Part shown: positions 1-64,000 of the stretch, piece by piece | Layout: every line of letters starts with the position of its first letter | Numbering within the stretch: the stretch's first letter is position 1 | Source: an uncultured Clostridia bacterium | GTDB taxonomy: Bacteria; Bacillota; Clostridia; TANB77; UBA1234 | Reading direction: 5' to 3' | NCBI GenBank assembly: GCA_947164995.1 | Contig: CAMUYU010000002.1 | Location: 3,909-67,908 of the forward strand | DNA: 64,000 nt | Program-made: the position numbers and the translations under genes | Notes under the pieces: generated by a model | The model's database searches: none | Told to the model about the DNA's origin: nothing | Seen by the model: the letters and a program-made list of their open reading frames with translations, nothing else

Positions 1-3000
1 ATTTCTTGGAACGCGATGGGCGTTTACGATAATGGTTGCGGTCCAGCACTATACATTGGTTATAAAAACGATGCTAAACAAGTAAAAGCAACTGGTAATA
101 TTTATGGTGGAAGTATTTTATTTAATACTGCACTAGATGTTGCTGATAAAAGATATAGTGCTGATGGTGGTGCTGTAGCAGTAGATAGAGCAAAGTTGTA
201 TATTAGAGGAGGGTTAATCTCAAACAGTAGAGGAGCATTTGCAAATTCTGGTGGTACTGGTGCAAATGGCGGTGCTATCTCAGCACGTAACTATTCTGAA
301 GTGTATATGTATGGTGGAGAGATTTCAAATAACTACACTGGCTGTCTAGGCGGTGGTGTTGCTCTTTGGTATTCTAAGTTCCATATGTATGGAGGAATTA
401 TTACAAGAAACTACGGCTACTATGGTGGTGGTGTAGGTATGTCTTGTAAAACTGCACAAGTTGATGGTGAATACAGAGGATGCGAGATTTATTTATACAA
501 TGATGCAACAATTTCAGAAAACCTTGCTGAATATGGTGGCGGTGTATCTGCTGGTGGACTAGATAGAGGATACAAAGCACAATTTGTTATGCTTAACGGT
601 AATATTATCAATAATACTGCTTTAGTAGAAGGCGGTGGTATTTGCAATTACAACTACGTTCTATCTTATCTTGACTTAAGAGGCGGTACTATTTCAAATA
701 ACATTGCACCAAATGGAGCAGGTATTTCTATTAGAAATGAAACAGGTAAAGTTAGTGATGCGACTGACGAACAAAAAATGGCAAACCTTATACACTTTAG
801 CGGTGGAATTAGTGTAAATACAAATAACGAAATATATATTAAAACATTAAACTCAATTACTGATACAGAAACACTAGGTGGTACAACGTACGATATCAAT
901 AGATATCAAACACCTATACTTGTTAAAGGTCGTTTAAATTCGGCTGGTACAATTGGTATGATAAAGCTTGAAGGTTATAACAACTTTGTAGGAACAAAAA
1001 ATAATCGTACAAATGTATTAGACTTAGTTAAGTTTTTAAGAGATGATGGCGGTGCACTTGAAGTACAAAGTAACAAATTCTCTATTGATACAAACCAATA
1101 TATCTTGGAAGAAGTAATGGAGAAAAGTACATTAAGGTTAAAAGAATTAGCTAGTGCACAAGCTGAGGAATATGTTGCAAGAATAGGCGATGTGTTATAT
1201 CCATCTTTAAAACAAGCAGTTGGTGCTGCAAATGATGGTGACACAATTTATATAATCAACAACTTAACACTTGTAGAAACAATTGATGTAGACAAAGAAG
1301 TTACAATAGTTTCGGAAACAACTAAGACAAGAAATGATTCTAACGTTTTGGATGGTGCTTTTAAAGATCCTAATGGAGTTACTTTAACACACTTTAGATA
1401 TCAACCTTTAGGAGACTACACTGTTTCACTAACTTCTACATTTGGAGATAACGCAAATAATACTTCGGGATTTATAGTAGAAGATGGAGGAACGTTACAT
1501 TTAGGAGACTCGGCATATAGAGAAGAAGACATTTCTATTTCATTAGGTGGATACTTAGCATTTGATGGTAACTCTGGACACAAAGTAAATGGTGCTTTAG
1601 TTCGAGTAAAAGATGGAGGTATTCTTAAAGCAAATGCAGGAGTTGGTATTACCAATAATGCTGTAAATAACAATATTAATGGTGCTGGTGTTTATGTAGA
1701 ACAAGGCGGTTTGTTTGAACTAAATGGAGCAACTATTAAGAACAATATTTCTAATGCAAATGGTGCAGGTATATATACCGAGGGCGATGTAACTATTAAA
1801 ACTGGTCACGTAGATGATAACGAAGCTGTAAACGGCGGTGGTATTTACGTTGCAAATGGTGGTACACTTCTTGCTTTAAATGGAGATTTAATAAGAAATT
1901 CAGCATCTGCAGATGGTGCTGGTTTATATGTAGATGCAGGTGGTACTGCAACAATTAATAATATAGATATAAATCAAAATACAGCTACTAATAATGGTGC
2001 TGGAGTATTTGTTGCAACTTCTGGTTTATTCACCATGAAAGATGGTATGATTAGAAATAACAGAACTGTTAATGGAAATGGCTCTGGAATATATCTTGAT
2101 GGCAAAGCTACTTTAAGTGGAGGAACAATTTTAGATAATACAATTTCAACATATAATGAAAATCCTTTAGGTAGAGGTATCTATTTAGATGGTGAATTAC
2201 ATGTATCTGGAAGTGTTGTTGTTAAAGAAGAAAATCCAATTTACATTACAGAAGGTAACTATATTCACATTGATGATTCTTTGACAACAAGCTATGCTAT
2301 TCCAATTAATACAGAAATAATGGCTGCTAATACAAAGGTTGCAATAATAGATGCTGAAGAATCAGAAGAAATTGAAAAAATATCTTTAACTAATAAATCT
2401 ATTTATGAAATTACAGAAGATAAACCAATAATAGGAAAAGCCGAAGGCGACCATTACTACCTAGTATATGGTACTATAAAGGTTACATACAATAAAAACA
2501 ATGCAACATCTGGTACACTTCCAATAGATAATAATGAATATAGTGGTGGAGATGCAGTTACTCCATTAGAAAATACAGCTGGAGATCCTTTAGCTAGAGG
2601 AAGTTATGTATTTTTAGGTTGGAGTGTAAATCAATCTACGCCTATTACATCGGCTGCAAGCGAGCTTGCACTTGATATTTATTATCCAACAGATTTACAT
2701 GAGGGTGTTATTTATAAACATGAGTACAACGTATTTGCAGATACTACTTTCTATGCAGTATGGGCAATTGATGCAAACCGTAATGGAACACCAGACTATA
2801 GAGAAAACGTATTAAATATTACGATTGCACCTTCTGAAAATGGTAGCATTACAAGTAATATAAATGAAGCTCAAGGCGGAACTTTAGTAATGCTTACAAC
2901 AAGTCCTGGTGATGGATATGAAGTCGATACTATTGAAGTAAGATATACTTTAAATGGTGTTGAAGGAGTTTATTCATTAGAAAATGGTAAAGTAGTTAAA

Positions 3001-6000
3001 CTTACAGAAACATATTATTATTTCAACATGCCTCTTGCTGATGCTACAATCTACACTACATTTAAAGAGCAATCTATTTATGAAGTAAAAGTAATGTGGG
3101 ATGATGGCACAGAACAAGAATTTGGAACATTACAAGAAGCAATTCTTGTAATGCAAGAAAAACCAGATGGCAAAGAAGGAAGAAAGATTACTTTACTTAA
3201 ATATGTTTATTCGGCAATCGAACTTCAAATACCAAGTGGTTTGAGTTTTGACTTAGATTTAGCAGGATATACACTTGATATGAACCACCTAGATTTTACT
3301 ATTGATAGCGGTGCTCAAGTTAGAATAATGGATAGTATGAATGGCGGAAGAATTACATTTAATTCTTCTGGTGGAAGCAATGGTATTGCTAATAACCTTG
3401 TTAACAATGGTACGCTAACAATAAATAGCGGAACAATAACAATGGATGAAGGCGATACAAGTACAGAAAAATTGATTGATAATAATGGTACTTTAACAAT
3501 TGCTGGTGGTACTATCAAACACAATGATACAAATGGTATTGCAATTTATAACAATGGAATGTTAACTGCAACAGGCGGCAACATTAATGGCGGAAAATAT
3601 GGCATTTATCATGCTAATTCAACAGATGAAAATTCATTTGATTTTAGCGGATTTGGTACAGAAGAAACTTATGGTATTAACCTAGAAAATTATGTTTCAT
3701 CAATTTTCTTAGCTAAGAATACCTACATCAACGTTTCAAATGTAATTGGTAATTGTTCAAATGATAATGTCGTAGCAGATGAAAATAGAATTGAATTATT
3801 CTTAGATGATACAATTGGTACAAACGAACCACTTATAAAATCTAATAGAATGCAATATATGGTTAAGCATTTTAGAATGCATTTTGATTTGCAAAATCGT
3901 GACAACCAAGAGATGGTTGTTGATTCAAATAACTGCGCAGTTCTAATTACTAAACCAGGAAAATTATATACAGCAGCTTCTGAAGCAACATATCAATATA
4001 GAACAGATACAACAGTTACTGCATCATTATTTGATACAGAAGGAAACCCATACGTTGGAGCAACGGGTAAAGTATTCTTCTTTGTTTTCGACACAAAGTA
4101 TGGCTGGCATGATATGTGGGATACAAATGCTCATATATTTAGACCAAAGAATCCAAATGACCCAAATTCGGAAATATATGGATTCCAAGATGCAGTGGGA
4201 AGTGTAGATATAGATAGTGCAACAGGTGTTGCAACATGCACTTTTGCAAATGATGATTTATCTTTGGATACATATTACATATTTGCTTTATATTTTGGTG
4301 ATGGTATATATGATACGTTTAGCGTAGATGGAAACGAAACATTTGGATATAAAGGACCAATACAAGTAAAGAATGATGACCAAGGTACGTTTACAATTAC
4401 TAAGAAAGACATTAATGACCCAACAATTACAATTAATACAACATTAGAAAAACATTATAATGGTCAAGAACAAGAAGTATCTATCGAAGTTTATGATGGA
4501 GAACACAAATTAACACTTGATGATGATTACACAGTTACAAAACCTGCTTCATTAATTGATGCTGGCACATATAATATTACTATTACAGGTAAGGGTAACT
4601 ACGAAAATCAAACTACAAAACAATTTGTAATTAAAAAATATAATGACCAAATAAATATTGATGGAGTTTCATTAAGATACAACTTTACAGGCTCTGCTCC
4701 AAACATTGTATTTGATGGAACTACACCAACGGCAGGTGTTAGAGATAATCATAATCTAGCACTTACACATGGAACAGACTATAGCATTAAATATCAACAT
4801 TTAAATAATACAACAGAACAATATGAAGACTTAGCCGGAATACCATCAGCAGTTGGTGTATATAAAGTTATTGCTACAGTTTTATCTAGTAGCACAAACT
4901 ATGAAGAAGGATTAACTGCAGAAGCAGCATTCATCATTTCAGATGAAGGTTCACAATATGATGTAACATTCGAAAACGACACTCTTACATATAATGGTGA
5001 AGAAAGAACAATAGAAGAACTTGGAGCTGTTACTGTTAAGAGAAGAGCTTCTGAAGGAGTAGAAGAACTTGTATTAGATAGTTCAAACTATTCAGTAATG
5101 TTTGGTACATCAAATGTAAAAAATGTTGGAACATATTCAGTAATTATTCAAGGAAAAGGTACATATGAAAACGTAAGCCTTGCTGAAAATATTACTATTG
5201 TTCCAAAGGCATTAAATAGCACAAATACAACAATTACTTTTGCTGAATCAGAGTATTACTATACAAGTAGAGCAAGAGTTCCTGAAATAGTAAATATTGA
5301 AGTTGATGGAGTTAATACAAGTGGAGAAGCAGGTGGTACTCCACTTGCAGTAGATGTAGATTACTATACTTCTGTAGAAGGAGATAGTATAAACATTGGT
5401 AATCCTGTATTTAAATTTAGAACTCTAAATGGAAACTATACTGGCTCTATAGATTATCCTTACGAAATAAAACCTAGAGATATTACCAATAATGAAAATG
5501 TAACAATCTCAGTTTATCAAACAGGATTTTCAGGTTCAGAAGTAAGACCAACTGTTACAGTAATAGATAGAGTTAGTGGAACTTCAAGAATCTTAGTTGA
5601 AACAGTAGATTATACAGTTACATATAGAGCTAAAGATATTGCTGACAATACTGCTTTAATTTCAGAACATGGATATCCAATTAATAAAGGTACTTATGAA
5701 GCTGTTATTGAAGGTGTAAATAACTACATTGGAAGTAAAGTCGAAACTTTTGTAATTGGAAATTATAAAGGAAGAATTATTGCAGAATTAGATCCAAATG
5801 TTTACACATATGCTGGTAATGCTTCTGTATTAGAAGGTTCAATTAAAAAGGCATTAACAGTTACAAGAGGAACTGATGGAGCAGAATTAGAGTATGGTGT
5901 AGATTATGTTTTAGGATATAACACACCAGAAAATACAGTAGTTCCTAGCGAAGTAGGCGATTACTTATTATACATAGTTGGTATTGGAAACTATGATGAA

Positions 6001-9000
6001 GTTCAAACAACAACTACTTATACAGTATCACCACTTACTGGAACAATTAATTTAGTACTTGAAAGTAACTCACTTGTATATAATGGACAAGTTCAATATC
6101 CACAAATAAAGAAAGATGAATCATATCTTCTATTAGATGGAGTTACAGTATATTTAAGTTCACTTACAGAAAACGTAGATTATGCTGTAATTGCGAGCGA
6201 AGATTCAAAAGATGTTGGTGGATATACACTTCAAGTAAATGGTATTGGTAGATACGCAGGTAACTATAACTTTGCAAACTATCAAATTGTAAGCAAGCAA
6301 TTAACAGATTCAAACATTGTTGTTAATAGTACAGCACCTGTTGAGAAAACATATAATGGTGAAGAACAAACACTTGTATTTGGTGCATCAGGAGATGTAT
6401 GGGTTGAATATAGAGTAGATGAAAACACCGTTGTTATTCTTGAAGAAGGAACAGATTTTGATGTAATTTATAACAACAATATTGAAAGTGGTATTGCAGT
6501 TGCAGTTATAGTTGGTAAAGGAAACTATAGCAAAGCAAATTCATATTTATTTAGTATTGAAAAGAGAAATATAGGTAATGGTACTGTAGCTACTGGTTAT
6601 ACAGTAAATGAAGCAGTAGATATGGCATACACAGGAGCCGCTTGTATACAAGACTTTACACTTGTAGATACTGAATTAAATAGAACTTTAGTTGAACAAA
6701 CAGATTATGAAGTAACATACGAAAACAACATTAATGTTGGAGAAGCAAGCTATGTAATTACTGGTAAAGGAAATTACATGGGTACTATAGAAGGAACATT
6801 TAACGTTTTAACGAATCATACAATTTCAATAATTGCAAATGATACATTTGAATTCGTTGATGAGCCTGTTAATGATTTAATCACCGTTAAAGATAGTTTG
6901 GATCACGTATTAAGTCAAAGTGAATACAGTCTAACATATTATAAAGATGACACATTCACAACTAAGACATCTGCATTAGACGGTGCAACTGGAGAAGGCT
7001 TAGTACCAGCAAATAGTGGCACATACTACAGAAAAGTTGTTGGTATATCACAAAACTATGAAGGCTTAGTTGCAACTGCTTCATTCATCATCAAAGAACC
7101 AAAAGGTGCTACTGTAAATATGAATTATAGCAACACTACATATAATTATGATGGTGATGTACATAGTGCAACAATTGAACTTGTAGATAGTAATAGAGAT
7201 CCAATCCCTAGCGGAGATTATACAGTTACATATTATAAAGATGTTGATTTCCAAGAAAAAACAAATACACAAGATGGAGCAACAAGTGAAGGAAGTGCAC
7301 CAGCAAATGCAGGCACTTACTATGTAAGAGTAGTTGGATTAAATGATTATAGAGACTTCGATTCTTATGTAGTATTTACAATTAAACCACTTCGTATTCA
7401 AGACATGGATATTGAAGCGGTATCAGATAGTGTATATACAGGTAGTGCAATTACTCCAAAGCCAGAAGTTTCTTGGATGAAAGAGTCTACAAAGATTACA
7501 CTTGTAGAAAACACAGATTATGAATATGTATATTCAAACAATATAAATGTTGGTGAAGCAATAGTAGTTGTAAAAGCATTAGATACTTCAAAAAATTATG
7601 AAGGTTCTGCAACTATTACATTTAGTATTTTGGCCTCATTAGATTTAGATGCACATCTTGAAAATGAGCAAGTTACATATAATGGTTCGGTTCAAAAACC
7701 AGCTAAGAGTGAAATATATATTGGAACAAAATCTATAGAACAACTTGAAGCTGAAGGAACTACTTATGATGTTTCTTATGGAGCTGGAAATTATAAAGAT
7801 GTTGGTACATATGAAATAGTCGTACAAAATGGCAATGAAGAAAAAACACTTACATATACAATTCTAACTAAAGAATTAATAGTAACTCCAAAAGCAAATC
7901 AAGGTAAAACTTATGGTGCTTTAGATTCAACACTTAAATTTACAACAAATATTGCAACAGAAAGCGGATTATATGCTGACGATACATTTGCAGGAAGTAT
8001 TGCTAGAACTGCAGGTGAAGACGTTGGTGAGTATGCAATAACACAAAATGATTTAAGTGCAAATAATTATGACATTACATTCTCAGGAGATGTTAAATTT
8101 ACAATTACTGCAAAAGATATAGCAGATAGTAATGTTACAATACATGGAGTTGAAGAAAAATACACATATAATGGAAGCAATGTTACACCAAATGTTTTAA
8201 TGACATATGCTTCTAGTCAAGGAAACTTAGCATTAGCAAATGGTACAGATTTTGAAGTTGTTTCTTATGAAAAATTTGATGCAGATTCAAATAGTTATGT
8301 TGCAACTTCAAATACAAAAGAAGTTGGTAAATACAGAATTAACCTAGCAGGTAAAGGAAATTACACAGGAAATAAATATGTAGAATTTGAAATAGAAACA
8401 ATGAAAGCATTTAACGCATCATTTGCTGATACTACAAAGACATATAATAGAAATCCTCAAAACCCTACTGTAAAAGTAAGTAGCGTTTCTGGACTTCTTA
8501 CATTAAATGAAGATTATAAATACGTTTACTACACAGATAGTTCATATTCTTTAAAGACAGATACAACATCTGGTGCAAGCATTGAAGGCGGAGCTCCAGT
8601 AAATGTAGGTAATTACTACTTGAGAGTAGAAGGAATAGGAAACTACGTAGGATGCGTTGCAGAGTCAGAATTTAGAATTACTCCAAAGAACATTCAAGAT
8701 AAAATAAGTGGTAACGATTTTGAAATTACAGTTTCAGATATAGCAGACCAAGTATATACAGGAAGAGAAATAACTCCATCGGTTACAGTAACGTGGAATG
8801 GTGTAGTACTTACAAATACAGAATATACAATTTCATATTCTTCTAATATTAATGCAGGTGTTGCAAATTACAGAGTTACTGGTATAGGTAATTTTGAAGG
8901 AACAAGAACAGGAGTATTTAATATAGTAGCAAATGGTTCTGGAGAAATCATCGTAACATTAACTGATGGATTAGGAAATGAAGTAACAGCAACAGAAAGC

Positions 9001-12000
9001 TCATATGAATATGATGGAACATCACATGAACCTACAGTAGAAGTTAAACTAAATCTAGATGGAGACGAAATTATTCTAGTTGAAAATTCAGATTATGCTG
9101 TAACTTTTGCAAATACTGTTGATGCAGGACTTGCAAGTGTTAATGTTTTACTTACAGGAAACTATGCAGGAAATATAGAAAAACAATATTTGATTGCAAA
9201 GAGAGACATTAATGATGCAACATTAACTATTACACCAACTAGTGTAAGTTATAATGGTACAGTCCAAAAACCAAGTATTTCATTAATTTGTGATGGAACA
9301 CTATTAGATAGCACAACAGATTATACAGTAGATTTTGGAACAGGTGACTATATAAACTCAAATGTATATTCAATTACAATTTCAGCAGTACAAGATGGTA
9401 ATTTTGAAAATAGCATTAATGCAAATTTTGAAATCACACCATATGGTACATATGAACATGAAGTATTTAATATTGAATTTACAAGCGATAAATCAGCATA
9501 TTTGGAATCAGAATATAGTGATGTTACAAACAACATTATAGTTAAAGATATTGATGGTAACATCGTTCCAAGTACAGATTATACAATCTCATACAAGAGA
9601 GAATCAGATACAACATATGTAGATACTCCATCAGCAACGGTTGGAAAATATGTAGTTAAAGTTACTGGAAAAGCTGGAACAAATTATTCTGGTGCATATG
9701 CAACTGGAGTAAGAGGATATGTTGTTTATACAGATAACTTAACAGCTGAACCAATTGAAATTACTTATGATGGACAAGTACATACAATTTCAACTAGTGA
9801 TGTTGTTGTTAAGACTGCTGGCGGACAAACATTAAATACAAATGATTACGAAGTATCATTTGGAGATATTGAAGTTAAGAAGGCAGGATTATATACAATA
9901 TATATCACTGGAAAGAACGACTACAGCAATGCAACAGGTTCTGGCCAATATAAGATTAAACCTGCAACATTTACAGTAGAAGATGTTGCTTCAAGAACAT
10001 ATGATGGTAGTGTGCATGAAGTTTCAGTAGTTGCTAAAGGTATTAATAATACTACACTAGAACAAGGTGTAGATTACGAAATAAGTTTTACAGGTTCACT
10101 ACTTTCTGGAAGCCATTATGATAGTAATAGACCACCTCGTGATGCTGGTAATTATTCTATTATCGTAACAGGTAGAGGGAATTATGCTGGTACAGAAGAA
10201 GAGGTAGATTACATTGTTTTACCTAAGTCTTTAAGTGATAGCGAAATACAAATAAATGTTACAAATAACAATCAACAATATAATGGAATGGCTAAACAAG
10301 CAGCAATTAGTGTAGTGTACAATTTGGGCACATATTCTATTAACTTAAATGGTGATGTTGATTATGAAATCACATCTCCAACAGAATATACAAATGCAGG
10401 TAGTTATACTATTACATTAACTGCAAAACCAGGAAATTATAAAGATTCAGGAAGTGTAACATTTACAATTCTTCCATATACTGGTAAATTGCAAGCTACT
10501 ATGACTACAACAACATTTAACTATGGAACAACATTAGAAACTATAGAAGAAGGTCTTTCTGTTAAATATAACAATGAAATATTTACAAGAGACATGTACG
10601 ATATAGTAACATATCCATCAACAACAGCTACTCCTACAGTAGGTAATTACACAATGACAATTACGGCTAAAGGATCTAACTATGTAGATGGAGATGAAAA
10701 AGCAAAAGCAGAAATTAAATTCAAAGTTATTCCTGCAAACCAAACACAAATAACCTTTGTAAGTGGCGATGTAGTAACATATAATGGAAAAACTCAAAAA
10801 CCATCTCTAGAAGATATGATAGTTGGAGAAAAGACAATTGCAGAGTGGATTGCAGATGGAAAAGATTGTTCAGTAGATTATGGTGAAGGAAACTATAAAG
10901 ATGTTGGGCTATATTCAATTTCTTCACAATATAAAGAAGATGGAATTCTAATAGAAGAAAGCACAGGAACATTTAGAATTGAAAGTGCTCCAGTTACAGT
11001 CACACCAGATAGTGACCAAGGAAAATTCTATGGAGAAAATGATACAACTCTAACATTTACTACAAATATTACTACAGGTGAGCATGGGCTATATGAAAGC
11101 GACGAATTTAGTGGACAATTAGCAAGAGTTCAAGGCGAAAATGTAGGAAACTATGAAATTAAGCAAAATGGACTTACAGCTAATAATTATGATGTTACAT
11201 TAACTCCAGGTGTTAATTTTGAAATTAAAGCTAAAAACGTTTCAGATAGTGAAATAGAAGTTACAGGTGTAAATGCTTCTTATTCATACACAGGAACATC
11301 TATCAAACCAAATGTAATAGTTACATACGATTCTGAAAAATTCGGAAAATTAGCTTTAGCAAATAATCAAGACTTTAGAGTTAAATATCAATACTATGAT
11401 ACAGAAAGAGGAGAATTTGTAGACATTTCAAATGATTCAGATTTAGTTGATGTTGGTAGATACAAGATAGTTATTACTGGTATTAACAACTATACTGGAA
11501 CAACAGAAAAAGAATACGAAATATCTTCATACGTAACAAGCTTCGTAGCTATAGTTAGCGATAATAACAAAGTATATAATAAGCAAGTTCAAAAAGCTCA
11601 AGTTCAAGTAACAGGTTCTTCTACGACACTAGAAGAAGGAAGAGATTATAAAGTTGTATATTATATAAATAATTCATATACAACAAAGACTAATACATCT
11701 TTTGAATTAGGTGGTGCAATTGAAGAAGGCGGAGCTCCAAGAAATGCTAGAACATACTACATTGAAGTTGAAGGTATTGGAAATTACACAGGAAGTTCTT
11801 CAAGAGCAACATTTGTAATTAATCCAAAACCAATTTCGGATGCAGAAATTCAATTTACAAACATTACAAATCAAACATACACAGGATCTAACATAGAACC
11901 ACAAGTAATACTAGCTTGGGGAACAGGTCTTGTTGAAGGCACAGATTACACAATTACATATGCAAATAATAAAGAAATAGGAACAGCAGAAATTACAATT

Positions 12001-15000
12001 GAAGGTATAGGAAACTATAGTGAATCAAGAAAAGAAAGCTTTGAAATAGTTCCAATTTCAAATGGTGTAATTGGTATAACATTATCTCAAGATTCATTTG
12101 TATATGATGGAAATGTTAAGACACCAGAAGTTACAGTAACTTACACAGTTGATGGTGATACAAAGACATTAACAACAAATGACTATGATGTTGAATTTGT
12201 AAATAGTGTAGATAGAGGAACTGCAACAGTATACGTTACATTAAAAGATAAATACTCTGGTTCAAGTAGTGCAACATTTGAAATAACAGCATATGATTTA
12301 GAAGATGCAAACTTAGTAATTGAACCTACAAGCAGTACATATAATGGAAAGAAACAAAACGTAACTGTTTCAGTATATGCTGGAGATACATTACTAGTTC
12401 AAGGAACAGATTACACATTAACTGTTCCAGAAGAAATGAAGAATGCAGGTGAATATAACATATCTGTTTCTGCAGTTGCAAATGGAAACTACACAGGAAC
12501 AAAAGCAGGAACATATATAATTAATAAATATGGTGTAGAAACTGCAGACACATTAATGCTTGAATTTAGTAATGGAAAGACAACATATAAAGAACAAACT
12601 ACAAAAGCTGCATTTGAAGGCAATTTAGTAGTTAAAGATTTAAATAGAAACACATTATCAAGCACAGATTATGTTGTTACATATTCAACAAATGGAACAA
12701 CTTATACAAGTGACTTCCCAACAGAAGCAGGTTCTTACTTTGTAAAAGTTACAGGTACACGAACAAACTACGCAGGAGTTAACGATGTAGCTGTAAGAGA
12801 ATTTGGTATATTCGTTGAAAGTGTTAGTGTAACAAATGCACAAGCAACATATAATAATACAGTATTTACAATTGCAGATATAGAAGACCAAATTACAATT
12901 ACATCAGATTTAGGAACATCACTTTCAAATGATCAATTTAATATTTCATTTGGAAGCACAAGTCCAAAAGATGCTAATACTTATACAATAATTGCTACTG
13001 GAAAACCAGAAAGTGAATTTAGTGGATTAGTTGGAATGTCTACATTTACAGTTAATCCAGCAGATATAACATTTAGTAGTATTTCAGATGTTAATTACAC
13101 TGGTAAATCTGTAGTTCCTACTATGACTGTTTCAGGAGTTGCAGGAGAAAGCGTTTCTCAAGGAAAAGACTACACAATTAGTTATACAGGTACAGATACA
13201 AAAGGAAACACATACTCATCAGACGTTGCTCCAATTAACGTTGGTGACTACGTAGCAACTGTAAATGGAATTGGTAATTATACAGGAACAGTTTCAAAGA
13301 CATTTAAAGTAAAACCTACAAATATTTCAAGCACAGAAATTATAGTTGAAATTGTTAATAATGAAACGATTTATAATACTGAAGTTCAAAACCCAGTAAT
13401 TAATGCATATTATGAGACTTCAAGTGGAATAATAAGACTTACAAAAGATGTAGACTTTACTGTAGATAATGGTTCAAATGTATATAAGAATGCAAAAGAT
13501 TACACATTTAGAATAAATGCAACTGCTACATCAAATTATCTTGGATATAAAGATGTTACTTATACAATTAAACCATACACAGGAGTATTAACAGTAAGCT
13601 TATCTGGAGATAGTATTTATACAAATGGTGTAACAAAAGACGAAGTATTAAGTGATTTAAGCATCACATACAGAAACGATAATTTAAGTCTTGATGATTT
13701 CAATATCGTATTTACACCAGATGAATTAACTACAGGAAATTATACAATTGAAGTTTCTGCAAAGAATTCAATTAAGAATTACTATTACTCAGAAGAAAAA
13801 TTTGCAACTGGTTATACAATGTTTGAAATAAAAGAAGCAGAAGATATTACAATTTCACTTACTGAATCTACTCACGTTTATACAGCTAATGTTATTGAAG
13901 TGCCAGATAGTAACATAAAAGTTAATAATAGCAAGACAGTTGAGCAATTAAGAGAAGAAAATCCAACATTAACTTATGAAGTTACATGGTCTGATACAAT
14001 TAAAGATGTAGGAAGCTACACTGTAACATTAAGAGTCTTAGATGGCGATAATGAATTACAAAAAGCTACTGCAACTTATACAGTAACAGTTAAAGATATA
14101 GGTGATGACGATATCGAAGAAAGTGATGTTGAAAATCAAAAATATACTGGTTCTGAAATCACACCAGACTTTACATTAACATATAATAATGTTGAGTTAA
14201 CAAGTGATGATTACACAGTTATCTATAAAGATAATACAAGTGTAGGACAAGCAAAGATAGAACTAGTTGGTAAAGGAAATTATGAAGGAACAAGAGAAAT
14301 CACATTTAATATAGTACAAGAAGTTTCTGGAGATATTGAAATTACATTATCTGAAGATGAATATACCTATGATGGTTCAGCTAAGACACCAGATATTACT
14401 GTACATGTTGGTACAACATTGTTACAAGAAGGTGTAGATTATACAGTAAGTTATGAAGACAATGTAAATAGTGGTACTGCAAAAGCAAAAGTAACATTAA
14501 AAGGTAATTATTCAGGAACAAAAGAAGCAGAATTTATTATTAATAAAGTAGATTTAGATGATGTAACTGTTAAATTAAGTGATGATGTAGTTTATAACGG
14601 AAGTGCTCAAAAGCCTTCTGTTACAGTTACAAATGGTAATGTTCTTCTAGTTGAAAACACAGATTATGAAGTATCTTTCGAAGGTGACTTTATAAATGCT
14701 GGATCTTATAGTGTTGTAATTACTGCAAAAGATGATAGTAATTATGATGGTGAAGTTACTGAAACATTTAAGGTATTAAAATATGGTTCAAATTCAAAAG
14801 AAAAATTATTCTTAGAATTTGAAAACGGAGAAGCTTCATATAATGAAGATGTTACACAAGCTACATTTGAACAAAACTTAAGAGTAACAGATATTAATGG
14901 TAATGTACTTCTAACAACAGATTATGAAGTAACATATGGAGGAGACTTCCCAAATTCAGTTGGAGCATATACAGTTACAGTAACTGGTAAAGGCACTAAC

Positions 15001-17568
15001 TATGAAGGAAATAACGATACAGCATCTAGAGACTTTGTAATATGTGTTGAAGAATTAGATATTAATGATGTTACAAAAGAATACAAAGATGCAGTATATA
15101 CAATTAATGATATTTCAGGAGATATAATAGTTAAATCTAACCTTGGAACAGAGCTTCCAAAAGCAGGATTTGACATATCATTTGGTAGATCTACACCAAA
15201 AGATGTTGGAACATATACAATAATAGTTTCAGGAAAATCTGGAAGTGATTACGAAGGATTAATTGGAACATCAGAATTTACAATTACAGCAAAAACTACT
15301 TTCACAGTAGAAGATATTGATGATGTAGATTATACAGGTACATCTTCAAAACCAGAAGTAGAAGTTACAGGTATAAACGATGCTGAACTAGAAGAAGGCA
15401 AAGATTATATAGTTACTTATACAGGAACAGATTTTGAAGGAAACGAATACAATAGCACTACACCTCCTACAAAAGTTGGTGATTACCAAGCTACAATTAC
15501 TGGTATTGGTAATTATGCTGGTGCTGAAGAAGTTAAAGAATTTAGTATTAATGCTATTGAAGATGGAGATATTGATGCTACACTTTCTCAAACAGAATTT
15601 GTATATAATGAATTAAACCAAGTACCTGTTGAAATTGTTAAATTCTTAACATCAAATAGTACAATAATGTTAGTAGCTGGCACAGACTATGATATAGCTT
15701 ATGAAACAGCAAGTGGAGATAGTATAGCAAAAGCAAATATCATTGAAATAGGAGAGTACAAAGCAGTAATAACATTAAAAGGTAACTATGATGGTGAAAT
15801 AGAGTTAGACTTTAAGATTTCAGAACAAAATATTAATTCGCTTAATATTTCTGTAAAAGAAAATTCTAAAGAATACAATAAAGAACCACAAGAAATTGAA
15901 TTAGTTGTTAAAGATGCAAAAGGAAATGTACTAGAAGAAGGTACAGATTATAAGATTACTTACTACAAAGATTCTTCATTTACAACACCTACATCTACAC
16001 AAGATGGTGCTACAGCATCAGGAAAAGCTCCTGCAAATAGCGGTAAGTACTATGTAAAGATTGAAGGATTAGGTAAGTATGACGATGTAGTATCTGATGC
16101 AGTATTTGCAATTACTAAAAAATCAATAGATGATTTAAATGTTGCAAGTATCGCAGATCAAATATTTGATGGAAGTGCTAAAGAACCAGCAGTAACAGTA
16201 AAAGATGGCAATGATGTAATTCCATCAAGCGATTATGAATTATCATACAATAACAATACAAACATTGGAGAAGGTACAGCAAGTGTTACAATTACAATGA
16301 AAGATAGTAGTAATTATAAAGGTAGCAAGACAGTATACTTCTCAATAGTAGTTGGTCAAGATGAAGAAACTTCTATAGTATTACAAGATAGTAATGGTAA
16401 CAACATTTCAGATTCTACATATATATATGATGGAACTGAAAAGAGACCAACTCCTGTTGTATTACGTGCAGGAAGATTATTAGAAGAAGGTAAAGATTAC
16501 ATTGTAACATATTCAAATAATAAAAATGCAGGTACAGCAACAGCTACAATTACACTAAAAGGAGATTACTCTGGAACAGTTTCACAAGAATTTACTATTA
16601 ATCCATTAAGTATTGAAAATGCAGAAGTAGTTGCAAAACCAAATGCATCTGTATATACAGGAAAGAAAATTAACCCTCCAGTTATAGTTACTGTTGAGAC
16701 AGGTGATGGACTTTCAATTAAACTTAATGAATCGGATTATGAAACTACATATCCAGAAAAATCTACAAATCCAGGCACTTACACAGTTACAGTAAATGCA
16801 AAATCAGATAATTTTGTAGGAACAGCAACTGGAACTTACACAATATTAAAACAAAAAACTGGAATGTCTGGTGGCGGAGGCGGTAATAAACAAACTACTG
16901 TTACTCCAACACCAAGTGGAGATGTTGTAGAAGATGACTCATTACTAGATAAGATAAATCATAATAGCTACATCACAGGTTATGAAGATTCAACATTTAA
17001 ACCAGATAGAAGCATGACAAGAGCAGAAGTTGTAACAATATTTACAAGATTATTAAAGAATAAGAATGTAGATGTTACAGCAGAAAATCCATTTACAGAT
17101 ATTGACGACCATTGGGCAAAAGAATATATCCTAATAATGAACGAACTTGGAATTGTAAAAGGTTATGAAGATGGCACATTTAAGCCAGAAAACAAGATTA
17201 CAAGAGCAGAATTTGCAACAATGATTTCAAGATTTGAAAAAGTTCAAAAAGTGGCAATGGATACAAACTTCTATGATGTACCAGAAGACCACTGGGCATA
17301 TGATACAATTAACTATGCAAGATATATGGGTTGGATTTCAGGTTATGAAGATGGTTCATTTAAACCAAATAATTCAATCACCAGAGCAGAAGCGGTTACT
17401 ATTATCAATAGAATGCTTGGAAGAGCAGGAGACGTAGATAATATTAACAAACATTCATCATTAAATGTATTTACAGATATTGATGAACACTGGGCATATT
17501 ATGGAATTGTTGAAGCGACAATTGGTCATGAATATGAATTTGAAAATGGAATAGAAATCTGGAAATAA
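1..17568 (+). CDS. Giant S-layer-anchored surface protein/adhesin, 5'-partial (>5,850 aa). It has N-terminal parallel beta-helix-like G-rich repeats, a Listeria-Bacteroides-type repeat, dozens of tandem ~85-90 aa MBG/Ig-like modules and a C-terminal 3x SLH anchor.
   Basis: The frame is open from the window edge (no in-frame stop upstream of nt 16) to the TAA at 17566-17568. The first ~720 aa carry GGGV/GGAI/NGAG turns. A 'VTYNKNNATSGTLP...FLGWS...FYAVWA' repeat is present. Many modules match 'YNG..Q.P...DY.V.Y.NN.N.G.A...GKGNY.G' or 'K.YG..D..L.F...GL...D.F.G...R..GE.VG.Y.I.QN.L...NYD' (MBG YGX-like). There is a G-rich linker (MSGGGGGNKQ) before the SLH motifs. Confidence 0.9.
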   Translation: MSWNAMGVYDNGCGPALYIGYKNDAKQVKATGNIYGGSILFNTALDVADKRYSADGGAVAVDRAKLYIRGGLISNSRGAFANSGGTGANGGAISARNYSEVYMYGGEISNNYTGCLGGGVALWYSKFHMYGGIITRNYGYYGGGVGMSCKTAQVDGEYRGCEIYLYNDATISENLAEYGGGVSAGGLDRGYKAQFVMLNGNIINNTALVEGGGICNYNYVLSYLDLRGGTISNNIAPNGAGISIRNETGKVSDATDEQKMANLIHFSGGISVNTNNEIYIKTLNSITDTETLGGTTYDINRYQTPILVKGRLNSAGTIGMIKLEGYNNFVGTKNNRTNVLDLVKFLRDDGGALEVQSNKFSIDTNQYILEEVMEKSTLRLKELASAQAEEYVARIGDVLYPSLKQAVGAANDGDTIYIINNLTLVETIDVDKEVTIVSETTKTRNDSNVLDGAFKDPNGVTLTHFRYQPLGDYTVSLTSTFGDNANNTSGFIVEDGGTLHLGDSAYREEDISISLGGYLAFDGNSGHKVNGALVRVKDGGILKANAGVGITNNAVNNNINGAGVYVEQGGLFELNGATIKNNISNANGAGIYTEGDVTIKTGHVDDNEAVNGGGIYVANGGTLLALNGDLIRNSASADGAGLYVDAGGTATINNIDINQNTATNNGAGVFVATSGLFTMKDGMIRNNRTVNGNGSGIYLDGKATLSGGTILDNTISTYNENPLGRGIYLDGELHVSGSVVVKEENPIYITEGNYIHIDDSLTTSYAIPINTEIMAANTKVAIIDAEESEEIEKISLTNKSIYEITEDKPIIGKAEGDHYYLVYGTIKVTYNKNNATSGTLPIDNNEYSGGDAVTPLENTAGDPLARGSYVFLGWSVNQSTPITSAASELALDIYYPTDLHEGVIYKHEYNVFADTTFYAVWAIDANRNGTPDYRENVLNITIAPSENGSITSNINEAQGGTLVMLTTSPGDGYEVDTIEVRYTLNGVEGVYSLENGKVVKLTETYYYFNMPLADATIYTTFKEQSIYEVKVMWDDGTEQEFGTLQEAILVMQEKPDGKEGRKITLLKYVYSAIELQIPSGLSFDLDLAGYTLDMNHLDFTIDSGAQVRIMDSMNGGRITFNSSGGSNGIANNLVNNGTLTINSGTITMDEGDTSTEKLIDNNGTLTIAGGTIKHNDTNGIAIYNNGMLTATGGNINGGKYGIYHANSTDENSFDFSGFGTEETYGINLENYVSSIFLAKNTYINVSNVIGNCSNDNVVADENRIELFLDDTIGTNEPLIKSNRMQYMVKHFRMHFDLQNRDNQEMVVDSNNCAVLITKPGKLYTAASEATYQYRTDTTVTASLFDTEGNPYVGATGKVFFFVFDTKYGWHDMWDTNAHIFRPKNPNDPNSEIYGFQDAVGSVDIDSATGVATCTFANDDLSLDTYYIFALYFGDGIYDTFSVDGNETFGYKGPIQVKNDDQGTFTITKKDINDPTITINTTLEKHYNGQEQEVSIEVYDGEHKLTLDDDYTVTKPASLIDAGTYNITITGKGNYENQTTKQFVIKKYNDQINIDGVSLRYNFTGSAPNIVFDGTTPTAGVRDNHNLALTHGTDYSIKYQHLNNTTEQYEDLAGIPSAVGVYKVIATVLSSSTNYEEGLTAEAAFIISDEGSQYDVTFENDTLTYNGEERTIEELGAVTVKRRASEGVEELVLDSSNYSVMFGTSNVKNVGTYSVIIQGKGTYENVSLAENITIVPKALNSTNTTITFAESEYYYTSRARVPEIVNIEVDGVNTSGEAGGTPLAVDVDYYTSVEGDSINIGNPVFKFRTLNGNYTGSIDYPYEIKPRDITNNENVTISVYQTGFSGSEVRPTVTVIDRVSGTSRILVETVDYTVTYRAKDIADNTALISEHGYPINKGTYEAVIEGVNNYIGSKVETFVIGNYKGRIIAELDPNVYTYAGNASVLEGSIKKALTVTRGTDGAELEYGVDYVLGYNTPENTVVPSEVGDYLLYIVGIGNYDEVQTTTTYTVSPLTGTINLVLESNSLVYNGQVQYPQIKKDESYLLLDGVTVYLSSLTENVDYAVIASEDSKDVGGYTLQVNGIGRYAGNYNFANYQIVSKQLTDSNIVVNSTAPVEKTYNGEEQTLVFGASGDVWVEYRVDENTVVILEEGTDFDVIYNNNIESGIAVAVIVGKGNYSKANSYLFSIEKRNIGNGTVATGYTVNEAVDMAYTGAACIQDFTLVDTELNRTLVEQTDYEVTYENNINVGEASYVITGKGNYMGTIEGTFNVLTNHTISIIANDTFEFVDEPVNDLITVKDSLDHVLSQSEYSLTYYKDDTFTTKTSALDGATGEGLVPANSGTYYRKVVGISQNYEGLVATASFIIKEPKGATVNMNYSNTTYNYDGDVHSATIELVDSNRDPIPSGDYTVTYYKDVDFQEKTNTQDGATSEGSAPANAGTYYVRVVGLNDYRDFDSYVVFTIKPLRIQDMDIEAVSDSVYTGSAITPKPEVSWMKESTKITLVENTDYEYVYSNNINVGEAIVVVKALDTSKNYEGSATITFSILASLDLDAHLENEQVTYNGSVQKPAKSEIYIGTKSIEQLEAEGTTYDVSYGAGNYKDVGTYEIVVQNGNEEKTLTYTILTKELIVTPKANQGKTYGALDSTLKFTTNIATESGLYADDTFAGSIARTAGEDVGEYAITQNDLSANNYDITFSGDVKFTITAKDIADSNVTIHGVEEKYTYNGSNVTPNVLMTYASSQGNLALANGTDFEVVSYEKFDADSNSYVATSNTKEVGKYRINLAGKGNYTGNKYVEFEIETMKAFNASFADTTKTYNRNPQNPTVKVSSVSGLLTLNEDYKYVYYTDSSYSLKTDTTSGASIEGGAPVNVGNYYLRVEGIGNYVGCVAESEFRITPKNIQDKISGNDFEITVSDIADQVYTGREITPSVTVTWNGVVLTNTEYTISYSSNINAGVANYRVTGIGNFEGTRTGVFNIVANGSGEIIVTLTDGLGNEVTATESSYEYDGTSHEPTVEVKLNLDGDEIILVENSDYAVTFANTVDAGLASVNVLLTGNYAGNIEKQYLIAKRDINDATLTITPTSVSYNGTVQKPSISLICDGTLLDSTTDYTVDFGTGDYINSNVYSITISAVQDGNFENSINANFEITPYGTYEHEVFNIEFTSDKSAYLESEYSDVTNNIIVKDIDGNIVPSTDYTISYKRESDTTYVDTPSATVGKYVVKVTGKAGTNYSGAYATGVRGYVVYTDNLTAEPIEITYDGQVHTISTSDVVVKTAGGQTLNTNDYEVSFGDIEVKKAGLYTIYITGKNDYSNATGSGQYKIKPATFTVEDVASRTYDGSVHEVSVVAKGINNTTLEQGVDYEISFTGSLLSGSHYDSNRPPRDAGNYSIIVTGRGNYAGTEEEVDYIVLPKSLSDSEIQINVTNNNQQYNGMAKQAAISVVYNLGTYSINLNGDVDYEITSPTEYTNAGSYTITLTAKPGNYKDSGSVTFTILPYTGKLQATMTTTTFNYGTTLETIEEGLSVKYNNEIFTRDMYDIVTYPSTTATPTVGNYTMTITAKGSNYVDGDEKAKAEIKFKVIPANQTQITFVSGDVVTYNGKTQKPSLEDMIVGEKTIAEWIADGKDCSVDYGEGNYKDVGLYSISSQYKEDGILIEESTGTFRIESAPVTVTPDSDQGKFYGENDTTLTFTTNITTGEHGLYESDEFSGQLARVQGENVGNYEIKQNGLTANNYDVTLTPGVNFEIKAKNVSDSEIEVTGVNASYSYTGTSIKPNVIVTYDSEKFGKLALANNQDFRVKYQYYDTERGEFVDISNDSDLVDVGRYKIVITGINNYTGTTEKEYEISSYVTSFVAIVSDNNKVYNKQVQKAQVQVTGSSTTLEEGRDYKVVYYINNSYTTKTNTSFELGGAIEEGGAPRNARTYYIEVEGIGNYTGSSSRATFVINPKPISDAEIQFTNITNQTYTGSNIEPQVILAWGTGLVEGTDYTITYANNKEIGTAEITIEGIGNYSESRKESFEIVPISNGVIGITLSQDSFVYDGNVKTPEVTVTYTVDGDTKTLTTNDYDVEFVNSVDRGTATVYVTLKDKYSGSSSATFEITAYDLEDANLVIEPTSSTYNGKKQNVTVSVYAGDTLLVQGTDYTLTVPEEMKNAGEYNISVSAVANGNYTGTKAGTYIINKYGVETADTLMLEFSNGKTTYKEQTTKAAFEGNLVVKDLNRNTLSSTDYVVTYSTNGTTYTSDFPTEAGSYFVKVTGTRTNYAGVNDVAVREFGIFVESVSVTNAQATYNNTVFTIADIEDQITITSDLGTSLSNDQFNISFGSTSPKDANTYTIIATGKPESEFSGLVGMSTFTVNPADITFSSISDVNYTGKSVVPTMTVSGVAGESVSQGKDYTISYTGTDTKGNTYSSDVAPINVGDYVATVNGIGNYTGTVSKTFKVKPTNISSTEIIVEIVNNETIYNTEVQNPVINAYYETSSGIIRLTKDVDFTVDNGSNVYKNAKDYTFRINATATSNYLGYKDVTYTIKPYTGVLTVSLSGDSIYTNGVTKDEVLSDLSITYRNDNLSLDDFNIVFTPDELTTGNYTIEVSAKNSIKNYYYSEEKFATGYTMFEIKEAEDITISLTESTHVYTANVIEVPDSNIKVNNSKTVEQLREENPTLTYEVTWSDTIKDVGSYTVTLRVLDGDNELQKATATYTVTVKDIGDDDIEESDVENQKYTGSEITPDFTLTYNNVELTSDDYTVIYKDNTSVGQAKIELVGKGNYEGTREITFNIVQEVSGDIEITLSEDEYTYDGSAKTPDITVHVGTTLLQEGVDYTVSYEDNVNSGTAKAKVTLKGNYSGTKEAEFIINKVDLDDVTVKLSDDVVYNGSAQKPSVTVTNGNVLLVENTDYEVSFEGDFINAGSYSVVITAKDDSNYDGEVTETFKVLKYGSNSKEKLFLEFENGEASYNEDVTQATFEQNLRVTDINGNVLLTTDYEVTYGGDFPNSVGAYTVTVTGKGTNYEGNNDTASRDFVICVEELDINDVTKEYKDAVYTINDISGDIIVKSNLGTELPKAGFDISFGRSTPKDVGTYTIIVSGKSGSDYEGLIGTSEFTITAKTTFTVEDIDDVDYTGTSSKPEVEVTGINDAELEEGKDYIVTYTGTDFEGNEYNSTTPPTKVGDYQATITGIGNYAGAEEVKEFSINAIEDGDIDATLSQTEFVYNELNQVPVEIVKFLTSNSTIMLVAGTDYDIAYETASGDSIAKANIIEIGEYKAVITLKGNYDGEIELDFKISEQNINSLNISVKENSKEYNKEPQEIELVVKDAKGNVLEEGTDYKITYYKDSSFTTPTSTQDGATASGKAPANSGKYYVKIEGLGKYDDVVSDAVFAITKKSIDDLNVASIADQIFDGSAKEPAVTVKDGNDVIPSSDYELSYNNNTNIGEGTASVTITMKDSSNYKGSKTVYFSIVVGQDEETSIVLQDSNGNNISDSTYIYDGTEKRPTPVVLRAGRLLEEGKDYIVTYSNNKNAGTATATITLKGDYSGTVSQEFTINPLSIENAEVVAKPNASVYTGKKINPPVIVTVETGDGLSIKLNESDYETTYPEKSTNPGTYTVTVNAKSDNFVGTATGTYTILKQKTGMSGGGGGNKQTTVTPTPSGDVVEDDSLLDKINHNSYITGYEDSTFKPDRSMTRAEVVTIFTRLLKNKNVDVTAENPFTDIDDHWAKEYILIMNELGIVKGYEDGTFKPENKITRAEFATMISRFEKVQKVAMDTNFYDVPEDHWAYDTINYARYMGWISGYEDGSFKPNNSITRAEAVTIINRMLGRAGDVDNINKHSSLNVFTDIDEHWAYYGIVEATIGHEYEFENGIEIWK
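16945..17565 (+). other. Triple SLH (S-layer homology) cell-wall anchoring region of the giant protein
   Basis: Three spaced motifs are present: FTDIDDHWAKEYI..., FYDVPEDHWAYDTINYA... and FTDIDEHWAYYGIVEA.... Each is followed by G(Y)EDG(T/S)FKP...ITRAE. Confidence 0.85.
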
Positions 17569-17572
17569 AATT

Positions 17573-17604
17573 AAAAGGTGTCTAAGAAATTAGACACCTT
17601 TTTT
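17573..17604. terminator. Bidirectional intrinsic terminator between the convergent giant gene and aspS
   Basis: The stem is GGTGTCTA/TAGACACC (17577-17584 and 17591-17598) with a 6-nt loop. It has an A-run upstream and a T-run downstream, so it reads as hairpin plus U-tract on both strands. Confidence 0.8.
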
Positions 17605-17605
17605 A

Positions 17606-19444
17606 TTAGCTTCTTAACTTAATATGTACTTCTCTTAATTGTTCTTCAGTGACAGCACTTGGTGCACCGCACATCAAATCTTCTGCGTTTGAAGTCATTG
17701 GAAAAGCAATAACATCACGAATAGTTGTTAAGTCTTTTAGAAGCATTATCATTCTATCTACTCCTGGTGCCATGCCTGCATGAGGAGGAGCACCATATTG
17801 AAATGCTTTATACAAAGCTCCAAACTTTTCTTTTACAACTTCTTCATCATGGCCTGCAATCTTAAATGCTTCGACCATAATATCTGGTCTGTGGTTTCTA
17901 ACAGCACCAGAAGAAAGCTCAACTCCATCACAAACAATGTCATATTGGTATGCTAAAATCTCAAGTGGTGGCAAAGTTTTTAAGCTCTCTAAGCCTCCTT
18001 GTGGCATAGAAAATGGGTTGTGCATAAAATCAATTTTTCCAGTTACAGGATCCATTTCGTACATTGGAAAATCTGTAATAAAACAAAATTCAAAACGACT
18101 AGTGTCTACTAAATCTAGCTTCAATCCAAGCTCTGTACGAATTTGCCCTGCAAATTTACTTGCAACTTTTTCAAATGCATCAGAGATGAAAAATAACACA
18201 TCTTCATCTTTTAATTCATAGTCTTCTTTTAGCTTAATTCTTTGAGCTTCTGTTAAATATTTTGCAATAGGACCTTTAAAAATTGTATCCTCATCAACAA
18301 TTATTTCAGAACTTCTTTCTTCTTCAGTTTCTTCAATTCCAGAAGCCTCATGCTTTTTAGAAAGAGATTCTTTACTATAAACTTCAATATATCCCAAGCC
18401 TTTCATGCCAATACTTAAAGCAAATTCTAACATTTTCTCAAAGAAAGATTTTGGCATTTTTGTAGCATGAGGTGCAATAATTCCTCTTACAGGTTTAGAC
18501 TTAAACGCTTTAAAATCTACTTCTTTAAAAAATGAAGTTAAATCAATTATAGTAAGAGGGTTCCTTAAATCTGGTTTATCTGTGCCATATTTTAGCATTG
18601 ATTCTTTAAAAGGTATTCTTACAAATGGAGGCTTTGAAACCTCTTTGTCTGAAAACTTTTTAAATGTTTCATAAAGTACTTCTTCAGCAACTTTAAAGAC
18701 ATCTTCTTGGTCTGCAAAAGCCATTTCAAAATCTAGTTGATAAAACTCTCCAGGGCTTCTATCTGCTCTGGCATCTTCGTCTCTAAAGCAAGGTGCAATT
18801 TGAAAATACCTGTCAAAGCCTGAAGTCATTAATAATTGTTTAAATTGCTGTGGCGCTTGTGGAAGTGCATAAAACTTTCCTTTGTGTTTTCTAGATGGAA
18901 CTAAATAATCTCTTGCTCCTTCTGGAGAACTGCAAGTTAAAATAGGAGTAGTAATTTCAGTAAATCCTAAACCTTCCATCTTACTTCTTAAAAAGCTAAC
19001 AACTTTTGAACGAAAAATAATGTTGTCGTGAACAGCTTTGTTTCTTAAATCTAAGAATCTATACTTTAATCTTAAATCTTCTGCTGTTTCAAGAGATTTA
19101 GATATTTCAAAAGGAAGCTCAGATTTTGATGTGCCAAGAACTTCAATTTTTTCAGCTAACAACTCAACTTCGCCAGTTGGTATTTTGTTGTTGTAAGTCT
19201 CCTCATCTCTTAAAATTATTTTGCCTTCAAAAGAAACTACAGTCTCTTTGTGAACATCTTTTAGCATTTTGTCGTCATGTACTACGATTTGAGAAACACC
19301 AGTTTCATCTCGTAAGTCAACAAACAAAACACCGCCGTGGTCTCTTATAGTTTCAACCCAGCCAGCAAGCTTATGTGATTCGCCAATGTGATTTCTTCTC
19401 ATCGCCCCACACATTAAAGTTCTGTACAAACTCATCTTCATCAT
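17606..19444 (-). CDS. aspS: Aspartate--tRNA ligase (bacterial-type class II AspRS)
   Basis: 612-aa ORF. N-terminal OB-fold GWVETIRDHGGVLFVDLRDETG, motif 2 region CFRDEDARADRSPGEFYQLDFEMAF and motif 3 YGAPPHAGMAPGVDRMIMLL are present. The start could be M1 or M4 (19435). Confidence 0.93.
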   Translation of the reverse strand: MMKMSLYRTLMCGAMRRNHIGESHKLAGWVETIRDHGGVLFVDLRDETGVSQIVVHDDKMLKDVHKETVVSFEGKIILRDEETYNNKIPTGEVELLAEKIEVLGTSKSELPFEISKSLETAEDLRLKYRFLDLRNKAVHDNIIFRSKVVSFLRSKMEGLGFTEITTPILTCSSPEGARDYLVPSRKHKGKFYALPQAPQQFKQLLMTSGFDRYFQIAPCFRDEDARADRSPGEFYQLDFEMAFADQEDVFKVAEEVLYETFKKFSDKEVSKPPFVRIPFKESMLKYGTDKPDLRNPLTIIDLTSFFKEVDFKAFKSKPVRGIIAPHATKMPKSFFEKMLEFALSIGMKGLGYIEVYSKESLSKKHEASGIEETEEERSSEIIVDEDTIFKGPIAKYLTEAQRIKLKEDYELKDEDVLFFISDAFEKVASKFAGQIRTELGLKLDLVDTSRFEFCFITDFPMYEMDPVTGKIDFMHNPFSMPQGGLESLKTLPPLEILAYQYDIVCDGVELSSGAVRNHRPDIMVEAFKIAGHDEEVVKEKFGALYKAFQYGAPPHAGMAPGVDRMIMLLKDLTTIRDVIAFPMTSNAEDLMCGAPSAVTEEQLREVHIKLRS

Positions 19445-19470
19445 TCCTTTCTATTTTAAATTTTTGTATA

Positions 19471-19510
19471 TAAAAACGCCCCATATATGAAAGCTATTCA
19501 TATATGGGAC
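19471..19510 (-). terminator. Second terminator-like hairpin inside the aspS leader
   Basis: The minus strand reads CGUCCCAUAUAUGAA-UAGCU-UUCAUAUAUGGGGCG followed by UUUUUA. This is a 15-bp stem, about 30 nt upstream of the aspS start. Confidence 0.55.
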
Positions 19511-19562
19511 GAGTTATATTGTGATTAATTATAACTTGATTTTAAGTAGCGAAATGCTGCTA

Positions 19563-19598
19563 TAAAAACAAAAAATCCCTCGCATGAAACATGCAAGG
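19563..19598 (-). terminator. T-box-associated intrinsic terminator
   Basis: The minus strand reads CCCUUGCAUG-UUU-CAUGCGAGGG followed by AUUUUUUGUUUUU. Its 5' arm lies just 3' of the T-box sequence, as expected for the antiterminator/terminator switch. Confidence 0.75.
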
Positions 19599-19820
19599 GA
19601 CGAATAATCTTATAATCGTGGTACCACCCAAATTTGATATCTAACAATATCCTTTCTATGTTAACGCCATCGCAAGCGAGCTTACTTTGCATAAGCAAAC
19701 TCATAAGGTGTTCTTTCACCAAGCTCATATATGAGTACTTTCAGCCGTTTTCGATACTCACTCTCTAAATAGTGTTGCTAGGGTACTTTTCCTTAATCAC
19801 CGTTTTTCAAATATCTTGTT

Positions 19821-19849
19821 TATTATAACATATTTATGTGAATTTGTCA
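19821..19849 (-). promoter_or_regulatory. Consensus sigma-A promoter driving the T-box leader and aspS
   Basis: On the minus strand, TTGACA (19849-19844) is followed by a 17-nt spacer and TATAAT (19826-19821). Confidence 0.75.
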
Positions 19850-19873
19850 AAAGAAAGTATAAATTGATGATTA

Positions 19874-19882
19874 ATGGTATAA
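19874..19882 (+). promoter_or_regulatory. Extended -10 (TGgTATAAT) promoter element for the sanA-like gene
   Basis: TGGTATAAT sits 20 nt upstream of the ATG at 19902. No good -35 element was found. Confidence 0.4.
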
Positions 19883-19901
19883 TATATGCGGATGTGATGA
19901 T

Positions 19902-20579
19902 ATGAAAAATAAATCAATAATAAGAAGAATTCTTTTAGCAATCTGGGGCCTTATCTCTCTTGGAATTATTTTTTCAATCATAATAGATTTGGAAGTAATA
20001 CTATCTACCAGAAAGCAAATAACAGATGATAAGGAATTTTTAAAAAATTTCGATGCTGATTGTATAGTTGTTTTAGGTGCTGGAGTATGGGGAAATAAGC
20101 CTAGTCCAATGCTAGAAGATAGATTACTTGAAGGTATAAATCTATATAATAATGATGTTGCAAACAAGATTATTTTAACGGGCGACCATGGAAGAAAAGA
20201 ATATGATGAAGTTAATGTAATGAAAGATTATACTATAAATAAAGGTATTCCATCAGAAGACTTATTTATGGATCATGCAGGCTTTTCGACATACGATAGC
20301 ATATATAGAGCAAAGTATATTTTTGGTGTGAAAAAAATGATAATAGTTACACAAAAATATCACTTATATAGGGCTTTATATATTGCAAATCAACTTGGAA
20401 TAGAAGCATATGGTGTAAGCGCCAATCCAAGAGAATACGCAGGACAATTATCAAGAGATGTTAGAGAGTACTTAGCAAGAAATAAAGAGTATGTAAAGTG
20501 CATTTTTAAACCACAATCAAAGTATTTAGGTGAAATGATACCAATTAGTGGAGATGGAAATGTGACAAATGATAAGTAA
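19902..20579 (+). CDS. sanA: SanA/YdcF (DUF218) family membrane protein
   Basis: An N-terminal TM helix is followed by VVLGAGVWGNKPSPMLEDRL...ILTGDHG...DHAGFSTYDS..R, the typical SanA pattern. Confidence 0.75.
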   Translation: MKNKSIIRRILLAIWGLISLGIIFSIIIDLEVILSTRKQITDDKEFLKNFDADCIVVLGAGVWGNKPSPMLEDRLLEGINLYNNDVANKIILTGDHGRKEYDEVNVMKDYTINKGIPSEDLFMDHAGFSTYDSIYRAKYIFGVKKMIIVTQKYHLYRALYIANQLGIEAYGVSANPREYAGQLSRDVREYLARNKEYVKCIFKPQSKYLGEMIPISGDGNVTNDK

Positions 20580-20636
20580 AAGCTATTTTCTTCCAATAAG
20601 AAGTTTGTCCCCATTTGTTTAAGAAAGGAAAAATTT

Positions 20637-21344
20637 GTGGAAAAAGAAAGAATAACTATTAATGAAATCCCGGCAATATTGTGGGGTGAAAAAAGTAATA
20701 AAATCTTTGTGGCAGTTCATGGAAACATGTCAAATAAAGAAGATGAGGTAATAGAAATATTGGCCGAAATAGCGACTAATAAAGGATATCAAGTACTTAG
20801 TTTTGATTTGCCAGAACATGGTGAAAGAAAAGATAATAAAGAGTATCTATGCAATGTGCAAAATTGTGTAAAAGATTTAAAAGAAGTTATGGAATTTGTA
20901 AAAGTAAATTTTAAAGAAATAAATTTGTGGGCTTGTAGTATGGGCGCATATTTTAGCTTACTTGCATATAAGGAAGAAGATATCAAAAAGTGTTTGTTTT
21001 TGTCTCCTGTAGTAAATATGAAAGTTATAATAGATAATATGATGAAGTGGAGCAATGTAACAGAAGATGAGCTAAAAGAAAAGCAAGAAATAGAAACAGA
21101 TTTTGGAGCAACACTATATTGGGACTACTACGAATATGTAAAAGAAAATCCAATTGAAAAGTGGGATAAGCCAACAGCAATACTATATGGAGATAAAGAT
21201 AATATGCAAGAGCAAAGCATCATACAAGACTTTGTAGATAAGTTTAATTGCGATTTATCTATTGTAGAAAATGGAGAACATTATTTTCATACAAAAGAGC
21301 AATTGGATGAGTATAAGAAGTGGGTAGAATGGAAAGTCGTATGA
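20637..21344 (+). CDS. Alpha/beta hydrolase fold protein
   Basis: It has VAVHGNMSNKED, a nucleophile-elbow-like WACSMGAY and a C-terminal GEHYFH. The start codon is GTG. Confidence 0.6.
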   Translation: MEKERITINEIPAILWGEKSNKIFVAVHGNMSNKEDEVIEILAEIATNKGYQVLSFDLPEHGERKDNKEYLCNVQNCVKDLKEVMEFVKVNFKEINLWACSMGAYFSLLAYKEEDIKKCLFLSPVVNMKVIIDNMMKWSNVTEDELKEKQEIETDFGATLYWDYYEYVKENPIEKWDKPTAILYGDKDNMQEQSIIQDFVDKFNCDLSIVENGEHYFHTKEQLDEYKKWVEWKVV

Positions 21345-21478
21345 TATAAATATTGCTTTAAAGTATATATTTATTATATATTTTTTGAAATTATGCATAA
21401 TTTTTGCGTTTTTTTATACATTTTTCTTGAATATGTATAAAAAATGTGGTATTTTATACATATAAGGAGGTGAATAGT

Positions 21479-22540
21479 ATGAAATTGGAACTATTACCAT
21501 ACCAACATGTAAATTTAAAAACTAACAAGATATTAGAACAATTGACAGCTTCTTCACGAGCATTAGCAGAGCTTAAAGGATATGCAAATACAATACCAAA
21601 TATGCATATATTAATTAATGCTATAACAATTAATGAAGCAAAGGATAGTAGTGCTATAGAAAATATCGTAACTACGCATGATAGTATTTATAAAGTTCTA
21701 ACTGGAAGTGGCTATAAGGAAGAAAACGCAAAAGAAGTAGTTGATTATAGGACAGCTATTTGGACTGGATATGAGCAAATAAAAAAAGATGGTTATATTA
21801 GTACTAAAACTATTGTCAACATTCAAGAAGTTATAGAACATAACAAAGCAGGAATAAGAAAAATACCAGGAACTGAACTTAAAAATTCTATTACTGGAGA
21901 GACAATCTATACTCCACCACAAAATGAAAAAGAGATTCGTGACTATTTAAAAAATTTAGAAGATTATATTAATGATTTTAAAGATGGAGTAGATCCATTA
22001 ATAAAGATGGCAATGATACATTATCAATTTGAGAGTATTCATCCTTTTTATGATGGTAATGGAAGAACGGGAAGAATACTAAATGTATTGTACTTAGTAT
22101 TAAATAATCTTTTGAATAGTCCAATTCTATACTTGAGTAAATACATTAACGAAACAAAGCAGGAATATTATAGATTGCTTCAAAATATAAGAGAAAATAA
22201 TGACTTTGAAGAATGGGTTTTGTATATACTAAAAGGAGTTGAGATTACTTCTAAGGATACAATTAAATTAATTGAAAAAATACAAAATGAGATTAAATCA
22301 TATAAAGAAGATTTTAAATCTAAACTTCCAAAAATTTATTCAAAAGAATTGTTAGATAGTTTGTTTTATGAAGTATATACAAAGATTTCATATATAGAAA
22401 AAGCTTGCTCTGTTACTAGACTTACTGCAACTTCATATTTAAATCAATTAGAAGAAGTGGGATTACTAAAATCTGAAAAAATTGGTAGAGAAAAGGTTTA
22501 TAAAAATATTCGTTTGATTAAGATTTTATCAGACAATTAA
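21479..22540 (+). CDS. Fic family protein (AMPylase-type) with an N-terminal auto-inhibitory motif and a C-terminal wHTH-like tail
   Basis: The Fic motif HPFYDGNGRTGR is present, and SSAIEN matches the inhibitory [ST]xxxE[GN] motif. The start is set at the ATG at 21479, behind AAGGAGG; the ORF track begins at a GTG at 21446. Confidence 0.85.
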   Translation: MKLELLPYQHVNLKTNKILEQLTASSRALAELKGYANTIPNMHILINAITINEAKDSSAIENIVTTHDSIYKVLTGSGYKEENAKEVVDYRTAIWTGYEQIKKDGYISTKTIVNIQEVIEHNKAGIRKIPGTELKNSITGETIYTPPQNEKEIRDYLKNLEDYINDFKDGVDPLIKMAMIHYQFESIHPFYDGNGRTGRILNVLYLVLNNLLNSPILYLSKYINETKQEYYRLLQNIRENNDFEEWVLYILKGVEITSKDTIKLIEKIQNEIKSYKEDFKSKLPKIYSKELLDSLFYEVYTKISYIEKACSVTRLTATSYLNQLEEVGLLKSEKIGREKVYKNIRLIKILSDN

Positions 22541-22605
22541 TGGAGTATTTTTTTGAAACATAAATTGATAAAGATAAGATATAATCCATTAGAGGATGTG
22601 AAGAT

Positions 22606-23082
22606 ATGAGTAAAGTAACAAAAAATAGTTGGAAACATTTGCCATTTAAAACATATGAAACTTTTGAATTTAATAAAAAACTATCTATGGAAGAGTTTAA
22701 CAAATTAAAACAAGGCCATCTTCCAGAAGCTATGGAAGATCATTGGTTTATGTATTGTGATGAAGACTCAATTAACTGGATTAGAAGTTGGACTGGAATA
22801 CAGATATTTAAGGGATTTTATAGGATTGAAAATAATGAGTGTATTATTTATTCTGTTCAAATAAACAATAATAAAGATGAGTATCAGCCAAAGTCTTACT
22901 ATGAATCATTGGGCGTATTTGAGCATTTGGTTGATTGCTATTCAACTGAATCAAAAGAAAAAATCAATAAATTTTGGGACAGAGAAAATGAATTAGCAGA
23001 GCAAATCGAGGAAGGTAAGATTACAAAAGAAGAAGCGGATGAAATAAGAAAAAAGGATTATTTAGAAAGTTTGAAAAAATAG
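22606..23082 (+). CDS. Hypothetical protein (158 aa)
   Basis: The call rests on ORF length and host-like AT3 codon bias only. No motif was recognised. Confidence 0.5.
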   Translation: MSKVTKNSWKHLPFKTYETFEFNKKLSMEEFNKLKQGHLPEAMEDHWFMYCDEDSINWIRSWTGIQIFKGFYRIENNECIIYSVQINNNKDEYQPKSYYESLGVFEHLVDCYSTESKEKINKFWDRENELAEQIEEGKITKEEADEIRKKDYLESLKK

Positions 23083-23115
23083 GGTAAATAGATTTTTAAA
23101 TAAGGAAGTGATTTT

Positions 23116-23727
23116 ATGGGGTTTGGTTCTCCAACACTAATTAACCAACCACAATCAGAGTGGATTTACTGTTGGAAATGTGGTGCTAATATTCAACCCA
23201 AAGCTTCAATTTGTCCACATTGTAAAGCAAAACAAAGAAGAGCTAGTGGTTGTTTAATGGTACTTGCTACTTTAGGTGGTATTTTTCTTGCATTAATTTT
23301 TCTTGTATTAATTACTGGTGTTGAAGATTATAGGCCAGAGAAATCGACTGTTGGCCAATCATATGTTGAACCTGAGATATCAAAAGAAGAATTCATTACT
23401 CAATGTGAACAACACACTTATGAGGAACTTGCAAGAACACCTAATGAATATTATGGAGTTAAATTGGAATTAACAGGAAAGGTGTCACAAGTTCAAGAAA
23501 GCGGAAGATATGTAATTATTCTTTTGAATATAGGAACTGAGGTATGGGATAACAACACCGTTTGGTGCACATATACTTACCGTGACCCAAACGAACCAAG
23601 AATTCTAGAAAATGATAAAATTACCATTTATGGTGTATCCAACAAAACACATACTTACACAACAGTGCTAGGAGCATCAAAAACAATTCCTGCAGTTGAG
23701 GTTAAGTTTGTAGATATTAATAGTTAA
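23116..23727 (+). CDS. Zinc-ribbon membrane protein (203 aa)
   Basis: It has the CWKCG...CPHCK zinc ribbon, one TM helix (LMVLATLGGIFLALIFLVLI) and an extracytoplasmic C-terminal domain. Confidence 0.55.
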   Translation: MGFGSPTLINQPQSEWIYCWKCGANIQPKASICPHCKAKQRRASGCLMVLATLGGIFLALIFLVLITGVEDYRPEKSTVGQSYVEPEISKEEFITQCEQHTYEELARTPNEYYGVKLELTGKVSQVQESGRYVIILLNIGTEVWDNNTVWCTYTYRDPNEPRILENDKITIYGVSNKTHTYTTVLGASKTIPAVEVKFVDINS

Positions 23728-23806
23728 TAGCTCAACAAAGGACTAAACCATAATGTTTAATCTTTTGATTAAAAACATATTTTGCAAAAACGGAAGGAAA
23801 ATTATT

Positions 23807-23962
23807 ATGAGTAATATTATAGATGAATTTCAAAAGAAATATCCTACCAAAGAAGCTAAAGAACAGGCATTAAAAAATATGTCAAATTCCGATATACAAA
23901 AGCTAATTGATGCTTCTACCAATACAAATGGAAAGATATTTTATAGTAAATTTTTAAAATAG
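23807..23962 (+). CDS. Small hypothetical protein (51 aa)
   Basis: The ATG lies behind a GGAAGG RBS, and a strong terminator follows directly. Confidence 0.35.
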   Translation: MSNIIDEFQKKYPTKEAKEQALKNMSNSDIQKLIDASTNTNGKIFYSKFLK

Positions 23963-23967
23963 AAGGG

Positions 23968-24008
23968 TTGAACGATACGTCAAATTTAGGCTATCGTTCA
24001 ATTTTTTT
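23968..24008 (+). terminator. Intrinsic terminator
   Basis: The stem is TTGAACGATA/TATCGTTCAA, followed by a T7 run. Confidence 0.75.
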
Positions 24009-24164
24009 GTATCGGCGAACTGTGTTCGCCATATGGAGTACAAAGTGCTCCGCTACGAAAAACGCGAATTTGAACACGTTCCAATCCTTAGATAAATCGG
24101 GCAAAAAAGGTTGTCCCGGTTTGACCGATTTGATAGAATGTTTTTGAAAGAATGGGGGAAAAAT

Positions 24165-25358
24165 ATGAAGAAATTATTAGTATTATTAATAGTAGCGATT
24201 TTGTTGGTTGGGTGTGAACAAAAGAAAGAAGAAAACAACGATAATGTTGAAGTGGTTAATAATCCACAACCAACAACAACCGTTCAAAATACAAATAAAA
24301 AATTTGAAATTAAAAATGAATATATAGAAGAAAAGCAATTTGTAATTGATCCACAAGTAGATAATGAAGGTTATATGGATTGTAAAATAAATTTTTGGGA
24401 AGGTAAGGCATACTACACTGATGGATTCGGTAATGTTTTAAGAGGTCCATATGAAATAAGTGGCGACAGCATAACTATTAATTTTAATATGCTTGATGCA
24501 GAATATTCGGAAAAGCCACAACAATTAGATGTAGATGTTCATTTAAAAATGCTTGATGAAACTACAATTATAGTTGCTGAAACTCCACCACCATATACAG
24601 TTAAGACAAGCACATTTGTAGATGGAAACTGGGTATTTGATAGTGGCGAAAAAGAAATGACATTTCTTGGTTTTGTAAAAGATTATCGCTTTTATAAAGT
24701 GCCAGTAGTTGGAAAAATTGATGACACGAAAGAGTGGGTTTATGATGCAGAATATACAAAAGATGTAAAAGCGCCAAGCTATGAAGTTTGGGAGCAAACA
24801 TATTCTGCAGAAGATATAGTAGTTCCTTACATAAATATAGATTCAGATTATGCTCGTAAAGTAAATGCAGAGATTAAAGAAGCATTCAACAAAATAGTTG
24901 CACACTACAACGAAGGTGTTGAAGATGGCTTTTCTTACGTAGATACATGCGAGTATACAACATATGAATATGAAAATGGATTATTTGTGTTATTTACTTA
25001 TGGGCTAGGTGCAACAGATGTAGTTCATCCGGTGTATTGCGCATATAGTTTTGACTTAGTAGATGGAAGTAAAATGGACTTAGACTTTTTCTGTAACTTC
25101 ATTGGCCTTAGCAAGCCAGTAGTACAATTTTCAATTGAAACAAATATTGAAAAAATGGTTCGTGAAGAAATGAAAAGTTTTGATGAAGAAGAAATTAAAA
25201 CATATGTAGATTTATCTAAAAAATCTTTTGCAGATAAGTTCGAGTCTGAAGATGTTGATTTTACAATAGTTGGAGAAGGAGACCCATTTTTTGTAGTGGA
25301 TATTCAAATACCTGCAGGAACAGGGCATTTTGATACGCTAGTTGGAGTGTATGATTAG
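24165..25358 (+). CDS. Lipoprotein of unknown function
   Basis: The signal peptide MKKLLVLLIVAILLVGC contains the lipobox LVGC. The start is set at the ATG at 24165, behind GGGGGA. Confidence 0.7.
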   Translation: MKKLLVLLIVAILLVGCEQKKEENNDNVEVVNNPQPTTTVQNTNKKFEIKNEYIEEKQFVIDPQVDNEGYMDCKINFWEGKAYYTDGFGNVLRGPYEISGDSITINFNMLDAEYSEKPQQLDVDVHLKMLDETTIIVAETPPPYTVKTSTFVDGNWVFDSGEKEMTFLGFVKDYRFYKVPVVGKIDDTKEWVYDAEYTKDVKAPSYEVWEQTYSAEDIVVPYINIDSDYARKVNAEIKEAFNKIVAHYNEGVEDGFSYVDTCEYTTYEYENGLFVLFTYGLGATDVVHPVYCAYSFDLVDGSKMDLDFFCNFIGLSKPVVQFSIETNIEKMVREEMKSFDEEEIKTYVDLSKKSFADKFESEDVDFTIVGEGDPFFVVDIQIPAGTGHFDTLVGVYD

Positions 25359-25382
25359 AGGATGGATGAGGAGGACTTTCAA

Positions 25383-26369
25383 ATGGATTTATTTGAAAAG
25401 AATGGTAATTGCTTATATATTTTACACGTTTTAAAAAAGTACACTGATGAAGACCATGCAATTAGTGTTGCGGAGATTCAAAGAAAGATAAAAGAAATAT
25501 TTGATGTAGACATAGATTCTAGAACAATTAGAAGAAACATCACCCTTTTAAAATACAAATTAAACTATGATATCAGCACGAGAGACGAAAACAAAAGAGG
25601 GTACTACATCACAAGAGATCCTGAAACAGACTTCGAAGCTGGCGAAATAAGAGCAATAATAGACACTTTTAATTATAGTAATTTCATTGCACCTAGTGTT
25701 GCAAAAGGGATTATAGGAAAGTGCAAAAACTTGCAAAATGTGTATGAAAACGAAAAATTAAAAGATTATCAAATTCTTGTTCCAGATAACAAAACACAAA
25801 ATAAAGAAGTAATAAAAAATTTGGAAGATATCTCTGAAGCAATTTTAAATAATAATAAAATCTCTTTTGAATATTGGAAATATAGATTAAATGATAAATT
25901 AGAAAAGCAAATTTCAAGTTCTCCAACAGTTTCGCCTTATGCCATCGTATATAACAAACAAGAGTTTTATCTAATATGCTTAAAGGATGATAAAGAAGAG
26001 CTTTCTCATTATAGAATAGACAAAATGAAAAACGTAAAAGTAATTAAAAAGAGTAGCGTTACTCGTAAAACAAAAAAAGAAGTGCGAGATTTTGCGTTAT
26101 CTGCGGTTGAAATGTTTGGTGGAAAAACTACAAAAATAACAGTAATTTGCAATAACATTTTATTGGATGAAGTAATAGAAAGATTTGGAAAAGACATAAA
26201 GATAAAAAAAGTCGATGAAGATAGCTTTAAAATGACAGTAGATGCCAATATAATGGGCTTTAAGTTTTGGGTAATGAGAAACATGGATATGGTGACAGTA
26301 GTTACACCTACTGAATTAAGGAAAGAATTGAAAGAAATAGCTGAAAAAGCTTATAACGAATACAAATAA
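25383..26369 (+). CDS. WYL-domain transcriptional regulator (N-terminal HTH + WYL)
   Basis: The N-terminal part reads ISVAEIQRKIKEIFDVDIDSRTIRRNITLL (HTH). The central part reads SPYAIVYNKQEFYLICL...HYRIDKMKNVKV (WYL-type). A GAGGAGG RBS lies 9 nt before the ATG at 25383. Confidence 0.7.
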   Translation: MDLFEKNGNCLYILHVLKKYTDEDHAISVAEIQRKIKEIFDVDIDSRTIRRNITLLKYKLNYDISTRDENKRGYYITRDPETDFEAGEIRAIIDTFNYSNFIAPSVAKGIIGKCKNLQNVYENEKLKDYQILVPDNKTQNKEVIKNLEDISEAILNNNKISFEYWKYRLNDKLEKQISSSPTVSPYAIVYNKQEFYLICLKDDKEELSHYRIDKMKNVKVIKKSSVTRKTKKEVRDFALSAVEMFGGKTTKITVICNNILLDEVIERFGKDIKIKKVDEDSFKMTVDANIMGFKFWVMRNMDMVTVVTPTELRKELKEIAEKAYNEYK

Positions 26370-26474
26370 TGTGCATTGTGTGTCCAAGCAACTTGAAAAA
26401 GTTTGTATATTATTATATATTGATAATGATGCTGCTGCTGGATAGTTTCTATTTTGCTGTATTCATATATCACA

Positions 26475-26509
26475 AAAGAAAACTATTGGTAATGATAGTT
26501 TTCTTTTTT
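26475..26509 (+). terminator. Intrinsic terminator after the WYL gene
   Basis: The stem is AAAGAAAACTAT/ATAGTTTTCTTT, followed by a T-run. Confidence 0.7.
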
Positions 26510-26565
26510 AGTTTAGATGAGGTTGATTTGTCGGAAATAAAAGATGGGAAGGTTGAAATTGTAAG

Positions 26566-27024
26566 ATGAAAGAAATTGATATTAACAATCAAATGATGAT
26601 TTATTTCTATAGCCCTCAAGGAACATATTCAAGAATTCAGTATTGTTTGTATTTATTAGGATTAGATAAGAAAAAGAAAATTGGAAACACATATCTTCAT
26701 AATCTTGCATTTGATATTGCAAGAGAAAATGATTTAAATAGATATTTTAAATATGATGTAATATATTTAGATGGATTTTATGATTCTGGATTTTATGGTC
26801 AAGCTGGCAAGGAACGTTTTATTGAAAGCGAAGAAATGACGAGGTTGATTGTTGAGTTTATGGAAAGGCTAACTAGAAATGACATTCAAATTGTTATGGC
26901 TGGACACGGTAGACTTGATTCAATAAGTACTTTACCTAAAAAACTTAAGGATCAAATTGTTGAAATTGATTTATTCTATGACGAAGGCTGGTCTTATGAT
27001 TATGAAATCGAGTACGGTATTTAA
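26566..27024 (+). CDS. Hypothetical protein (152 aa), first gene of the HAD/phosphoesterase/ARH operon
   Basis: The ORF has an RBS (GGGAAGG). No motif was recognised. Confidence 0.5.
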   Translation: MKEIDINNQMMIYFYSPQGTYSRIQYCLYLLGLDKKKKIGNTYLHNLAFDIARENDLNRYFKYDVIYLDGFYDSGFYGQAGKERFIESEEMTRLIVEFMERLTRNDIQIVMAGHGRLDSISTLPKKLKDQIVEIDLFYDEGWSYDYEIEYGI

Positions 27025-27052
27025 TAAAAATATGATAATTGAGGATAAGTAA

Positions 27053-27505
27053 ATGAATTTAGTTTTTTTAGATTATGATGGTGTTGTAAATACAATGCAA
27101 TTTTTTTCAAACGAAGAAAATCCACGAGAGTGTACACCAAAAGATAATATGGTTAGCAATTATCAAGCATGCAGATGGCTTTCTAAATTATGTTTGGAAA
27201 CTAATAGTAAGATTGTTGTAACAAGTTCATGGAGATATGAGGATAATTATAAAGAATGTTTGTATAATGGCGGATTAGATTCTAGGGTTGAAATTCTCGG
27301 AAAAACAGAAGAGTTTAATTTCCAATCTAGAGGGTTTGCAATTAATCACTTCATAGAACATTTTAAGGAGCCAATAGAACATATAGTCATTCTTGATGAT
27401 AGAAACGATATGGATGAGTATAATAAGTTTTTGGTTGAGTGCAATCCAACAATAGGCTTTACAATGCAAGATTATTGGAAAGCAAAGGAGATATTGGAAA
27501 AATAA
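27053..27505 (+). CDS. Small HAD-like phosphatase (resembles the stand-alone HAD module of 'Swiss-army-knife' RNA-repair proteins)
   Basis: Motif I is FLDYDGVVN. VTSSWR supplies the motif II Ser/Thr and ILDDRND the motif IV acidic residues. Confidence 0.55.
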   Translation: MNLVFLDYDGVVNTMQFFSNEENPRECTPKDNMVSNYQACRWLSKLCLETNSKIVVTSSWRYEDNYKECLYNGGLDSRVEILGKTEEFNFQSRGFAINHFIEHFKEPIEHIVILDDRNDMDEYNKFLVECNPTIGFTMQDYWKAKEILEK

Positions 27506-27506
27506 A

Positions 27507-27549
27507 ACTAGTAATCTTATGTAACGTCAAAAAGGGTTGTCCCTAATTG
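27507..27549 (+). repeat. Copy 1 of the intergenic element ACTAGTArTCTTATGTAACGTCAAAAAGGGyTGTCCCTAATTG
   Basis: It is near-identical to 32985-33028 and, in inverted orientation, to 32879-32911. A partial match lies at 24102-24117. Confidence 0.7.
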
Positions 27550-27568
27550 GCACTAATAATTTGTAAAG

Positions 27569-28183
27569 ATGGTGATAATGTTGTTTAACCATTTTGATAA
27601 GGTAATAAATGGTACTATTAATAAAAGAATTCAGTTTGGAATAGTTAAAGGAAATAATACCATTGTACATATAAAAGCTGGAATTGGAGGTTCTTTATAC
27701 GGATATAAAAAGAAGTATTACAAAATGGCAAAAAGAATAAACCGTAAGTATGGCTATACAGTAATATGTGCTTCTAATCCATCTGTATTTCCTGCCACTT
27801 TAGAAGATAGTGATATTTTAATAACTAGTTATTGTAATAAGAGAGGCTTTGAAGAATATCAAATATATTATGTCGGTTTTTCAAATGGAGGAAATCTTGG
27901 ATTATTATGTGGTATCAATAATGATAAAATAAAACGAATGCTTATAGTAAACACTCCTATTTTTGACTATGAAAAATCAATAAAAGATATTAATAGTTTT
28001 AAAGGTGAAAAAATAGTTTTTGTATATGGAAGTTTAGATGATTGTGGATTTGATATCAATAGATTAAAGAATAATTGCCCTAATGCAAAATTTTTTATAG
28101 TTGAAGGAGCGGATCACCAGTTTGTTGGCATGTTAAAAGAATTCATAGAACTTCCGGAAAAATATTTTTTAGAGGATAAGTAG
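27569..28183 (+). CDS. Alpha/beta-hydrolase-like protein (204 aa)
   Basis: It has the GFSNGG nucleophile elbow and a C-terminal GADHQF. Confidence 0.5.
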   Translation: MVIMLFNHFDKVINGTINKRIQFGIVKGNNTIVHIKAGIGGSLYGYKKKYYKMAKRINRKYGYTVICASNPSVFPATLEDSDILITSYCNKRGFEEYQIYYVGFSNGGNLGLLCGINNDKIKRMLIVNTPIFDYEKSIKDINSFKGEKIVFVYGSLDDCGFDINRLKNNCPNAKFFIVEGADHQFVGMLKEFIELPEKYFLEDK

Positions 28184-28184
28184 A

Positions 28185-28895
28185 ATGATATTTGATAAGT
28201 TGTTTAAACAAAATAAAAAGTACTATGATTACGAAAAAAGCATTTCCTATAATGCTAAAGCCAGAAAAATAAGTAAGCCTATAAGACTTCTAGTAATATC
28301 AGATACACATGGAGACTTGGCATTAAGCAAGACTTTGAAATATGATATTATAGATAAAGAGTTTGATTTGTGTTGTATTTTAGGAGACATTCATTATTAT
28401 GATTATGAAGTGATACTAGAGTATATTCCTAAAGACAAAATTGTTGCTTTACTTGGTAACCATGATAGTTTTGATCTACTTAAGACATATGACTTAAAAG
28501 ATTTAAATGGTAAAGTTGTAGAAGTAAATGGAATAAGAATTGGTGGAATTCAAGGAAGTAGTAGGTATAAGGATTTAGCTTTTCCATCATTTACGCAAGA
28601 AGAAAGCATAAATTTTACTGAAAAAATGCCATATGTTGACATACTGCTATCGCATGATAAGCCGTTTACGATTTCATATAATCAAGATAATCCTTTTATT
28701 CCTGATTTTTGTGATGCTCATGATGGACTCAAAGGAATTACAAAATTTTTATATGATAAACAAGTTCCTATAAATATACATGGGCATCTTCATACAAGTG
28801 ATTTGACTACTCTAAAAAATGGCACACAAGTAAAGGGAGTATATGAGGTTGAATTGTTAGAAATCAAGGATGGAGAAATAAAGAAAATTGATTAA
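28185..28895 (+). CDS. Calcineurin-like metallophosphoesterase (paralog 1)
   Basis: The motifs VISDTHGD, LGD, GNHD and HGHLH are present. Confidence 0.75.
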   Translation: MIFDKLFKQNKKYYDYEKSISYNAKARKISKPIRLLVISDTHGDLALSKTLKYDIIDKEFDLCCILGDIHYYDYEVILEYIPKDKIVALLGNHDSFDLLKTYDLKDLNGKVVEVNGIRIGGIQGSSRYKDLAFPSFTQEESINFTEKMPYVDILLSHDKPFTISYNQDNPFIPDFCDAHDGLKGITKFLYDKQVPINIHGHLHTSDLTTLKNGTQVKGVYEVELLEIKDGEIKKID

Positions 28896-28939
28896 AAGGC
28901 AATACAAGAACATGAAGAAATGTATGGAGAATAAAAATA

Positions 28940-29638
28940 ATGTTTGAAAGTTTATTCAAAAGTAGAATTAATAGTAATTTAACTAAGGTTCATGAAGAAA
29001 AACTATATAAGAAATATGGCAATTGTGATTCAGTTTCAAAAAGTATCAAATTGTTGGTAGTTTCAGATACACATGAATATTTAGCATACAATCATAAATG
29101 GCAAGAAAAACTTTTAAATGCAAAAGATTATGATTTGTGTTGTGTTTTAGGAGACATATCTAATGGAGATATTGAGACTGTTTTAGAGTATATTCCAAAA
29201 GAAAAGATAATTGGAATTTTAGGAAACCATGATGATTTTGACTTTTTGAAGAAGTATGATATACAAGATATTAACGGAAAAACGGTTGATGTTAATGGAA
29301 TTAAAATTGGTGGCATACAAGGGGCAATAAGATGTTATGGCAAATACGATTATCCATGTTTTTCTCATTCTGATAGCATTAAATTTATGGATAATATGGA
29401 AAAAGTTGATGTTTTATTATCTCATTCAGGACCTTTTTATGATTATAATGATGACCCTTTTCACAATGGTTTAAAGGGAATTACTAAGTATTTGTATAAA
29501 AATAAAATTCCTATAAATATACATGGACACCTACATAAAAATAAGCAAAAGTTTTTAAATAATGGGACTTTGGTTCAATGTATTTATGGAGTTGAACTTA
29601 TAGAAATTAAGGATGGTAAAATTAAAGTGGTTTCGTAA
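28940..29638 (+). CDS. Calcineurin-like metallophosphoesterase (paralog 2)
   Basis: The motifs VVSDTHE, LGD, GNHD and HGHLH are present. It is collinear with the upstream paralog and roughly half its residues are identical by eye. Confidence 0.75.
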   Translation: MFESLFKSRINSNLTKVHEEKLYKKYGNCDSVSKSIKLLVVSDTHEYLAYNHKWQEKLLNAKDYDLCCVLGDISNGDIETVLEYIPKEKIIGILGNHDDFDFLKKYDIQDINGKTVDVNGIKIGGIQGAIRCYGKYDYPCFSHSDSIKFMDNMEKVDVLLSHSGPFYDYNDDPFHNGLKGITKYLYKNKIPINIHGHLHKNKQKFLNNGTLVQCIYGVELIEIKDGKIKVVS

Positions 29639-29676
29639 ATCACTAATAGTATTAATAAAATAAGGAGTTGTTGAAA

Positions 29677-30468
29677 ATGTTAGGAGCAATATGCGGAGAC
29701 GTTGTGGGTTCAATATATGAATGGCACAACATAAAGACAAAAGATTTTAAATTATTTGAAGGAAACTGTGAATTTACAGATGATAGTGTAATGACAGTTG
29801 CAATCGCAAAGGCATGTGTTGAATATTTAAAAGATAAAGATATATATAATTTTAAAAATAATTGTGTTAAATATATGAAATTGTTTGGGCTTAGATATCC
29901 AAATTCTGGCTATGGTGGGAAGTTTTATTTATGGTTAGGAAGCACTAACCCTCAACCATACAATAGCTATGGAAATGGATCTGCAATGAGAGTTTCGCCT
30001 GTAGGATGGATTGCAGAATCACTTGAAGAAGCGGAAAATTTAGCAGAAGTATCTGCAGAAGTAACACACAATCATCCAGAAGGAATTAAGGGAGCAAAAT
30101 CAATTGCAGGTGCAATATGGCTTTTGAGAAATGGAAAAAGCAAAGAAGAAGTTTTGAAATACATAAAAGATAATTACTATGATATTGATTTTACTCTAGA
30201 TGAAATAAGAGCAACGTATAGATATGATGTAACTTGTCAAGGCTCTGTACCACAAGCAATAGAAGCTTTTATAGAATCAACAGATTTTGAAGATGCAATC
30301 AAAAATGCAATTTCAATTGGTGGTGACTCCGATACAGTTGCAGCAATTACTGGAAGCATGGCAGAAGCTTGTTACGGAATGACACAAGAATTAAAAGAAA
30401 AAACAATTAGTTATTTAGGAGAAGATTTAAAAGAAGTAGTTGAAGAGTTTGAAAATTTAAAATTTTAA
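29677..30468 (+). CDS. ADP-ribosylglycohydrolase family protein
   Basis: It has the N-terminal GAICGDVVGS, FTDDSVMT and C-terminal GGDSDTVAAITGSMAEA. The start is set at the ATG 9 nt after AAGGAG. Confidence 0.8.
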   Translation: MLGAICGDVVGSIYEWHNIKTKDFKLFEGNCEFTDDSVMTVAIAKACVEYLKDKDIYNFKNNCVKYMKLFGLRYPNSGYGGKFYLWLGSTNPQPYNSYGNGSAMRVSPVGWIAESLEEAENLAEVSAEVTHNHPEGIKGAKSIAGAIWLLRNGKSKEEVLKYIKDNYYDIDFTLDEIRATYRYDVTCQGSVPQAIEAFIESTDFEDAIKNAISIGGDSDTVAAITGSMAEACYGMTQELKEKTISYLGEDLKEVVEEFENLKF

Positions 30469-30481
30469 GGAGGAAAAGAAA

Positions 30482-31132
30482 ATGGAAATTAATTTAACTA
30501 ATGCAGACATTAATGCAATAAACACAAATGATAAGGATTATATCAATAATAAGGGTGCAAAGTTTTATAATGAAGGAAAATATGAAGAAGCGGTTGAATA
30601 TTATAGATTAGCTTCTGCAATGGGTGACACTCATGCAACGAGTAATTTAGGTTATTGCTATTTATATGGAAGAAGTATTCCTATAAATGTAGATTTTGCA
30701 ATTCAGTATTTTAAACTTGCAGCTAACAAGGGAGACTTAGATGCAATATATAAATTAGGTGATATATACAGCAGAGATAAATGGGGTAAGAAAGATCCTG
30801 AATTAGCAATATATTATTATTTAAAAGGCTTGCAAGAGTTTCAAGATGATTGGGGCGATGTTTATTATAATGATAGAACAAGGCTTTATCCAAGCTTATT
30901 CTTTGCAATTGGAAGAGAGACAATGCCAGAAGGTTTGTTAAATACAGATATTTATTTTGCATATGTTTGCTTAAATATTGCAAAAGAGGGCTATGAAGAA
31001 AGCTTAGCTAATGGTGAAGAAATGTATAGAGAATCTTATACTAATGTTTTGAATTTGTTACAAGATAGCGTATTCAATGATGTTAGAGAAAGATTTGAAA
31101 AAGAGTATAAAGATGAAGAAGATAAAGGATAG
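30482..31132 (+). CDS. Sel1-like/TPR repeat protein
   Basis: It has repeated A..YY..AA..G...A...LG.CY..G units. The TAG stop abuts copy 1 of the 36-bp repeat. Confidence 0.7.
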   Translation: MEINLTNADINAINTNDKDYINNKGAKFYNEGKYEEAVEYYRLASAMGDTHATSNLGYCYLYGRSIPINVDFAIQYFKLAANKGDLDAIYKLGDIYSRDKWGKKDPELAIYYYLKGLQEFQDDWGDVYYNDRTRLYPSLFFAIGRETMPEGLLNTDIYFAYVCLNIAKEGYEESLANGEEMYRESYTNVLNLLQDSVFNDVRERFEKEYKDEEDKG

Positions 31133-31167
31133 GTGTACAATACGGTAAATTTGAGGTATCGTACAAC
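31132..31167 (+). repeat. 36-bp repeat, copy 1 (GGTGTACAATACGGTAAATTTGAGGTATCGTACAAC)
   Basis: This is the reference copy. It contains the internal imperfect palindrome TGTACAATAC / GTATCGTACA. Confidence 0.9.
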
Positions 31168-31175
31168 CGAAGGCG

Positions 31176-31508
31176 GTGAGAAATCAATATGGCATTAAAG
31201 AAAGAGAAAGTCTTGAACTCGTTAATACACTTATTTCAAGAATTAGGAATGACCGAAACGGAGGCAACAGACTTGATAATGGCAATATCAATAACAAAGT
31301 CGGAGTTCAAGGTGCTACAGGCACTAAAGAACAGGTACGAGGGAAACGAGGACGTGCCGACGAAGGACGAAGTGAGAGAAATAGTAGCAAAAATAGCTTA
31401 GATAATATAGCTTATTCAAGAACCATTGAGGTGTACAATACGGTAAATTTGAAGTATCGTACAACGGAATGGGTTGTTGCCGAAAGAAGTGTTGAATACA
31501 ATAGTTAG
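31176..31508 (+). CDS. Hypothetical G/N/R-rich protein (111 aa) reading through repeat copy 2
   Basis: By hand count, third-position GC is about 29%, against about 52% for the alternative 70-aa frame (31189-31401). A confident gene in this window sampled at about 20%. The GTG start has a poor RBS, so coding status is uncertain. Confidence 0.3.
   Translation: MRNQYGIKERESLELVNTLISRIRNDRNGGNRLDNGNINNKVGVQGATGTKEQVRGKRGRADEGRSERNSSKNSLDNIAYSRTIEVYNTVNLKYRTTEWVVAERSVEYNS
31430..31465 (+). repeat. 36-bp repeat, copy 2
   Basis: It matches copy 1 at 35 of 36 positions (G>A at 31453). Confidence 0.9.
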
Positions 31509-32040
31509 AACAAACACGCAACCCCAACAACAAACGACATCAAACGTTGTTCCTGTCAATAACACCCCAACAAATGTTGCAAGACCAACACAGGAAGCTA
31601 CGGTTGTTCCACCACCTAACACATACACACCAAGCACAACGCTACCACCGTTGACTAACACAACAAACAGTAATATAATTTCCTCTGAAGAGGGGGAACT
31701 AATTAATGGACTTTCTAGTAATAGACCTGTTCAACAAGATGGCGGAAAAGGGAGTGTCGGGGAAAACACGAGTGGAAATATTGCAAGCCTTGAAAAAACG
31801 AGAGCAAATGGAAAAAGTGTACCTACATCTCAAAGTATTGCCACAGAACCTAACGGACAAGGAAATGAAGAAACTGGTGAAGAAACTCCTACAAGAATAG
31901 CAGAAGCCATGAAAAAAGCAGAAGATACTTTTGGCGAAACAGATGATTATAAATATAGTGCTTGGTTGACCACTAAGGTGTACAATATGGTAAATTTGAG
32001 GTATCGTACAACTACAAGCAAAAGAGCGACGTATGGTTGA
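31474..32040 (+). CDS. Hypothetical T/P/N/Q-rich low-complexity protein (188 aa) reading through repeat copy 3
   Basis: This is the longest ORF in the region. Hand-counted third-position GC is about 18% over its second half, against about 54% for the overlapping 64-aa alternative frame. The start is TTG. The tract is AC-rich, so several frames are open. Confidence 0.4.
   Translation: MLPKEVLNTIVRTNTQPQQQTTSNVVPVNNTPTNVARPTQEATVVPPPNTYTPSTTLPPLTNTTNSNIISSEEGELINGLSSNRPVQQDGGKGSVGENTSGNIASLEKTRANGKSVPTSQSIATEPNGQGNEETGEETPTRIAEAMKKAEDTFGETDDYKYSAWLTTKVYNMVNLRYRTTTSKRATYG
31977..32012 (+). repeat. 36-bp repeat, copy 3
   Basis: It matches copy 1 at 35 of 36 positions (C>T at 31988). Confidence 0.9.
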
Positions 32041-32160
32041 AAGAGTGCTAAATATATGGTACAATAGAACAAATAAATAATAGTGTAACGGTAGCACAGC
32101 TTGATTGAGCAAGTTTGCGTTCGACTCGCAATTATTTTTTATAATTTTTAATATTACTAA

Positions 32161-32189
32161 TAGACGTTATAACCTAACGTCTATTTTTT
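32161..32189 (+). terminator. Intrinsic terminator just upstream of repeat copy 4
   Basis: The stem is TAGACGTT/AACGTCTA with an 8-nt loop, followed by a T6 run. Confidence 0.7.
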
Positions 32190-32194
32190 ATGCA

Positions 32195-32230
32195 GGTGTA
32201 CAATACGGTAAATTTGAGGTATCATACAAC
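32195..32230 (+). repeat. 36-bp repeat, copy 4
   Basis: It matches copy 1 at 35 of 36 positions (G>A at 32224). Confidence 0.9.
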
Positions 32231-32392
32231 TTTTAAATAATAGACTTTTGGGACGTCCTTTAAAAGTCCAACAATTGTAACTAATTATGACATATTTATG
32301 GACTATCCTTTTTAACAAACCTTTGAAAAATTAGCCAAAAAAGCCACATCATCTAAGTATTTTTAGCGTACTTTAATGATGCGGCCATATTT

Positions 32393-32809
32393 TTATTTAT
32401 TTAAATAATCAAATACATTAATAGTTCCTGCTTCTTCTTCAATGTCAAGATCTGGAACTTTTTCAACCATTCTTGTAACGCCAGTTTCTTTCTCAACATA
32501 AAAATAAACAAATGCTCCTGTATAGCTACGAAATTTAATTTGATACTCATTGTCAGTCTCATCTTCTTTTACTAAATACATTGAAGAACTAGCAGGTGTA
32601 TAACCATATTTTTCATTACAATAGTTTTGAATTGCTTCATAAGCCGTCTCATCTGTTAATTGTGTTTCTACAGTTGAAGGCTCAACTATTGCGACTTCAG
32701 AATTGTCGGATGGTTTTGGTATATTTTTAATTTCTTCGTTAGTGTTGCTACATCCAACCATTAATAGTGCAATGGCTAGCGTAGTTGTTGCAAAAAATAT
32801 TTTTTTCAT
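32393..32809 (-). CDS. Small lipoprotein (139 aa)
   Basis: The signal peptide MKKIFFATTTLAIALLMVGC contains a lipobox. The start is set at the internal ATG at 32809 rather than the ORF-track start at 32968. Confidence 0.7.
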   Translation of the reverse strand: MKKIFFATTTLAIALLMVGCSNTNEEIKNIPKPSDNSEVAIVEPSTVETQLTDETAYEAIQNYCNEKYGYTPASSSMYLVKEDETDNEYQIKFRSYTGAFVYFYVEKETGVTRMVEKVPDLDIEEEAGTINVFDYLNK

Positions 32810-32878
32810 ATTAACAGCTCCTTCGAATGGTATTTTATCACAATTATGGGAGGTAGAACATATAAAGTGTCTTTTTAT

Positions 32879-33028
32879 CAATTTGGGACAACCCTTTTTG
32901 ACGTAACATAAAACTTTAACAAAGAAGGTATTACGTAAGTAGCGTAATACCTTTTTGTTTTGCCTCAAATGGAAAAAGTCAAATACTAGTAGTCTTATGT
33001 AACGTCAAAAAGGGCTGTCCCTAATTGA
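32879..33028. mobile_element. MITE-like unit: two inverted copies of the ~33-bp intergenic element flanking ~80 bp that contains a hairpin plus T-run
   Basis: 32879-32911 is the reverse complement of 32994-33028, with about 30 of 33 positions matching. The internal hairpin is AAGGTATTACG/CGTAATACCTT (32925-32953), followed by TTTG. Confidence 0.45.
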
Positions 33029-33199
33029 CGAAACCTACGTCATTTCTTGTCCGATTTCTATTGCCAAATTTTGAAATATAGTATATACAATTAATTAAGT
33101 TTGATTCAAAAAGATTTTATCTATAATTATTATTCATTATTTAATTTTTAAATTCTAAATTATTTCTTAAAGATTTTCCATCAAACAAATTTATATTTT

Positions 33200-33242
33200 T
33201 ATAACAAAAATGTTATAGACAAATTATAACATTTTTGTTATA
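33200..33242. promoter_or_regulatory. Perfect 18-bp inverted repeat (operator) overlapping the -10 of the toxin-antitoxin promoter
   Basis: TATAACAAAAATGTTATA (33200-33217) is separated by 7 nt from TATAACATTTTTGTTATA (33225-33242). TATAAT lies at 33239-33244, 16 nt before the ATG at 33260. Confidence 0.6.
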
Positions 33243-33259
33243 ATAGAAAGAGGTAAAAG

Positions 33260-33625
33260 ATGTATGAAGTTAAGTATTATCGTGATGATAATGGTTATTC
33301 AGAGATTGAAGAGTTAATAGAGTCGCTTAATAACCAAAATGGCAAGGATGCAAGAGTACAACTTGCAAAGATTAAAGCATATATAGAAATGTTAGAAAAA
33401 TATGGTAAATCTTTAGGATTTCCATATATGAGACCAATAATAGGAAGCAAGGAGCTTTGGGAGTTGCGACCACTGAGACATCGAATATTATTTGTTGCGT
33501 GGTACAACAATAGTTTTGTACTTCTTACACATTTTATAAAACGTACAGACAAAACTCCTAAAGTGGAAATAGAAAGAGCAGAAAGAGTGCTAAAGAAAAT
33601 GAAGGAGAGTGATTGTGATGAGTAA
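33260..33625 (+). CDS. RelE/HigB-superfamily toxin (phage Gp49-like)
   Basis: The 121-aa ORF has LWELRP...RILF...FVLLTHFIKRTDKTP. It overlaps the downstream HTH gene by 8 nt. Confidence 0.7.
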   Translation: MYEVKYYRDDNGYSEIEELIESLNNQNGKDARVQLAKIKAYIEMLEKYGKSLGFPYMRPIIGSKELWELRPLRHRILFVAWYNNSFVLLTHFIKRTDKTPKVEIERAERVLKKMKESDCDE

Positions 33626-33902
33626 AAATCTTGGTACCATGGAAGAACTATTTAAAAATGTAAAATTCACAAAAGAAGAGAAAGAAATGATTAGACTTGA
33701 AAAAGAGCTAATCGAAGCATGCATAAAAGGAAGAAAACGCAAAAATATTACACAAGTTGAGTTAAGTGAAATGACAGGGATTCCTCAGCCAACTATTGCT
33801 AGGCTTGAAGCTCAGACCAATTCACCCAAGGTCGATACACTTATGAAATATTTGTATGCTTTAGGGTACAGCTTAACTGTGGTTCCAATAAAGAAACAAT
33901 AA
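33618..33902 (+). CDS. XRE-family HTH antitoxin (HigA-like)
   Basis: It has ITQVELSEMTGIPQPTIARLE, an XRE-type HTH. It is coupled to the toxin gene. Confidence 0.7.
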   Translation: MSKNLGTMEELFKNVKFTKEEKEMIRLEKELIEACIKGRKRKNITQVELSEMTGIPQPTIARLEAQTNSPKVDTLMKYLYALGYSLTVVPIKKQ

Positions 33903-33913
33903 TTTAAGAAGAA

Positions 33914-33945
33914 AAAGACCTAGTTTTAAACTAGGTCTTTTTTAT
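33914..33945. terminator. Bidirectional terminator between convergent genes
   Basis: The stem is AAAGACCTAGT/ACTAGGTCTTT, flanked by an A-run and a T-run. Confidence 0.7.
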
Positions 33946-34589
33946 AACTCTTTAATTTCCTTTCCACAAGTTGAATACATAATATTATTTGCTTCTATAA
34001 CATTATATATTTTATTCTCTATCAAATAGTGCATTACTACATTTTCATTGCAATTTTTTGTTAAATAATAATCTGCAGATTTTAACAAAGCCAAAGAATC
34101 TTTAATAGATAACTCTAAACTTAAACATAGTTGCAACACAGTTCCTTTTGAAGGATGGTAGTTGTCGTTGCTTCTAATCTTTGAAAAAGTTTTTCTATCT
34201 ACTCCAGCCTTTTTATAAACCTCAACATCAGTTAAACCTCTACTATCAATCATTTCAAAAAGCAAATCTTTAAAAGTCTTTTCAGTTTTGGGTGGAAGCT
34301 TAATACCTTCAATAGCAGCACACTCAAAATTATCCATAGAGCCAGCAAAAAAAGAAGGCTCAGAGCTTCTTGCTTTTCTAGCAAATTCTTTTGGCTCAGC
34401 TTTTTTTGTAGCCCTAATACGATCTGTAAAAATAGCCTCTCTACATACACTCTCTTCACGCTTTTTAGCCTTTTTCTCTAATTTTTCTTGTAACTTTTTT
34501 AACTCCAGTTGCAATTTTTCAGGGATTTTAACAATAGTTGGTTTTGGCAATAAATCAAATTCCATATTTGTCTCCTTTAAAGCGACCAC
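33942..34589 (-). CDS. HTH-domain protein (215 aa), divergent from the VIT-vWA gene
   Basis: The C-terminal part reads LTDVEVYKKAGVDRKTFSKIRSN...PSKGTVLQLCLSLELS, an XRE-like HTH. The N-terminal part is a K/E-rich coiled coil. Confidence 0.6.
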   Translation of the reverse strand: MVALKETNMEFDLLPKPTIVKIPEKLQLELKKLQEKLEKKAKKREESVCREAIFTDRIRATKKAEPKEFARKARSSEPSFFAGSMDNFECAAIEGIKLPPKTEKTFKDLLFEMIDSRGLTDVEVYKKAGVDRKTFSKIRSNDNYHPSKGTVLQLCLSLELSIKDSLALLKSADYYLTKNCNENVVMHYLIENKIYNVIEANNIMYSTCGKEIKEL

Positions 34590-34682
34590 ATAGGTCTATA
34601 AACTGCGTATAATCATATCATGAAAGGTGGTTTTAGTAAAGCACTGGCCAAGCATTCTATGACCATTAGAAATTAGGAGGTT

Positions 34683-36935
34683 ATGAATATGTCAAAGTAT
34701 TTTATTAAAACAAATGAAGAAGTACCAGATTTTTATGAGTTGTCGCTTAAAAAAGTAAATATATCTGGAAATATTATAGGTAAGTTTGGAAACTTTACAA
34801 TCGAGCAAACATTTATTAACAACAAAACAAAGCCATTAGAAGTAAACTACACATTTCCAATTACAGAAACAGCAGTAGTTACAGGCTTTACAGTAAAAGT
34901 TGGTGAAAAAGTAATTCATGGAATTTGCAAAGAAAAAGAAGCAGCAAGAAAAGAATATGTAGAAAATCTATCTAGTGGAAACAGTGCATATCTATTAGAG
35001 CAAGACACAGCAAATGTTTTTAATGTGATGGTGGGTAAAGTGCTTCCAAATGAAGAAGTTAGAATTACAATTAGTTATTTAGAAATGCTTTCTGCAGTAG
35101 ATAACAACATTAGACTAATAATTCCTACATTGGTAAATCAAAGGTATAAATCTGCAATTACAGCAGGCCTAAACTATGGTAAAGTAGATTACACAGTAGA
35201 CTTTAACATTAGACTACAAAAGGCTTTAAAGTACACGTCAATTGAAGCAATTAATCACGATATCGAATGCTCAGAAGATGAAGAAGGCTTTGTACAAATA
35301 ACTGCAAAGAATTACGATATGAGCAAAGACTTTGTGCTAGATATGAGATTTAAAGATGAATTAGTTTCAAATGCTTACTGGGATTACTTAAAAGATTCAA
35401 ATAACAAAGTAGTGCTACTAAACTTTATGCCAGAAATAAACAAAGTAGACGATAGAGCAAAAGAATATATCTTTGTGGTGGATGTTTCAGGTTCAATGAG
35501 TTGTAGTGAAAAAATAGATAAAACAAAAGAAGCATTAAAAAGATGTTTAAAAGAACTTAGAGAAGAAGACAAGTTTAATATAGTTCCATTTGATAGCAAC
35601 TACACATACTACAAGGAGACTTCAATTAATGCCACAAAAACCAACAAAGAAGAAGCAATGAAATACATAGATGAACTTGATGCAAATGGTGGAACAGAAA
35701 TTTTAAATCCACTAAAATTTGCTTTGAATAAAAAAGCAGATAATAAAATTGTAATCATCTTAACAGATGGTGAAGTGGGCAATGAAAGTGAAATTACAAA
35801 CTACATTTCAAAGAATATATATAATAGCAGACTATTTGCAATTGGAATAGACACAAGTGTAAACACAGCATTTATACGTGCAATGGCAAAAGTAGGAAAC
35901 GGAAAAGCAGAGTTTATTTATCCAGATGAAGACATGGAAGAAGCAATAGTTAGAACGTTTGCAAGAATACAAACTCCAATGGTAAGCAATATAAAAATTG
36001 ATGCGGGAAGTTCTAAAATTTTGGGAGAAATAAAAGAAGAAAATGCATTGTTTAATCACGAGTTTTTCCAAGCAATAGTTCTTTTAGAAGACTTAAAAGA
36101 TGATATAACCTTAAAAGGAAAGTTAGGTGACGAACAATTATCTTGGAAGATTCCTAAAGAAGATATTGTATTAAGTGAAGAAAATATAAGACTAATATAT
36201 GCTAAAAAACAGATAGACTTGTACGAAGAACAAGTGCGTTCTTATGCAGACGATTACTACAATAAAAATGCTTCAAAGATGGCTGAAGAGTATAAGAAAA
36301 AGATAATAGAGCTTTCTTGCAAATATAATATTTCTTCAAAATACACATCATTTATTTCAGTAAATGAAAGAGAAGAAAAAGTATTTGAGCCGACTGAATT
36401 TGAAAGTGTGATGCTAAGTGGAGCAGAACTATATGATAAATGCTGTGATATGGATATGGGTATAATGTGCTGTGAAGAACCAATAGCACTTAGAAGTACT
36501 AAAGCTCGTAGTGCAAAAATGAGCGACTGCTGTATGATGCAACCACCATCACTTACAGAAGATGTAGTAGAAGATTTGTTTAGAGATAAGATAGATAACG
36601 TAGATATATACACTTTCTTACTTGGAATAATATATCTTCATGATGTTGCACCTGGCTCATCTTTGCAAAATATATTTAGAAAATATATGAAAGAACATGA
36701 AGATCAACTTTCTGATGAAACAGTTCAAAAGTTACTATTATATATGTGCAAGAAAAGAATATATGCAAAATATATTTTAGACAATCTATTAAGAGGCTTT
36801 GCAAAACAAACAATAGATACTAAAGCATCATATAACATAGATATAAGCTTGCTAGATTTTGGTGAAGATAAAAGTAAGAAATTACCTAATGGCGAAACAG
36901 TGAGAGAAAAAATAATTAATGAACTAACATATTAA
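34683..36935 (+). CDS. VIT + von Willebrand factor A domain protein (750 aa), with no signal peptide
   Basis: The N-terminal region looks like VIT (ISGNIIGKFGNFTIEQTF...VTGFTVKVGEKVIHG...RITISYLE). The vWA MIDAS motif is VVDVSGSM with ...GGTEI...ILTDGE. A Cys/Met-rich linker (CCDMDMGIMCCEE...DCCMMQ) and an unknown C-terminal domain follow. Confidence 0.8.
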   Translation: MNMSKYFIKTNEEVPDFYELSLKKVNISGNIIGKFGNFTIEQTFINNKTKPLEVNYTFPITETAVVTGFTVKVGEKVIHGICKEKEAARKEYVENLSSGNSAYLLEQDTANVFNVMVGKVLPNEEVRITISYLEMLSAVDNNIRLIIPTLVNQRYKSAITAGLNYGKVDYTVDFNIRLQKALKYTSIEAINHDIECSEDEEGFVQITAKNYDMSKDFVLDMRFKDELVSNAYWDYLKDSNNKVVLLNFMPEINKVDDRAKEYIFVVDVSGSMSCSEKIDKTKEALKRCLKELREEDKFNIVPFDSNYTYYKETSINATKTNKEEAMKYIDELDANGGTEILNPLKFALNKKADNKIVIILTDGEVGNESEITNYISKNIYNSRLFAIGIDTSVNTAFIRAMAKVGNGKAEFIYPDEDMEEAIVRTFARIQTPMVSNIKIDAGSSKILGEIKEENALFNHEFFQAIVLLEDLKDDITLKGKLGDEQLSWKIPKEDIVLSEENIRLIYAKKQIDLYEEQVRSYADDYYNKNASKMAEEYKKKIIELSCKYNISSKYTSFISVNEREEKVFEPTEFESVMLSGAELYDKCCDMDMGIMCCEEPIALRSTKARSAKMSDCCMMQPPSLTEDVVEDLFRDKIDNVDIYTFLLGIIYLHDVAPGSSLQNIFRKYMKEHEDQLSDETVQKLLLYMCKKRIYAKYILDNLLRGFAKQTIDTKASYNIDISLLDFGEDKSKKLPNGETVREKIINELTY

Positions 36936-36944
36936 ATATGTGAG

Positions 36945-37214
36945 GTGAAGCTGATGAAGAAGGCACTGCCATATATTTTATCTTGGGTATTTATATTACT
37001 TCTTTTTGCATTTGAAGACTTTAGAGAAGGCGTGTTTTGGCTTTTGGCCATGGGACTAACTGCTGAAGCATATATCTTTAGATATCTTTTCTTTGGCTGG
37101 ATTGCCATAAGCATTATATCTGCAATATACCACAAAGTGACCGGAAAGCCACCCAAAGGCGGCTCCGGTGGTAGTGGTGGAATGATAGGATGGCCGGATA
37201 GGAGTGAGAGGTGA
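36945..37214 (+). CDS. Small membrane protein (89 aa) with a GGSGGSGG tail
   Basis: It has three predicted hydrophobic helices and starts 9 nt after the VIT-vWA stop. Confidence 0.5.
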   Translation: MKLMKKALPYILSWVFILLLFAFEDFREGVFWLLAMGLTAEAYIFRYLFFGWIAISIISAIYHKVTGKPPKGGSGGSGGMIGWPDRSER

Positions 37215-37319
37215 GGAAAAGGAGATTTGAATGCTAATATTTACATAGTAATTAGCGGCGTTATAATAATTTCTTAAAGATGTAAGTTAAATGTTTGCGA
37301 CTATAAGCTTTCCACGTCA

Positions 37320-37348
37320 TTGAACTCGTTGCAATTGATTGGTATAAT
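37320..37348 (+). promoter_or_regulatory. Sigma-A promoter with an extended -10
   Basis: TTGAAC (37320-37325) is followed by a 17-nt spacer ending in TGG, then TATAAT (37343-37348). It lies 16 nt upstream of the ATG at 37365. Confidence 0.55.
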
Positions 37349-37364
37349 AACAATCGGGGTGAAA

Positions 37365-37955
37365 ATGATGGCTAACAAATTAAATATTAGTATTCCGAGA
37401 CCATGTAAAGAAGAAGTCGATAAATATTTAAAAAATTGGGATGAAAATGAAGAATTTGTTAAACAGGATTTTTGTTTAAATGCTCTTTTTAAAACACAAT
37501 ATCCGAAAAACAACAATATCTATGAAATATTAACCAAAGTTACAATGCTTAATGTTTTTTATGGAACCAATATTTTTAAAACTTATCCAGTTGCTAAGCA
37601 TATTTTAGAAATGAATATAGACAAAAAACTAACATCTAATGATGATTCAATAATAGACGATATTTCAAAAATTGAAATTAATGGTAAAAAGGTGAGATTA
37701 TATTCTTTTGCTACAAAGTATTGTAGTTTTCACAATCCAGAAGCATATCCTATTTATGATAGCTTTGTTGAAAAAGTCCTAAATTATTTTAGATGTAAAG
37801 ATCATTTTGCAGATTTTAAAATACAGGATTTGAAGAATTATTCAACATTTAAGGAAATAGTAAATAAGTTTGTAAATTTTTATAATCTTGAAGAGTATAG
37901 TGTTAAAGATATTGATAGGTACTTGTGGCAAGTTGGAAAAGAGTATTTCAAATAA
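37365..37955 (+). CDS. Hypothetical protein (196 aa)
   Basis: The ORF has an RBS (GGGGTGA) and the motif YSFATKYCSFHNPEAYPIYDS. I could not assign a family. Confidence 0.55.
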   Translation: MMANKLNISIPRPCKEEVDKYLKNWDENEEFVKQDFCLNALFKTQYPKNNNIYEILTKVTMLNVFYGTNIFKTYPVAKHILEMNIDKKLTSNDDSIIDDISKIEINGKKVRLYSFATKYCSFHNPEAYPIYDSFVEKVLNYFRCKDHFADFKIQDLKNYSTFKEIVNKFVNFYNLEEYSVKDIDRYLWQVGKEYFK

Positions 37956-37990
37956 TATTTTTATCTAATAAGGTTTTTAAGGAGGATTTT

Positions 37991-38872
37991 ATGACTTATT
38001 TAGAAATGTTTAAAGAATTTTGGAATAAGAAAGGTCAATACATGACAATTTCAAATCCAAAAAGAAATTATGAAGCTTTCTGCAGACTATATAGTTCTGT
38101 AAAAAATGAATATGATATTGCAGATACTGTTGAAAAATACATAGTAGATCATAAAGCTTTTGTCATGCAAAAAGTACATGAAAAATTTTGTGATTATTTA
38201 AATATTGATAATAACATAAGAAGTAAGGACTTGAAAATTACAAATGTTGAAAGGCAATTGTACATTCTAAGAGATAGTCAGAGAGCATTTAAAATTAGTG
38301 AATTAAGTGACAAATATGATATTGTAGATGTAAGACCAGATGTTGATGCATTAAAAGATGGAAATGGAATTTCATTCTTGGGAACCGAGATAGTTCCGAA
38401 TATAAAGTACATAGGAGGAAACAAATATATTTATGAGGATACAGTACATCCGTTATTTTTAGCATTAAATCTTACAGAGGTTAATACTTTGTTAAAACTT
38501 TTACCAGATTTCTTGTCAAAAGTAGAATGTACAGATGGTGAGAAAAAAATGATTAAACTTTCTATTGGATTGCTAGAAAGAATGCAATATCAACTATCGG
38601 ATTATGCACTTGAAAGATTAGGATTGGAAAAAAAAGATATGTCTAACCAAGTCTTAAGATTTATACCTGAAAGTGAGATGCGAAAAGCTGAAGAAGGCAA
38701 TCTTATGTATTGGATAAAAAGAATGGAAAAAAATCAAAGAATAACCATAGATGGAAGTAAAGAATATATTGGTACAATTAAGATGGATGACAATGGATAT
38801 TATATTTTAACCACAGAAGAGAAAAAAATAAGAATTGATAATTTAGATACGTTATCATTTAGAGACTATTAA
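37991..38872 (+). CDS. Hypothetical protein (293 aa)
   Basis: The ATG at 37991 lies behind AAGGAGG, and a terminator follows. No motif was recognised. Confidence 0.55.
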   Translation: MTYLEMFKEFWNKKGQYMTISNPKRNYEAFCRLYSSVKNEYDIADTVEKYIVDHKAFVMQKVHEKFCDYLNIDNNIRSKDLKITNVERQLYILRDSQRAFKISELSDKYDIVDVRPDVDALKDGNGISFLGTEIVPNIKYIGGNKYIYEDTVHPLFLALNLTEVNTLLKLLPDFLSKVECTDGEKKMIKLSIGLLERMQYQLSDYALERLGLEKKDMSNQVLRFIPESEMRKAEEGNLMYWIKRMEKNQRITIDGSKEYIGTIKMDDNGYYILTTEEKKIRIDNLDTLSFRDY

Positions 38873-38878
38873 AATTTT

Positions 38879-38909
38879 GGAACGCACACCAAAAAGTGCG
38901 TTCCTTTTT
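38879..38909 (+). terminator. Intrinsic terminator
   Basis: The stem is GGAACGCAC/GTGCGTTCC, followed by a T5 run. Confidence 0.75.
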
Positions 38910-38971
38910 CATATATAATGACCTTGCTTTTATATAAAAAGCAAAAATAATTACATAAGGAGGTTATTTAT

Positions 38972-39523
38972 ATGAATAACTATAAGACTTTTAAAAATGC
39001 AGAAGATACTAGAAGATTTCTAAATGATATTTCTATAGTACACGTTAAGTCCAGTTATTTTAAGGATGTTATTAAGTACATAGCTAGACTTCAATGTCCA
39101 GATGGTTAATTTAGTCTTCTAAAAGGAAGTTTGCCTAACGATGTGTATATATACATGAATATGGAATCTACATTTATTTGTACTTCTATGTTTATAAAGG
39201 CATATTTGGCAAATCCAACTTGGTTTGAAAAAAACATAGGCATTAGAGCTTTAAAAAAGGCGTTACGAAGATGTGACAAGACATATTTCTGGGGACATGG
39301 CTATGAAGGATTGGAAGTTCAGCTAAAAACAATGAAAATGTTCTTTAAAAACGGGCTTAACTCATTTTTGAAATCATATTCGTGGATGGACAAAGCTTTT
39401 GCACATATGATTAAAGAAATCATGGATGATTACTATGAAAGACGTCGCTATAGAAAGTATGGTTTTGGATTTGGTAATTATAAATCAGAGATAAAGGAGG
39501 TTATTAAGCTATATGAGTACTAA
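38972..39523 (+). pseudogene. A 183-codon reading frame interrupted by a single in-frame TAA (39107-39109)
   Basis: The ATG at 38972 lies 7 nt after AAGGAGG. The 45 codons up to the TAA are in the same frame as the ORF-track ORF 39131-39523. The sequence across the stop reads ...ARLQCPDG*FSLLKGSLPNDVY... Confidence 0.5.
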
Positions 39524-40346
39524 GATATTCGTTTATGGAACTCTTATGGAAGGCATGGTAAATCATGCCTTCCTAGAGAATTCAAAAAAAGTGAAAGATG
39601 CTGAAATTGAAGGCTTTGATATGTACTTTTTAGGACATTACCCTGGAGTAATTAAGGGCTCTGGAAGAATTAAAGGCGAGATTTATGAGGTTTCTGCTGA
39701 TGTACTAAAAAGATTAGATGAGTTTGAAGGAGAGGGCTACCTATATGTAAAAAGGAATGTACAAGCAACTACTGGTGAAGATGTTCTTTTATATGTATAT
39801 AATCAGTCTATCGATAATAAGCCACAAATAGCATATGAAATGCAACCATACAATAAATTGGTTTACTATGTATCGTATGGTTCAAATATGCTTGAAGAAA
39901 GATTTATGACATATATTAAAGGTGGGAGATGTAGATTTAATGGTGTGACGTATAAACCTTGTCGAAATACTAATAATCCTATTATATCTTTGCCAATAGA
40001 GATACCATATAATATGTATTTTTCTAAAAAAAGTAATAGTTGGAATCAAATCTCAGTGTGCTTTTTAGATGTTTCTGAACCAGGGTTCGCATATGGTAGA
40101 GCTTATTTAGTAACAGAAGAGCAGTTTAAAGATATTCAAAGGCAAGAAGGTTTAAAGTGGTATGAAAATGAAGTGGAATTAAATTCTATTAATGGAATTA
40201 AAGCTAAAACATTCACTAATTTTCAAAACTTAGAGCATAAATCAGTTGATAAAGTTGGGAAAGAATATCTTCAAGTTTTAATATCAGGATTACAGGAAAC
40301 ACATGGTTTATCAGATGAAAAAGTGAAGGAGTATTTGTGTATATGA
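39513..40346 (+). CDS. Tandem gamma-glutamylcyclotransferase (GGCT/AIG2-like) fusion protein
   Basis: The N-terminal half reads IFVYGTLMEG...GHYPG...GEIYEV...LDEFEG (AIG2/GGACT-like). The C-terminal half begins YYVSYGSNMLEERF (GGCT YGSN motif). Confidence 0.65.
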   Translation: MSTKIFVYGTLMEGMVNHAFLENSKKVKDAEIEGFDMYFLGHYPGVIKGSGRIKGEIYEVSADVLKRLDEFEGEGYLYVKRNVQATTGEDVLLYVYNQSIDNKPQIAYEMQPYNKLVYYVSYGSNMLEERFMTYIKGGRCRFNGVTYKPCRNTNNPIISLPIEIPYNMYFSKKSNSWNQISVCFLDVSEPGFAYGRAYLVTEEQFKDIQRQEGLKWYENEVELNSINGIKAKTFTNFQNLEHKSVDKVGKEYLQVLISGLQETHGLSDEKVKEYLCI

Positions 40347-40406
40347 GAAGTAGCTTATTATCTCATAAAAGTTATTAATATGTAGGACTTTAAAGGAGCA
40401 ATTTGG

Positions 40407-40435
40407 TTGACATATTATACAAATTATGGTAAACT
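40407..40435 (+). promoter_or_regulatory. Candidate promoter for the restriction/defence operon
   Basis: TTGACA (40407-40412) is followed by a 17-nt spacer ending in TGG, then TAAACT (40430-40435). Confidence 0.35.
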
Positions 40436-40630
40436 TCAGCTGCTTAAATAAACCATTCTGACAAATATAGAAGATTTTTGATTCTTTTATTGTAACGTAG
40501 TTTTTATAAGAGAAATACTGATTTTCTTTTAAGTAACAATTGTTTTACAAATAATGTACATTTATGTTCAGAGATTACCTTGTGTGATAAACTGTTATCA
40601 TAAACAATTCGTGGAAAAGGATGATCATAT

Positions 40631-41905
40631 ATGTTTAGTAATGTTTTAGATTATAACAAGATAGTAATTGATAAAAATGGGGTTAAAACAAGAAGAGAAG
40701 GTATCAAATTGTACATTGATTGTATTTATAAGAACAAGACTTATGCTCAGAATTATAGTGGAGATGTATTATCTGTAATGATACCTGGGTCTGGACTTCA
40801 GGGCGGATTTAGACCGGTTGGTTCGAAAAATGGAAAGTATCCTACTCATGTTGCACTTTTCTCAACTAATAAAGATCCTTATTGGAGAGATGAATTAGAT
40901 GAGGAATTAGGTTTGTATATTTATTATGGGGATAATAAAAACCCCGGAAGTGAGTTGCATAGCAAAAAAGGAAATAGAATTTTAAAAGAAACTTATGAGT
41001 ATGTATCATCAGATTCATTTGAAGAAAGAAAAAAAATTGCTCCATTTTTTTTATTTGATCGAGATAATATTGGTGGAGTAAGATTTAGAGGTTTATTGAT
41101 ACCAGGATACAAAGGAATTCCGGCAAGAGAATGGCTGACTGCACTATGGGCAAAACGAGATGAGGGGGGTAGATTTCAAAATTATAAAGCAATATTTACA
41201 GTACTTGATACATCAAGTGGTAGCAAAGCTTATCCAAATGATGCTTCAATTGATATAAGATGGTTAGATGATATTGCTTTCGGAAAAGCTTATGAGAGTA
41301 TATATGCCCCAGTGGCATGGAAAAATTGGGTAAAAAATCCACAATGTTATAAACCATTAAAAACGAACGTATCACCTAAAATACGTTCTCAAGCAGATCA
41401 ACAACCCAAGCCAGAAGAAAGAGAACAAATAAAAATGTTAGATATGATTGTAAATTATTTTGAAAAAGATAGGACTAAATTTGAACCAATGGCAATAAGA
41501 TTAGCAATGTTATCTGACAATAATATTTTTGAGGACCCAAAGCAGACTCGAAAAGTCAAGGATGGAGGAAGAGATGGAATTGGTAAATATAGAATAATGA
41601 GTGGATTAAGCAATCCACTTCATACGACATTTGCAATAGAAGCAAAATGTAAAAAAAGAGATAATGCGGTTCATGTTCATGATACTGCAAGACTTATTTC
41701 TAGAATAAGACATCGACAATTTGGAGTATTTGTTACTACGTCATATGTTGACGAATACGCCTACAAAGAAATAATAGAAGATGATCAACCTATTTCAATA
41801 ATTGCGGGCAAAGATATTATTGACATATTATCTAAAGTGGAAGAAGTTCGAAATTGTGAACAATTACAGCAGTATTTAGAAGCAAATTTTCCAAAAGAAA
41901 AATAG
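40631..41905 (+). CDS. Restriction endonuclease with a C-terminal Mrr-type PD-(D/E)xK domain and an N-terminal putative DNA/modified-base reader
   Basis: The C-terminal part reads GGRDGIGKYRI...TFAIEAKC...FGVFVTTSY, with D...E-x-K spacing as in Mrr-cat. The N-terminal 250 aa are not assignable by eye. Confidence 0.65.
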   Translation: MFSNVLDYNKIVIDKNGVKTRREGIKLYIDCIYKNKTYAQNYSGDVLSVMIPGSGLQGGFRPVGSKNGKYPTHVALFSTNKDPYWRDELDEELGLYIYYGDNKNPGSELHSKKGNRILKETYEYVSSDSFEERKKIAPFFLFDRDNIGGVRFRGLLIPGYKGIPAREWLTALWAKRDEGGRFQNYKAIFTVLDTSSGSKAYPNDASIDIRWLDDIAFGKAYESIYAPVAWKNWVKNPQCYKPLKTNVSPKIRSQADQQPKPEEREQIKMLDMIVNYFEKDRTKFEPMAIRLAMLSDNNIFEDPKQTRKVKDGGRDGIGKYRIMSGLSNPLHTTFAIEAKCKKRDNAVHVHDTARLISRIRHRQFGVFVTTSYVDEYAYKEIIEDDQPISIIAGKDIIDILSKVEEVRNCEQLQQYLEANFPKEK

Positions 41906-41922
41906 AATGGGAGTCATATATT

Positions 41923-43041
41923 ATGAAGAAAATAAAAGTTTTTGAAACATTTTCTGGAATTGGTGCTCAAGCCAAAGCGTTAAAAAAAGCTAAAATAGAC
42001 TATGAAATTGTTGCCACTAGTGAGTGGTTTATCAACGCAATATTAGCTTATGATGCAATTAATTGCAGCGATGAAAAAATAGAAGTTCCGAACTATAAAG
42101 AACAAGTAAAGTATTTAAAAAAATTTACATTTAGTAAGGATTCTGTTACACCATTTAAAAATATAGAAAAATTATCTAAAAAAGAAATTGAAAAATTGTA
42201 TATTGCAAATAAAAGAAGCAAAAATCTAGGCTCTATAACTGATATTCATGCGAATATGATACCTAAGCATGATTTATTAACATATAGTTTTCCTTGTCAA
42301 GATTTGTCTACAGGTGGAAAAACAAGAGGTATGAAAAAAGGTTCGGGTACTAGATCTGGCTTGCTATGGGAAATAGAGCGAATTTTAAAGGAACTAAAAA
42401 AAGATAATCGCTTACCAAAGTACCTTTTAATGGAAAATGTGAAGGCAATATTGGCGGATTCTAATTCAATAGATTTTAATATGTGGAAAGAGTTTTTATC
42501 TAGATTAGGATATCGCAATGATGTTATGGTACTATCAGGCATAGATTTTGGTGTTCCTCAAGATAGAGAAAGATGTTTCATGATTAGTGTTATGAATGGC
42601 AAAAAAAATCCATTTGATGATATTAAAACTAAAAAGATGAAAGAAAAAGACATTCCCAAGTTCTTAAAATTAGACTATTCAAATGAAGTATTTAGAAAAG
42701 AGGCTGATGAGGCACAATTACCTAGAACGATATCACGCGAAAAGATGTGGAGTATTAATAAAAGAGATTTGAATAACTTAACTTTTTTTAATACAATAAC
42801 TACAAATATGGACAGGCAAAATAATGCTGGAATGATAGCATATTCTGGTCCAAAAGGGGATTCATATAGACTTCTTACAGCAAGAGAAGCTTTTTTGATG
42901 ATGGGCTTCAGTGATAAGGATTATGAAAATGTTAGAGAGCTTGATTTGAGTTATAGGAAGATGAATAAATTATCAGGAAATTCAATAATTGTTCCAGTTT
43001 TGGAAGCAATTTTTAAAGCAATGATTAAGGAGGATAAATAA
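41923..43041 (+). CDS. DNA (cytosine-5)-methyltransferase
   Basis: Motif I is FETFSGIGAQ, motif IV SFPCQDLS, motif VI ENVKA, motif VIII QDRERCF and motif X GNSIIVPV. Confidence 0.9.
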   Translation: MKKIKVFETFSGIGAQAKALKKAKIDYEIVATSEWFINAILAYDAINCSDEKIEVPNYKEQVKYLKKFTFSKDSVTPFKNIEKLSKKEIEKLYIANKRSKNLGSITDIHANMIPKHDLLTYSFPCQDLSTGGKTRGMKKGSGTRSGLLWEIERILKELKKDNRLPKYLLMENVKAILADSNSIDFNMWKEFLSRLGYRNDVMVLSGIDFGVPQDRERCFMISVMNGKKNPFDDIKTKKMKEKDIPKFLKLDYSNEVFRKEADEAQLPRTISREKMWSINKRDLNNLTFFNTITTNMDRQNNAGMIAYSGPKGDSYRLLTAREAFLMMGFSDKDYENVRELDLSYRKMNKLSGNSIIVPVLEAIFKAMIKEDK

Positions 43042-43043
43042 TA

Positions 43044-44075
43044 ATGCATAAAATATGTTTGCCCATTGATACAAAATCTTTATATATGAACATTTTAAAT
43101 GATAATGAAAGTGGGCATACTGCAACCGTATCAACTCCAATAAAACAGGGTAATTCAACAAATGATAAATTGATGGATGTATACAAAATTCCAAAGCAAA
43201 TATCAACTAAAGATAAACCTGATTTGGTTGAACAATTATTGAAAAACGCTAAATCAAAAGTTAGAATTAATAACATTTTTATTTTTAATAATATATATGT
43301 AAATATGGAACCAATAGAAGTAAATAATTATAGTTTTATTATATTTATCAAAGAAGAAATTGATCAAAGTAAAGTTCAGTTTGGAAGAATAAAATTGCAC
43401 TATCCAATAACCTTTCGATATGAAGATGATGAAGTGAATATTAACAATAAATATATATTTGGGCAAATATCCAAAAAACTAAATGATTATGCTTTTGTTG
43501 TAAATTCGTTTGAGTATTTAATTGAAAAGGATATTTTAAATTTTAATATCACAATTATTGGAGAAAATAAGATTCCTTACTCAAAGGTTTTTGTTAATAA
43601 CAAAGGAGTTGGCAATAAGTATACAAATACATTCAATGAAGTGGCTGATTCATATGATATGGAAATAATTTCATTAAAAAAGGTATTTGGTCAAATGGTT
43701 TCTCCTGTAAATTATATGGACTATATGTTAAAAGCAAAAGAATTAAGCAATGAATATATTAAAGATTTTCTGGATAATTATGGCGCAAGAAAAATAAAAG
43801 ATATTTCTTCTATGTATACTTACTCTCTATATGATTTTGAATATGAAATTAATGGAAAAAAAAGATTCGTTCTTGTTTTTTATACGGCATCTAAAATGGA
43901 GTATTTTAATATAACTTCTAAAAAGATGAGATTTTTAAGTGACTTTAAAGACAAAATAGATGTAATTATTATTTCAAATGTTTTTGAAAAGTATAAAATA
44001 AGCAGATATAGTGTGGATGAAATATTAAATTTTACTAAAAGTATTAATTCAATGATGATGAGAAAGGAGTTTTAA
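43044..44075 (+). CDS. Orphan protein (343 aa) inside the MTase-linked cassette
   Basis: The ORF starts 2 nt after the MTase stop and abuts the next start. It is N/I/K-rich and no catalytic motif was identified confidently. Confidence 0.55.
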   Translation: MHKICLPIDTKSLYMNILNDNESGHTATVSTPIKQGNSTNDKLMDVYKIPKQISTKDKPDLVEQLLKNAKSKVRINNIFIFNNIYVNMEPIEVNNYSFIIFIKEEIDQSKVQFGRIKLHYPITFRYEDDEVNINNKYIFGQISKKLNDYAFVVNSFEYLIEKDILNFNITIIGENKIPYSKVFVNNKGVGNKYTNTFNEVADSYDMEIISLKKVFGQMVSPVNYMDYMLKAKELSNEYIKDFLDNYGARKIKDISSMYTYSLYDFEYEINGKKRFVLVFYTASKMEYFNITSKKMRFLSDFKDKIDVIIISNVFEKYKISRYSVDEILNFTKSINSMMMRKEF

Positions 44076-45527
44076 ATGAGTAATCTAAAAAAGCAAGTTC
44101 CGCCAGCCAAGTCTTTTATAAGTGGAATACGTTCAATAGGATATACATTTTCAACTTCTGTGGCAGATATTATTGATAATAGTATTACTGCAAAGGCAGA
44201 TATTATAAGCATCTTCTCCAATCCTTTAGAAAAACCATATTTTGCAATATTAGATAATGGTCTAGGAATGACATATAAGGAGCTTGAAAATGCCATGGTA
44301 TTTGGCTCTGATAGAACTAGTAAGATTGATGATGAGCATGAATTAGGAAGATTTGGTTTGGGATTGAAAACAGCTTCATTAGCTCAGTGTAGGAAAATGA
44401 TTGTTATTGGTAAAAACAATAGTGAAGTTACAGGAATGTTCTATGACTTAGACATAATAGAAGAAAAAAATGAATGGCTTATGGGAGTTTTATCTGATGA
44501 AGAACTGAAAGAAGTTCCACATTTTGAGAACTTGCTTGAGTATGAAACGGGAGTTTTAGTTGTTTGGCAGGAGTTCGATAAGTTAGACTCTTTATCATCT
44601 AATTTTGTTAAGTCTTTTAGAGAAGCTGTAGCATCTGCAAAAAAACACGTTGAGCTGGTTTTCCACAACTTTTACAATACAGTAAATATCTTTTTCGATG
44701 GTGCAAGAATTGAAAAAAGAGATCCTTTTTTACTGGATTCCGCACCAAGGCAACAAACAGGAAGAACCACTTGTATTAAAATTGATAATTCTATTATAAA
44801 AGTTACACCATATACTCTTCCTTTTGCTAATACACTAACTAGAGAAGAAAAAGAATTGCTAGGTAATGTTTCTATATATGATGAGCAGGGTTTTTATATT
44901 TATAGAAATAATAGGCTTATTAATTGGGGAAGCTGGCTTCATATGAATGTTAGAAGTGAACTAGCTAAACTTGCTCGTGTTAAAGTTGAGATACCTTCAT
45001 CGCTTGATATAGAATGGAGCCTTGATGTGAAAAAGTCAATGGCTCAAATTCCAGATAAAATAAAAGACCAAATCAAGGCGGCTCTCAAGGACTCTGTTTC
45101 AAGAAGCAAAAAAACAATAAGATTTAAGGGAGTTCAAGAAGACAAATATAATTTAAAGATTTGGAATAGAACAAAGTTAAGGGACAATAAAGTAAAGTAT
45201 GAACTAAATAAAGAAAATCCACTATATTTGATTCTTGTTGAAAGAATAGATGATGAAGCTAAAAAATACTTAAACTTACTGATTGACCAAATAGAAACAG
45301 GATTACCGAAATATCGTGTGCAAATTGATGTTGATGATGGTATTGAAGTTGTAAATGATAGTGACATTAAATCTAAAAATGAGATTATTGAACAATTGGT
45401 TGAAATATTAAAAAATATACCTGAGACAAAAAGAAAGAGTGTTCTGTCAATCATGCTTGGTATTGATATTTACAAAAGTGTGGCAGATTGCAAAGATGAA
45501 ATTTTAGAAAGGTTAAATGATAAATGA
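44076..45527 (+). CDS. GHKL-superfamily ATPase (HATPase_c_3/MORC-like)
   Basis: The N-box is ADIIDNSITA, the G1 box LDNGLGM and the G2 box GRFGLGLKTAS. Confidence 0.8.
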   Translation: MSNLKKQVPPAKSFISGIRSIGYTFSTSVADIIDNSITAKADIISIFSNPLEKPYFAILDNGLGMTYKELENAMVFGSDRTSKIDDEHELGRFGLGLKTASLAQCRKMIVIGKNNSEVTGMFYDLDIIEEKNEWLMGVLSDEELKEVPHFENLLEYETGVLVVWQEFDKLDSLSSNFVKSFREAVASAKKHVELVFHNFYNTVNIFFDGARIEKRDPFLLDSAPRQQTGRTTCIKIDNSIIKVTPYTLPFANTLTREEKELLGNVSIYDEQGFYIYRNNRLINWGSWLHMNVRSELAKLARVKVEIPSSLDIEWSLDVKKSMAQIPDKIKDQIKAALKDSVSRSKKTIRFKGVQEDKYNLKIWNRTKLRDNKVKYELNKENPLYLILVERIDDEAKKYLNLLIDQIETGLPKYRVQIDVDDGIEVVNDSDIKSKNEIIEQLVEILKNIPETKRKSVLSIMLGIDIYKSVADCKDEILERLNDK

Positions 45528-48352
45528 ATGATTTGAATGATATCGAAAAAAAAGCATATAGGGTATTAAAGACATTACTATATGAAGAAAAAAAATCGCT
45601 TGAAAGCATAGAAGAGAGTGTAAATATTATTAAGTGCATGAAACCATTTTCTGATTATGAAAATATAGAAGAAATATGCGATAAAATAAAAAGCGCATAT
45701 ATTGCTAATATAGGTATCACGAATCCTTCAGCTGAGTTTTTGTTAAAAAATGACGAAAATGAAAATTGGATGGATGGCAGAGATGTTGAAGAATGCAATT
45801 TTGAAAGATACATAGATTATCTACGTAATGAAGATTTCCCAGAAGAATCAATAGAAAAAATAATCCATTCAACAAAAGAAATATTAAGCAAGTGTGCAGA
45901 TCCAGAAGGTAAGAATGTTAATAATTTGAAGAAAAAGGGTTTGGTAATGGGAGATGTTCAATCAGGAAAAACAGCTAATTATACCGCTTTGATTAATCTT
46001 GCTACAGACTATGGATATAAAGTTGTAGTTTTACTTGCTGGCATGACTAACTCGTTAAGAGCTCAAACTCAAGAAAGAATAGACGAAGGTTTTATAGGAG
46101 CTGAAAGTTCATCTATAGGAAATGCTAAAATTGTGTTTGTCGGTATTGGAAAAGATGAACAAAAATACTATGCTATTCCAATGACAAATGATAAGAATGA
46201 TTTTAGAAAAGATGTAAAAAAATCATTAAATAGTACAGCATCTGACTTTAACAAGCCATTAATATTAGTTGTCAAAAAGAATAAATCTGTACTAAATCAA
46301 GTAAAAGAATACTTGAAACCTGGGCAAAACGATATTACTTCTGACAATGTACTTATTATAGATGATGAATCTGACAATGCTTCTGTTAATACGAAGGATG
46401 CTAATAATCCGTCCATTATCAATTCATTAATTAGAGATTTGTTTAACAATTTTAATATTGCAACATATATAGGTTATACAGCTACCCCTTTTGCAAATAT
46501 ATTTATTAATCCATACGATGATGAGTATAATAGGGATTTGTTTCCTTCTGATTTCATAGTACAATTACATGCTCCATCAAATTATTTTGGAGCTAGTAAG
46601 GTTTTTTCAGTTGACGAAAATGGTGAATATAAGCATATTTGTAAGCTAGACCCAATGGAAAAGTATTTTTTGCTAAATACACATAAAAATGGTGATTCTA
46701 TTTTTAAAGAATTGCCAAATAGCTTAAAAAAAGCAATAAATGATTTTGTTTTAACAAATGTTATAAGAACATTGAGAGGAAAAGAGCTTGTTCATAGGAC
46801 AATGATGATAAACATATCTATGTATAATGATATACAAAGACAGATAGAAGATAAAGTAAATGGATATGTAGATTATTTAAAAAATACAATCGAACAGACG
46901 TATTGTTTAGCTTTTAAAGATTTTATTAAAGATCCTGAAATGCAAAACCTGTATAATTCTTTTTCAAATGACAGTTTTTATGCCAATGCACGAACTGAGT
47001 TTTCTTGGGATCAAATTCAAAAGAAACTAAATTCGGAAATAAAACAATTTGTTGTTACTACTATAAATAATGATAACAAAAAGAATCGTTTTAATTATGA
47101 TGATTACAAAGATAGTGGTGCGAGAGTTATTGCAATTGGGGGATATGTATTATCGAGAGGATTAACGCTTCATGGGTTAATGATTAGTTATTATAATAGG
47201 AGTTCTTCAATGTATGATACTATTCTTCAAATGTGTAGATGGTTTGGATATAGAAATGGTTATGAAGATTTATGCAGAATATATATGACACAAGAAAGCA
47301 TCGATAATTTCGGTGACGTAATTGATGCCATTGAGGATTTAAAAAACCAATTTAGACAAATGAAAATACAAGGAAAGAAACCAGAGGATTTTGGTCTTAT
47401 GGTTAAACAATCTCCGAAAAGATTAAATACACAACTATTTATTTCTTCTGCAATTGAAAGGTTTCAAAAAATGAATATTACATCGCAGAATAAGATGAAA
47501 AATACAGAAGATAAAATAATAAGGTTTGATTATGGATGCTCTATAGCTGATACATCAAAATTGTATTTGTCAGAAGATGCCAATAACAATAATTGGAATG
47601 CTTTTTATGATATGGTTAACGAACTAAAACAAAAAGAAATGTTTTTCTCTTTTTATCAACTTAAAAATCATAAAGAACGTTTCATGATTCAAAGAGTTCC
47701 TAAGAATTATATAGCGACTTTTGTTTCAAAGTTAAAGATACCTGAAGCAAATATGACTTTTGATATTGAATTAATTACCGATTATATTAAAGATTCAAAA
47801 GGAATGCCAGAGTGGGACGTAGTTGTGGCAACGGGTGATGAAAAGGTCGATGGATTATTGAATGAGAGCTGGCTTTTTGAAGAAAAAAGTTTTCCATTAA
47901 ATGTACGTAGTTTTGAAATAACTCCACCCCATGAGAATATCATAAGGATATCTGGGAGTAATAATAGACTTGCAAACCCTGGAATATTTGTAAGTGGTTT
48001 AACGATTGAACAAGAAATCGAAACAGACAAAAATTTTGAGAAAAGAATTAGCGAAAATCCTGAAAAAAGCTCAAAAAAAACAAAAACTGCCTCTGATTAC
48101 CTTAATATATCTAGAAGACCTCTTTTAGTTATTCACCCCGTTTATTTAAGAAAAACTGGAGAAAAAAGCGAATATGAACAAAAAGCAATTTCTGTTTTCA
48201 ATAATTCATCAAGACCACTATTGGGTGTTGCACTAGGATTTCCGAAAAATGATACAGGAGAAACTGTTGTTTATACATTAAATAGAATTAAAATCGATGA
48301 AATATCTAAGAGTATTGTAAATGAGGAAGGTTATGATCCAAATGAAGATTGA
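45524..48352 (+). CDS. Z1-domain P-loop NTPase (942 aa)
   Basis: Walker A is GDVQSGKTANYT and Walker B LIIDDESDNAS. The C-terminal part reads GYVLSRGLTLHGLMISYY...DTILQMCRWFGYRNGYEDLCRIY, the Z1 signature as I recall it. An ATGA overlap couples it to the upstream gene. Confidence 0.75.
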   Translation: MNDLNDIEKKAYRVLKTLLYEEKKSLESIEESVNIIKCMKPFSDYENIEEICDKIKSAYIANIGITNPSAEFLLKNDENENWMDGRDVEECNFERYIDYLRNEDFPEESIEKIIHSTKEILSKCADPEGKNVNNLKKKGLVMGDVQSGKTANYTALINLATDYGYKVVVLLAGMTNSLRAQTQERIDEGFIGAESSSIGNAKIVFVGIGKDEQKYYAIPMTNDKNDFRKDVKKSLNSTASDFNKPLILVVKKNKSVLNQVKEYLKPGQNDITSDNVLIIDDESDNASVNTKDANNPSIINSLIRDLFNNFNIATYIGYTATPFANIFINPYDDEYNRDLFPSDFIVQLHAPSNYFGASKVFSVDENGEYKHICKLDPMEKYFLLNTHKNGDSIFKELPNSLKKAINDFVLTNVIRTLRGKELVHRTMMINISMYNDIQRQIEDKVNGYVDYLKNTIEQTYCLAFKDFIKDPEMQNLYNSFSNDSFYANARTEFSWDQIQKKLNSEIKQFVVTTINNDNKKNRFNYDDYKDSGARVIAIGGYVLSRGLTLHGLMISYYNRSSSMYDTILQMCRWFGYRNGYEDLCRIYMTQESIDNFGDVIDAIEDLKNQFRQMKIQGKKPEDFGLMVKQSPKRLNTQLFISSAIERFQKMNITSQNKMKNTEDKIIRFDYGCSIADTSKLYLSEDANNNNWNAFYDMVNELKQKEMFFSFYQLKNHKERFMIQRVPKNYIATFVSKLKIPEANMTFDIELITDYIKDSKGMPEWDVVVATGDEKVDGLLNESWLFEEKSFPLNVRSFEITPPHENIIRISGSNNRLANPGIFVSGLTIEQEIETDKNFEKRISENPEKSSKKTKTASDYLNISRRPLLVIHPVYLRKTGEKSEYEQKAISVFNNSSRPLLGVALGFPKNDTGETVVYTLNRIKIDEISKSIVNEEGYDPNED

Positions 48353-49277
48353 TTTTAGAGATTTATTTGAAAATATTGGTAGTAATACAGATATTTTAAA
48401 AGCAATTGATAATGATAAGAATATAATGGTTTTGTATGGCTTATCAGAATTAAACAAAAAAAGATTAATTTTTGTTGTTGATAATGAAGTCGCAAATATT
48501 AATTCTACAAAAGTAATAAATGTTTGTATTTATAAGATTAAAGGCAAATGGTGGATTTGTTTTGATTTAGAAGAGAATAATTTTTCAAATTTGTTTTATA
48601 ACTTTTGTCAAGATATGTATGAATATGCTATTTCAGACTCATATAATAATCTTATGCTAAGAGTTATTGAAAGATTTGGAAAGTGGAAAGAAATGTTTCA
48701 AAAAGTTTCGAATAGTGAAATTTCAGAAGAAAAAGAACAAGGAATTTTTGGCGAATTGTATTTCTTGTATTCTTTTATGTTTAATAAGTATGGAATAGAG
48801 AAATCTATTTTGTCATGGGGAGGACCTGACAACAATAGTAAAGATTTTTCTAATGATAATACTTGGTATGAAATTAAAACGTCAGGCGCTTTATCAAAAG
48901 AAATTACAATCAGTTCTCTAGAACAACTCGATTCAGATGTGGATGGATTTTTGGTTAATATTAATGTGGAAAAAATGTCTAATGAGTTTTCTAACGGAAA
49001 GTCATCTGTACCAGAATTATTCCATTTGATTAAGGAACGAATTAAAGATGAGAATGTTAAAATTATTTTTTTAAGTAAAATTGTTGAATTGAATGTTGAT
49101 ACAGAATTATCTATTAACACACGCAAATATGATGTTAAATATATTAAAAACTATTTGGTTAACGATAGTTTTCCTAAATTAACAAAGAAAAACATTAATC
49201 ATTTAGAAATAACGGATGTCTCATATAAAATAGATATTCCTAGTTTAAAAAGATTTGAGGTAGATATGAATGTTTAG
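48342..49277 (+). CDS. PD-(D/E)xK-like protein (DUF4420-like)
   Basis: GGPDNNSKDF...WYEIKTS fits a D...E-x-K nuclease core. It overlaps both neighbours. The start could instead be 48321 or 48333. Confidence 0.55.
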   Translation: MKIDFRDLFENIGSNTDILKAIDNDKNIMVLYGLSELNKKRLIFVVDNEVANINSTKVINVCIYKIKGKWWICFDLEENNFSNLFYNFCQDMYEYAISDSYNNLMLRVIERFGKWKEMFQKVSNSEISEEKEQGIFGELYFLYSFMFNKYGIEKSILSWGGPDNNSKDFSNDNTWYEIKTSGALSKEITISSLEQLDSDVDGFLVNINVEKMSNEFSNGKSSVPELFHLIKERIKDENVKIIFLSKIVELNVDTELSINTRKYDVKYIKNYLVNDSFPKLTKKNINHLEITDVSYKIDIPSLKRFEVDMNV

Positions 49278-51357
49278 TTTGGAAGAGTATAGAAGTGGCT
49301 TTATAAATGATATAAAAATTGCTGCTTTACAGCAAGAGGACTATCCTCAAGAGGTATTTATCGACGAAATGACAGACTCATTAATTGAAGATTTTGCTTT
49401 AATTAATGGACTAGAGAAATGCTATTTTCCTTTTAACAAAGGAAATAGAGCTTTCAAAAATATGCAAATAGATGCTGGGTATTTGGATTTATCGATAAAC
49501 ACATTAGACCTTCTTATTTCTGATTTTAATCCTGATGAAATGGTTAGTATAACTAATGAATATATGAATATGAAAGCTCAATTAATGATTAATTTTTTTG
49601 AAAATGTTTTAAAAGGCTTTTTCTCAAAAGCTGAAGAAAGTAATCCTGCAGTTCAGTTGGCTTATGATATAAAAAAGAATCTTGCTTCTATATATAAAAT
49701 TCATTTAATTATTATTTCTACAAATTTATTAAGTAAGCGAATAAAGACTATTGAGTTCCCAGATTATTCTTTTAACAATACTCAATTCAAAGTTGAGCTA
49801 GATGTTATAGATATTCAGATGATATATAATTCAAAATTAAGTAGCTTCAAAAAAGAACCGGTTGTTATTAATACGGATGATTTTGGATTAAAGGGAATAC
49901 AATGCATTAAAGCTGATATTGGCACGAAAGACTATGAAGCTTATTTGGCTATTGTACCTGGAAGTTTTTTGTGTGACATATACAAAAAATATGGTGCTAG
50001 ATTGCTGGAGTCAAACGTAAGATCTTTTCTAAATGCAAAGGGAGCTGTTAACAAGGGAATAAGGGCAACTATTCTTAACGATAAGCAAAACTTTTTTACA
50101 TATAATAATGGTATTTCAACAATTGCTAAAAAAATCATTACTAAGAATATTTCTAATGAAGGACTATTTATTACTAGTTTTGAAGATTTTCAAATAATTA
50201 ATGGTGGACAAACTACAGCATCTCTTGCATCGGCAAATATTAAAGATAAAGCTTCGTTAGATAATATTTTTGTTCAGATGAAATTGACTGTAATTGAAAA
50301 AGACGATGCAGAATTTATTCATAATATTTCAAAATATGCCAATAGCCAAAATAAGGTAACTGCAGCCGATTTAAACTCTAATCATCCTTTTTATATAAAA
50401 ATGGAAGAGTTTTCTAGGAAGATATATACTTCTCCAGTAAATAATCAACCTTATCAAACTAGATGGTTTTTTGAACGAGCTAGAGGACAATATGACCAGC
50501 CAAAAATGAGTATGTCAAAATCGGATAGAGATAAATATACACGACAAAATCCAAAAAATCAAAAGTTTTCAAAAACTGATTTGGCTAAGTATTTAAATTC
50601 CGCAGAAATGAAACCTTATTCCGTATCTAAAGGTGCTCAATTATGTCTCGTAGATTTTCATGCTGAAATGGCTGAAAAATGGGAAAAGGACAAGTTGTTT
50701 TATAATGAACTATTCTTTAAAGAATTAGTTGCTAAAGCGATTATTTTTAAAGCTATAGAAAAAATAATATCTAATCAAGAATGGTATATTGAAAATAAAG
50801 CTTATAGAGCTCAATTAGTTCCATATACTTTTTCAAAACTGATTTATGAAATTAAAAATAATGATATGGAATTAGATTATAAAAATATTTGGGATAGACA
50901 AGAATTACCAAATTTCCTTGTTTCTGATATAGAAAAAATAGCTAAATTGTGTTTTGATGTTTTTAATGATCCTAATAGAACTTTTAGCAACATTGGAGAA
51001 TATTGTAAAAGGAAAGATTGCTGGAATAGCGTTAAGGATAAGATATATACTTTAAGCGAAACCTTAGTTAAGAATTTAATTTCAAAAGAAGAAGGTAAGA
51101 CTAGGATAACTAGTGCAAAGAAAGAAGAACGTTTGAATAAATCTATATATAATGAAGTTGAAATATTTCAATTAACAGATGATTATTGGAAAAAGATTAA
51201 ACGTATTGGCATGGAGCAGGGACATCTCAATGCGAAAGAAATTGATTTTATAGATCTTGCTATAAGATATTGTAGTGGATTAGAGACGATAACTCCTAAA
51301 CAAGTTGAAGCTATAATGAGGATTAAAGAAAAATTTGATGAACTGGGTATAAAATAG
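49270..51357 (+). CDS. AIPR (abortive-infection phage resistance)-family protein
   Basis: It has SNVRSFLNAKGAVNKGIRATI...FFTYNNGISTIA...IINGGQTTASL. It overlaps the upstream gene by 8 nt. Confidence 0.7.
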   Translation: MFSLEEYRSGFINDIKIAALQQEDYPQEVFIDEMTDSLIEDFALINGLEKCYFPFNKGNRAFKNMQIDAGYLDLSINTLDLLISDFNPDEMVSITNEYMNMKAQLMINFFENVLKGFFSKAEESNPAVQLAYDIKKNLASIYKIHLIIISTNLLSKRIKTIEFPDYSFNNTQFKVELDVIDIQMIYNSKLSSFKKEPVVINTDDFGLKGIQCIKADIGTKDYEAYLAIVPGSFLCDIYKKYGARLLESNVRSFLNAKGAVNKGIRATILNDKQNFFTYNNGISTIAKKIITKNISNEGLFITSFEDFQIINGGQTTASLASANIKDKASLDNIFVQMKLTVIEKDDAEFIHNISKYANSQNKVTAADLNSNHPFYIKMEEFSRKIYTSPVNNQPYQTRWFFERARGQYDQPKMSMSKSDRDKYTRQNPKNQKFSKTDLAKYLNSAEMKPYSVSKGAQLCLVDFHAEMAEKWEKDKLFYNELFFKELVAKAIIFKAIEKIISNQEWYIENKAYRAQLVPYTFSKLIYEIKNNDMELDYKNIWDRQELPNFLVSDIEKIAKLCFDVFNDPNRTFSNIGEYCKRKDCWNSVKDKIYTLSETLVKNLISKEEGKTRITSAKKEERLNKSIYNEVEIFQLTDDYWKKIKRIGMEQGHLNAKEIDFIDLAIRYCSGLETITPKQVEAIMRIKEKFDELGIK

Positions 51358-51405
51358 TGTAATAATGTTTTATTAGAAAGAAATTACAAATAATAAAGGG
51401 TTAAG

Positions 51406-51457
51406 AGTCTAGTTATAAAGGTGAGTTGATATAATGGCCTTGATAACTAGACTTTTT
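51406..51457 (+). terminator. Hairpin plus T-run ending the cassette operon
   Basis: The stem is AGTCTAGTTAT/ATAACTAGACT (11 bp) with a 26-nt loop, followed by TTTTG. The loop is large, so confidence is moderate. Confidence 0.5.
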
Positions 51458-51497
51458 GTGTGATAGAATACCCAAGTAACAGAGGGAAGGTATAAAA

Positions 51498-51815
51498 ATG
51501 AATGAATTAATGCTCAAAATTAAACAATTCAACGAAGAACGTGACTGGGATCAATTCCATTCACCAGAGAATTTAGCTAAGTCTATTTCAATAGAAGCGG
51601 GTGAATTATTGGAATGTTTTCAATGGAATGGAGAAAACTATAATAAAGAAGAAGTTTGTGAAGAATTAGCAGATGTATTTAATTATTGTTTTTTAATGGC
51701 AGATAAACTTGGTGTTGATCCTAAAGAAATTGTTCTAAAAAAATTAGAAAAGACACGACAAAAATATCCAGTTGAAAAGTCTAAAGGGGTTAGCACGAAG
51801 TACGATAAACTATAA
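51498..51815 (+). CDS. MazG-like nucleotide pyrophosphohydrolase (small all-alpha NTP-PPase)
   Basis: It has F..ERDWDQFHSPENLAKSISIEAGELLECFQW...EELADVFNYCF, the ExxE...ExxD pattern. Confidence 0.8.
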   Translation: MNELMLKIKQFNEERDWDQFHSPENLAKSISIEAGELLECFQWNGENYNKEEVCEELADVFNYCFLMADKLGVDPKEIVLKKLEKTRQKYPVEKSKGVSTKYDKL

Positions 51816-51831
51816 ACAATAGGGGATAATT

Positions 51832-53799
51832 ATGATAATATATGAAAATGTTAAAAGTGGATTTATTGCTGATTGGGCTAATAATGTATTAATCGATAAA
51901 ATAAAATCAGGATTAAAAAGAAACCATATAGGTGGTGGAGGTTATAGCGAACAGCATTCATGGGAAAACTCATTACCACGTGTAAAGAATATTATAAAGG
52001 ATTCTGGAATTCCAAATGATGCTGGAATTGCAATTGAATATAAATTGCCAACAACAAGTTGTAGAATAGATTTTATGATTTCTGGTTATAATGAAGAAGG
52101 AAGAGGAGTTATAATCGTTATTGAATTAAAACAATGGAGTAAAGTAGATAGAGTTGAAAATAGCTTTATGGTTCGTGCTTTAGTAAGTCAAAATCATGTA
52201 GAGGAAAAAGCACATCCCTCAAGACAAGCTTTGAACTATGTAGGGTATTTAGCCAATATGGTTGAACCTGCTGTTGAAGATAAAATAAGATTGTTTCCCT
52301 GTTCATATTTGCATAATTATTCTTTAAAGGAAAATGATCCGTTAATAGATTCAAAATTTAATACACTATTTCAAAAATCACCTGTATTTACTATGGATAC
52401 TGAAGATAAATTAACAGATTTTATTAAAAAATATATTAAAAAAGGCGATAGAGAAAAAGTAATATTTGACCTTGATAATGGTAATATTGTTCCATCAGCG
52501 AGATTGATAGATGACTTGTCTCAAATGGTAGAAGGGAAGAAACAATTCTATTTGTTAGACTCTCAAGAAGAAGTGTTTGAAAAAGCAATGGATATGGTAC
52601 ATGACGCTATTCGAAGCGGTGAAAAACATGTTTTAATAGTTAAAGGTGGTCCAGGAACAGGGAAGTCTGTAATTGCTATACAACTGTTAGTAAATTTAAT
52701 AAAAGAGAAAATAATAGCTAATTACACAACTCCAAATAGTGCACCACGTAATGTTTATTTTGAAATGCTAAAGAATAATGATGATCAAGAATATGTTAAC
52801 AACTTGTTGGCTCCATCATATAATTATATGGATTCGAAGACTAATGATATTCCTGTTGTTATTGTAGATGAAGCACATCGTTTAAAAATGAAAGCATTCG
52901 TTAGGGGTGCAACGAGGGGAAACAATCAAATAAACGAAATAATTAATGCAGCGCTATGTTCTATTTTCTTTATTGATGAGGATCAAAGGGTTACTGATAA
53001 TGATATTGGATCCATCGAAGAAATAAAAAGATGTTGCGAGTTAAATAATGTTAAAGCTCAATATATAGATGAAAAAGAATTAATAAGTCAGTTTAGATGC
53101 AAAGGTTCGGATGGATATTTAGCTTGGCTTGATGATGTACTTGAAATTAGAGAAACAAATAATAAGATGCTAGATACAAAAGAGTACGATTTTAGGATAA
53201 TTGATGACCCTGATGAACTAGATAGATTAATTGTTGAACGAAATATCGATAATAAAGCAAGGCTTGTTGCCGGTTATTATAAAGAATGGGTTTCAAAGAA
53301 AGATAAAACTAAATTCGATTTTGAACTTTCAAGTACTTTTAGAAAGAAATGGAATTTAGATGGACAAACTAAACCATTTGCAATTAGAGAAAGTTCTATT
53401 AATGAAATTGGATGTATTCATACTTGTCAAGGTTTGGAATTTGACTATGTTGGAGTTATATTAGGTGATGATATAAGATACGAAAATGGAAAAATTGTTT
53501 CAGATATAACCAAGAATGCCAAATCAGATCGCACTGCTATGGTTCATACAAAAGCTTTATATAAAAAAGAACCTGAAAAGGCTAAAAAGATAGCAGATGA
53601 AATAATTAAGAATACTTATAAAGTATTAATGACTAGAGGCTTATCAGGTTGCTATGTTTATTGTGAAGATAAAGCTTTGTCAGAGTATTTAAAAAGTAGA
53701 ATTATTTCTCATGATCCAGCTGATAATGCTTTTGCATACGAAGATAAACCAATTGAGTTACCAAAAGTTGCTGAAGATAATGATGAATATAAAGTTTAG
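51832..53799 (+). CDS. DUF2075-like P-loop ATPase/helicase-related protein with an N-terminal PD-(D/E)xK-like module
   Basis: The N-terminal part reads CRIDFMISG...VIIVIELKQW. Walker A is GGPGTGKSV and Walker B VIVDEAHRL. The C-terminal part reads IHTCQGLEFDYVGVILGDD. Confidence 0.75.
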   Translation: MIIYENVKSGFIADWANNVLIDKIKSGLKRNHIGGGGYSEQHSWENSLPRVKNIIKDSGIPNDAGIAIEYKLPTTSCRIDFMISGYNEEGRGVIIVIELKQWSKVDRVENSFMVRALVSQNHVEEKAHPSRQALNYVGYLANMVEPAVEDKIRLFPCSYLHNYSLKENDPLIDSKFNTLFQKSPVFTMDTEDKLTDFIKKYIKKGDREKVIFDLDNGNIVPSARLIDDLSQMVEGKKQFYLLDSQEEVFEKAMDMVHDAIRSGEKHVLIVKGGPGTGKSVIAIQLLVNLIKEKIIANYTTPNSAPRNVYFEMLKNNDDQEYVNNLLAPSYNYMDSKTNDIPVVIVDEAHRLKMKAFVRGATRGNNQINEIINAALCSIFFIDEDQRVTDNDIGSIEEIKRCCELNNVKAQYIDEKELISQFRCKGSDGYLAWLDDVLEIRETNNKMLDTKEYDFRIIDDPDELDRLIVERNIDNKARLVAGYYKEWVSKKDKTKFDFELSSTFRKKWNLDGQTKPFAIRESSINEIGCIHTCQGLEFDYVGVILGDDIRYENGKIVSDITKNAKSDRTAMVHTKALYKKEPEKAKKIADEIIKNTYKVLMTRGLSGCYVYCEDKALSEYLKSRIISHDPADNAFAYEDKPIELPKVAEDNDEYKV

Positions 53800-53820
53800 C
53801 TTTTAGAAAGGAGCCCCTCC

Positions 53821-54174
53821 ATGTCCACATTATTTATCTGTTACCCTAAATGTACTACTTGTCAAAAAGCAAGAGCATGGCTTGTTAGCCACAAGATTAG
53901 ATTTGAAGAACGAAATATAGTAGAAGAAAATCCATCAAAACAAGAACTTAAAAAATGGATTAAAGAATCAAATCTAGATATTAAAAGATGGTTTAATACT
54001 AGTGGTTTAAAATACAAAGAATTAAATTTAAAAGATAAACTTCCATCAATGTCTTTTGAAGATAAACTAGAATTATTATCTACTGATGGTATGCTTGTTA
54101 AACGTCCAATTATTATTACATCAAAAGGTATTACCACAGGTTTTAAAGAAGACGAATGGAAAAACCTATTTTAA
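53821..54174 (+). CDS. ArsC/Spx-family thioredoxin-fold protein (YffB-like)
   Basis: It has FICYPKCTTCQKARAWL and a C-terminal LVKRPII. Confidence 0.75.
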   Translation: MSTLFICYPKCTTCQKARAWLVSHKIRFEERNIVEENPSKQELKKWIKESNLDIKRWFNTSGLKYKELNLKDKLPSMSFEDKLELLSTDGMLVKRPIIITSKGITTGFKEDEWKNLF

Positions 54175-54195
54175 AAAAGAAGGAGATTTTTTATC

Positions 54196-54618
54196 ATGGA
54201 ATATAGAAGATTTGATAACACTATTATTATGAGAATAGATAAAGGTGAAGAGATTCTCGAAAAAATTAAAGAATTAGCACTTAAAGAAAAGATTTTATTA
54301 GCAAGTGTAAGTGCTTTGGGTGCTACAAATGATTTTACAGTTGGTGTTTTTAAAGTTGATGAAAAGAAATATTATTCAAATGAATTTAAAGGCAATTTTG
54401 AAATTGTTTCTCTTACTGGTACTATTAATACTATGAATGGTGAATTTTATACTCACATTCATATGAGTGCTGGTAATGATAAAGGCGAAGTTTTTGGTGG
54501 TCATTTAAATAGAGCTATTATTAGTGCAACTTGTGAAATGATTATCAATATTATTGATGGAAAAGTTGATAGATATTTTGATGAAGATATTGGCTTAAAT
54601 TTATTTAAGTTTAATTAA
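54196..54618 (+). CDS. PPC (DUF296) domain protein
   Basis: It has IMRIDKGEEILEKI...SALGA...EIVSLTG......HIH....D.....GGHL. Confidence 0.65.
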   Translation: MEYRRFDNTIIMRIDKGEEILEKIKELALKEKILLASVSALGATNDFTVGVFKVDEKKYYSNEFKGNFEIVSLTGTINTMNGEFYTHIHMSAGNDKGEVFGGHLNRAIISATCEMIINIIDGKVDRYFDEDIGLNLFKFN

Positions 54619-54743
54619 TAAATAAGGCTTATATAATAGAAGTTTAAGGCGTACAAATCCGACAAGTAAGGTTGTTACTTTCTTGCTTAATTAGTGTTAG
54701 AAGTGCAGATAAATTTTCAAAATAATTTTTAGGAGGTTTTTTT

Positions 54744-55832
54744 ATGAAAAATGTTTTAGTTAGTTTATTAGTTATTTGTGTTATGATGTTTTCTATGTCA
54801 GCTGTTTTTGCTGCAACTGCTCCTACTGATAATGATTTAAGAACAGCACCTATTATTTCTAATTTGAAAATTCATGATGATAATGGAAATAATGTTTGGA
54901 TAGAAGTTACTGTTCAAACACCTGCTAATGTTAGAAATGCAATTGACTATTTTGAGAATCATGAGCTAGGTTATAACCAAGCAGGATATATTGGTGGAAT
55001 TATGCTTCAATATGCAATTGATGATGCTGATGAATGGTCTGAAACTAGTTTAGGTCATTCACCAAATTATGACCAAGATGATGATCCTTGGAATGGTATT
55101 TTTGAAACAGAATATTTATCTGAACTTCGTGTTGATTCAAAGCTTGTTGTTAGAGCTTACTATAGTGGCGCTACAGCAGAAGGAATTTCTCGTGTTAGTG
55201 ACCCATCTAATGAATTAGTTTTAAATGATAAAGTAGATTTCCAAGCATCACAATGGGCACAAAATGAACTTGCTGAAGCAGATAAATTGAATTTGATTCC
55301 AGAGAGTTTAAAGGATGCTGATTTAACTAAATCTATTACTAGAGCTGAGTTTGCTGCTGTTTCTGTTAAGGCTTATGAAGCTTTAACTGGAAAGACTGCA
55401 ACTCCTGTTGCTACAAATCCTTTCACTGATACTAAGGATACCGAAGTTTTAAAAGCTTTTGCTTTAGGTATTACTGCTGGTACTTCAGATACTACTTTTG
55501 AACCTGATTTATTATTAAATAGAGAGCAAGCTGCTACTATGCTTACTAGAACTTACAAGAAGGCTACTATTGAAGGATGGACTATTGCTGAAGATGGTAA
55601 GTTCCCACTTGAATATACTAAGGCTAATACTTTTGCGGATGATAAAGATATTTCTGCTTGGGCTAAAGATAGTGTTTATTTTATGAATGCTAATGGAATT
55701 ATTAATGGTGTTGGAGATAATAAATTTGCACCTAAGAATACTACTTCTGCTGAAGAAGCTGTTGGCTATGCAAATGCTACTAGAGAACAAGCTATTATTA
55801 TTGCAACAAGAATGGTTAAGAATTTGAAGTAG
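54744..55832 (+). CDS. Secreted SLH-domain surface protein
   Basis: It has a signal peptide (...SAVFAA) and C-terminal SLH-type repeats (ITRAEFAAVSVKAY, FTDTKDTEVLKAFALGITAG, FADDKDISAWAKDSVYFMNANGII). Confidence 0.8.
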   Translation: MKNVLVSLLVICVMMFSMSAVFAATAPTDNDLRTAPIISNLKIHDDNGNNVWIEVTVQTPANVRNAIDYFENHELGYNQAGYIGGIMLQYAIDDADEWSETSLGHSPNYDQDDDPWNGIFETEYLSELRVDSKLVVRAYYSGATAEGISRVSDPSNELVLNDKVDFQASQWAQNELAEADKLNLIPESLKDADLTKSITRAEFAAVSVKAYEALTGKTATPVATNPFTDTKDTEVLKAFALGITAGTSDTTFEPDLLLNREQAATMLTRTYKKATIEGWTIAEDGKFPLEYTKANTFADDKDISAWAKDSVYFMNANGIINGVGDNKFAPKNTTSAEEAVGYANATREQAIIIATRMVKNLK

Positions 55833-55841
55833 GAGTTTGTT

Positions 55842-56354
55842 ATGCGTCGTAAATATTATTCTAAAACTTATTTGAAGAATATTAGAAAGTATAAAATTAG
55901 TTTTGATTTTTCTAATGATGATTATATAGTTTGTGTTAAGGAAATTATTGATGGTGATGATTTTATTGCTAAAGAAGGACACAAGCTTATTAGTAATGGT
56001 TATTTTATGGTGGAGATTATTCCAAAAGAGGGTAACTATGTTATGAGGGCTTATTTGGATGATAACAAGGTTACTCAAGAGTATTATTTTGATATTGTAA
56101 GTGATAAAGGTGTAGATGAGGTAACTAAAGTTCCGTTTTATGATGATTTATATTTGGATGTTGTAGTTTCTAAAACTGGACTTGAGCTTTATGACAAAGA
56201 TGAGTTAGATGAAGCGCATGAACAAGGACTTGTGGATGATGAACTTTACCAAATGGCAATTGATTCTGCAAATGAACTAATGCAAGAAATTCGCGAGGGA
56301 AAGAATAAGTATAAAAATATGGATTTGAAAAGGTTTATAGATGGTAAAAATTAA
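55842..56354 (+). CDS. DUF402-family protein (nucleoside tri/diphosphatase-like)
   Basis: It has YYFDIV...PFYDDLYLDVVV...LYDKDELDEA. Confidence 0.6.
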   Translation: MRRKYYSKTYLKNIRKYKISFDFSNDDYIVCVKEIIDGDDFIAKEGHKLISNGYFMVEIIPKEGNYVMRAYLDDNKVTQEYYFDIVSDKGVDEVTKVPFYDDLYLDVVVSKTGLELYDKDELDEAHEQGLVDDELYQMAIDSANELMQEIREGKNKYKNMDLKRFIDGKN

Positions 56355-56807
56355 ATGACTAAGATTTTATTTATTTGTCATGGCAATATTTGTCGTTCGC
56401 CAATGGCTGAATATATGTTTAAAGATATGGTTTTAAAGAATAATTTGCAATCTGAGTATATGATAGATTCCGCAGCTGTAAGTTATGAAGAGGAGGGTAA
56501 TTCTATTTATCCTCCTGCAAAAGAAATTTTAAAAAGGCACAATATTCCTTTTGGTAATCACAAGGCTCACAGGATGCAAAAGTCTGACTATAACAAGTAC
56601 GATATTATTATTTGTATGGATGAAAGCAATATTTATAACATTATGCGAATTATTAGTGAGGATCCTTTAAATAAAGTTCACAGATTGTTGGAATATACTT
56701 CGGATAATAGAGATATTTCAGACCCTTGGTATACAGGCGATTTTGAAAGGGCTTACCAAGATATTAATGAGGGGCTAAAGGCGTTGCTTGAATTTACAAA
56801 TAAATAA
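56355..56807 (+). CDS. Low-molecular-weight protein-tyrosine phosphatase
   Basis: The P-loop is FICHGNICRSPMAE, with a C-terminal DPWY. Confidence 0.85.
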   Translation: MTKILFICHGNICRSPMAEYMFKDMVLKNNLQSEYMIDSAAVSYEEEGNSIYPPAKEILKRHNIPFGNHKAHRMQKSDYNKYDIIICMDESNIYNIMRIISEDPLNKVHRLLEYTSDNRDISDPWYTGDFERAYQDINEGLKALLEFTNK

Positions 56808-56820
56808 AATAGGAGGCGCT

Positions 56821-57315
56821 ATGGCAGAACTAAGAGATTTGTATGATGAAAACAGCAACAAAACAGATAAGACTTATAGAAAAGGAGAACCTATTCCTGA
56901 AGGATATTATCCTATGGTAGTTATGGTTGTTATTAGAAATTCAAAAGGTGAATTTTTGATGCAAAAAAGAGTTCCTTCAAAAGGCGGAGATTGGGGCGTT
57001 ACAGGCGGCCACCCAAAGTCTGGAGAAACTCCTTTAGAAGGAATTAAAACTGAAGTTTTAGAAGAACTTGGTTTAGATTTTTCAAATGAAATTTTTACAG
57101 AATATGATTCTGGATGTGACGGAAAAGATTGTTATAAAATGTATTTTGTAACAAAAGATGTCGATTTAAATGAAGTAAAAATTCAAGAGGAAGAACTTAG
57201 TGAAGTTAGATGGTTTTCTATGGATGAATTAAAGCAGATGGTTGAAACAAAAGAATTAAATGAAGACCAAATAGCTTGTTTTAATAAAGTGTGTAAATTT
57301 ATGGAGAAGAATTAA
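56821..57315 (+). CDS. NUDIX hydrolase
   Basis: The Nudix box is GGHPKSGETPLEGIKTEVLEELGL. The start is set at the ATG behind AGGAGG. Confidence 0.85.
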   Translation: MAELRDLYDENSNKTDKTYRKGEPIPEGYYPMVVMVVIRNSKGEFLMQKRVPSKGGDWGVTGGHPKSGETPLEGIKTEVLEELGLDFSNEIFTEYDSGCDGKDCYKMYFVTKDVDLNEVKIQEEELSEVRWFSMDELKQMVETKELNEDQIACFNKVCKFMEKN

Positions 57316-57319
57316 AATA

Positions 57320-57357
57320 AACCTATTTGTCATAATAGTTGACAAATAGGTTTTTTA
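57320..57357 (+). terminator. Intrinsic terminator
   Basis: The stem is AACCTATTTGTCA/TGACAAATAGGTT (13 bp), followed by a T-run. Confidence 0.8.
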
Positions 57358-57480
57358 TTTGTTTTAAGTAAAGAAATGGTAACATAAACTTAATAAAAAA
57401 AAGGCATCTAGTAGTGTAAAATGATATTAGAGAAATTATATCTAGATGGCGAATTTGCCATCTGATTGGAGAGAATGAAA

Positions 57481-60417
57481 ATGAAAAAAGTTACACTATT
57501 GTTTTTTGTATTTTTAATGCTATTTGTAAATGTTTCATTTGCAAAGGAATTTGTTGATGTACCCCAAGATTTTTGGGCGTATGAATATATAGATGAGCTA
57601 TCCGAAAAAGGTATTATTGATGGCTATGATGATGGCTTGTTTAAGCCTAATGGAACTGTTACTAATGTTGAATTTTTAAAGTTAGTTGTGGCAGCTTCAA
57701 TTGACCCTAATGTAAAAGTAGAAGATGCTAAAGGTAAAGTTGATAATTGGGCAAAAGACTATATCAAAATAGCTGAAAATTATGGTGTCGTTCGTACCGG
57801 AAAAATAGATGAAAAAAATGCAGATGAAGAAATATTAAGAATTGACATGGCAATGATAATTGCTAATTCGGAGATTAAATTTTTCGGTAAAACAAAAAGT
57901 TCAAATCTTGAATCTAGTTTTACTGATACACAGTACTTAGAGGAGAAAGACATTGAGGCTATAAACTATTGCATTCAAAATGGATTAATAGTTGGCTATG
58001 AAGATGGTTCTTTTAAACCTTATAATAAGATGACAAGAGCAGAAGCTGCTACTATTATTTCACGTTTTCTAATTAATAATAAAAATGTAAATAAAGTTAC
58101 AAGTGTTACTAAAGAAGAAACTGTAGATGATGAAAAGAATTCAAGCAGTAACAATACTTCTTCAAATAGTTCCACAGGAAATAAAGGAAAAGATTCTCTT
58201 AAACCTTATAGTAATAGTGGTTCACAAAATAAAAAATATACAATCACTTTTGTAAATGATGATGGGACTGTGCTTCAAACATCAAGTGTTGAAAAGAATG
58301 CAATGCCAGTTTATTCAGGAGATACACCTACAAAAGAAAGCACAGATACTTATGAATATGTATTTGTTGGATGGGAACCAGAGATTGTGAGTGTAACTGA
58401 AAATGCTACTTATACAGCAACATATACAGAACAAGAAGTTGGAAGAAGAATTAATATTGTTGAACATGAACACATTACTATTACTTCGGCAGAATTTACA
58501 GATGAAGATGAAGTTTTAATAACTTATGTTTTAGATGATGGATATTCTATAGATAGTGTTAATATAACTGATACGGAAGATTGTGGATTTGATTACGACT
58601 ATGTTGATGATAATTCTATTCTTTCATATGGTCCAATACTTACAGATGTTACAATAGATATTACAGTACTGGAAACAGAGTATGGTTTAAATATATATGC
58701 AAATCCTGGAAGATACGAAGGGGCTACTCAAAAATGGTACTATGCTACTCCAAATTCAACTATGGAAATTTCAGATCCTACAAGAACAAGTTATACTGTG
58801 ACGTTCGATGATTCTTATGGAGAATGTGATACAGAATCACTTACAAGTTGTGTATTTGTTAGATGGGATTTAACAGGTGGAGGAAGCTTCGATGGTACTA
58901 CATACACATTTGGAAAAGAAAATGGAAAATTAACGGCAATATACGAAGATACTATTACACTTCCTGGCGCAGAATTAGAAGATCACAATTTCATTGGTTG
59001 GTATAATTCAAGCAATAAACTCGTTGGTGGCTCTGGCGATTCATATACTGTAAAAAAGAATGAAACTCTAACCGCAAAATATGAGTATATTAGAGAAATG
59101 TTACCATCTATACCAAATCCACCTGTCTTAGGACAAGGTATGACGCTTGTATATTGGGATGATAACAACGTTGAGTATGAGGCAGACCTTGATGATATTA
59201 GCGAAGGAAATGGTAATGTTGTTTATGATTATGTGATGAGTGATGGAAGAAAAGACTCAATGCAAGCAAGATGGGCAAACGCAAAAACAACATCTGATGA
59301 CAGCTATTGGGTATGGATTCCAAGATATGCATATAAAGTTAATTATTATGATGATATGAATCAAACAATTCACATTAATAATAAAAAGATTTATCTTAAT
59401 ATAGATATAATATTCTTATATGTAACTTCAAACACTCAATACAAAGATATTTCAGGGGATATTCAGGACTTACCAGAAGGCTATATTGTTCACCCAGCAT
59501 TCCAAAAAATGACATCTACAGACGTAAATAACTTAAACTCTTTAGGAAAATGGAATGAGGAATTAGAGGGAATTTGGGTTTCAAAGTTTGATATAAGTAA
59601 AGAAGCATATGATTCAGAACAAGATTTGTGGAATGCAAGTGATGCCAATTCTGAATTGTTAACAGTTGGTGAAAAGAGAATAGTATCTAAGCCTTCTGTT
59701 AAAAGTGCTGGCTTTGTTCCAAACTACGCATATCAAAATGCACTTAATATGCATCCGGATTTAAATAGCCATTTGTTAAAAAATAGCGAATTTGGTATGT
59801 TAACAATGTTTGAATTTAGCCCTTATGGAAGAACTGGAAATAGCCCAAGTAGAAGTAATTGCCAAGATTGTTATACGGGCGGTTATTCTGGAGGAATGGA
59901 TTTTAGTTATGATGCAAGTACCTTCTATGATAACTATGCGTGGAATACAAAAAATGGCAAAAAATCAAGTAGTACTGGAAACGTATATGGAGTATATGAT
60001 TTAAATGGTTGTAGAACCGAATGGGTTTCATCATATCTTAATAATGGTTCAAGTAATATTACAAATCCTGCAAGTGTAGGAGAAATTGGAAATATATCTT
60101 CTAATCCGACGGAATTAGAACTAAGAACTAGACAGATTTATCCAGAAAAAGACGCTGATCCATGTGTAAACTACGAAATGAATAGTGATATATATGGCGA
60201 TGCAATGTATGAAATTTCTGTTGGTAATCCTTCAAGAAATAGTCCACAGGTAGCAATAAGCGGAAATGGAAGCTACTTCTTTGGCGATAATGTTTTGATA
60301 AGAAGGAGTACCACTTATACAACTAGCTCTATATCAAATATGTTTCAATTTACTGCATTGGCAAATGGAGATCGTTCTGCTGGTATGCACGTAGCACTTG
60401 CAATAACAGAGGATTAG
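57481..60417 (+). CDS. Secreted surface protein with N-terminal SLH domains, a Listeria-Bacteroides-type repeat and a large uncharacterised C-terminal domain
   Basis: The signal peptide is MKKVTLLFFVFLMLFVNVSFA. SLH motifs are FVDVPQDFWAYEYIDEL and FTDTQYLEEKDIEAINYC. The repeat reads YTITFVNDDGTVL...YVFVGWEP...ATYTATY. Confidence 0.8.
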   Translation: MKKVTLLFFVFLMLFVNVSFAKEFVDVPQDFWAYEYIDELSEKGIIDGYDDGLFKPNGTVTNVEFLKLVVAASIDPNVKVEDAKGKVDNWAKDYIKIAENYGVVRTGKIDEKNADEEILRIDMAMIIANSEIKFFGKTKSSNLESSFTDTQYLEEKDIEAINYCIQNGLIVGYEDGSFKPYNKMTRAEAATIISRFLINNKNVNKVTSVTKEETVDDEKNSSSNNTSSNSSTGNKGKDSLKPYSNSGSQNKKYTITFVNDDGTVLQTSSVEKNAMPVYSGDTPTKESTDTYEYVFVGWEPEIVSVTENATYTATYTEQEVGRRINIVEHEHITITSAEFTDEDEVLITYVLDDGYSIDSVNITDTEDCGFDYDYVDDNSILSYGPILTDVTIDITVLETEYGLNIYANPGRYEGATQKWYYATPNSTMEISDPTRTSYTVTFDDSYGECDTESLTSCVFVRWDLTGGGSFDGTTYTFGKENGKLTAIYEDTITLPGAELEDHNFIGWYNSSNKLVGGSGDSYTVKKNETLTAKYEYIREMLPSIPNPPVLGQGMTLVYWDDNNVEYEADLDDISEGNGNVVYDYVMSDGRKDSMQARWANAKTTSDDSYWVWIPRYAYKVNYYDDMNQTIHINNKKIYLNIDIIFLYVTSNTQYKDISGDIQDLPEGYIVHPAFQKMTSTDVNNLNSLGKWNEELEGIWVSKFDISKEAYDSEQDLWNASDANSELLTVGEKRIVSKPSVKSAGFVPNYAYQNALNMHPDLNSHLLKNSEFGMLTMFEFSPYGRTGNSPSRSNCQDCYTGGYSGGMDFSYDASTFYDNYAWNTKNGKKSSSTGNVYGVYDLNGCRTEWVSSYLNNGSSNITNPASVGEIGNISSNPTELELRTRQIYPEKDADPCVNYEMNSDIYGDAMYEISVGNPSRNSPQVAISGNGSYFFGDNVLIRRSTTYTTSSISNMFQFTALANGDRSAGMHVALAITED

Positions 60418-60447
60418 TGATTGACATACTAAAAAGAGTATTATAAT

Positions 60448-60885
60448 ATGTGTAAAACTCCTCAATATGAAGGCCTTGAAAAACTTTACAAAGAATACCA
60501 TGAAAAAGGTTTGGAAGTTTTAGATTTTCCATGTAATCAATTTGGAAATCAAGCTCCTGGAAGTGATGATGAAATTCATAGTTTTTGCGCATTAAAATAT
60601 AATACTTCTTTTGACCAATTTGCAAAAATTGATGTAAATGGGGAAACCGAAAGTCCTATTTATACATATTTAAAAAACAAAATTAAAAAGGATATTATTG
60701 ATGGATTAAAAAATAAAATGGCTATGGGTACTATTGAAAAAATAAGTACAACTTGTAAAAATGAAGGAGATATTAAGTGGAATTTTACTAAGTTTTTAGT
60801 AGATAGAGAAGGAAATGTTGTAGCAAGATATTCTCCAACATTTAAGCCAGAAGATATGGAAGAAAAAATTAAGGAATTAATTTAA
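60448..60885 (+). pseudogene. 5'-truncated glutathione peroxidase
   Basis: The ORF starts MCKTPQYEGLEKLY...FPCNQFGNQ...WNFTKFL. It begins inside the catalytic Cys-G-x-T-PQY segment, so about 35 N-terminal residues of a normal GPx are absent. There is an in-frame TAA at 60430 and no RBS. Confidence 0.6.
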
Positions 60886-60893
60886 AACTATTT

Positions 60894-60935
60894 AGCTATA
60901 CAGTGTTTAAAACTTAAGCATTGTATAGCTTTTTT
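60894..60935 (+). terminator. Intrinsic terminator
   Basis: The stem is AGCTATACAGTG/CATTGTATAGCT with one G-U pair, followed by a T5 run. Confidence 0.7.
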
Positions 60936-61080
60936 ATGTTCATTTTTCCTTAATTTTGATGTTAGCTTTTTGCTTGAAGAACTATAATTAGAGTGATATA
61001 CTTTTTCTAGTGATATTTTAAGAAATTTTTTAAAAAATATATAGATTATTCAGTTTATTTATTAAGAGGTGAGCATATAG

Positions 61081-61818
61081 ATGACTCCAAGAAAATTGCA
61101 AAAACTTTTTTTGCTGAATTCACTAATTGTGTTGATTAATATAGTTATTTTTTCAAAAGCTTTTTTGGGTTTTTCTCTAATTGCTGGTAGTACTTTGGCA
61201 ATGAGTATAGCATGGTTTTCGGTTCTTGCGTCTACGTTTTCATTTTTTAAATTTAATATTATGTTACTAAAAAAGCCAGAAACACATAAATTAATTGCTC
61301 AAAAAGTTAATTGTTTAGATGATTGTGTTTCTGTATTTGAAGAAGCTATTCAAAATGGTGATGTTTTTGATAGAGATATTTTAAAAAATCTTGATCAAAT
61401 TAAAAGATTTAAAAGAAAACAAAGAACAATTAAAGATATTTTGCTTCAAAAATTTGCTATTAATGAATTAACTTATCAAAAGTTTAATAGTGTTCTTGGA
61501 GAAGTTGAGAACGTTATTTATTTAAACATGCGAAGCATACTAAATAAAATAGCAGCTTTTGATGTTGATGAATATGAAGCTTTGCAAAAACGAGGATTTC
61601 CCCAAAATGAAGTTTCAGAAGAAAAGATGCAAATATATAACGAGTATATTTCTTTTGTAAAAAATGCTACAAAAGTTAATGAAGAAATTCTTTTAAAATT
61701 AGATAAAATGCTTTTAGAAATTTCTAATTACAACAGTTTGGATGGTGGAGATGTCGCAAAACTTCCTGCTATGCTAGAAATGGACGAGCTTATTAAAAAT
61801 GCAAAATTATATAAATAA
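61081..61818 (+). CDS. Membrane/coiled-coil protein resembling the XpaC (5-bromo-4-chloroindolyl phosphate hydrolysis) family
   Basis: It has two N-terminal TM helices and a long helical C-terminus. The position upstream of a TelA-like gene mirrors B. subtilis xpaC-yaaN. The family call is from memory. Confidence 0.45.
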   Translation: MTPRKLQKLFLLNSLIVLINIVIFSKAFLGFSLIAGSTLAMSIAWFSVLASTFSFFKFNIMLLKKPETHKLIAQKVNCLDDCVSVFEEAIQNGDVFDRDILKNLDQIKRFKRKQRTIKDILLQKFAINELTYQKFNSVLGEVENVIYLNMRSILNKIAAFDVDEYEALQKRGFPQNEVSEEKMQIYNEYISFVKNATKVNEEILLKLDKMLLEISNYNSLDGGDVAKLPAMLEMDELIKNAKLYK

Positions 61819-61832
61819 ATGGAGGATTTAAA

Positions 61833-63521
61833 ATGGAAAAAAAGAGTGAGGTTTGGTTAGTATTAATTGCTATAGTTGTTTTTGGATTAATTTACTCTGT
61901 AATTAGTCTAACAAAGAATGTTGGTAAAACACAATCAACAGTAAATATGGAATCATCTACAAAGAAATTAAATACTTTGTACCAAACAATCAATGTTAAA
62001 ACACTTCCTTTACAAAGAGGTGCAGTGTCTGAGGAAGAAGAACTTATTACAATTTTGCCAGATATTTCAGAGTACCCATTTGTTGTAAATCCAACAACAG
62101 ATAGCTTTATTACTGTTTATTCTTCTACTGAAAAAGCAAATGAAGATGAAAATTCATGGCTTGTTCAAGTAGCTAATCTTTTTAATAAGAGTAATCCAAC
62201 CGTTAATGGAGTTCCTGTATCTGTCGGAATTCGTTCTATTCCTAGTAATTTAGGTGCAGAGTTTATTTTAGCAGAGAAATATACTCCAGATGCATATATT
62301 CCTTCAAGCAAGCTATATGGAGCAATGCTTGAAAGTAAAGAAAAAAAGCATACTCTTGTTTCAGATAGTATTGTAAAAAATGTGTCTGGAATAGTTATTT
62401 CTAGAAGTGTTAAGAGTAAGCTTCAACAAAATGGTGGTGAAGTTACAGCTGATGCAGTTATTAATAGCGTAATTAGTAGTGATGTTATTATTGGTTATAC
62501 TAATCCTTTATCTAATGAAGATGGATTAAATTATTTTATTGCAATGCTACAAGCATTTGATAAAGACTATTTATTAAGTGATAATGCTGTAAGTAAATTA
62601 AGAGCTTATCAAGATAAAATTCCTTATGTTTCTTATGATATAACTCAATTACAAGAATCTATTAGAAATGGTACAATTGATGGATTTGCTACAAATTATC
62701 AAGCATTCTATACAAATCCTTCACTTAGAAATAATTATGATTTCATTCCATTTGGTTATAGACAAGATAGTCCTGTATATTCAATTGGTGAATTATCAAA
62801 TAGCAAACAAGAAATTTTAAATAAGTTTGTGGAGTATTGTAAATCATCAGATTGTCAAACTATTGCTACTAACGAGGGATTTAATGGACGTGATGAATAT
62901 TCATATGGTGTTGCAGAGCTAGATGGCAATCTAGTATTTGATGCACAAAATTTATGGAAGAAGGAAAAGAATGGAACATCTGATTTAACAGCTGTGTTTG
63001 TTGCAGATGTTTCTGGTAGTATGGAAGGCTCACCACTTCTTAAATTAAAAGCAAGCTTAAATAGAGCAGCAACTTTTATTGATGAAAATACAAATGTTGG
63101 ATTAATTACATTTTCAGATTCTGTAAATATTGCTCTTCCAATTGCTAAATTTGATACAAAACAAAAATCTTATTTTTCAAATGCTGTTAAGTCAATGAGA
63201 GCAAGTGGCGCTACTGCAATGTACGATGCAATTGTTGTTGCAGAACATATGCTTATAGAGCAACTAGAAAAGAATCCAAATACAAGACTTATGCTATTTG
63301 TTTTAACTGATGGTGCAACAAATAGAGGATATTATTTTGAAGATATAGCAGATGTTACAAGAGATTTAAAGATTCCAGTTTATACAATTGGATATAACTT
63401 AGGTGATGAAGAATTAGAAGAATTAGCAGCTGTTGCAGATATTAACGAAGCATCTTCTATGGACGCAGATTCAGATAACGTTATTTATAAATTAGAATCA
63501 TTATTTAATTCACAAATGTAA
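61833..63521 (+). CDS. Membrane-anchored vWA-domain protein (562 aa)
   Basis: It has an N-terminal TM helix and a central domain like a solute-binding protein. The C-terminal vWA MIDAS motif is FVADVSGSMEGSP...SGATAMYDA...VLTDGATN. Confidence 0.75.
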   Translation: MEKKSEVWLVLIAIVVFGLIYSVISLTKNVGKTQSTVNMESSTKKLNTLYQTINVKTLPLQRGAVSEEEELITILPDISEYPFVVNPTTDSFITVYSSTEKANEDENSWLVQVANLFNKSNPTVNGVPVSVGIRSIPSNLGAEFILAEKYTPDAYIPSSKLYGAMLESKEKKHTLVSDSIVKNVSGIVISRSVKSKLQQNGGEVTADAVINSVISSDVIIGYTNPLSNEDGLNYFIAMLQAFDKDYLLSDNAVSKLRAYQDKIPYVSYDITQLQESIRNGTIDGFATNYQAFYTNPSLRNNYDFIPFGYRQDSPVYSIGELSNSKQEILNKFVEYCKSSDCQTIATNEGFNGRDEYSYGVAELDGNLVFDAQNLWKKEKNGTSDLTAVFVADVSGSMEGSPLLKLKASLNRAATFIDENTNVGLITFSDSVNIALPIAKFDTKQKSYFSNAVKSMRASGATAMYDAIVVAEHMLIEQLEKNPNTRLMLFVLTDGATNRGYYFEDIADVTRDLKIPVYTIGYNLGDEELEELAAVADINEASSMDADSDNVIYKLESLFNSQM

Positions 63522-63560
63522 TTTTATATTTATGCAAAAGATAAAGGAGGGTTGTGTTTG

Positions 63561-64000
63561 ATGTTAAATGAAAAGATGAAATCTAGTAATGCAAACGAAA
63601 ATAATGAAAGCACAACTCTTTCTTTAAAAGTAGATTCAAAGACTAAAACACAAGCCGAAGAATTATTAAATGCAGATTTTTCAAATTTGGTAAAACGTAG
63701 AGAAATAGTTAAAAGAGTAGATAACTTTGGAGTAGATACTTTAAACTTAGCAGAAAGTAGAAGCAAAAATTTAAGTTCAACAATTTCTCAAATGACTCAA
63801 GATACAACTACTGGTAATTCTTTAGACAATAACTTAGAAAAGTTAGAAAAGGAAATTAGAACTTTAGATCCATCACCAATAGATTTTTCAAAGATTAAAA
63901 AAGGAATAGGAAAGATATTTGATCCTGTTTCAAAGTATTTTAACAGGTTTGAACAAGAGGATGAAAAGATAGAAGATATTATTAGTTCGCTAAACGCAAG
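63561..64000 (+). CDS. TelA/YaaN-like toxic-anion-resistance family protein, 3'-partial (runs off the window)
   Basis: The ATG at 63561 lies behind AAGGAGG. My own translation gives MLNEKMKSSN...VKRVDNFGVDTLN...LEKEIRTLDPSPIDFSK...IFDPVSKYFNRFEQ. The ORF is absent from the ORF track because no stop falls within the window. Confidence 0.65.
   Translation, partial: MLNEKMKSSNANENNESTTLSLKVDSKTKTQAEELLNADFSNLVKRREIVKRVDNFGVDTLNLAESRSKNLSSTISQMTQDTTTGNSLDNNLEKLEKEIRTLDPSPIDFSKIKKGIGKIFDPVSKYFNRFEQEDEKIEDIISSLNA

Follow-up and report, generated by a model that had tools for sequence, protein, structure and literature searches.

A directional 36-bp repeat suggests a cassette-exchange site at one chromosomal hotspot of uncultured Clostridia

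Near-identical copies of a 36-bp repeat, here called R, separate small unrelated modules in a 64-kb stretch of DNA from an uncultured Clostridia bacterium (the window), and the same repeat bounds other sets of modules in four related metagenomic contigs, one of them from a second lineage. These arrays suggest that R is the border of swappable modules and an undescribed cassette-exchange site in a Gram-positive genome. We put at about 40% the probability that R serves a sequence-specific recombination enzyme as its recognition and junction site, with the array working like an integron or a Neisseria NIME array.

A polar repeat between self-contained units

The array stands in a defence-island setting: a WYL-domain protein gene (25362–26369) lies in the island next to it, and the hotspot adjoins a conserved lipoprotein gene. 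The features of the region are as follows.

23968–24001, minus strand: solo diverged repeat TTGAACGATAGCCTAAATTTGACGTATCGTTCAA, inverted relative to the array, found as a sequence-model match
30482–31132, plus strand: Sel1-repeat gene abutting R1, the last gene of a WYL / HAD_SAK_2 / metallophosphatase / ADP-ribosylglycohydrolase cluster
31132–31167, plus strand: R1, with the consensus sequence; the TAG stop of Sel1 ends on its first G
31189–31401, plus strand: ORF70, the gene of cassette 1, for a 70-aa helical protein; RBS GGTGAG, without its own promoter
31430–31465, plus strand: R2, G24>A
31651–31679, plus strand: promoter-like site of cassette 2, TTGACT-17-TATAAT, 11 of 12 matches
31706–31900, plus strand: ORF64, the gene of cassette 2, for a 64-aa four-helix protein; RBS AGGGGGAA
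31977–32012, plus strand: R3, C12>T
32037–32065, plus strand: promoter-like site of cassette 3, TTGAAA-17-TACAAT with a TG extension
32068–32153, plus strand: tRNA-like small RNA of cassette 3, with a T-arm-like terminator (32115–32131) plus T run; a second terminator lies at 32159–32185
32195–32230, plus strand: R4, G30>A, the terminal copy; 11 nt further on begins flank DNA common to contigs L001, L003 and L004
32242–32370: conserved right flank, with the palindrome GACTTTTGGGACGTCCTTTAAAAGTC (32243–32268) and the bidirectional terminator of the lipoprotein gene

The preliminary description of this DNA located the repeats correctly. Four copies of GGTGTACAATACGGTAAATTTGAGGTATCGTACAAC begin at 31132, 31430, 31977 and 32195, all on the plus strand, with 0, 1, 1 and 1 mismatches; copies 2–4 each differ from copy 1 by a single transition (31453, G>A; 31988, C>T; 32224, G>A), the spacers between them measure 262, 511 and 182 bp, and copy 1 begins on the G of the Sel1 stop codon. 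None of 100 dinucleotide-preserving shuffles contained any match to the 36-bp R, and a sequence model of R, run over the 64-kb window with filters off, matched the four array copies and one diverged copy only. The inverted arms TGTACAATAC and GTATCGTACA pair at 9 of 10 positions, as described earlier; the two GTACAA words lie 26 bp apart from start to start, which corrects an earlier figure of 25. At the centre of R, a palindromic AAATTT shares the axis of the arms (between positions 18 and 19) and extends the dyad inward. R is a 32-bp dyad, TGTACRATAC-ggtAAATTTgag-GTATNGTACA, within a 36-bp repeat, in which inverted half-sites, TGTAC(A/G)ATAC, lie 22 bp apart from centre to centre around the invariant asymmetric sequence GGTAAATTTGA. 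This asymmetric centre confers polarity on R, and within any one array every copy has the same orientation.

Each window interval is a unit of its own: a 70-aa gene, a promoter with a 64-aa gene, and a promoter-driven tRNA-like small RNA with terminators. The related contigs L001 and L002 carry ORF70 homologues, 97% and 78% identical, that are bounded by the same repeats; the ORF70 substitutions fall 12/9/25 by codon position, and the AlphaFold model of its protein has four helices at a pLDDT of 67. The ORF64 model reaches a pLDDT of 89; Foldseek found no structural match to it at E < 0.001, and a comparison of ORF64 with 1.8 billion representatives gave just two weak matches, both to long proteins. 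The promoter, RBS and start region of cassette 2 are homologous to cassette X of L001. The RNA of cassette 3 scores 40.9 bits (E = 2e-4) against the Rfam family SpF41_sRNA, under the gathering score of 52. ARAGORN called no tRNA in the window, and a T-box elsewhere was the sole Rfam match in the window at the gathering threshold. Searches of Pfam, PHROGs, NCBIfam and PADLOC with the small cassette proteins yielded no meaningful match, a chimeric protein query joining the cassette ORFs had no match at all, and exact look-ups made with window proteins brought up no record. The AC-rich tract, T-arm-like hairpin and terminators reported earlier for the spacers are all present. Promoter-like sites with 10–11 of 12 matches belong to window cassettes 2 and 3, to cassettes 1 and X of L001 and to cassettes 1 and 3 of a further contig, L007; the modules are self-contained, each with its own RBS and often with its own promoter and terminator.

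Scans of the window with PADLOC and Pfam found the WYL-domain protein and no Cas protein. The earlier remark that no recombinase is visible nearby holds for the scanned ORFs (most of those of at least 110 aa in the 64-kb window, and several smaller ones); neither these ORFs nor the short related contigs gave a recombinase, transposase, integrase or GIY-YIG nuclease.

Arrays and solo copies in related contigs

Four array-bearing loci are known, from two lineages. Contig L001 reads R, a reversed gene for a 57-aa membrane protein with its own promoter, R, small ORF X, R, an ORF70 homologue, R and the right flank of the window, whereas L002 reads R, ORF70 homologue, R. In L007, of the second lineage, a gene stop is followed by R, the gene of a 146-aa membrane protein, R, a reversed PBECR3 toxin-domain fragment, R, and a promoter, SAM riboswitch and gene. 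Modules are thus found in either orientation between two R copies, so that n modules come with n+1 repeats. Seen from the conserved flank, ORF70 is the most distant module in the window and the closest one in L001. Spacer lengths across the arrays are irregular, ranging from 182 to 654 bp (250–615 bp in L001 and L007). The strain comparison proposed in the preliminary description has thus shown that the content, number and order of the inter-repeat segments vary at one hotspot by the lipoprotein gene. All known arrays occupy the same chromosomal position, and no move between loci has been seen among them.

The right flank (32242–32370) is 97% identical in L001 and also occurs in the array-free contigs L003 and L004. 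In L003, L004, L005 and L008 the locus is present without an array, and these array-free loci hold no single 'empty' copy of R, which lends no support to simple serial insertion into a resident att core. Homology between L007 and L005 stops at the stop codon abutting R; the PBECR3 frame in L007 is open up to the R edge and lacks the first ~50 positions of the profile. In L006, a solo R-like copy stops exactly where homology to the lipoprotein promoter of the window and L008 starts. Such breaks of homology at R edges support R as a junction.

Conservation of the repeat is high. By tally, 28 of the 36 positions are invariant in 12 full-length copies from two lineages (the alignment holds 9 sequences), and the neighbouring lipoprotein is 77% identical between the two R-bearing lineages. 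Positions 24 and 35 mark the lineage: all three L007 copies have C24 and T35, and in all nine full copies of the window lineage position 24 is G or A and position 35 is A. The window and L002 differ at 1 of 70 nt in R and at 1 of 49 nt in the UTR, against 46 of 213 nt in the coding sequence of ORF70; P was about 1e-6 in a Fisher test of 0/70 versus 46/213. Four plus-strand genes terminate 0–2 nt ahead of an R copy; beyond terminal copies like R4 no gene follows, and certain other copies have a convergent gene ending towards them.

Diverged solo copies occur in the window and, one each, in L005 and L006. In the window copy (23968–24001) both arms are altered symmetrically, from GTAC to GAAC and GTTC. 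It lies 5 nt past the stop of a 51-aa ORF (23807–23962), is followed by T7 on the plus strand, and forms the left edge of a 7-kb gene cluster that includes the WYL gene and has R1 as its right edge; it is upstream of this cluster, and the nearest -10-like hexamer, read from the sequence, is ~140 nt downstream of it. The copy in L006 provides TTGACG, 16 nt from the extended -10 of the lipoprotein gene. These placements, as a possible terminator (23968–24001, T7) or -35 (L006), make a regulatory role possible.

A strict 32-mer scan gave nothing in viral, genome or metagenome contigs; a relaxed pattern gave nothing in genome or viral contigs and a single metagenome contig, L007; the R pattern had 0 matches in 185,579 species representatives; and blastn searches with the region and with the 36-mer brought up nothing, or chance-level matches only, from phages and plasmids. 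REP and BIME palindromes are dispersed in many copies over the intergenic regions of a genome; in these 64 kb, R is limited to this locus and a diverged copy 7 kb off.

Proposed exchange at R and its rivals

Array architecture, variation between strains, sharp junctions at the R edges and the pattern of conservation are what we observe; that an enzyme mediates recombination at R, and which enzyme this would be, we infer in this analysis. On this reading R would delimit exchangeable DNA modules at one chromosomal hotspot, its most likely partner being a site-specific recombinase encoded elsewhere in the genome. A dimer would bind the chromosomal R together with an R on incoming or excised DNA, and exchange within R would add, remove or reorder modules, regenerating R at each border, so that the copies of one lineage would stay identical. 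The invariant positions, the lineage variants and the symmetric arm change in the solo copy point to a protein partner rather than to neutral DNA, and the AAATTT in the dyad, needless for an RNA loop, counts for a site acting at the DNA level. Terminal copies without a gene and copies facing convergent 3' ends fit borders, not promoters or operators. The cassette or att-type sites considered earlier gain support from the comparison, in which the same repeat bounds unrelated modules whose content and order vary; the likeness to attC fails on length, core boxes and integrase. On the other side weigh the lack of a recombinase among the scanned ORFs, the lack of an empty R copy at array-free loci, the small number of array-bearing loci, all at one position, and the placement of the solo copies. 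Modules of 182–511 bp are also very small for double-strand circle formation, and RecA-mediated exchange between 36-bp repeats could give the same variation in content. A related reading, which we hold to be rather unlikely, is that the array is the product of an undescribed DNA-capture platform in Bacillota, in which a dedicated enzyme would recognise the 36-bp R and restore it with each insertion. Such an enzyme might be a recombinase that works on R in double- or single-stranded form or, alternatively, an integrase that duplicates the whole repeat, as Cas1–Cas2 does, and the platform would store arbitrary foreign segments of ~0.2–0.65 kb (complete small genes as well as truncated ones, a riboswitch unit and an sRNA).

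Other DNA-level explanations would do without exchange by a dedicated enzyme. Possible, if doubtful, is a passive hairpin repeat of the NIME/dRS3 kind that marks a hotspot of recombination and either offers RecA a short patch of homology with transforming DNA or is targeted by an ssDNA nuclease that modulates this exchange, with no dedicated recombinase and with modules that are whatever DNA gathered between the copies. The palindromic repeats between unrelated, syntenic and strain-variable units recall Neisseria NIME arrays (PMC1797815), whose hairpin-forming repeats have a direction and are cleaved by SsnA in single-stranded form (PMC11893778); the R arrays lie at one hotspot between conserved genes, their presence or absence as a whole (L003, L005) fits allelic replacement through flanking homology, and diverged solo copies are present. 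A homology patch, however, needs neither a dyad nor an invariant asymmetric centre nor conservation across lineages. R also has no match to the published SRM motif, no GIY-YIG gene is among the scanned window ORFs, R is confined to this locus within 64 kb whereas dRS3 has hundreds of copies per genome, and the units here are genes rather than non-coding RS elements of 50–150 bp. We regard as distinctly unlikely a reiterated operator or promoter for a dimeric regulator of the island, such as the WYL protein (25362–26369) or a neighbouring HTH protein (33609–33902 or 33942–34589), with the array variation incidental. The 32-bp dyad would suit such a regulator, and R contains a promoter-like geometry (TGTACA-17-TATCGT) in which variation at positions 29 and 30 hits the -10 bases that matter least; R3 and two L007 copies (L007a and L007c) sit 16–25 nt upstream of a -35, and the solo copies named above supply the lipoprotein -35 in L006 or precede the WYL-containing cluster. 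This leaves terminal copies (R4, and the last in L001) and copies at convergent 3' ends with nothing to regulate, and it does not explain a gene truncated exactly at the R edge. The orientation of R is fixed although that of the genes varies, the centre of R is better conserved than its half-sites, and the solo window copy is far from the nearest -10-like hexamer. A promoter with TTGAGG as its -35 was rejected because no consistent -10 follows. BrxR-type WYL regulators do bind inverted repeats, with more than one box per island possible (PMC9122601), and their R-BOX resembles R as an imperfect inverted repeat in a defence island with a WYL gene. Its 10–11-bp repeats are separated by 5 bp and lie between promoter and gene (PMC9122601), whereas the spacer in R is 12 bp and most copies are not so placed.

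RNA- and protein-level explanations, and simple duplication, fare worse. The minus strand of R folds into a perfect 10-bp stem with one G-U pair (-9.7 kcal/mol, z = -3.75), the plus strand more weakly (-7.2 kcal/mol, z = -1.7); 36 nt is a typical CRISPR repeat length, and a position just after gene ends is known for REP elements too. Yet a hairpin at which a long RNA would be processed or stabilised, in the manner of CRISPR or REP and possibly on the minus strand, is very unlikely: the ten pairs show zero compensatory change among 8 distinct sequences, positions 7/30, 8/29 and 12/25 vary uncompensated (8/29 is never Watson–Crick), the irregular 182–654-bp spacers have their own promoters and terminators on both strands, the scanned window ORFs include no cas genes, no Rfam family matches R, and an RNA role leaves the palindromic loop centre unexplained. 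We give still less credence to a decayed tandem duplication of one small gene and its intergenic region, in which gene conversion kept 36 bp alike. ORF70, ORF64 and ORF X of L001 look like distant paralogues with a common K(T/S)x(V/F)(E/K)(I/V)LQALK, ORF70 and ORF64 share a predicted four-helix layout, and the three cassettes share ~10–15 nt of extra homology on each side of R. Duplication may account for part of the window array; against it as an account of the whole stand modules with the same core that are unrelated to the small-protein family (sRNA, membrane protein, toxin fragment and riboswitch) and the L007 array, which has no member of that family. A C-terminal peptide encoded by R, ranked least likely at the outset, is refuted by the comparison of homologous cassettes and retains next to no probability. 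The frame VYN[T/M]VNL[R/K]YRTT is open in 4 of 4 window copies and continues into ORFs 31176–31508 and 31474–32040, as described. The earlier placing of R at the 3' ends of open frames is therefore right as to the frames, but the long frames that enter R are not genes: stop codons interrupt them in the homologous cassettes that L001 and L002 carry, and real genes end before R, the conserved gene of interval 1, ORF70, being in a different frame. ORFs that cross R use three different frames (for example, L001 ORF 1802–2125), and all three window substitutions are non-synonymous in the peptide frame. A Ter site was also considered and rejected, as were known regulator boxes (LexA, WalR, CtsR, NrdR and TnrA); cassettes as tandem transposons with inverted ends fail because the outermost repeats are complete.

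Comparison with known systems

Like CRISPR arrays, the R arrays have a 36-bp partly palindromic direct repeat, an n+1 layout, lineage-specific variants and one conserved flank. CRISPR spacers, in contrast, are regular and ~25–70 bp long, whereas the R intervals are irregular functional transcription units of 182–654 bp. R has no CRISPR-related Rfam match, and a CRISPR array is ruled out by spacer size and the absence of cas genes in the window scans; a resemblance to Cas13b repeats was rejected along with it.

Serial insertions in SCC composite islands, dif-integrated IMEX and pdif modules leave n+1 direct site copies that bound n unrelated modules, some without a recombinase of their own; the first site copy lies at a gene 3' end, and the empty locus keeps one copy. 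Their sites are ~18–28 bp, with a Xer central region of 6–8 bp, and the modules are kilobases long. The R arrays are like them in having n+1 copies and unlike them in sequence, geometry, module size and the empty-locus copy. A Xer/dif site has two ~11-bp arms around a 6–8-bp centre; the arms of R are 12 bp apart, and R has no TTATGTAAA-type XerD arm. Serine recombinase sites are dyads of ~26–40 bp with crossover at a central dinucleotide, a geometry that R fits with its 32-bp dyad centred on A18|T19; among the scanned window ORFs there is no gene with a Resolvase or Recombinase domain. The R half-sites TGTACAATA resemble TGTCYNNTA, the consensus for resolvases.

Integron and CALIN arrays share more of the layout. 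They too consist of compact modules, mostly small genes of unknown function, each accompanied by an imperfect palindromic site in a single orientation; some cassettes are reversed and have their own promoters, a stop codon often abuts the site, and sites resemble each other more closely inside one array or lineage than across several, as for R. Such arrays can lie far from any integrase (PMC4889954); Phage_integrase or IntI genes are absent from the scanned ORFs of the 64-kb window, and a CALIN would not need IntI. An attC site spans 57–141 bp with two pairs of binding boxes (PMC3053210), whereas R has 36 bp, one pair of 10-bp arms and a 12-nt centre. In place of the attC boxes RYYYAAC...GTTRRRY, R reads 5'-GGTGTAC...GTACAAC-3' on the plus strand and 5'-GTTGTAC...GTACACC-3' on the minus strand; its AAC-type box is at the wrong end on both strands, and position 5 is T, not the R of the consensus. 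Promoters are rare in integron cassettes (PMC4889954), whereas many R modules have their own.

The NIME arrays of Neisseria are likewise syntenic and vary between strains in the number, length and content of their units, with palindromic, directional, hairpin-capable repeats between unrelated units. NIME repeats have been proposed as targets of a specific recombinase, provide a phage recombinase with an att site and are SsnA substrates when single-stranded (PMC1797815, PMC11893778). The repeat itself differs: ATTCCC-N8-GGGAAT or the 28-nt NTS in NIME, and the 36-bp TGTACRATAC-N12-GTATNGTACA in R. NIME units are non-coding RS elements of 19–214 bp, whereas R units are 182–654 bp with genes, an sRNA or a riboswitch; dRS3 occurs in hundreds of copies genome-wide, R in 5 copies in 64 kb, all at the edges of one cluster; and the NIME hosts are Betaproteobacteria, that of R a low-GC Clostridia. 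The SRM motif, HGTCWYN(0-2)YYVSBRHN(0-5)WNVSBRGN(0-2)RNCYNB (PMC11893778), searched as a regular expression, matches neither R nor any of its variants and occurs neither in the window nor in any of the loci. The ssnA gene encodes a single-domain GIY-YIG protein (cd10448) and is often flanked by the repeats (PMC11893778); no such gene is among the scanned window ORFs.

Should R be no more than an operator or a passive repeat, the interest would shrink to that of a small oddity at a single hotspot. No complete integron has been found in Firmicutes (PMC4889954, PMC3053210) and NIME arrays are described as Neisseria-specific (PMC1797815), so an array of exchangeable modules in uncultured Clostridia would matter. 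The tiny four-helix proteins, small membrane proteins and tRNA-like sRNA are candidates for conflict-related functions. If the exchange reading is true, this organisation of accessory DNA arose again in Gram-positive bacteria, pointing to a site-specific enzyme with a defined 32–36-bp target unrelated to attC, dif, dRS3/NTS and CRISPR repeats; and if the array is a capture platform, it would be the integron's functional counterpart in Gram-positive bacteria, working through an unrelated site.

The repeat and the modules it bounds

The 36-bp repeat R (GGTGTACAATACGGTAAATTTGAGGTATCGTACAAC) lies on the + strand at 31132, 31430, 31977 and 32195, as in the preliminary description. Copies 2–4 each carry one transition (31453, 31988 and 32224) and 100 shuffles of the window gave 0 matches, confirming that the four-copy array is real and ruling out chance. 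A model of the repeat sequence, run with filters off, added only one diverged copy in the window (23968–24001, − strand). The inverted arms of R, 10 bp long, pair at 9 of 10 positions and, because the central AAATTT is palindromic on the arm axis, dyad symmetry covers 26 of the 32 inner positions.

The spacers between the copies R1–R4 (262, 511 and 182 bp) each contain their own unit. The surrounding low-GC (about 30%) sequence is of Clostridia chromosome type; it encodes SLH-domain proteins and numerous defence proteins, and a T-box precedes its aspartyl-tRNA synthetase gene.

Modules of the window array (promoter and terminator calls here and throughout are consensus matches only)
31189–31401: ORF70, small-protein gene of cassette 1; ribosome-binding site (RBS) 21 nt past R1
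31651–31679: promoter-like site TTGACT-17-TATAAT of cassette 2, upstream of ORF64
31706–31900: ORF64, small-protein gene of cassette 2, behind the promoter-like site and a strong RBS
32037–32065 (+): promoter-like site TTGAAA-17-TACAAT of cassette 3, preceding the small RNA
32068–32153 (+): tRNA-like small RNA gene of cassette 3, with a T-arm-like terminator at its end
32159–32185: second terminator, behind the small RNA

ORF64 is confidently predicted to fold as a four-helix bundle (pLDDT 89), and ORF70 has the same predicted helix layout at low confidence; family and structure searches returned no match for either. In the small RNA, an acceptor-like stem of A and U only is accompanied by a D-loop-like GG and by a perfect T-arm (TTGCG-TTCGACT-CGCAA) that also serves as terminator. 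ARAGORN called no tRNA there, and the Rfam match to SpF41_sRNA of Streptococcus (40.9 bits, E = 2e-4) is below the gathering score of 52. Reports of SpF41 are confined to strain-specific S. agalactiae regions (PMC6064168).

Two long frames entering R (31176–31508 and 31474–32040) had been noted previously, and a shared C-terminal peptide had been ranked last among the candidate explanations. The frames are not conserved genes and the peptide is refuted: stops break the frame reading into R in the homologous cassettes of two related metagenomic contigs, L001 and L002, and an L001 ORF spanning two R copies reads R in two other frames.

Related arrays and their junctions

Among 5.8 billion proteins, ORF70 has only two relatives, both encoded between R copies (L001 and L002). 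A relaxed pattern scan detected a further array on L007, whose lineage is related to the MAG contig L005. Only four array-bearing loci are known (window, L001, L002 and L007), from two lineages, and all but the window are short metagenomic contigs.

Order of elements in the related arrays
L001: R, 432-bp module (reverse-oriented 57-aa membrane protein gene with its own TTTACA-17-TATAAT promoter-like site), R, 250-bp module (small ORF X), R, ORF70 module, R, right flank
L002: R, ORF70 (78% amino-acid identity), R, a different continuation toward a DUF4298 gene
L007: 96-aa membrane protein gene (TAG stop abutting R), R, 146-aa membrane protein gene, R, reversed PBECR3 fragment, R, promoter, SAM riboswitch and gene

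The first of the four L001 copies comes after an unrelated 369-aa gene with a TAG stop, and the right flank is shared with the window at 97% identity. The DUF4298 gene neighbours, in L003 and L004, the lipoprotein gene that lies beside the window array. The L007 riboswitch (473–560, −) is a SAM-I element (RF00162) whose 52.8 bits exceed the gathering score; it lies within one cassette, has a promoter-like site and a terminator to itself, and the gene downstream of it has no Pfam match. A SAM-I riboswitch is unusual cargo in a small mobile-looking module.

At the lipoprotein locus, the array is absent from L003 (91% lipoprotein identity to the window), L004 (in a 100% cluster), L005 (77%) and L008 (80%), as well as from L006 (78%), which has a solo R-like copy only; no single R copy is kept at array-free loci. 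A 1.5-kb AAA_28 gene module occupies the array position in L003 and adjoins the same flank sequence. Comparing the inter-repeat segments between strains, as had been proposed, revealed module content and order that vary at one hotspot. Searches of 185,579 species-representative genomes and of phage and plasmid collections did not find R, and no movement of an R array between loci was seen among the four array-bearing loci.

Homology between related genomes begins or ends at R edges in three independent comparisons; between L007 and L005, for example, it stops at the stop codon abutting the first R. In three arrays the first R lies 0–2 nt past the stop codon of an intact, different gene, and ORF X of L001 ends on the base preceding an R copy. 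The L007 PBECR3 fragment (645–958, +; phage Barnase-EndoU-ColicinE5/D-RelE-like toxin domain, Pfam E = 3.5e-14, profile positions 51–113 of 115) is a 3′ fragment whose frame is open up to the R edge and lacks the first ~50 domain-profile positions, so the gene is cut exactly at R. In L006 (1464–1515), the last base of the solo R-like copy TGTTACATATGACAAATTTGACGTATCGTACAAC directly precedes the lipoprotein gene's extended −10 (TGTGATATAAT), a region common to the window and L008 lipoprotein promoters. This copy offers TTGACG as a −35, 16 nt upstream of the extended −10, and seems to have been recruited to supply half of the promoter.

Other features of the region

A second motif, dispersed and about 40 bp long (CAATTAGGGACAACCCTTTTTGACGTTACATAAGA), is intergenic, around the same island and close to arrays; its 18-bp core has 5 matches in the window against 0.13 expected. 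A related form, GGTTGTCCCTTTTTG, comes after the R-like copy in L005.

Features around the array
24100–24117 (−), 27526–27543 (−), 32885–32902 (+), 33004–33021 (−): cores of the second motif
32299–32316 (+): degenerate core; the motif is also present at L002 503–520
32873–33033: MITE-like structure between the lipoprotein gene and a Gp49/HTH toxin–antitoxin pair; its 43-nt inverted repeats (86% complementary), made of the GGGACAACCCTTTTTGAC motif, flank a 75-nt interior that carries a bidirectional terminator; missing at that position in L004
32243–32268: palindrome GACTTTTGGGACGTCCTTTAAAAGTC, 12 nt right of R4, conserved in L001 and L003
33199–33243: perfect 19-bp inverted repeat (TTATAACAAAAATGTTATA / TATAACATTTTTGTTATAA) overlapping a TAGACA-17-TATAAT promoter-like site
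16–17568 (+): one open reading frame of 5850 codons, filling the first 17.5 kb
21446–22540: Fic protein, upstream of the defence island
24111–31132 (+): tightly packed cluster, with the inverted solo R-like copy on one side and R1 on the other, encoding a lipoprotein, WYL/WCX regulator, two uncharacterised proteins, HAD_SAK_2 protein, alpha/beta hydrolase, two metallophosphatases (PADLOC PDC-S10), ADP-ribosylglycohydrolase and Sel1 protein
40631–53799 (+): dense defence island with an AspBHI-like/Mrr restriction enzyme, C5 DNA methylase, HATPase_c_3, Z1, DUF4420, AIPR and a Schlafen-type helicase

Sequence similar to GACTTTTGGGACGTCCTTTAAAAGTC (AGACTC...GGGACGTCC...AAAAGTCC) lies on either side of the L003 AAA_28 module (about 12060–12135 and 10515–10590), which suggests a second kind of junction site at the same hotspot. 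The 19-bp inverted repeat is directly upstream of the Gp49-like toxin/HTH antitoxin pair (33260–33902) and is probably its operator. HAD_SAK_2 is the ‘Swiss Army Knife’ RNA-repair HAD domain, and the cluster encoding it could be a system for RNA repair or conflict; only its ADP-ribosylglycohydrolase is shared with L003.

Conservation, interpretation and known systems

In 12 full-length copies from two lineages (a 9-sequence alignment was also made), 28 of 36 R positions are invariant, the asymmetric centre GGTAAATTTGA fully so; positions 2, 8, 12, 24, 29, 30, 35 and 36 vary. Between the window and L002, R copies differ at 1 of 70 positions and ORF70 coding sequence at 46 of 213 (22%, half synonymous; 12/9/25 at codon positions 1/2/3). 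The cassette UTRs (31168–31188 and 31402–31429) are nearly identical, with 1 substitution in 49 positions and a 3-nt indel. Given the coding divergence, the constrained or homogenised tract therefore reaches ~20–30 nt past the 36-bp core. The 3′ end of the ORF70 cassette forms a full terminator hairpin in L001 (AAGAACCATTAATGATGGTTCTTTT), truncated in the window and L002. C24 and T35 occur in 3 of 3 L007 copies; the window lineage has A35 in all nine of its full copies, with either G or A at position 24. These lineage-specific variants reflect concerted evolution or co-evolution with a partner.

Array copies contain no compensatory change in the R hairpin, and positions 8/29 are never Watson–Crick, whereas the solo copy at 23968–24001 has both arms altered symmetrically (GTAC to GAAC and GTTC). 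With the palindromic centre, this pattern favours a symmetric protein that would recognise double- or single-stranded DNA over an RNA structure; an RNA hairpin is very improbable.

Across the arrays, n self-contained modules of unrelated content, lying in either orientation, are delimited by n+1 like-oriented copies of one conserved dyad. From this architecture, the variation at the hotspot and the breakpoints at R edges, we read R as a site-specific recombination site. We infer that a putative sequence-specific recombination enzyme would use R as its recognition and junction site, with a probability of about 0.4. The half-site presumably resembles a resolvase consensus; the ORFs scanned in the 64-kb window yielded no recombinase, transposase or GIY-YIG nuclease. 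The cassette-site idea of the preliminary description is the best supported of its candidates, through architecture, strain variation and R-edge junctions; its mechanism is putative, and its likening of R to attC failed.

R could instead be a passive hotspot repeat resembling those of Neisseria NIME arrays, used by homologous recombination or targeted by a single-stranded DNA nuclease. This account, which the NIME-like architecture would fit, is rather unlikely; the ORFs scanned in the window include no ssnA-like gene. A reiterated operator, perhaps of the WYL regulator in the adjacent cluster, is less probable still. Decayed tandem duplication may account for the three paralogous small-protein cassettes, which have ~10–15 nt of extra homology on either side of R, but it cannot account for the unrelated modules and is the least probable of these rival readings.

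R lacks the defining features of CRISPR, dif/Xer and BrxR-box elements, and, compared with REP elements, numbers four array copies and one diverged copy within the 64-kb window. In architecture, its closest analogue is the NIME array, in which 20-bp dRS3 or 28-nt NTS hairpin repeats separate >100 unit families in arrays that are syntenic but variable; these repeats have been proposed as targets of a recombinase, a phage recombinase uses them, and SsnA cuts them as single-stranded DNA (PMC1797815, PMC11893778). However, R does not match the published SRM motif, and the units it bounds are genes, whereas NIME units are short non-coding elements. Like the R arrays, integron cassette arrays and CALINs have compact modules with a single site at each border, sites that all point one way and are homogeneous within an array, and stop codons abutting the site. 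In contrast to attC, R differs in length, boxes and core polarity, and Firmicutes are not known to carry complete integrons (PMC3053210, PMC4889954); many R-bounded modules also have their own promoters. The R array belongs, as a variant, among repeat-bounded mosaic or cassette arrays.

Follow-up and report, generated by a model that had tools for sequence, protein, structure and literature searches.

A mobile gene pair encoding a MazG-like pyrophosphatase and a nuclease–helicase as a candidate defence operon

The gene pair and its products

In the analysed window, i.e., the whole 64,000-nt stretch of DNA from an uncultured Clostridia bacterium, a gene for a 105-aa MazG-like protein is situated directly ahead of a gene for a 655-aa nuclease–helicase (Table 1). 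Both open reading frames are genuine and intact rather than chance ORFs, because their products match PF12643 (E 6.9e-22) and PF09848 (E 2.4e-91), respectively. Good ribosome-binding sites lie ahead of both genes. Relatives of the Mza system (mzaABCDE) are located directly upstream on the same strand and are parted from the pair by a hairpin that forms an intrinsic-terminator-like end of this Mza-like cassette. A promoter-like site overlaps the 3' arm of the hairpin; it is a consensus match only, and shuffled sequence would be expected to contain as many such sites as the region does. The first-pass annotation described a pair separated by 16 nt with its own upstream region after the cassette terminator, and this description agrees with the coordinates, the hairpin, the promoter-like site and the ribosome-binding sites. 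Downstream, no terminator-like site was found between the stop of the large gene (53799) and the start of an ArsC-family ORF (53821). The ArsC-family gene, 21 nt downstream, was considered as a part of the module and rejected, as its homologue (85% identical) in a genome of the same genus, designated G004, lies 5 kb off with other genes intervening.

Table 1. Features of the gene pair and its immediate upstream region (window coordinates).
Feature	Position	Strand	Basis
Mza (mzaABCDE) relatives	44076-51357	+	
Terminator-like hairpin, then UUUUUGU	51404-51455	+	RNA fold -28 kcal/mol, z -5.17, 0/200 shuffles as stable
Promoter-like TTGATA-18-(TG)TAGAAT	51440-51469	+	Consensus scan, 10/12 matches, extended -10 TG
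RBS GAGGGAAGG of MazG-like gene	51482-51490	+	Read from sequence; 7 nt upstream of ATG at 51498
MazG-like all-alpha NTP pyrophosphatase, DCTPP1-type, 105 aa	51498-51815	+	PF12643, PF03819, PDB sequence matches
Spacer, 16 nt, with RBS AGGGGA for second gene	51816-51831	+	Sequence
Nuclease–helicase gene, 655 aa	51832-53799	+	ORF coordinates
RecB/Cas4-like PD-(D/E)xK nuclease domain, aa 1-262	51832-52617	+	Invariant motif residues
DUF2075 / Schlafen-group-III-type SF1B helicase core, aa 265-613	52624-53670	+	PF09848 E 2.4e-91
Walker A GGPGTGKS, aa 272-279	52645-52668	+	Invariant in homologue alignment
Walker B DEAH, aa 346-349	52867-52878	+	Invariant in homologue alignment
Disordered acidic C-terminal tail ending KVAEDNDEYKV	53704-53796	+	pLDDT <50, residues 629-655

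The small protein matches PF12643 with 77.9 bits, well above the curated cut-off of 27, which bears out the MazG-like assignment made in the first-pass annotation; PF03819 is matched as well (E 3.4e-5, 24.5 bits, cut-off 22). The PDB sequence matches comprise 4qgp (2.4e-18) and the DCTPP1 entries 6sqw/2a3q (8.2e-17), and none of the PADLOC models matches the protein. The metal-ligand motif E33-x-x-E36 ... E56-x-x-D59 is present, and among 39 helicase-linked MazG homologues E36, E56, D59, K82, Y90 and P91 are invariant and E33 is nearly so. Residues aligning with W47, H51, E63, E66, E69, W73, E95, D98 and Y102 of mouse DCTPP1 are conserved in MazG. According to Pfam and the homologue alignment, the protein consists of the catalytic core alone and lacks any regulatory domain.

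The large protein has a nuclease and a DUF2075 P-loop helicase domain, as the first-pass annotation proposed, and every motif quoted there was recovered. The small protein contains IEAGELLE and EELADVF; the large one contains RIDF...VIELKQW, GGPGTGKS, DEAH and CQGLEFDYVGVILGDD. Within the N-terminal region (aa 1-262), which no Pfam model matches, the key nuclease residues E69, D80, E98-x-K100 and Q132-x-x-x-Y136 do not vary in either of two homologue alignments (17 and 34 sequences). An AlphaFold2 model of this domain (pLDDT 90.5) was compared with the PDB by Foldseek; the top matches are restriction-endonuclease-fold proteins, none of them significant (best E 0.06), so the nuclease assignment rests on the invariant motifs and not on the fold. 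The N-terminal model shows no evident modification-reading domain, and a PDB sequence search with the large protein found nothing. For the full-length model, Foldseek ranked SLFN11 best (1.8e-8), followed by RecD (4.7e-8), with RecD2, SLFN14, nsp13, Dda and Dna2 also among the matches. The tail motif [VILM]AE-x(2-5)-[YFW], typically VAE[DE]xxEY, is shared by 16 of 81 homologues, some of them paired with MazG and others not, and in proteobacterial homologues the C-terminal domain is of the S24 (LexA/UmuD-like) type.

Conservation, distribution and mobility of the pair

To begin with the helicase, a MazG gene was found at 52 of 80 helicase-selected genome loci, always on the same strand and within 700 nt at 51 of them. 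Gene order flips, MazG lying upstream of the helicase at 39 of the paired loci and downstream at 13; judging by tblastn coordinates, the spacer is ≤50 nt or replaced by a stop/start overlap in 41 of the 52 pairs. MazG adjoins the helicase at all five loci recovered from 300 evenly sampled genomes of the phylum, where adjacency by chance would be expected at <0.1%, by our own estimate from match density. It is likewise adjacent in the 4/4 relatives that possess the helicase, and the pairing is kept in all three members of the window's own subclade (66-67%).

For the reverse search, PF12643 proved a misleading proxy: it has matches in 161 of 301 genomes, and the sampled unlinked ones belong to another subfamily. 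High-scoring unlinked matches (17 of 20 sampled places) lack the catalytic acidic motif and fall into a different subfamily, and the majority PF12643 group in the phylum is such a separate subfamily. A subfamily-specific MazG scan was therefore employed in its place. At 52 of 64 informative MazG-selected metagenome loci, a DUF2075 helicase is encoded next door, on the same strand in 50 cases; about half of these helicase partners carry another N-terminal nuclease, e.g., GIY-YIG.

The conserved two-gene module envisaged in the first-pass annotation thus holds across phyla and in both search directions (52/80, 5/5 and 52/64 loci), the pairing being well conserved in other genomes. Nor is the DUF2075 family mainly a housekeeping one that occurs without MazG, since it is rare (~1% of genomes), patchy, and found among defence genes and on mobile elements. 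Our literature search found no paper naming both DUF2075 and MazG.

The association is not obligatory. About a third of the homologues are solitary helicases, many Bacillaceae copies included, and near-identical helicases occur with and without MazG (loci L018 and L066). The tree requires no fewer than 13-14 changes of state, with many losses of MazG from loci that keep the helicase, so MazG is not essential for helicase function. Identities of the two proteins are weakly correlated (Mantel r 0.30), and strict co-evolution of the two genes is unsupported.

The helicase family has a patchy distribution in the sampled genomes of the phylum; of 40 relatives, four have it, at 46-47% identity. In its tree, bacterial and archaeal sequences are interleaved on short branches, whereas the branch of the window helicase is long and divergent, with 0.86 substitutions per site. 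The pair was found in Bacillota, Pseudomonadota, Bacteroidota, candidate phyla and a phage record, that of Microcystis phage Mwe-JY31; archaea and archaeal plasmids have the helicase alone. The genes are mobile: the helicase is carried by several plasmids, and 4 of 50,697 phage records match, one of them closely. The family has been transferred horizontally, including between domains. At the same hotspot in G004, MazG is 90% identical to that of the window and the helicase 45%; the two modules have therefore been swapped independently. Two genomes of one genus with near-identical MazG proteins beside very different helicases at the same hotspot represent a clean natural experiment.

In the window, the pair is preceded by an AspBHI-like m5C-dependent restriction endonuclease, a C5-methyltransferase and the Mza-like cassette. 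In G004, a C5-methyltransferase and McrBC precede it, with McrBC occupying the position of Mza. No phage structural or integration genes were noted near the pair in either genome, the site being a chromosomal hotspot with restriction systems, and the window has no tRNA gene. At loci elsewhere, the nearest neighbours match PADLOC families such as AbiEi, SoFic, type II MTase and several PDC candidates; the scan, over 125 neighbouring proteins, gives tallies by family rather than enrichment over a control.

The first-pass annotation suggested that the pair may cooperate with the adjacent cassette. When the window's Mza-like proteins were used as tblastn queries, a homologue of the first cassette gene (unk343) was detected at 1 of 164 other loci and MzaB at 1 of 164. 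With Mza-type genes beside the pair at just 1-2 of 164 other loci, a functional link to the cassette was rejected. A general association with C5-cytosine methyltransferases was rejected too: these lie near the pair at 3 of 164 other loci, and the 5-methylcytosine theme of the genus is therefore not general. A C5-methyltransferase gene is found near the pair in the window, in G004 and in one metagenome contig.

Proposed role and alternative explanations

The pair has been a named defence candidate since 2022. Millman et al. 2022 (bioRxiv 10.1101/2022.05.11.491447, Table S2) list a 'Pyrophosphatase' candidate represented by SG192 of Bacillus firmus LK28, in which a 98-aa pyrophosphatase is followed by a 643-aa DUF2075 protein, and by SG193 of B. 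thuringiensis Lr3/2. Anti-phage activity was not demonstrated in the one published test: SG192, marked x under 'observed defense', gave no protection against 12 E. coli and 14 B. subtilis phages, and SG193 is recorded as 'Cloning failed'. The candidate is absent from the main-text discussion of that study, whose authors state that unverified systems may still be defensive. As of 2026, defence predictions based on MazG domains were still unvalidated (PMC13092281). The first-pass annotation omitted both the 2022 candidate and the architectural match to Nhi and Nhi-like.

We hypothesize, with a probability of about 50%, that the pair is a mobile two-gene operon of the defence-island type composed of an Nhi-like DNA-degrading effector and an accessory sanitiser of modified dCTP. 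The effector would be the 655-aa protein, whose RecB/Cas4-like nuclease and SF1B (DUF2075, Schlafen-type) helicase follow the design of Dna2, Nhi and Nhi-like; most likely, it would load on invading or replicating phage DNA, translocate with ATP and degrade the DNA. MazG would be an accessory and not the effector, most likely hydrolysing non-canonical 5-modified dCTP to the monophosphate. A preference of DCTPP1 for 5-modified dCTP is reported (PMC7162842, PMC13291643). Such an activity could prevent modified bases freed by the breakdown of foreign DNA from entering the host chromosome, which would protect the cell from its own modification-sensitive nuclease; alternatively, it could deprive phages of the modified dCTP with which they cloak their DNA. 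Phages escape Nhi-like by loss of a DNA methylase, an indication that proteins of this class target DNA according to its modification.

More tentatively, MazG could be dedicated to clearing modified cytosine nucleotides (5-methyl-, 5-hydroxymethyl- or similar dCTP) from the pool, either averting autoimmunity by a modification-sensitive nuclease–helicase or stripping phages of DNA-cloaking dCTP. Were this the case, nucleotide-pool hygiene would be integral to nucleic-acid-degrading immunity, which would be a new principle, and both of its parts would have human relatives, DCTPP1 and the SLFN11-type helicase.

Nucleotide depletion, the mechanism to which the first-pass annotation pointed, would have MazG hydrolyse canonical dNTPs, mainly dCTP, on infection, with the helicase–nuclease as a sensor or second effector. 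In favour of this mechanism are the close coupling of the two genes, the precedent of established defences in which dCTP deaminase or dGTPase depletes dNTPs, the hydrolysis of (d)NTPs by MazG-type enzymes, and the activity of DCTPP1 on dCTP itself (PMC7162842). However, constitutive loss of canonical dNTPs would harm the host, and the MazG encoded here is a bare 105-aa core without a regulatory domain. Its repeated loss while the helicase is kept is the opposite of what is expected of an effector, and the SG192 pair gave no defence. Considering these losses and the house-cleaning character of the DCTPP1 type, depletion is a doubtful mechanism, and in its simple form it is less likely than an effector accompanied by a sanitiser.

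A role outside defence is less probable still. In genome maintenance, a Dna2/RecB-like repair nuclease–helicase would work with a pyrophosphatase that clears damaged dNTPs, analogous to mycobacterial mfd-mazG. A RecB-like QxxxY nuclease joined to an SF1B helicase is also a repair-enzyme design, Dna2 and RecD are among the fold matches, and the S24 domain of proteobacterial homologues and the missing phage phenotype of SG192 fit this explanation; house-cleaning of oxidised dCTP by MazG and an mfd-mazG operon are described for mycobacteria. Against it, the family is confined to ~1% of sampled phylum genomes and 4 of 40 relatives, its transfer between domains is rampant, it is carried by plasmids and a phage record, it is embedded among restriction and abortive-infection genes, and helicase alleles 45% identical occupy the same locus within one genus. 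Such rarity, transfer, mobile carriage, defence context and allelic divergence are atypical of housekeeping repair genes.

It is improbable that the genes form a toxin–immunity pair, i.e., an abortive-infection switch in which an intrinsically toxic nuclease–helicase is restrained by MazG, for instance through removal of an activating nucleotide. The constructs of SG193 and of the Nhi-like SG142 were uncloneable, which may hint at toxicity, and the many stop/start overlaps suggest a fixed stoichiometry. However, many helicases have no MazG nearby, including one of the near-identical L018 and L066 helicases, the identity correlation is weak (Mantel r 0.30), and MazG also pairs with unrelated N-terminal nuclease types; the pair is therefore unlike tightly co-evolving toxin–antitoxin systems.

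Phages are well known to encode MazG proteins and dCTPases of the all-alpha superfamily. The least probable explanation is a mobile-element weapon, in which the nuclease–helicase would degrade host or rival DNA while MazG, acting like the T4 gp56 dCTPase, would adjust the dCTP pool to suit the modified DNA of the element itself; such phage enzymes, cyanophage MazG (PMC6850273) included, the Mwe-JY31 record and the plasmid-borne helicases are compatible with it, but 4 of 50,697 phage records match (one closely), the pair sits in a chromosomal restriction hotspot in the window and G004 with no phage structural or integration genes noted nearby, and the window is devoid of a tRNA gene.

Comparison with known systems

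By sequence comparison, the window pair is orthologous to the SG192 candidate. The same two genes are present in the same order; the pyrophosphatases are 46% identical (E 2e-27) and the helicases 44% identical (E 4e-116), and across the 399 helicase residues compared every nuclease and Walker motif is in register.

The small protein aligns over nearly its full length with DCTPP1 (RS21-C6; PDB 6sqw, 2a3q, 2oig, 7mu5) and with archaeal 4qgp, the ExxE...ExxD ligands and the aromatic residues W17, H21, W43 and Y63 being kept. In contrast to mammalian DCTPP1, the bacterial 105-aa protein has no eukaryotic N- and C-terminal extensions, and its coupling to a nuclease–helicase gene is without a mammalian counterpart.

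For the large protein, PF09848 is the helicase domain of group III Schlafens (SLFN11, SLFN14), among which SLFN11 is the best structural match. The AlbA_2-type RNase domain (Ex4ExK), which defines bacterial Schlafen defence proteins (PMC13056530), is absent according to Pfam, so that the group III helicase domain is the only part in common. Dna2 has the same domain order, a RecB-like nuclease followed by an SF1B helicase, whereas no cysteines like those of its Fe-S cluster are evident in the large protein.

The closest designs among defence proteins are Nhi and Nhi-like. Nhi-like SG141 of Bacillus cereus FSL H8-0482 is a validated single-gene defence system (2331 bp construct, 611-aa gene; Millman et al. 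2022), and, as in the large protein, its N-terminal PD-(D/E)xK domain with E, D, ExK and QxxxY is followed by a DUF2075 SF1 helicase. Pairwise BLASTP of the large protein against SG141 gave 22% identity (E 4e-10, residues 39-350), with the nuclease and Walker motifs in common; at this identity the two belong to different subfamilies, and the validated SG141 construct has no MazG partner. Nhi of Staphylococcus epidermidis (SERP2475) is a demonstrated anti-phage nuclease–helicase (Bari et al., bioRxiv 10.1101/776245) of the same design, in which a PD-(D/E)xK domain at the N terminus is joined to helicase motifs that overlap DUF2075, and it too has no pyrophosphatase partner. Nhi and Nhi-like have no sequence identity to each other (Millman et al. 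2022). The PADLOC Nhi and AbiO models match part of the large protein only (E 1e-12 to 1e-13), the match of the Nhi model spanning residues 196-404 at E 6e-12. Should the pair prove defensive, the Nhi/Nhi-like effector class would gain a conserved metabolic accessory in the form of a nucleotide pyrophosphatase, which might account for the way these effectors escape damaging themselves or overcome hypermodification of DNA. In contrast to these single-gene systems, a MazG-like gene is co-encoded here and at 52 of 80 homologous loci.

Gene structure and catalytic motifs of the pair

The two open reading frames lie 16 nt apart at exactly the positions given by the first-pass annotation, and all motifs that it quoted for both proteins were found in the sequence. 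Each gene is preceded by a good ribosome-binding site. The pair also has its own upstream region, as had been proposed: a sequence scan placed a promoter-like TTGATA-18-TG-TAGAAT site after the cassette hairpin and ahead of the pair. A terminator-like site was looked for between the helicase gene and an ArsC-family gene starting 21 nt downstream, and none was found.

Coordinates of the pair and of upstream features in the window
Feature	Position	Strand	Remarks
AspBHI-like 5-methylcytosine-dependent restriction enzyme	40631-41905		RE_AspBHI_N and Mrr_cat
C5-cytosine methyltransferase	41923-43041	same as AspBHI-like enzyme	directly downstream of that enzyme
Gene for 343-aa protein	43044-44075		first of the five-gene cassette; no match in the profile libraries searched
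HATPase (HATPase_c_3), Z1, DUF4420 and AIPR genes	44076-51357		related to MzaB-E
Hairpin and U-run	51404-51455		closes the preceding cassette; z -5.2 versus shuffles
MazG-like gene	51498-51815	+	105 aa
Nuclease-helicase gene	51832-53799	+	655 aa
C-terminal tail of the helicase	53704-53796		disordered and acidic; closes in a conserved VAE[DE]xxEY(K/R) motif

Pfam searches bear out the original MazG-like and DUF2075 identities: the small protein matches MazG-like PF12643 (E 6.9e-22) and MazG PF03819, and the large one matches DUF2075, now named SLFN-g3_helicase (PF09848, E 2.4e-91, residues 265-613). Judged by its sequence, the small protein is an all-alpha NTP pyrophosphatase of the DCTPP1 type. 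A PDB sequence search gave, as the closest solved relatives, 4qgp (an archaeal pyrophosphatase; 2.4e-18) and 6sqw/2a3q (mammalian dCTP pyrophosphatase 1, DCTPP1 or RS21-C6; 8.2e-17), both aligned over nearly the full length. The small protein carries the metal-ligand motif E33-x-x-E36 ... E56-x-x-D59, and W17, H21, W43 and Y63, which align to W47, H51, W73 and Y102 of mouse DCTPP1, are kept across 39 helicase-linked MazG homologues; in the structure of RS21-C6 with 5-methyl-dCTP, some of these residues presumably touch the base. PF12643 also matches an abundant group, present in roughly half of the genomes of the phylum (L179-L195 in the phylum sample), which has the consensus IEWLKAEL...WYGDLS, lacks the ExxE/ExxD catalytic motif and represents a different protein; this group never adjoins the helicase, and the DCTPP1-like group alone is helicase-linked.

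No Pfam model matches the first 260 residues of the large protein. The PD-(D/E)xK-like module suggested there is upheld by a full RecB/Cas4-type motif set (E69, D80, E98-x-K100, Q132-x-x-x-Y136), which does not vary in two alignments, of 17 and of 34 homologues; QxxxY is a mark of the RecB family. The AlphaFold2 model of this domain is confident (pLDDT 90.5), and a Foldseek search against the PDB returned weak matches only (E 0.06 or worse), headed by the restriction-fold nucleases SfsA, EcoO109I, Card1, BstEII and EndoMS. The full-length model (pLDDT 77) best matches SLFN11, RecD, RecD2, SLFN14, nsp13, Dda and Dna2, which indicates a predicted SF1B helicase core; all aligned homologues keep Walker A (GGPGTGKS), Walker B (DEAH) and the helicase motifs further along. 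With these motifs in place, the MazG-like protein and the helicase both look catalytically intact.

The C-terminal tail motif recurs in six homologous loci (L018, L045, L066, L087-L089), and a looser form, [VILM]AE-x(2-5)-[YFW], occurs in 16/81 homologues, with or without MazG; a role in partner binding or auto-inhibition is possible. The two proteobacterial homologues tested (L025 5801-6475 and L049 5801-6430) are about 170 aa longer at the C-terminus, and this extra part matches Peptidase_S24, a LexA/UmuD-like self-cleaving domain, at 28-29 bits (cut-off 23.3), which hints that DNA damage or RecA may regulate the proteobacterial branch. About a dozen further loci carry C-terminal extensions of like length.

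Conservation of the pairing

Conservation of the pairing, set beforehand as the refuting test, holds from both the helicase side and the MazG side. Among 80 helicase loci, on contigs from one genome per species, a same-strand MazG homologue was detected at 52 (39 upstream, 13 downstream); it lies within 700 nt at 51 of these and 2.7 kb off in L085, and the spacer is at most 50 nt, or a stop/start overlap, in 41/52 pairs. Of the other 28 loci, where no MazG was seen, five have too short a flank. Across 300 evenly sampled genomes from the phylum to which the window belongs, the helicase family is present in three other genomes only (4 loci), and all four loci, together with the window's own, have an adjoining MazG-like match. 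The match density in this sample gives an estimated ~0.6 MazG-like matches per ~2.6 Mb genome, so that chance adjacency within 1.5 kb is estimated at well below 0.1%. The pair is also found in 4/4 relatives that have the helicase and, within the subclade that includes the window (66-67% identity), in 3/3 members looked at.

The reverse test was a metagenome scan with a motif specific to the DCTPP1-like subfamily, yielding 80 loci with at least 50% identity to the window's MazG. A DUF2075 helicase adjoins MazG at 52 of them (50 on the same strand); because 16 of the 28 helicase-less loci have a flank of less than 700 nt, the informative ratio is 52/64. Only about half of the partners belong to the window's nuclease-helicase family, the rest being DUF2075 helicases with another N-terminus, one of them GIY-YIG, and the MazG link therefore appears to be to the DUF2075 helicase core rather than to one particular nuclease.

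Several loci depart from the simple two-gene layout. In several of them (L175 3182-3973; L100 3824-4618; L066, L020, L022, L099-L101), MazG and helicase stand apart, with either 330-980 nt or an extra gene for about 260 aa in between, and the spacer seems to be a slot for added cargo genes. L178 (4001-8054) has the order helicase-MazG-helicase, with a helicase 66% identical to the window's followed by MazG and a different 593-aa DUF2075 protein. In L111 and L115 (3480-4467), MazG genes 73-74% identical to the window's have no helicase nearby; the next gene, 4 nt further on, encodes a 220-aa protein without a Pfam match, which may be an alternative MazG partner.

Mobility, independent exchange and neighbourhood

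The helicase is patchily distributed: 4/40 relatives have it, with identities of no more than 46-47%. Bacterial and archaeal copies are neighbours on short branches of its tree, and plasmids of Methanosphaera, Halalkalicoccus, Hymenobacter and Marivirga carry it. A 22-kb record deposited as the genome of Microcystis phage Mwe-JY31 (PP438423.1) contains both genes (2657-4863), annotated solely as hypothetical proteins; compared with the window's proteins, its MazG shows 49.5% and its helicase 41% identity. On the helicase tree, well-supported branches require at least 13-14 changes in the presence or position of MazG, and several Bacillaceae helicase copies are solitary; MazG is therefore an accessory and not indispensable.

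Identities of MazG and helicase are weakly correlated (Mantel r 0.30, 0/2000 permutations as high). The clearest case of independent swapping is G004, a genome of the window's genus, whose MazG protein is 89.5% identical to the window's and whose helicase is only 45% identical; nucleotide identity is 72-84% in MazG, ~55% in the helicase and ~40% upstream of MazG. Both pairs lie upstream of one ArsC-family gene (85% identical), which in G004 is 5 kb from the pair, with a NERD-HRDC protein and others between. From these sequences, we read the locus as a probable shared hotspot where the helicase module was swapped on its own, apart from MazG.

In the window, the pair ends a run of defence genes. 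The cassette genes score far under the NCBIfam equivalog cut-offs (e.g., 216 versus 850 bits), and the 5-methylcytosine-dependent nuclease next to a 5-methylcytosine-writing enzyme (40631-43041) presumably implies non-overlapping specificities. In other genomes, some of the pair's nearest neighbours belong to PADLOC families, among them AbiEi, SoFic and type II methyltransferase as well as a number of PDC candidates. A C5-methyltransferase homologue lies near the pair in just 3/164 other loci, so the 5-methylcytosine theme is treated as local to the window's genus. Mza-type genes adjoin the pair in just 1-2/164, and in G004 their place is taken by McrBC (L091 10407-17147 on G004:C52: C5-methyltransferase, McrB-like AAA_5 protein and McrC, then MazG and helicase). 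The suggested cooperation with the Mza-like cassette is accordingly rejected, and what stands of the proposed defence module, with partial support, is a conserved two-gene unit of the defence-island kind.

Proposed function and relation to known systems

We propose, with a probability of about 0.5 for the reading as a whole, that the nuclease-helicase is a DNA-degrading effector and the MazG protein an accessory for modified dCTP. Acting like the anti-phage nuclease-helicase Nhi of S. epidermidis or the Nhi-like protein, the effector would bind DNA, translocate with ATP and degrade it, as we infer from its architecture and intact motifs. The DCTPP1-like MazG would hydrolyse non-canonical, probably 5-modified, dCTP, since it belongs to the house-cleaning branch of its superfamily and conserves the DCTPP1 residues. 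Phages escape Nhi-like by losing a phage DNA methylase, implying a sensitivity of this effector class to DNA modification, which favours the modified-dCTP reading. The substrate is further suggested by passages of PMC7162842 and PMC13291643, according to which DCTPP1 favours 5-modified dCTP and blocks its misincorporation. MazG could thereby keep recycled modified nucleotides from marking host DNA, or deny phages the modified dCTP used for nuclease evasion.

Simple nucleotide depletion by MazG, the strategy first invoked, is probably not the mechanism: a 105-aa enzyme that lacks any regulatory domain is ill suited to triggered depletion of canonical dNTPs, and MazG has been lost repeatedly from loci that keep the helicase. 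That the pair is a genome-maintenance operon is slightly less probable again. The same repeated loss fits an accessory better than an effector or antitoxin, which makes a toxin-immunity pair improbable. Least probable is a weapon of mobile elements.

The main evidence against a defence role comes from Millman et al. 2022 (bioRxiv 10.1101/2022.05.11.491447), who assayed 45 candidates against 26 phages and allow that unverified ones may still defend under other conditions. Their Table S2 lists a candidate 'Pyrophosphatase', of which construct SG192, from Bacillus firmus LK28 (98-aa pyrophosphatase and 643-aa DUF2075 protein), has the negative entry 'x' under 'observed defense', and cloning of the second construct, SG193, failed. 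Because of this 2022 supplementary listing, the pair is not new as a candidate. Our literature search found no paper naming both DUF2075 and MazG; a 2026 paper (PMC13092281) includes MazG among predicted defence domains, none validated.

Among known systems, Nhi and Nhi-like (SG141), both validated single-gene defences (Millman et al. 2022 for Nhi-like), show the domain order seen in the large protein. The identity of this protein to Nhi-like is just 22% (E 4e-10), and the Nhi and AbiO models of PADLOC cover no more than a part of its sequence. The window's proteins are 46% (pyrophosphatase) and 44% (DUF2075) identical to those of SG192, and to this candidate the window adds a MazG-helicase association true in both directions, a MazG subfamily that pairs with several DUF2075 architectures, and a helicase allele swapped beside a conserved MazG within one genus.
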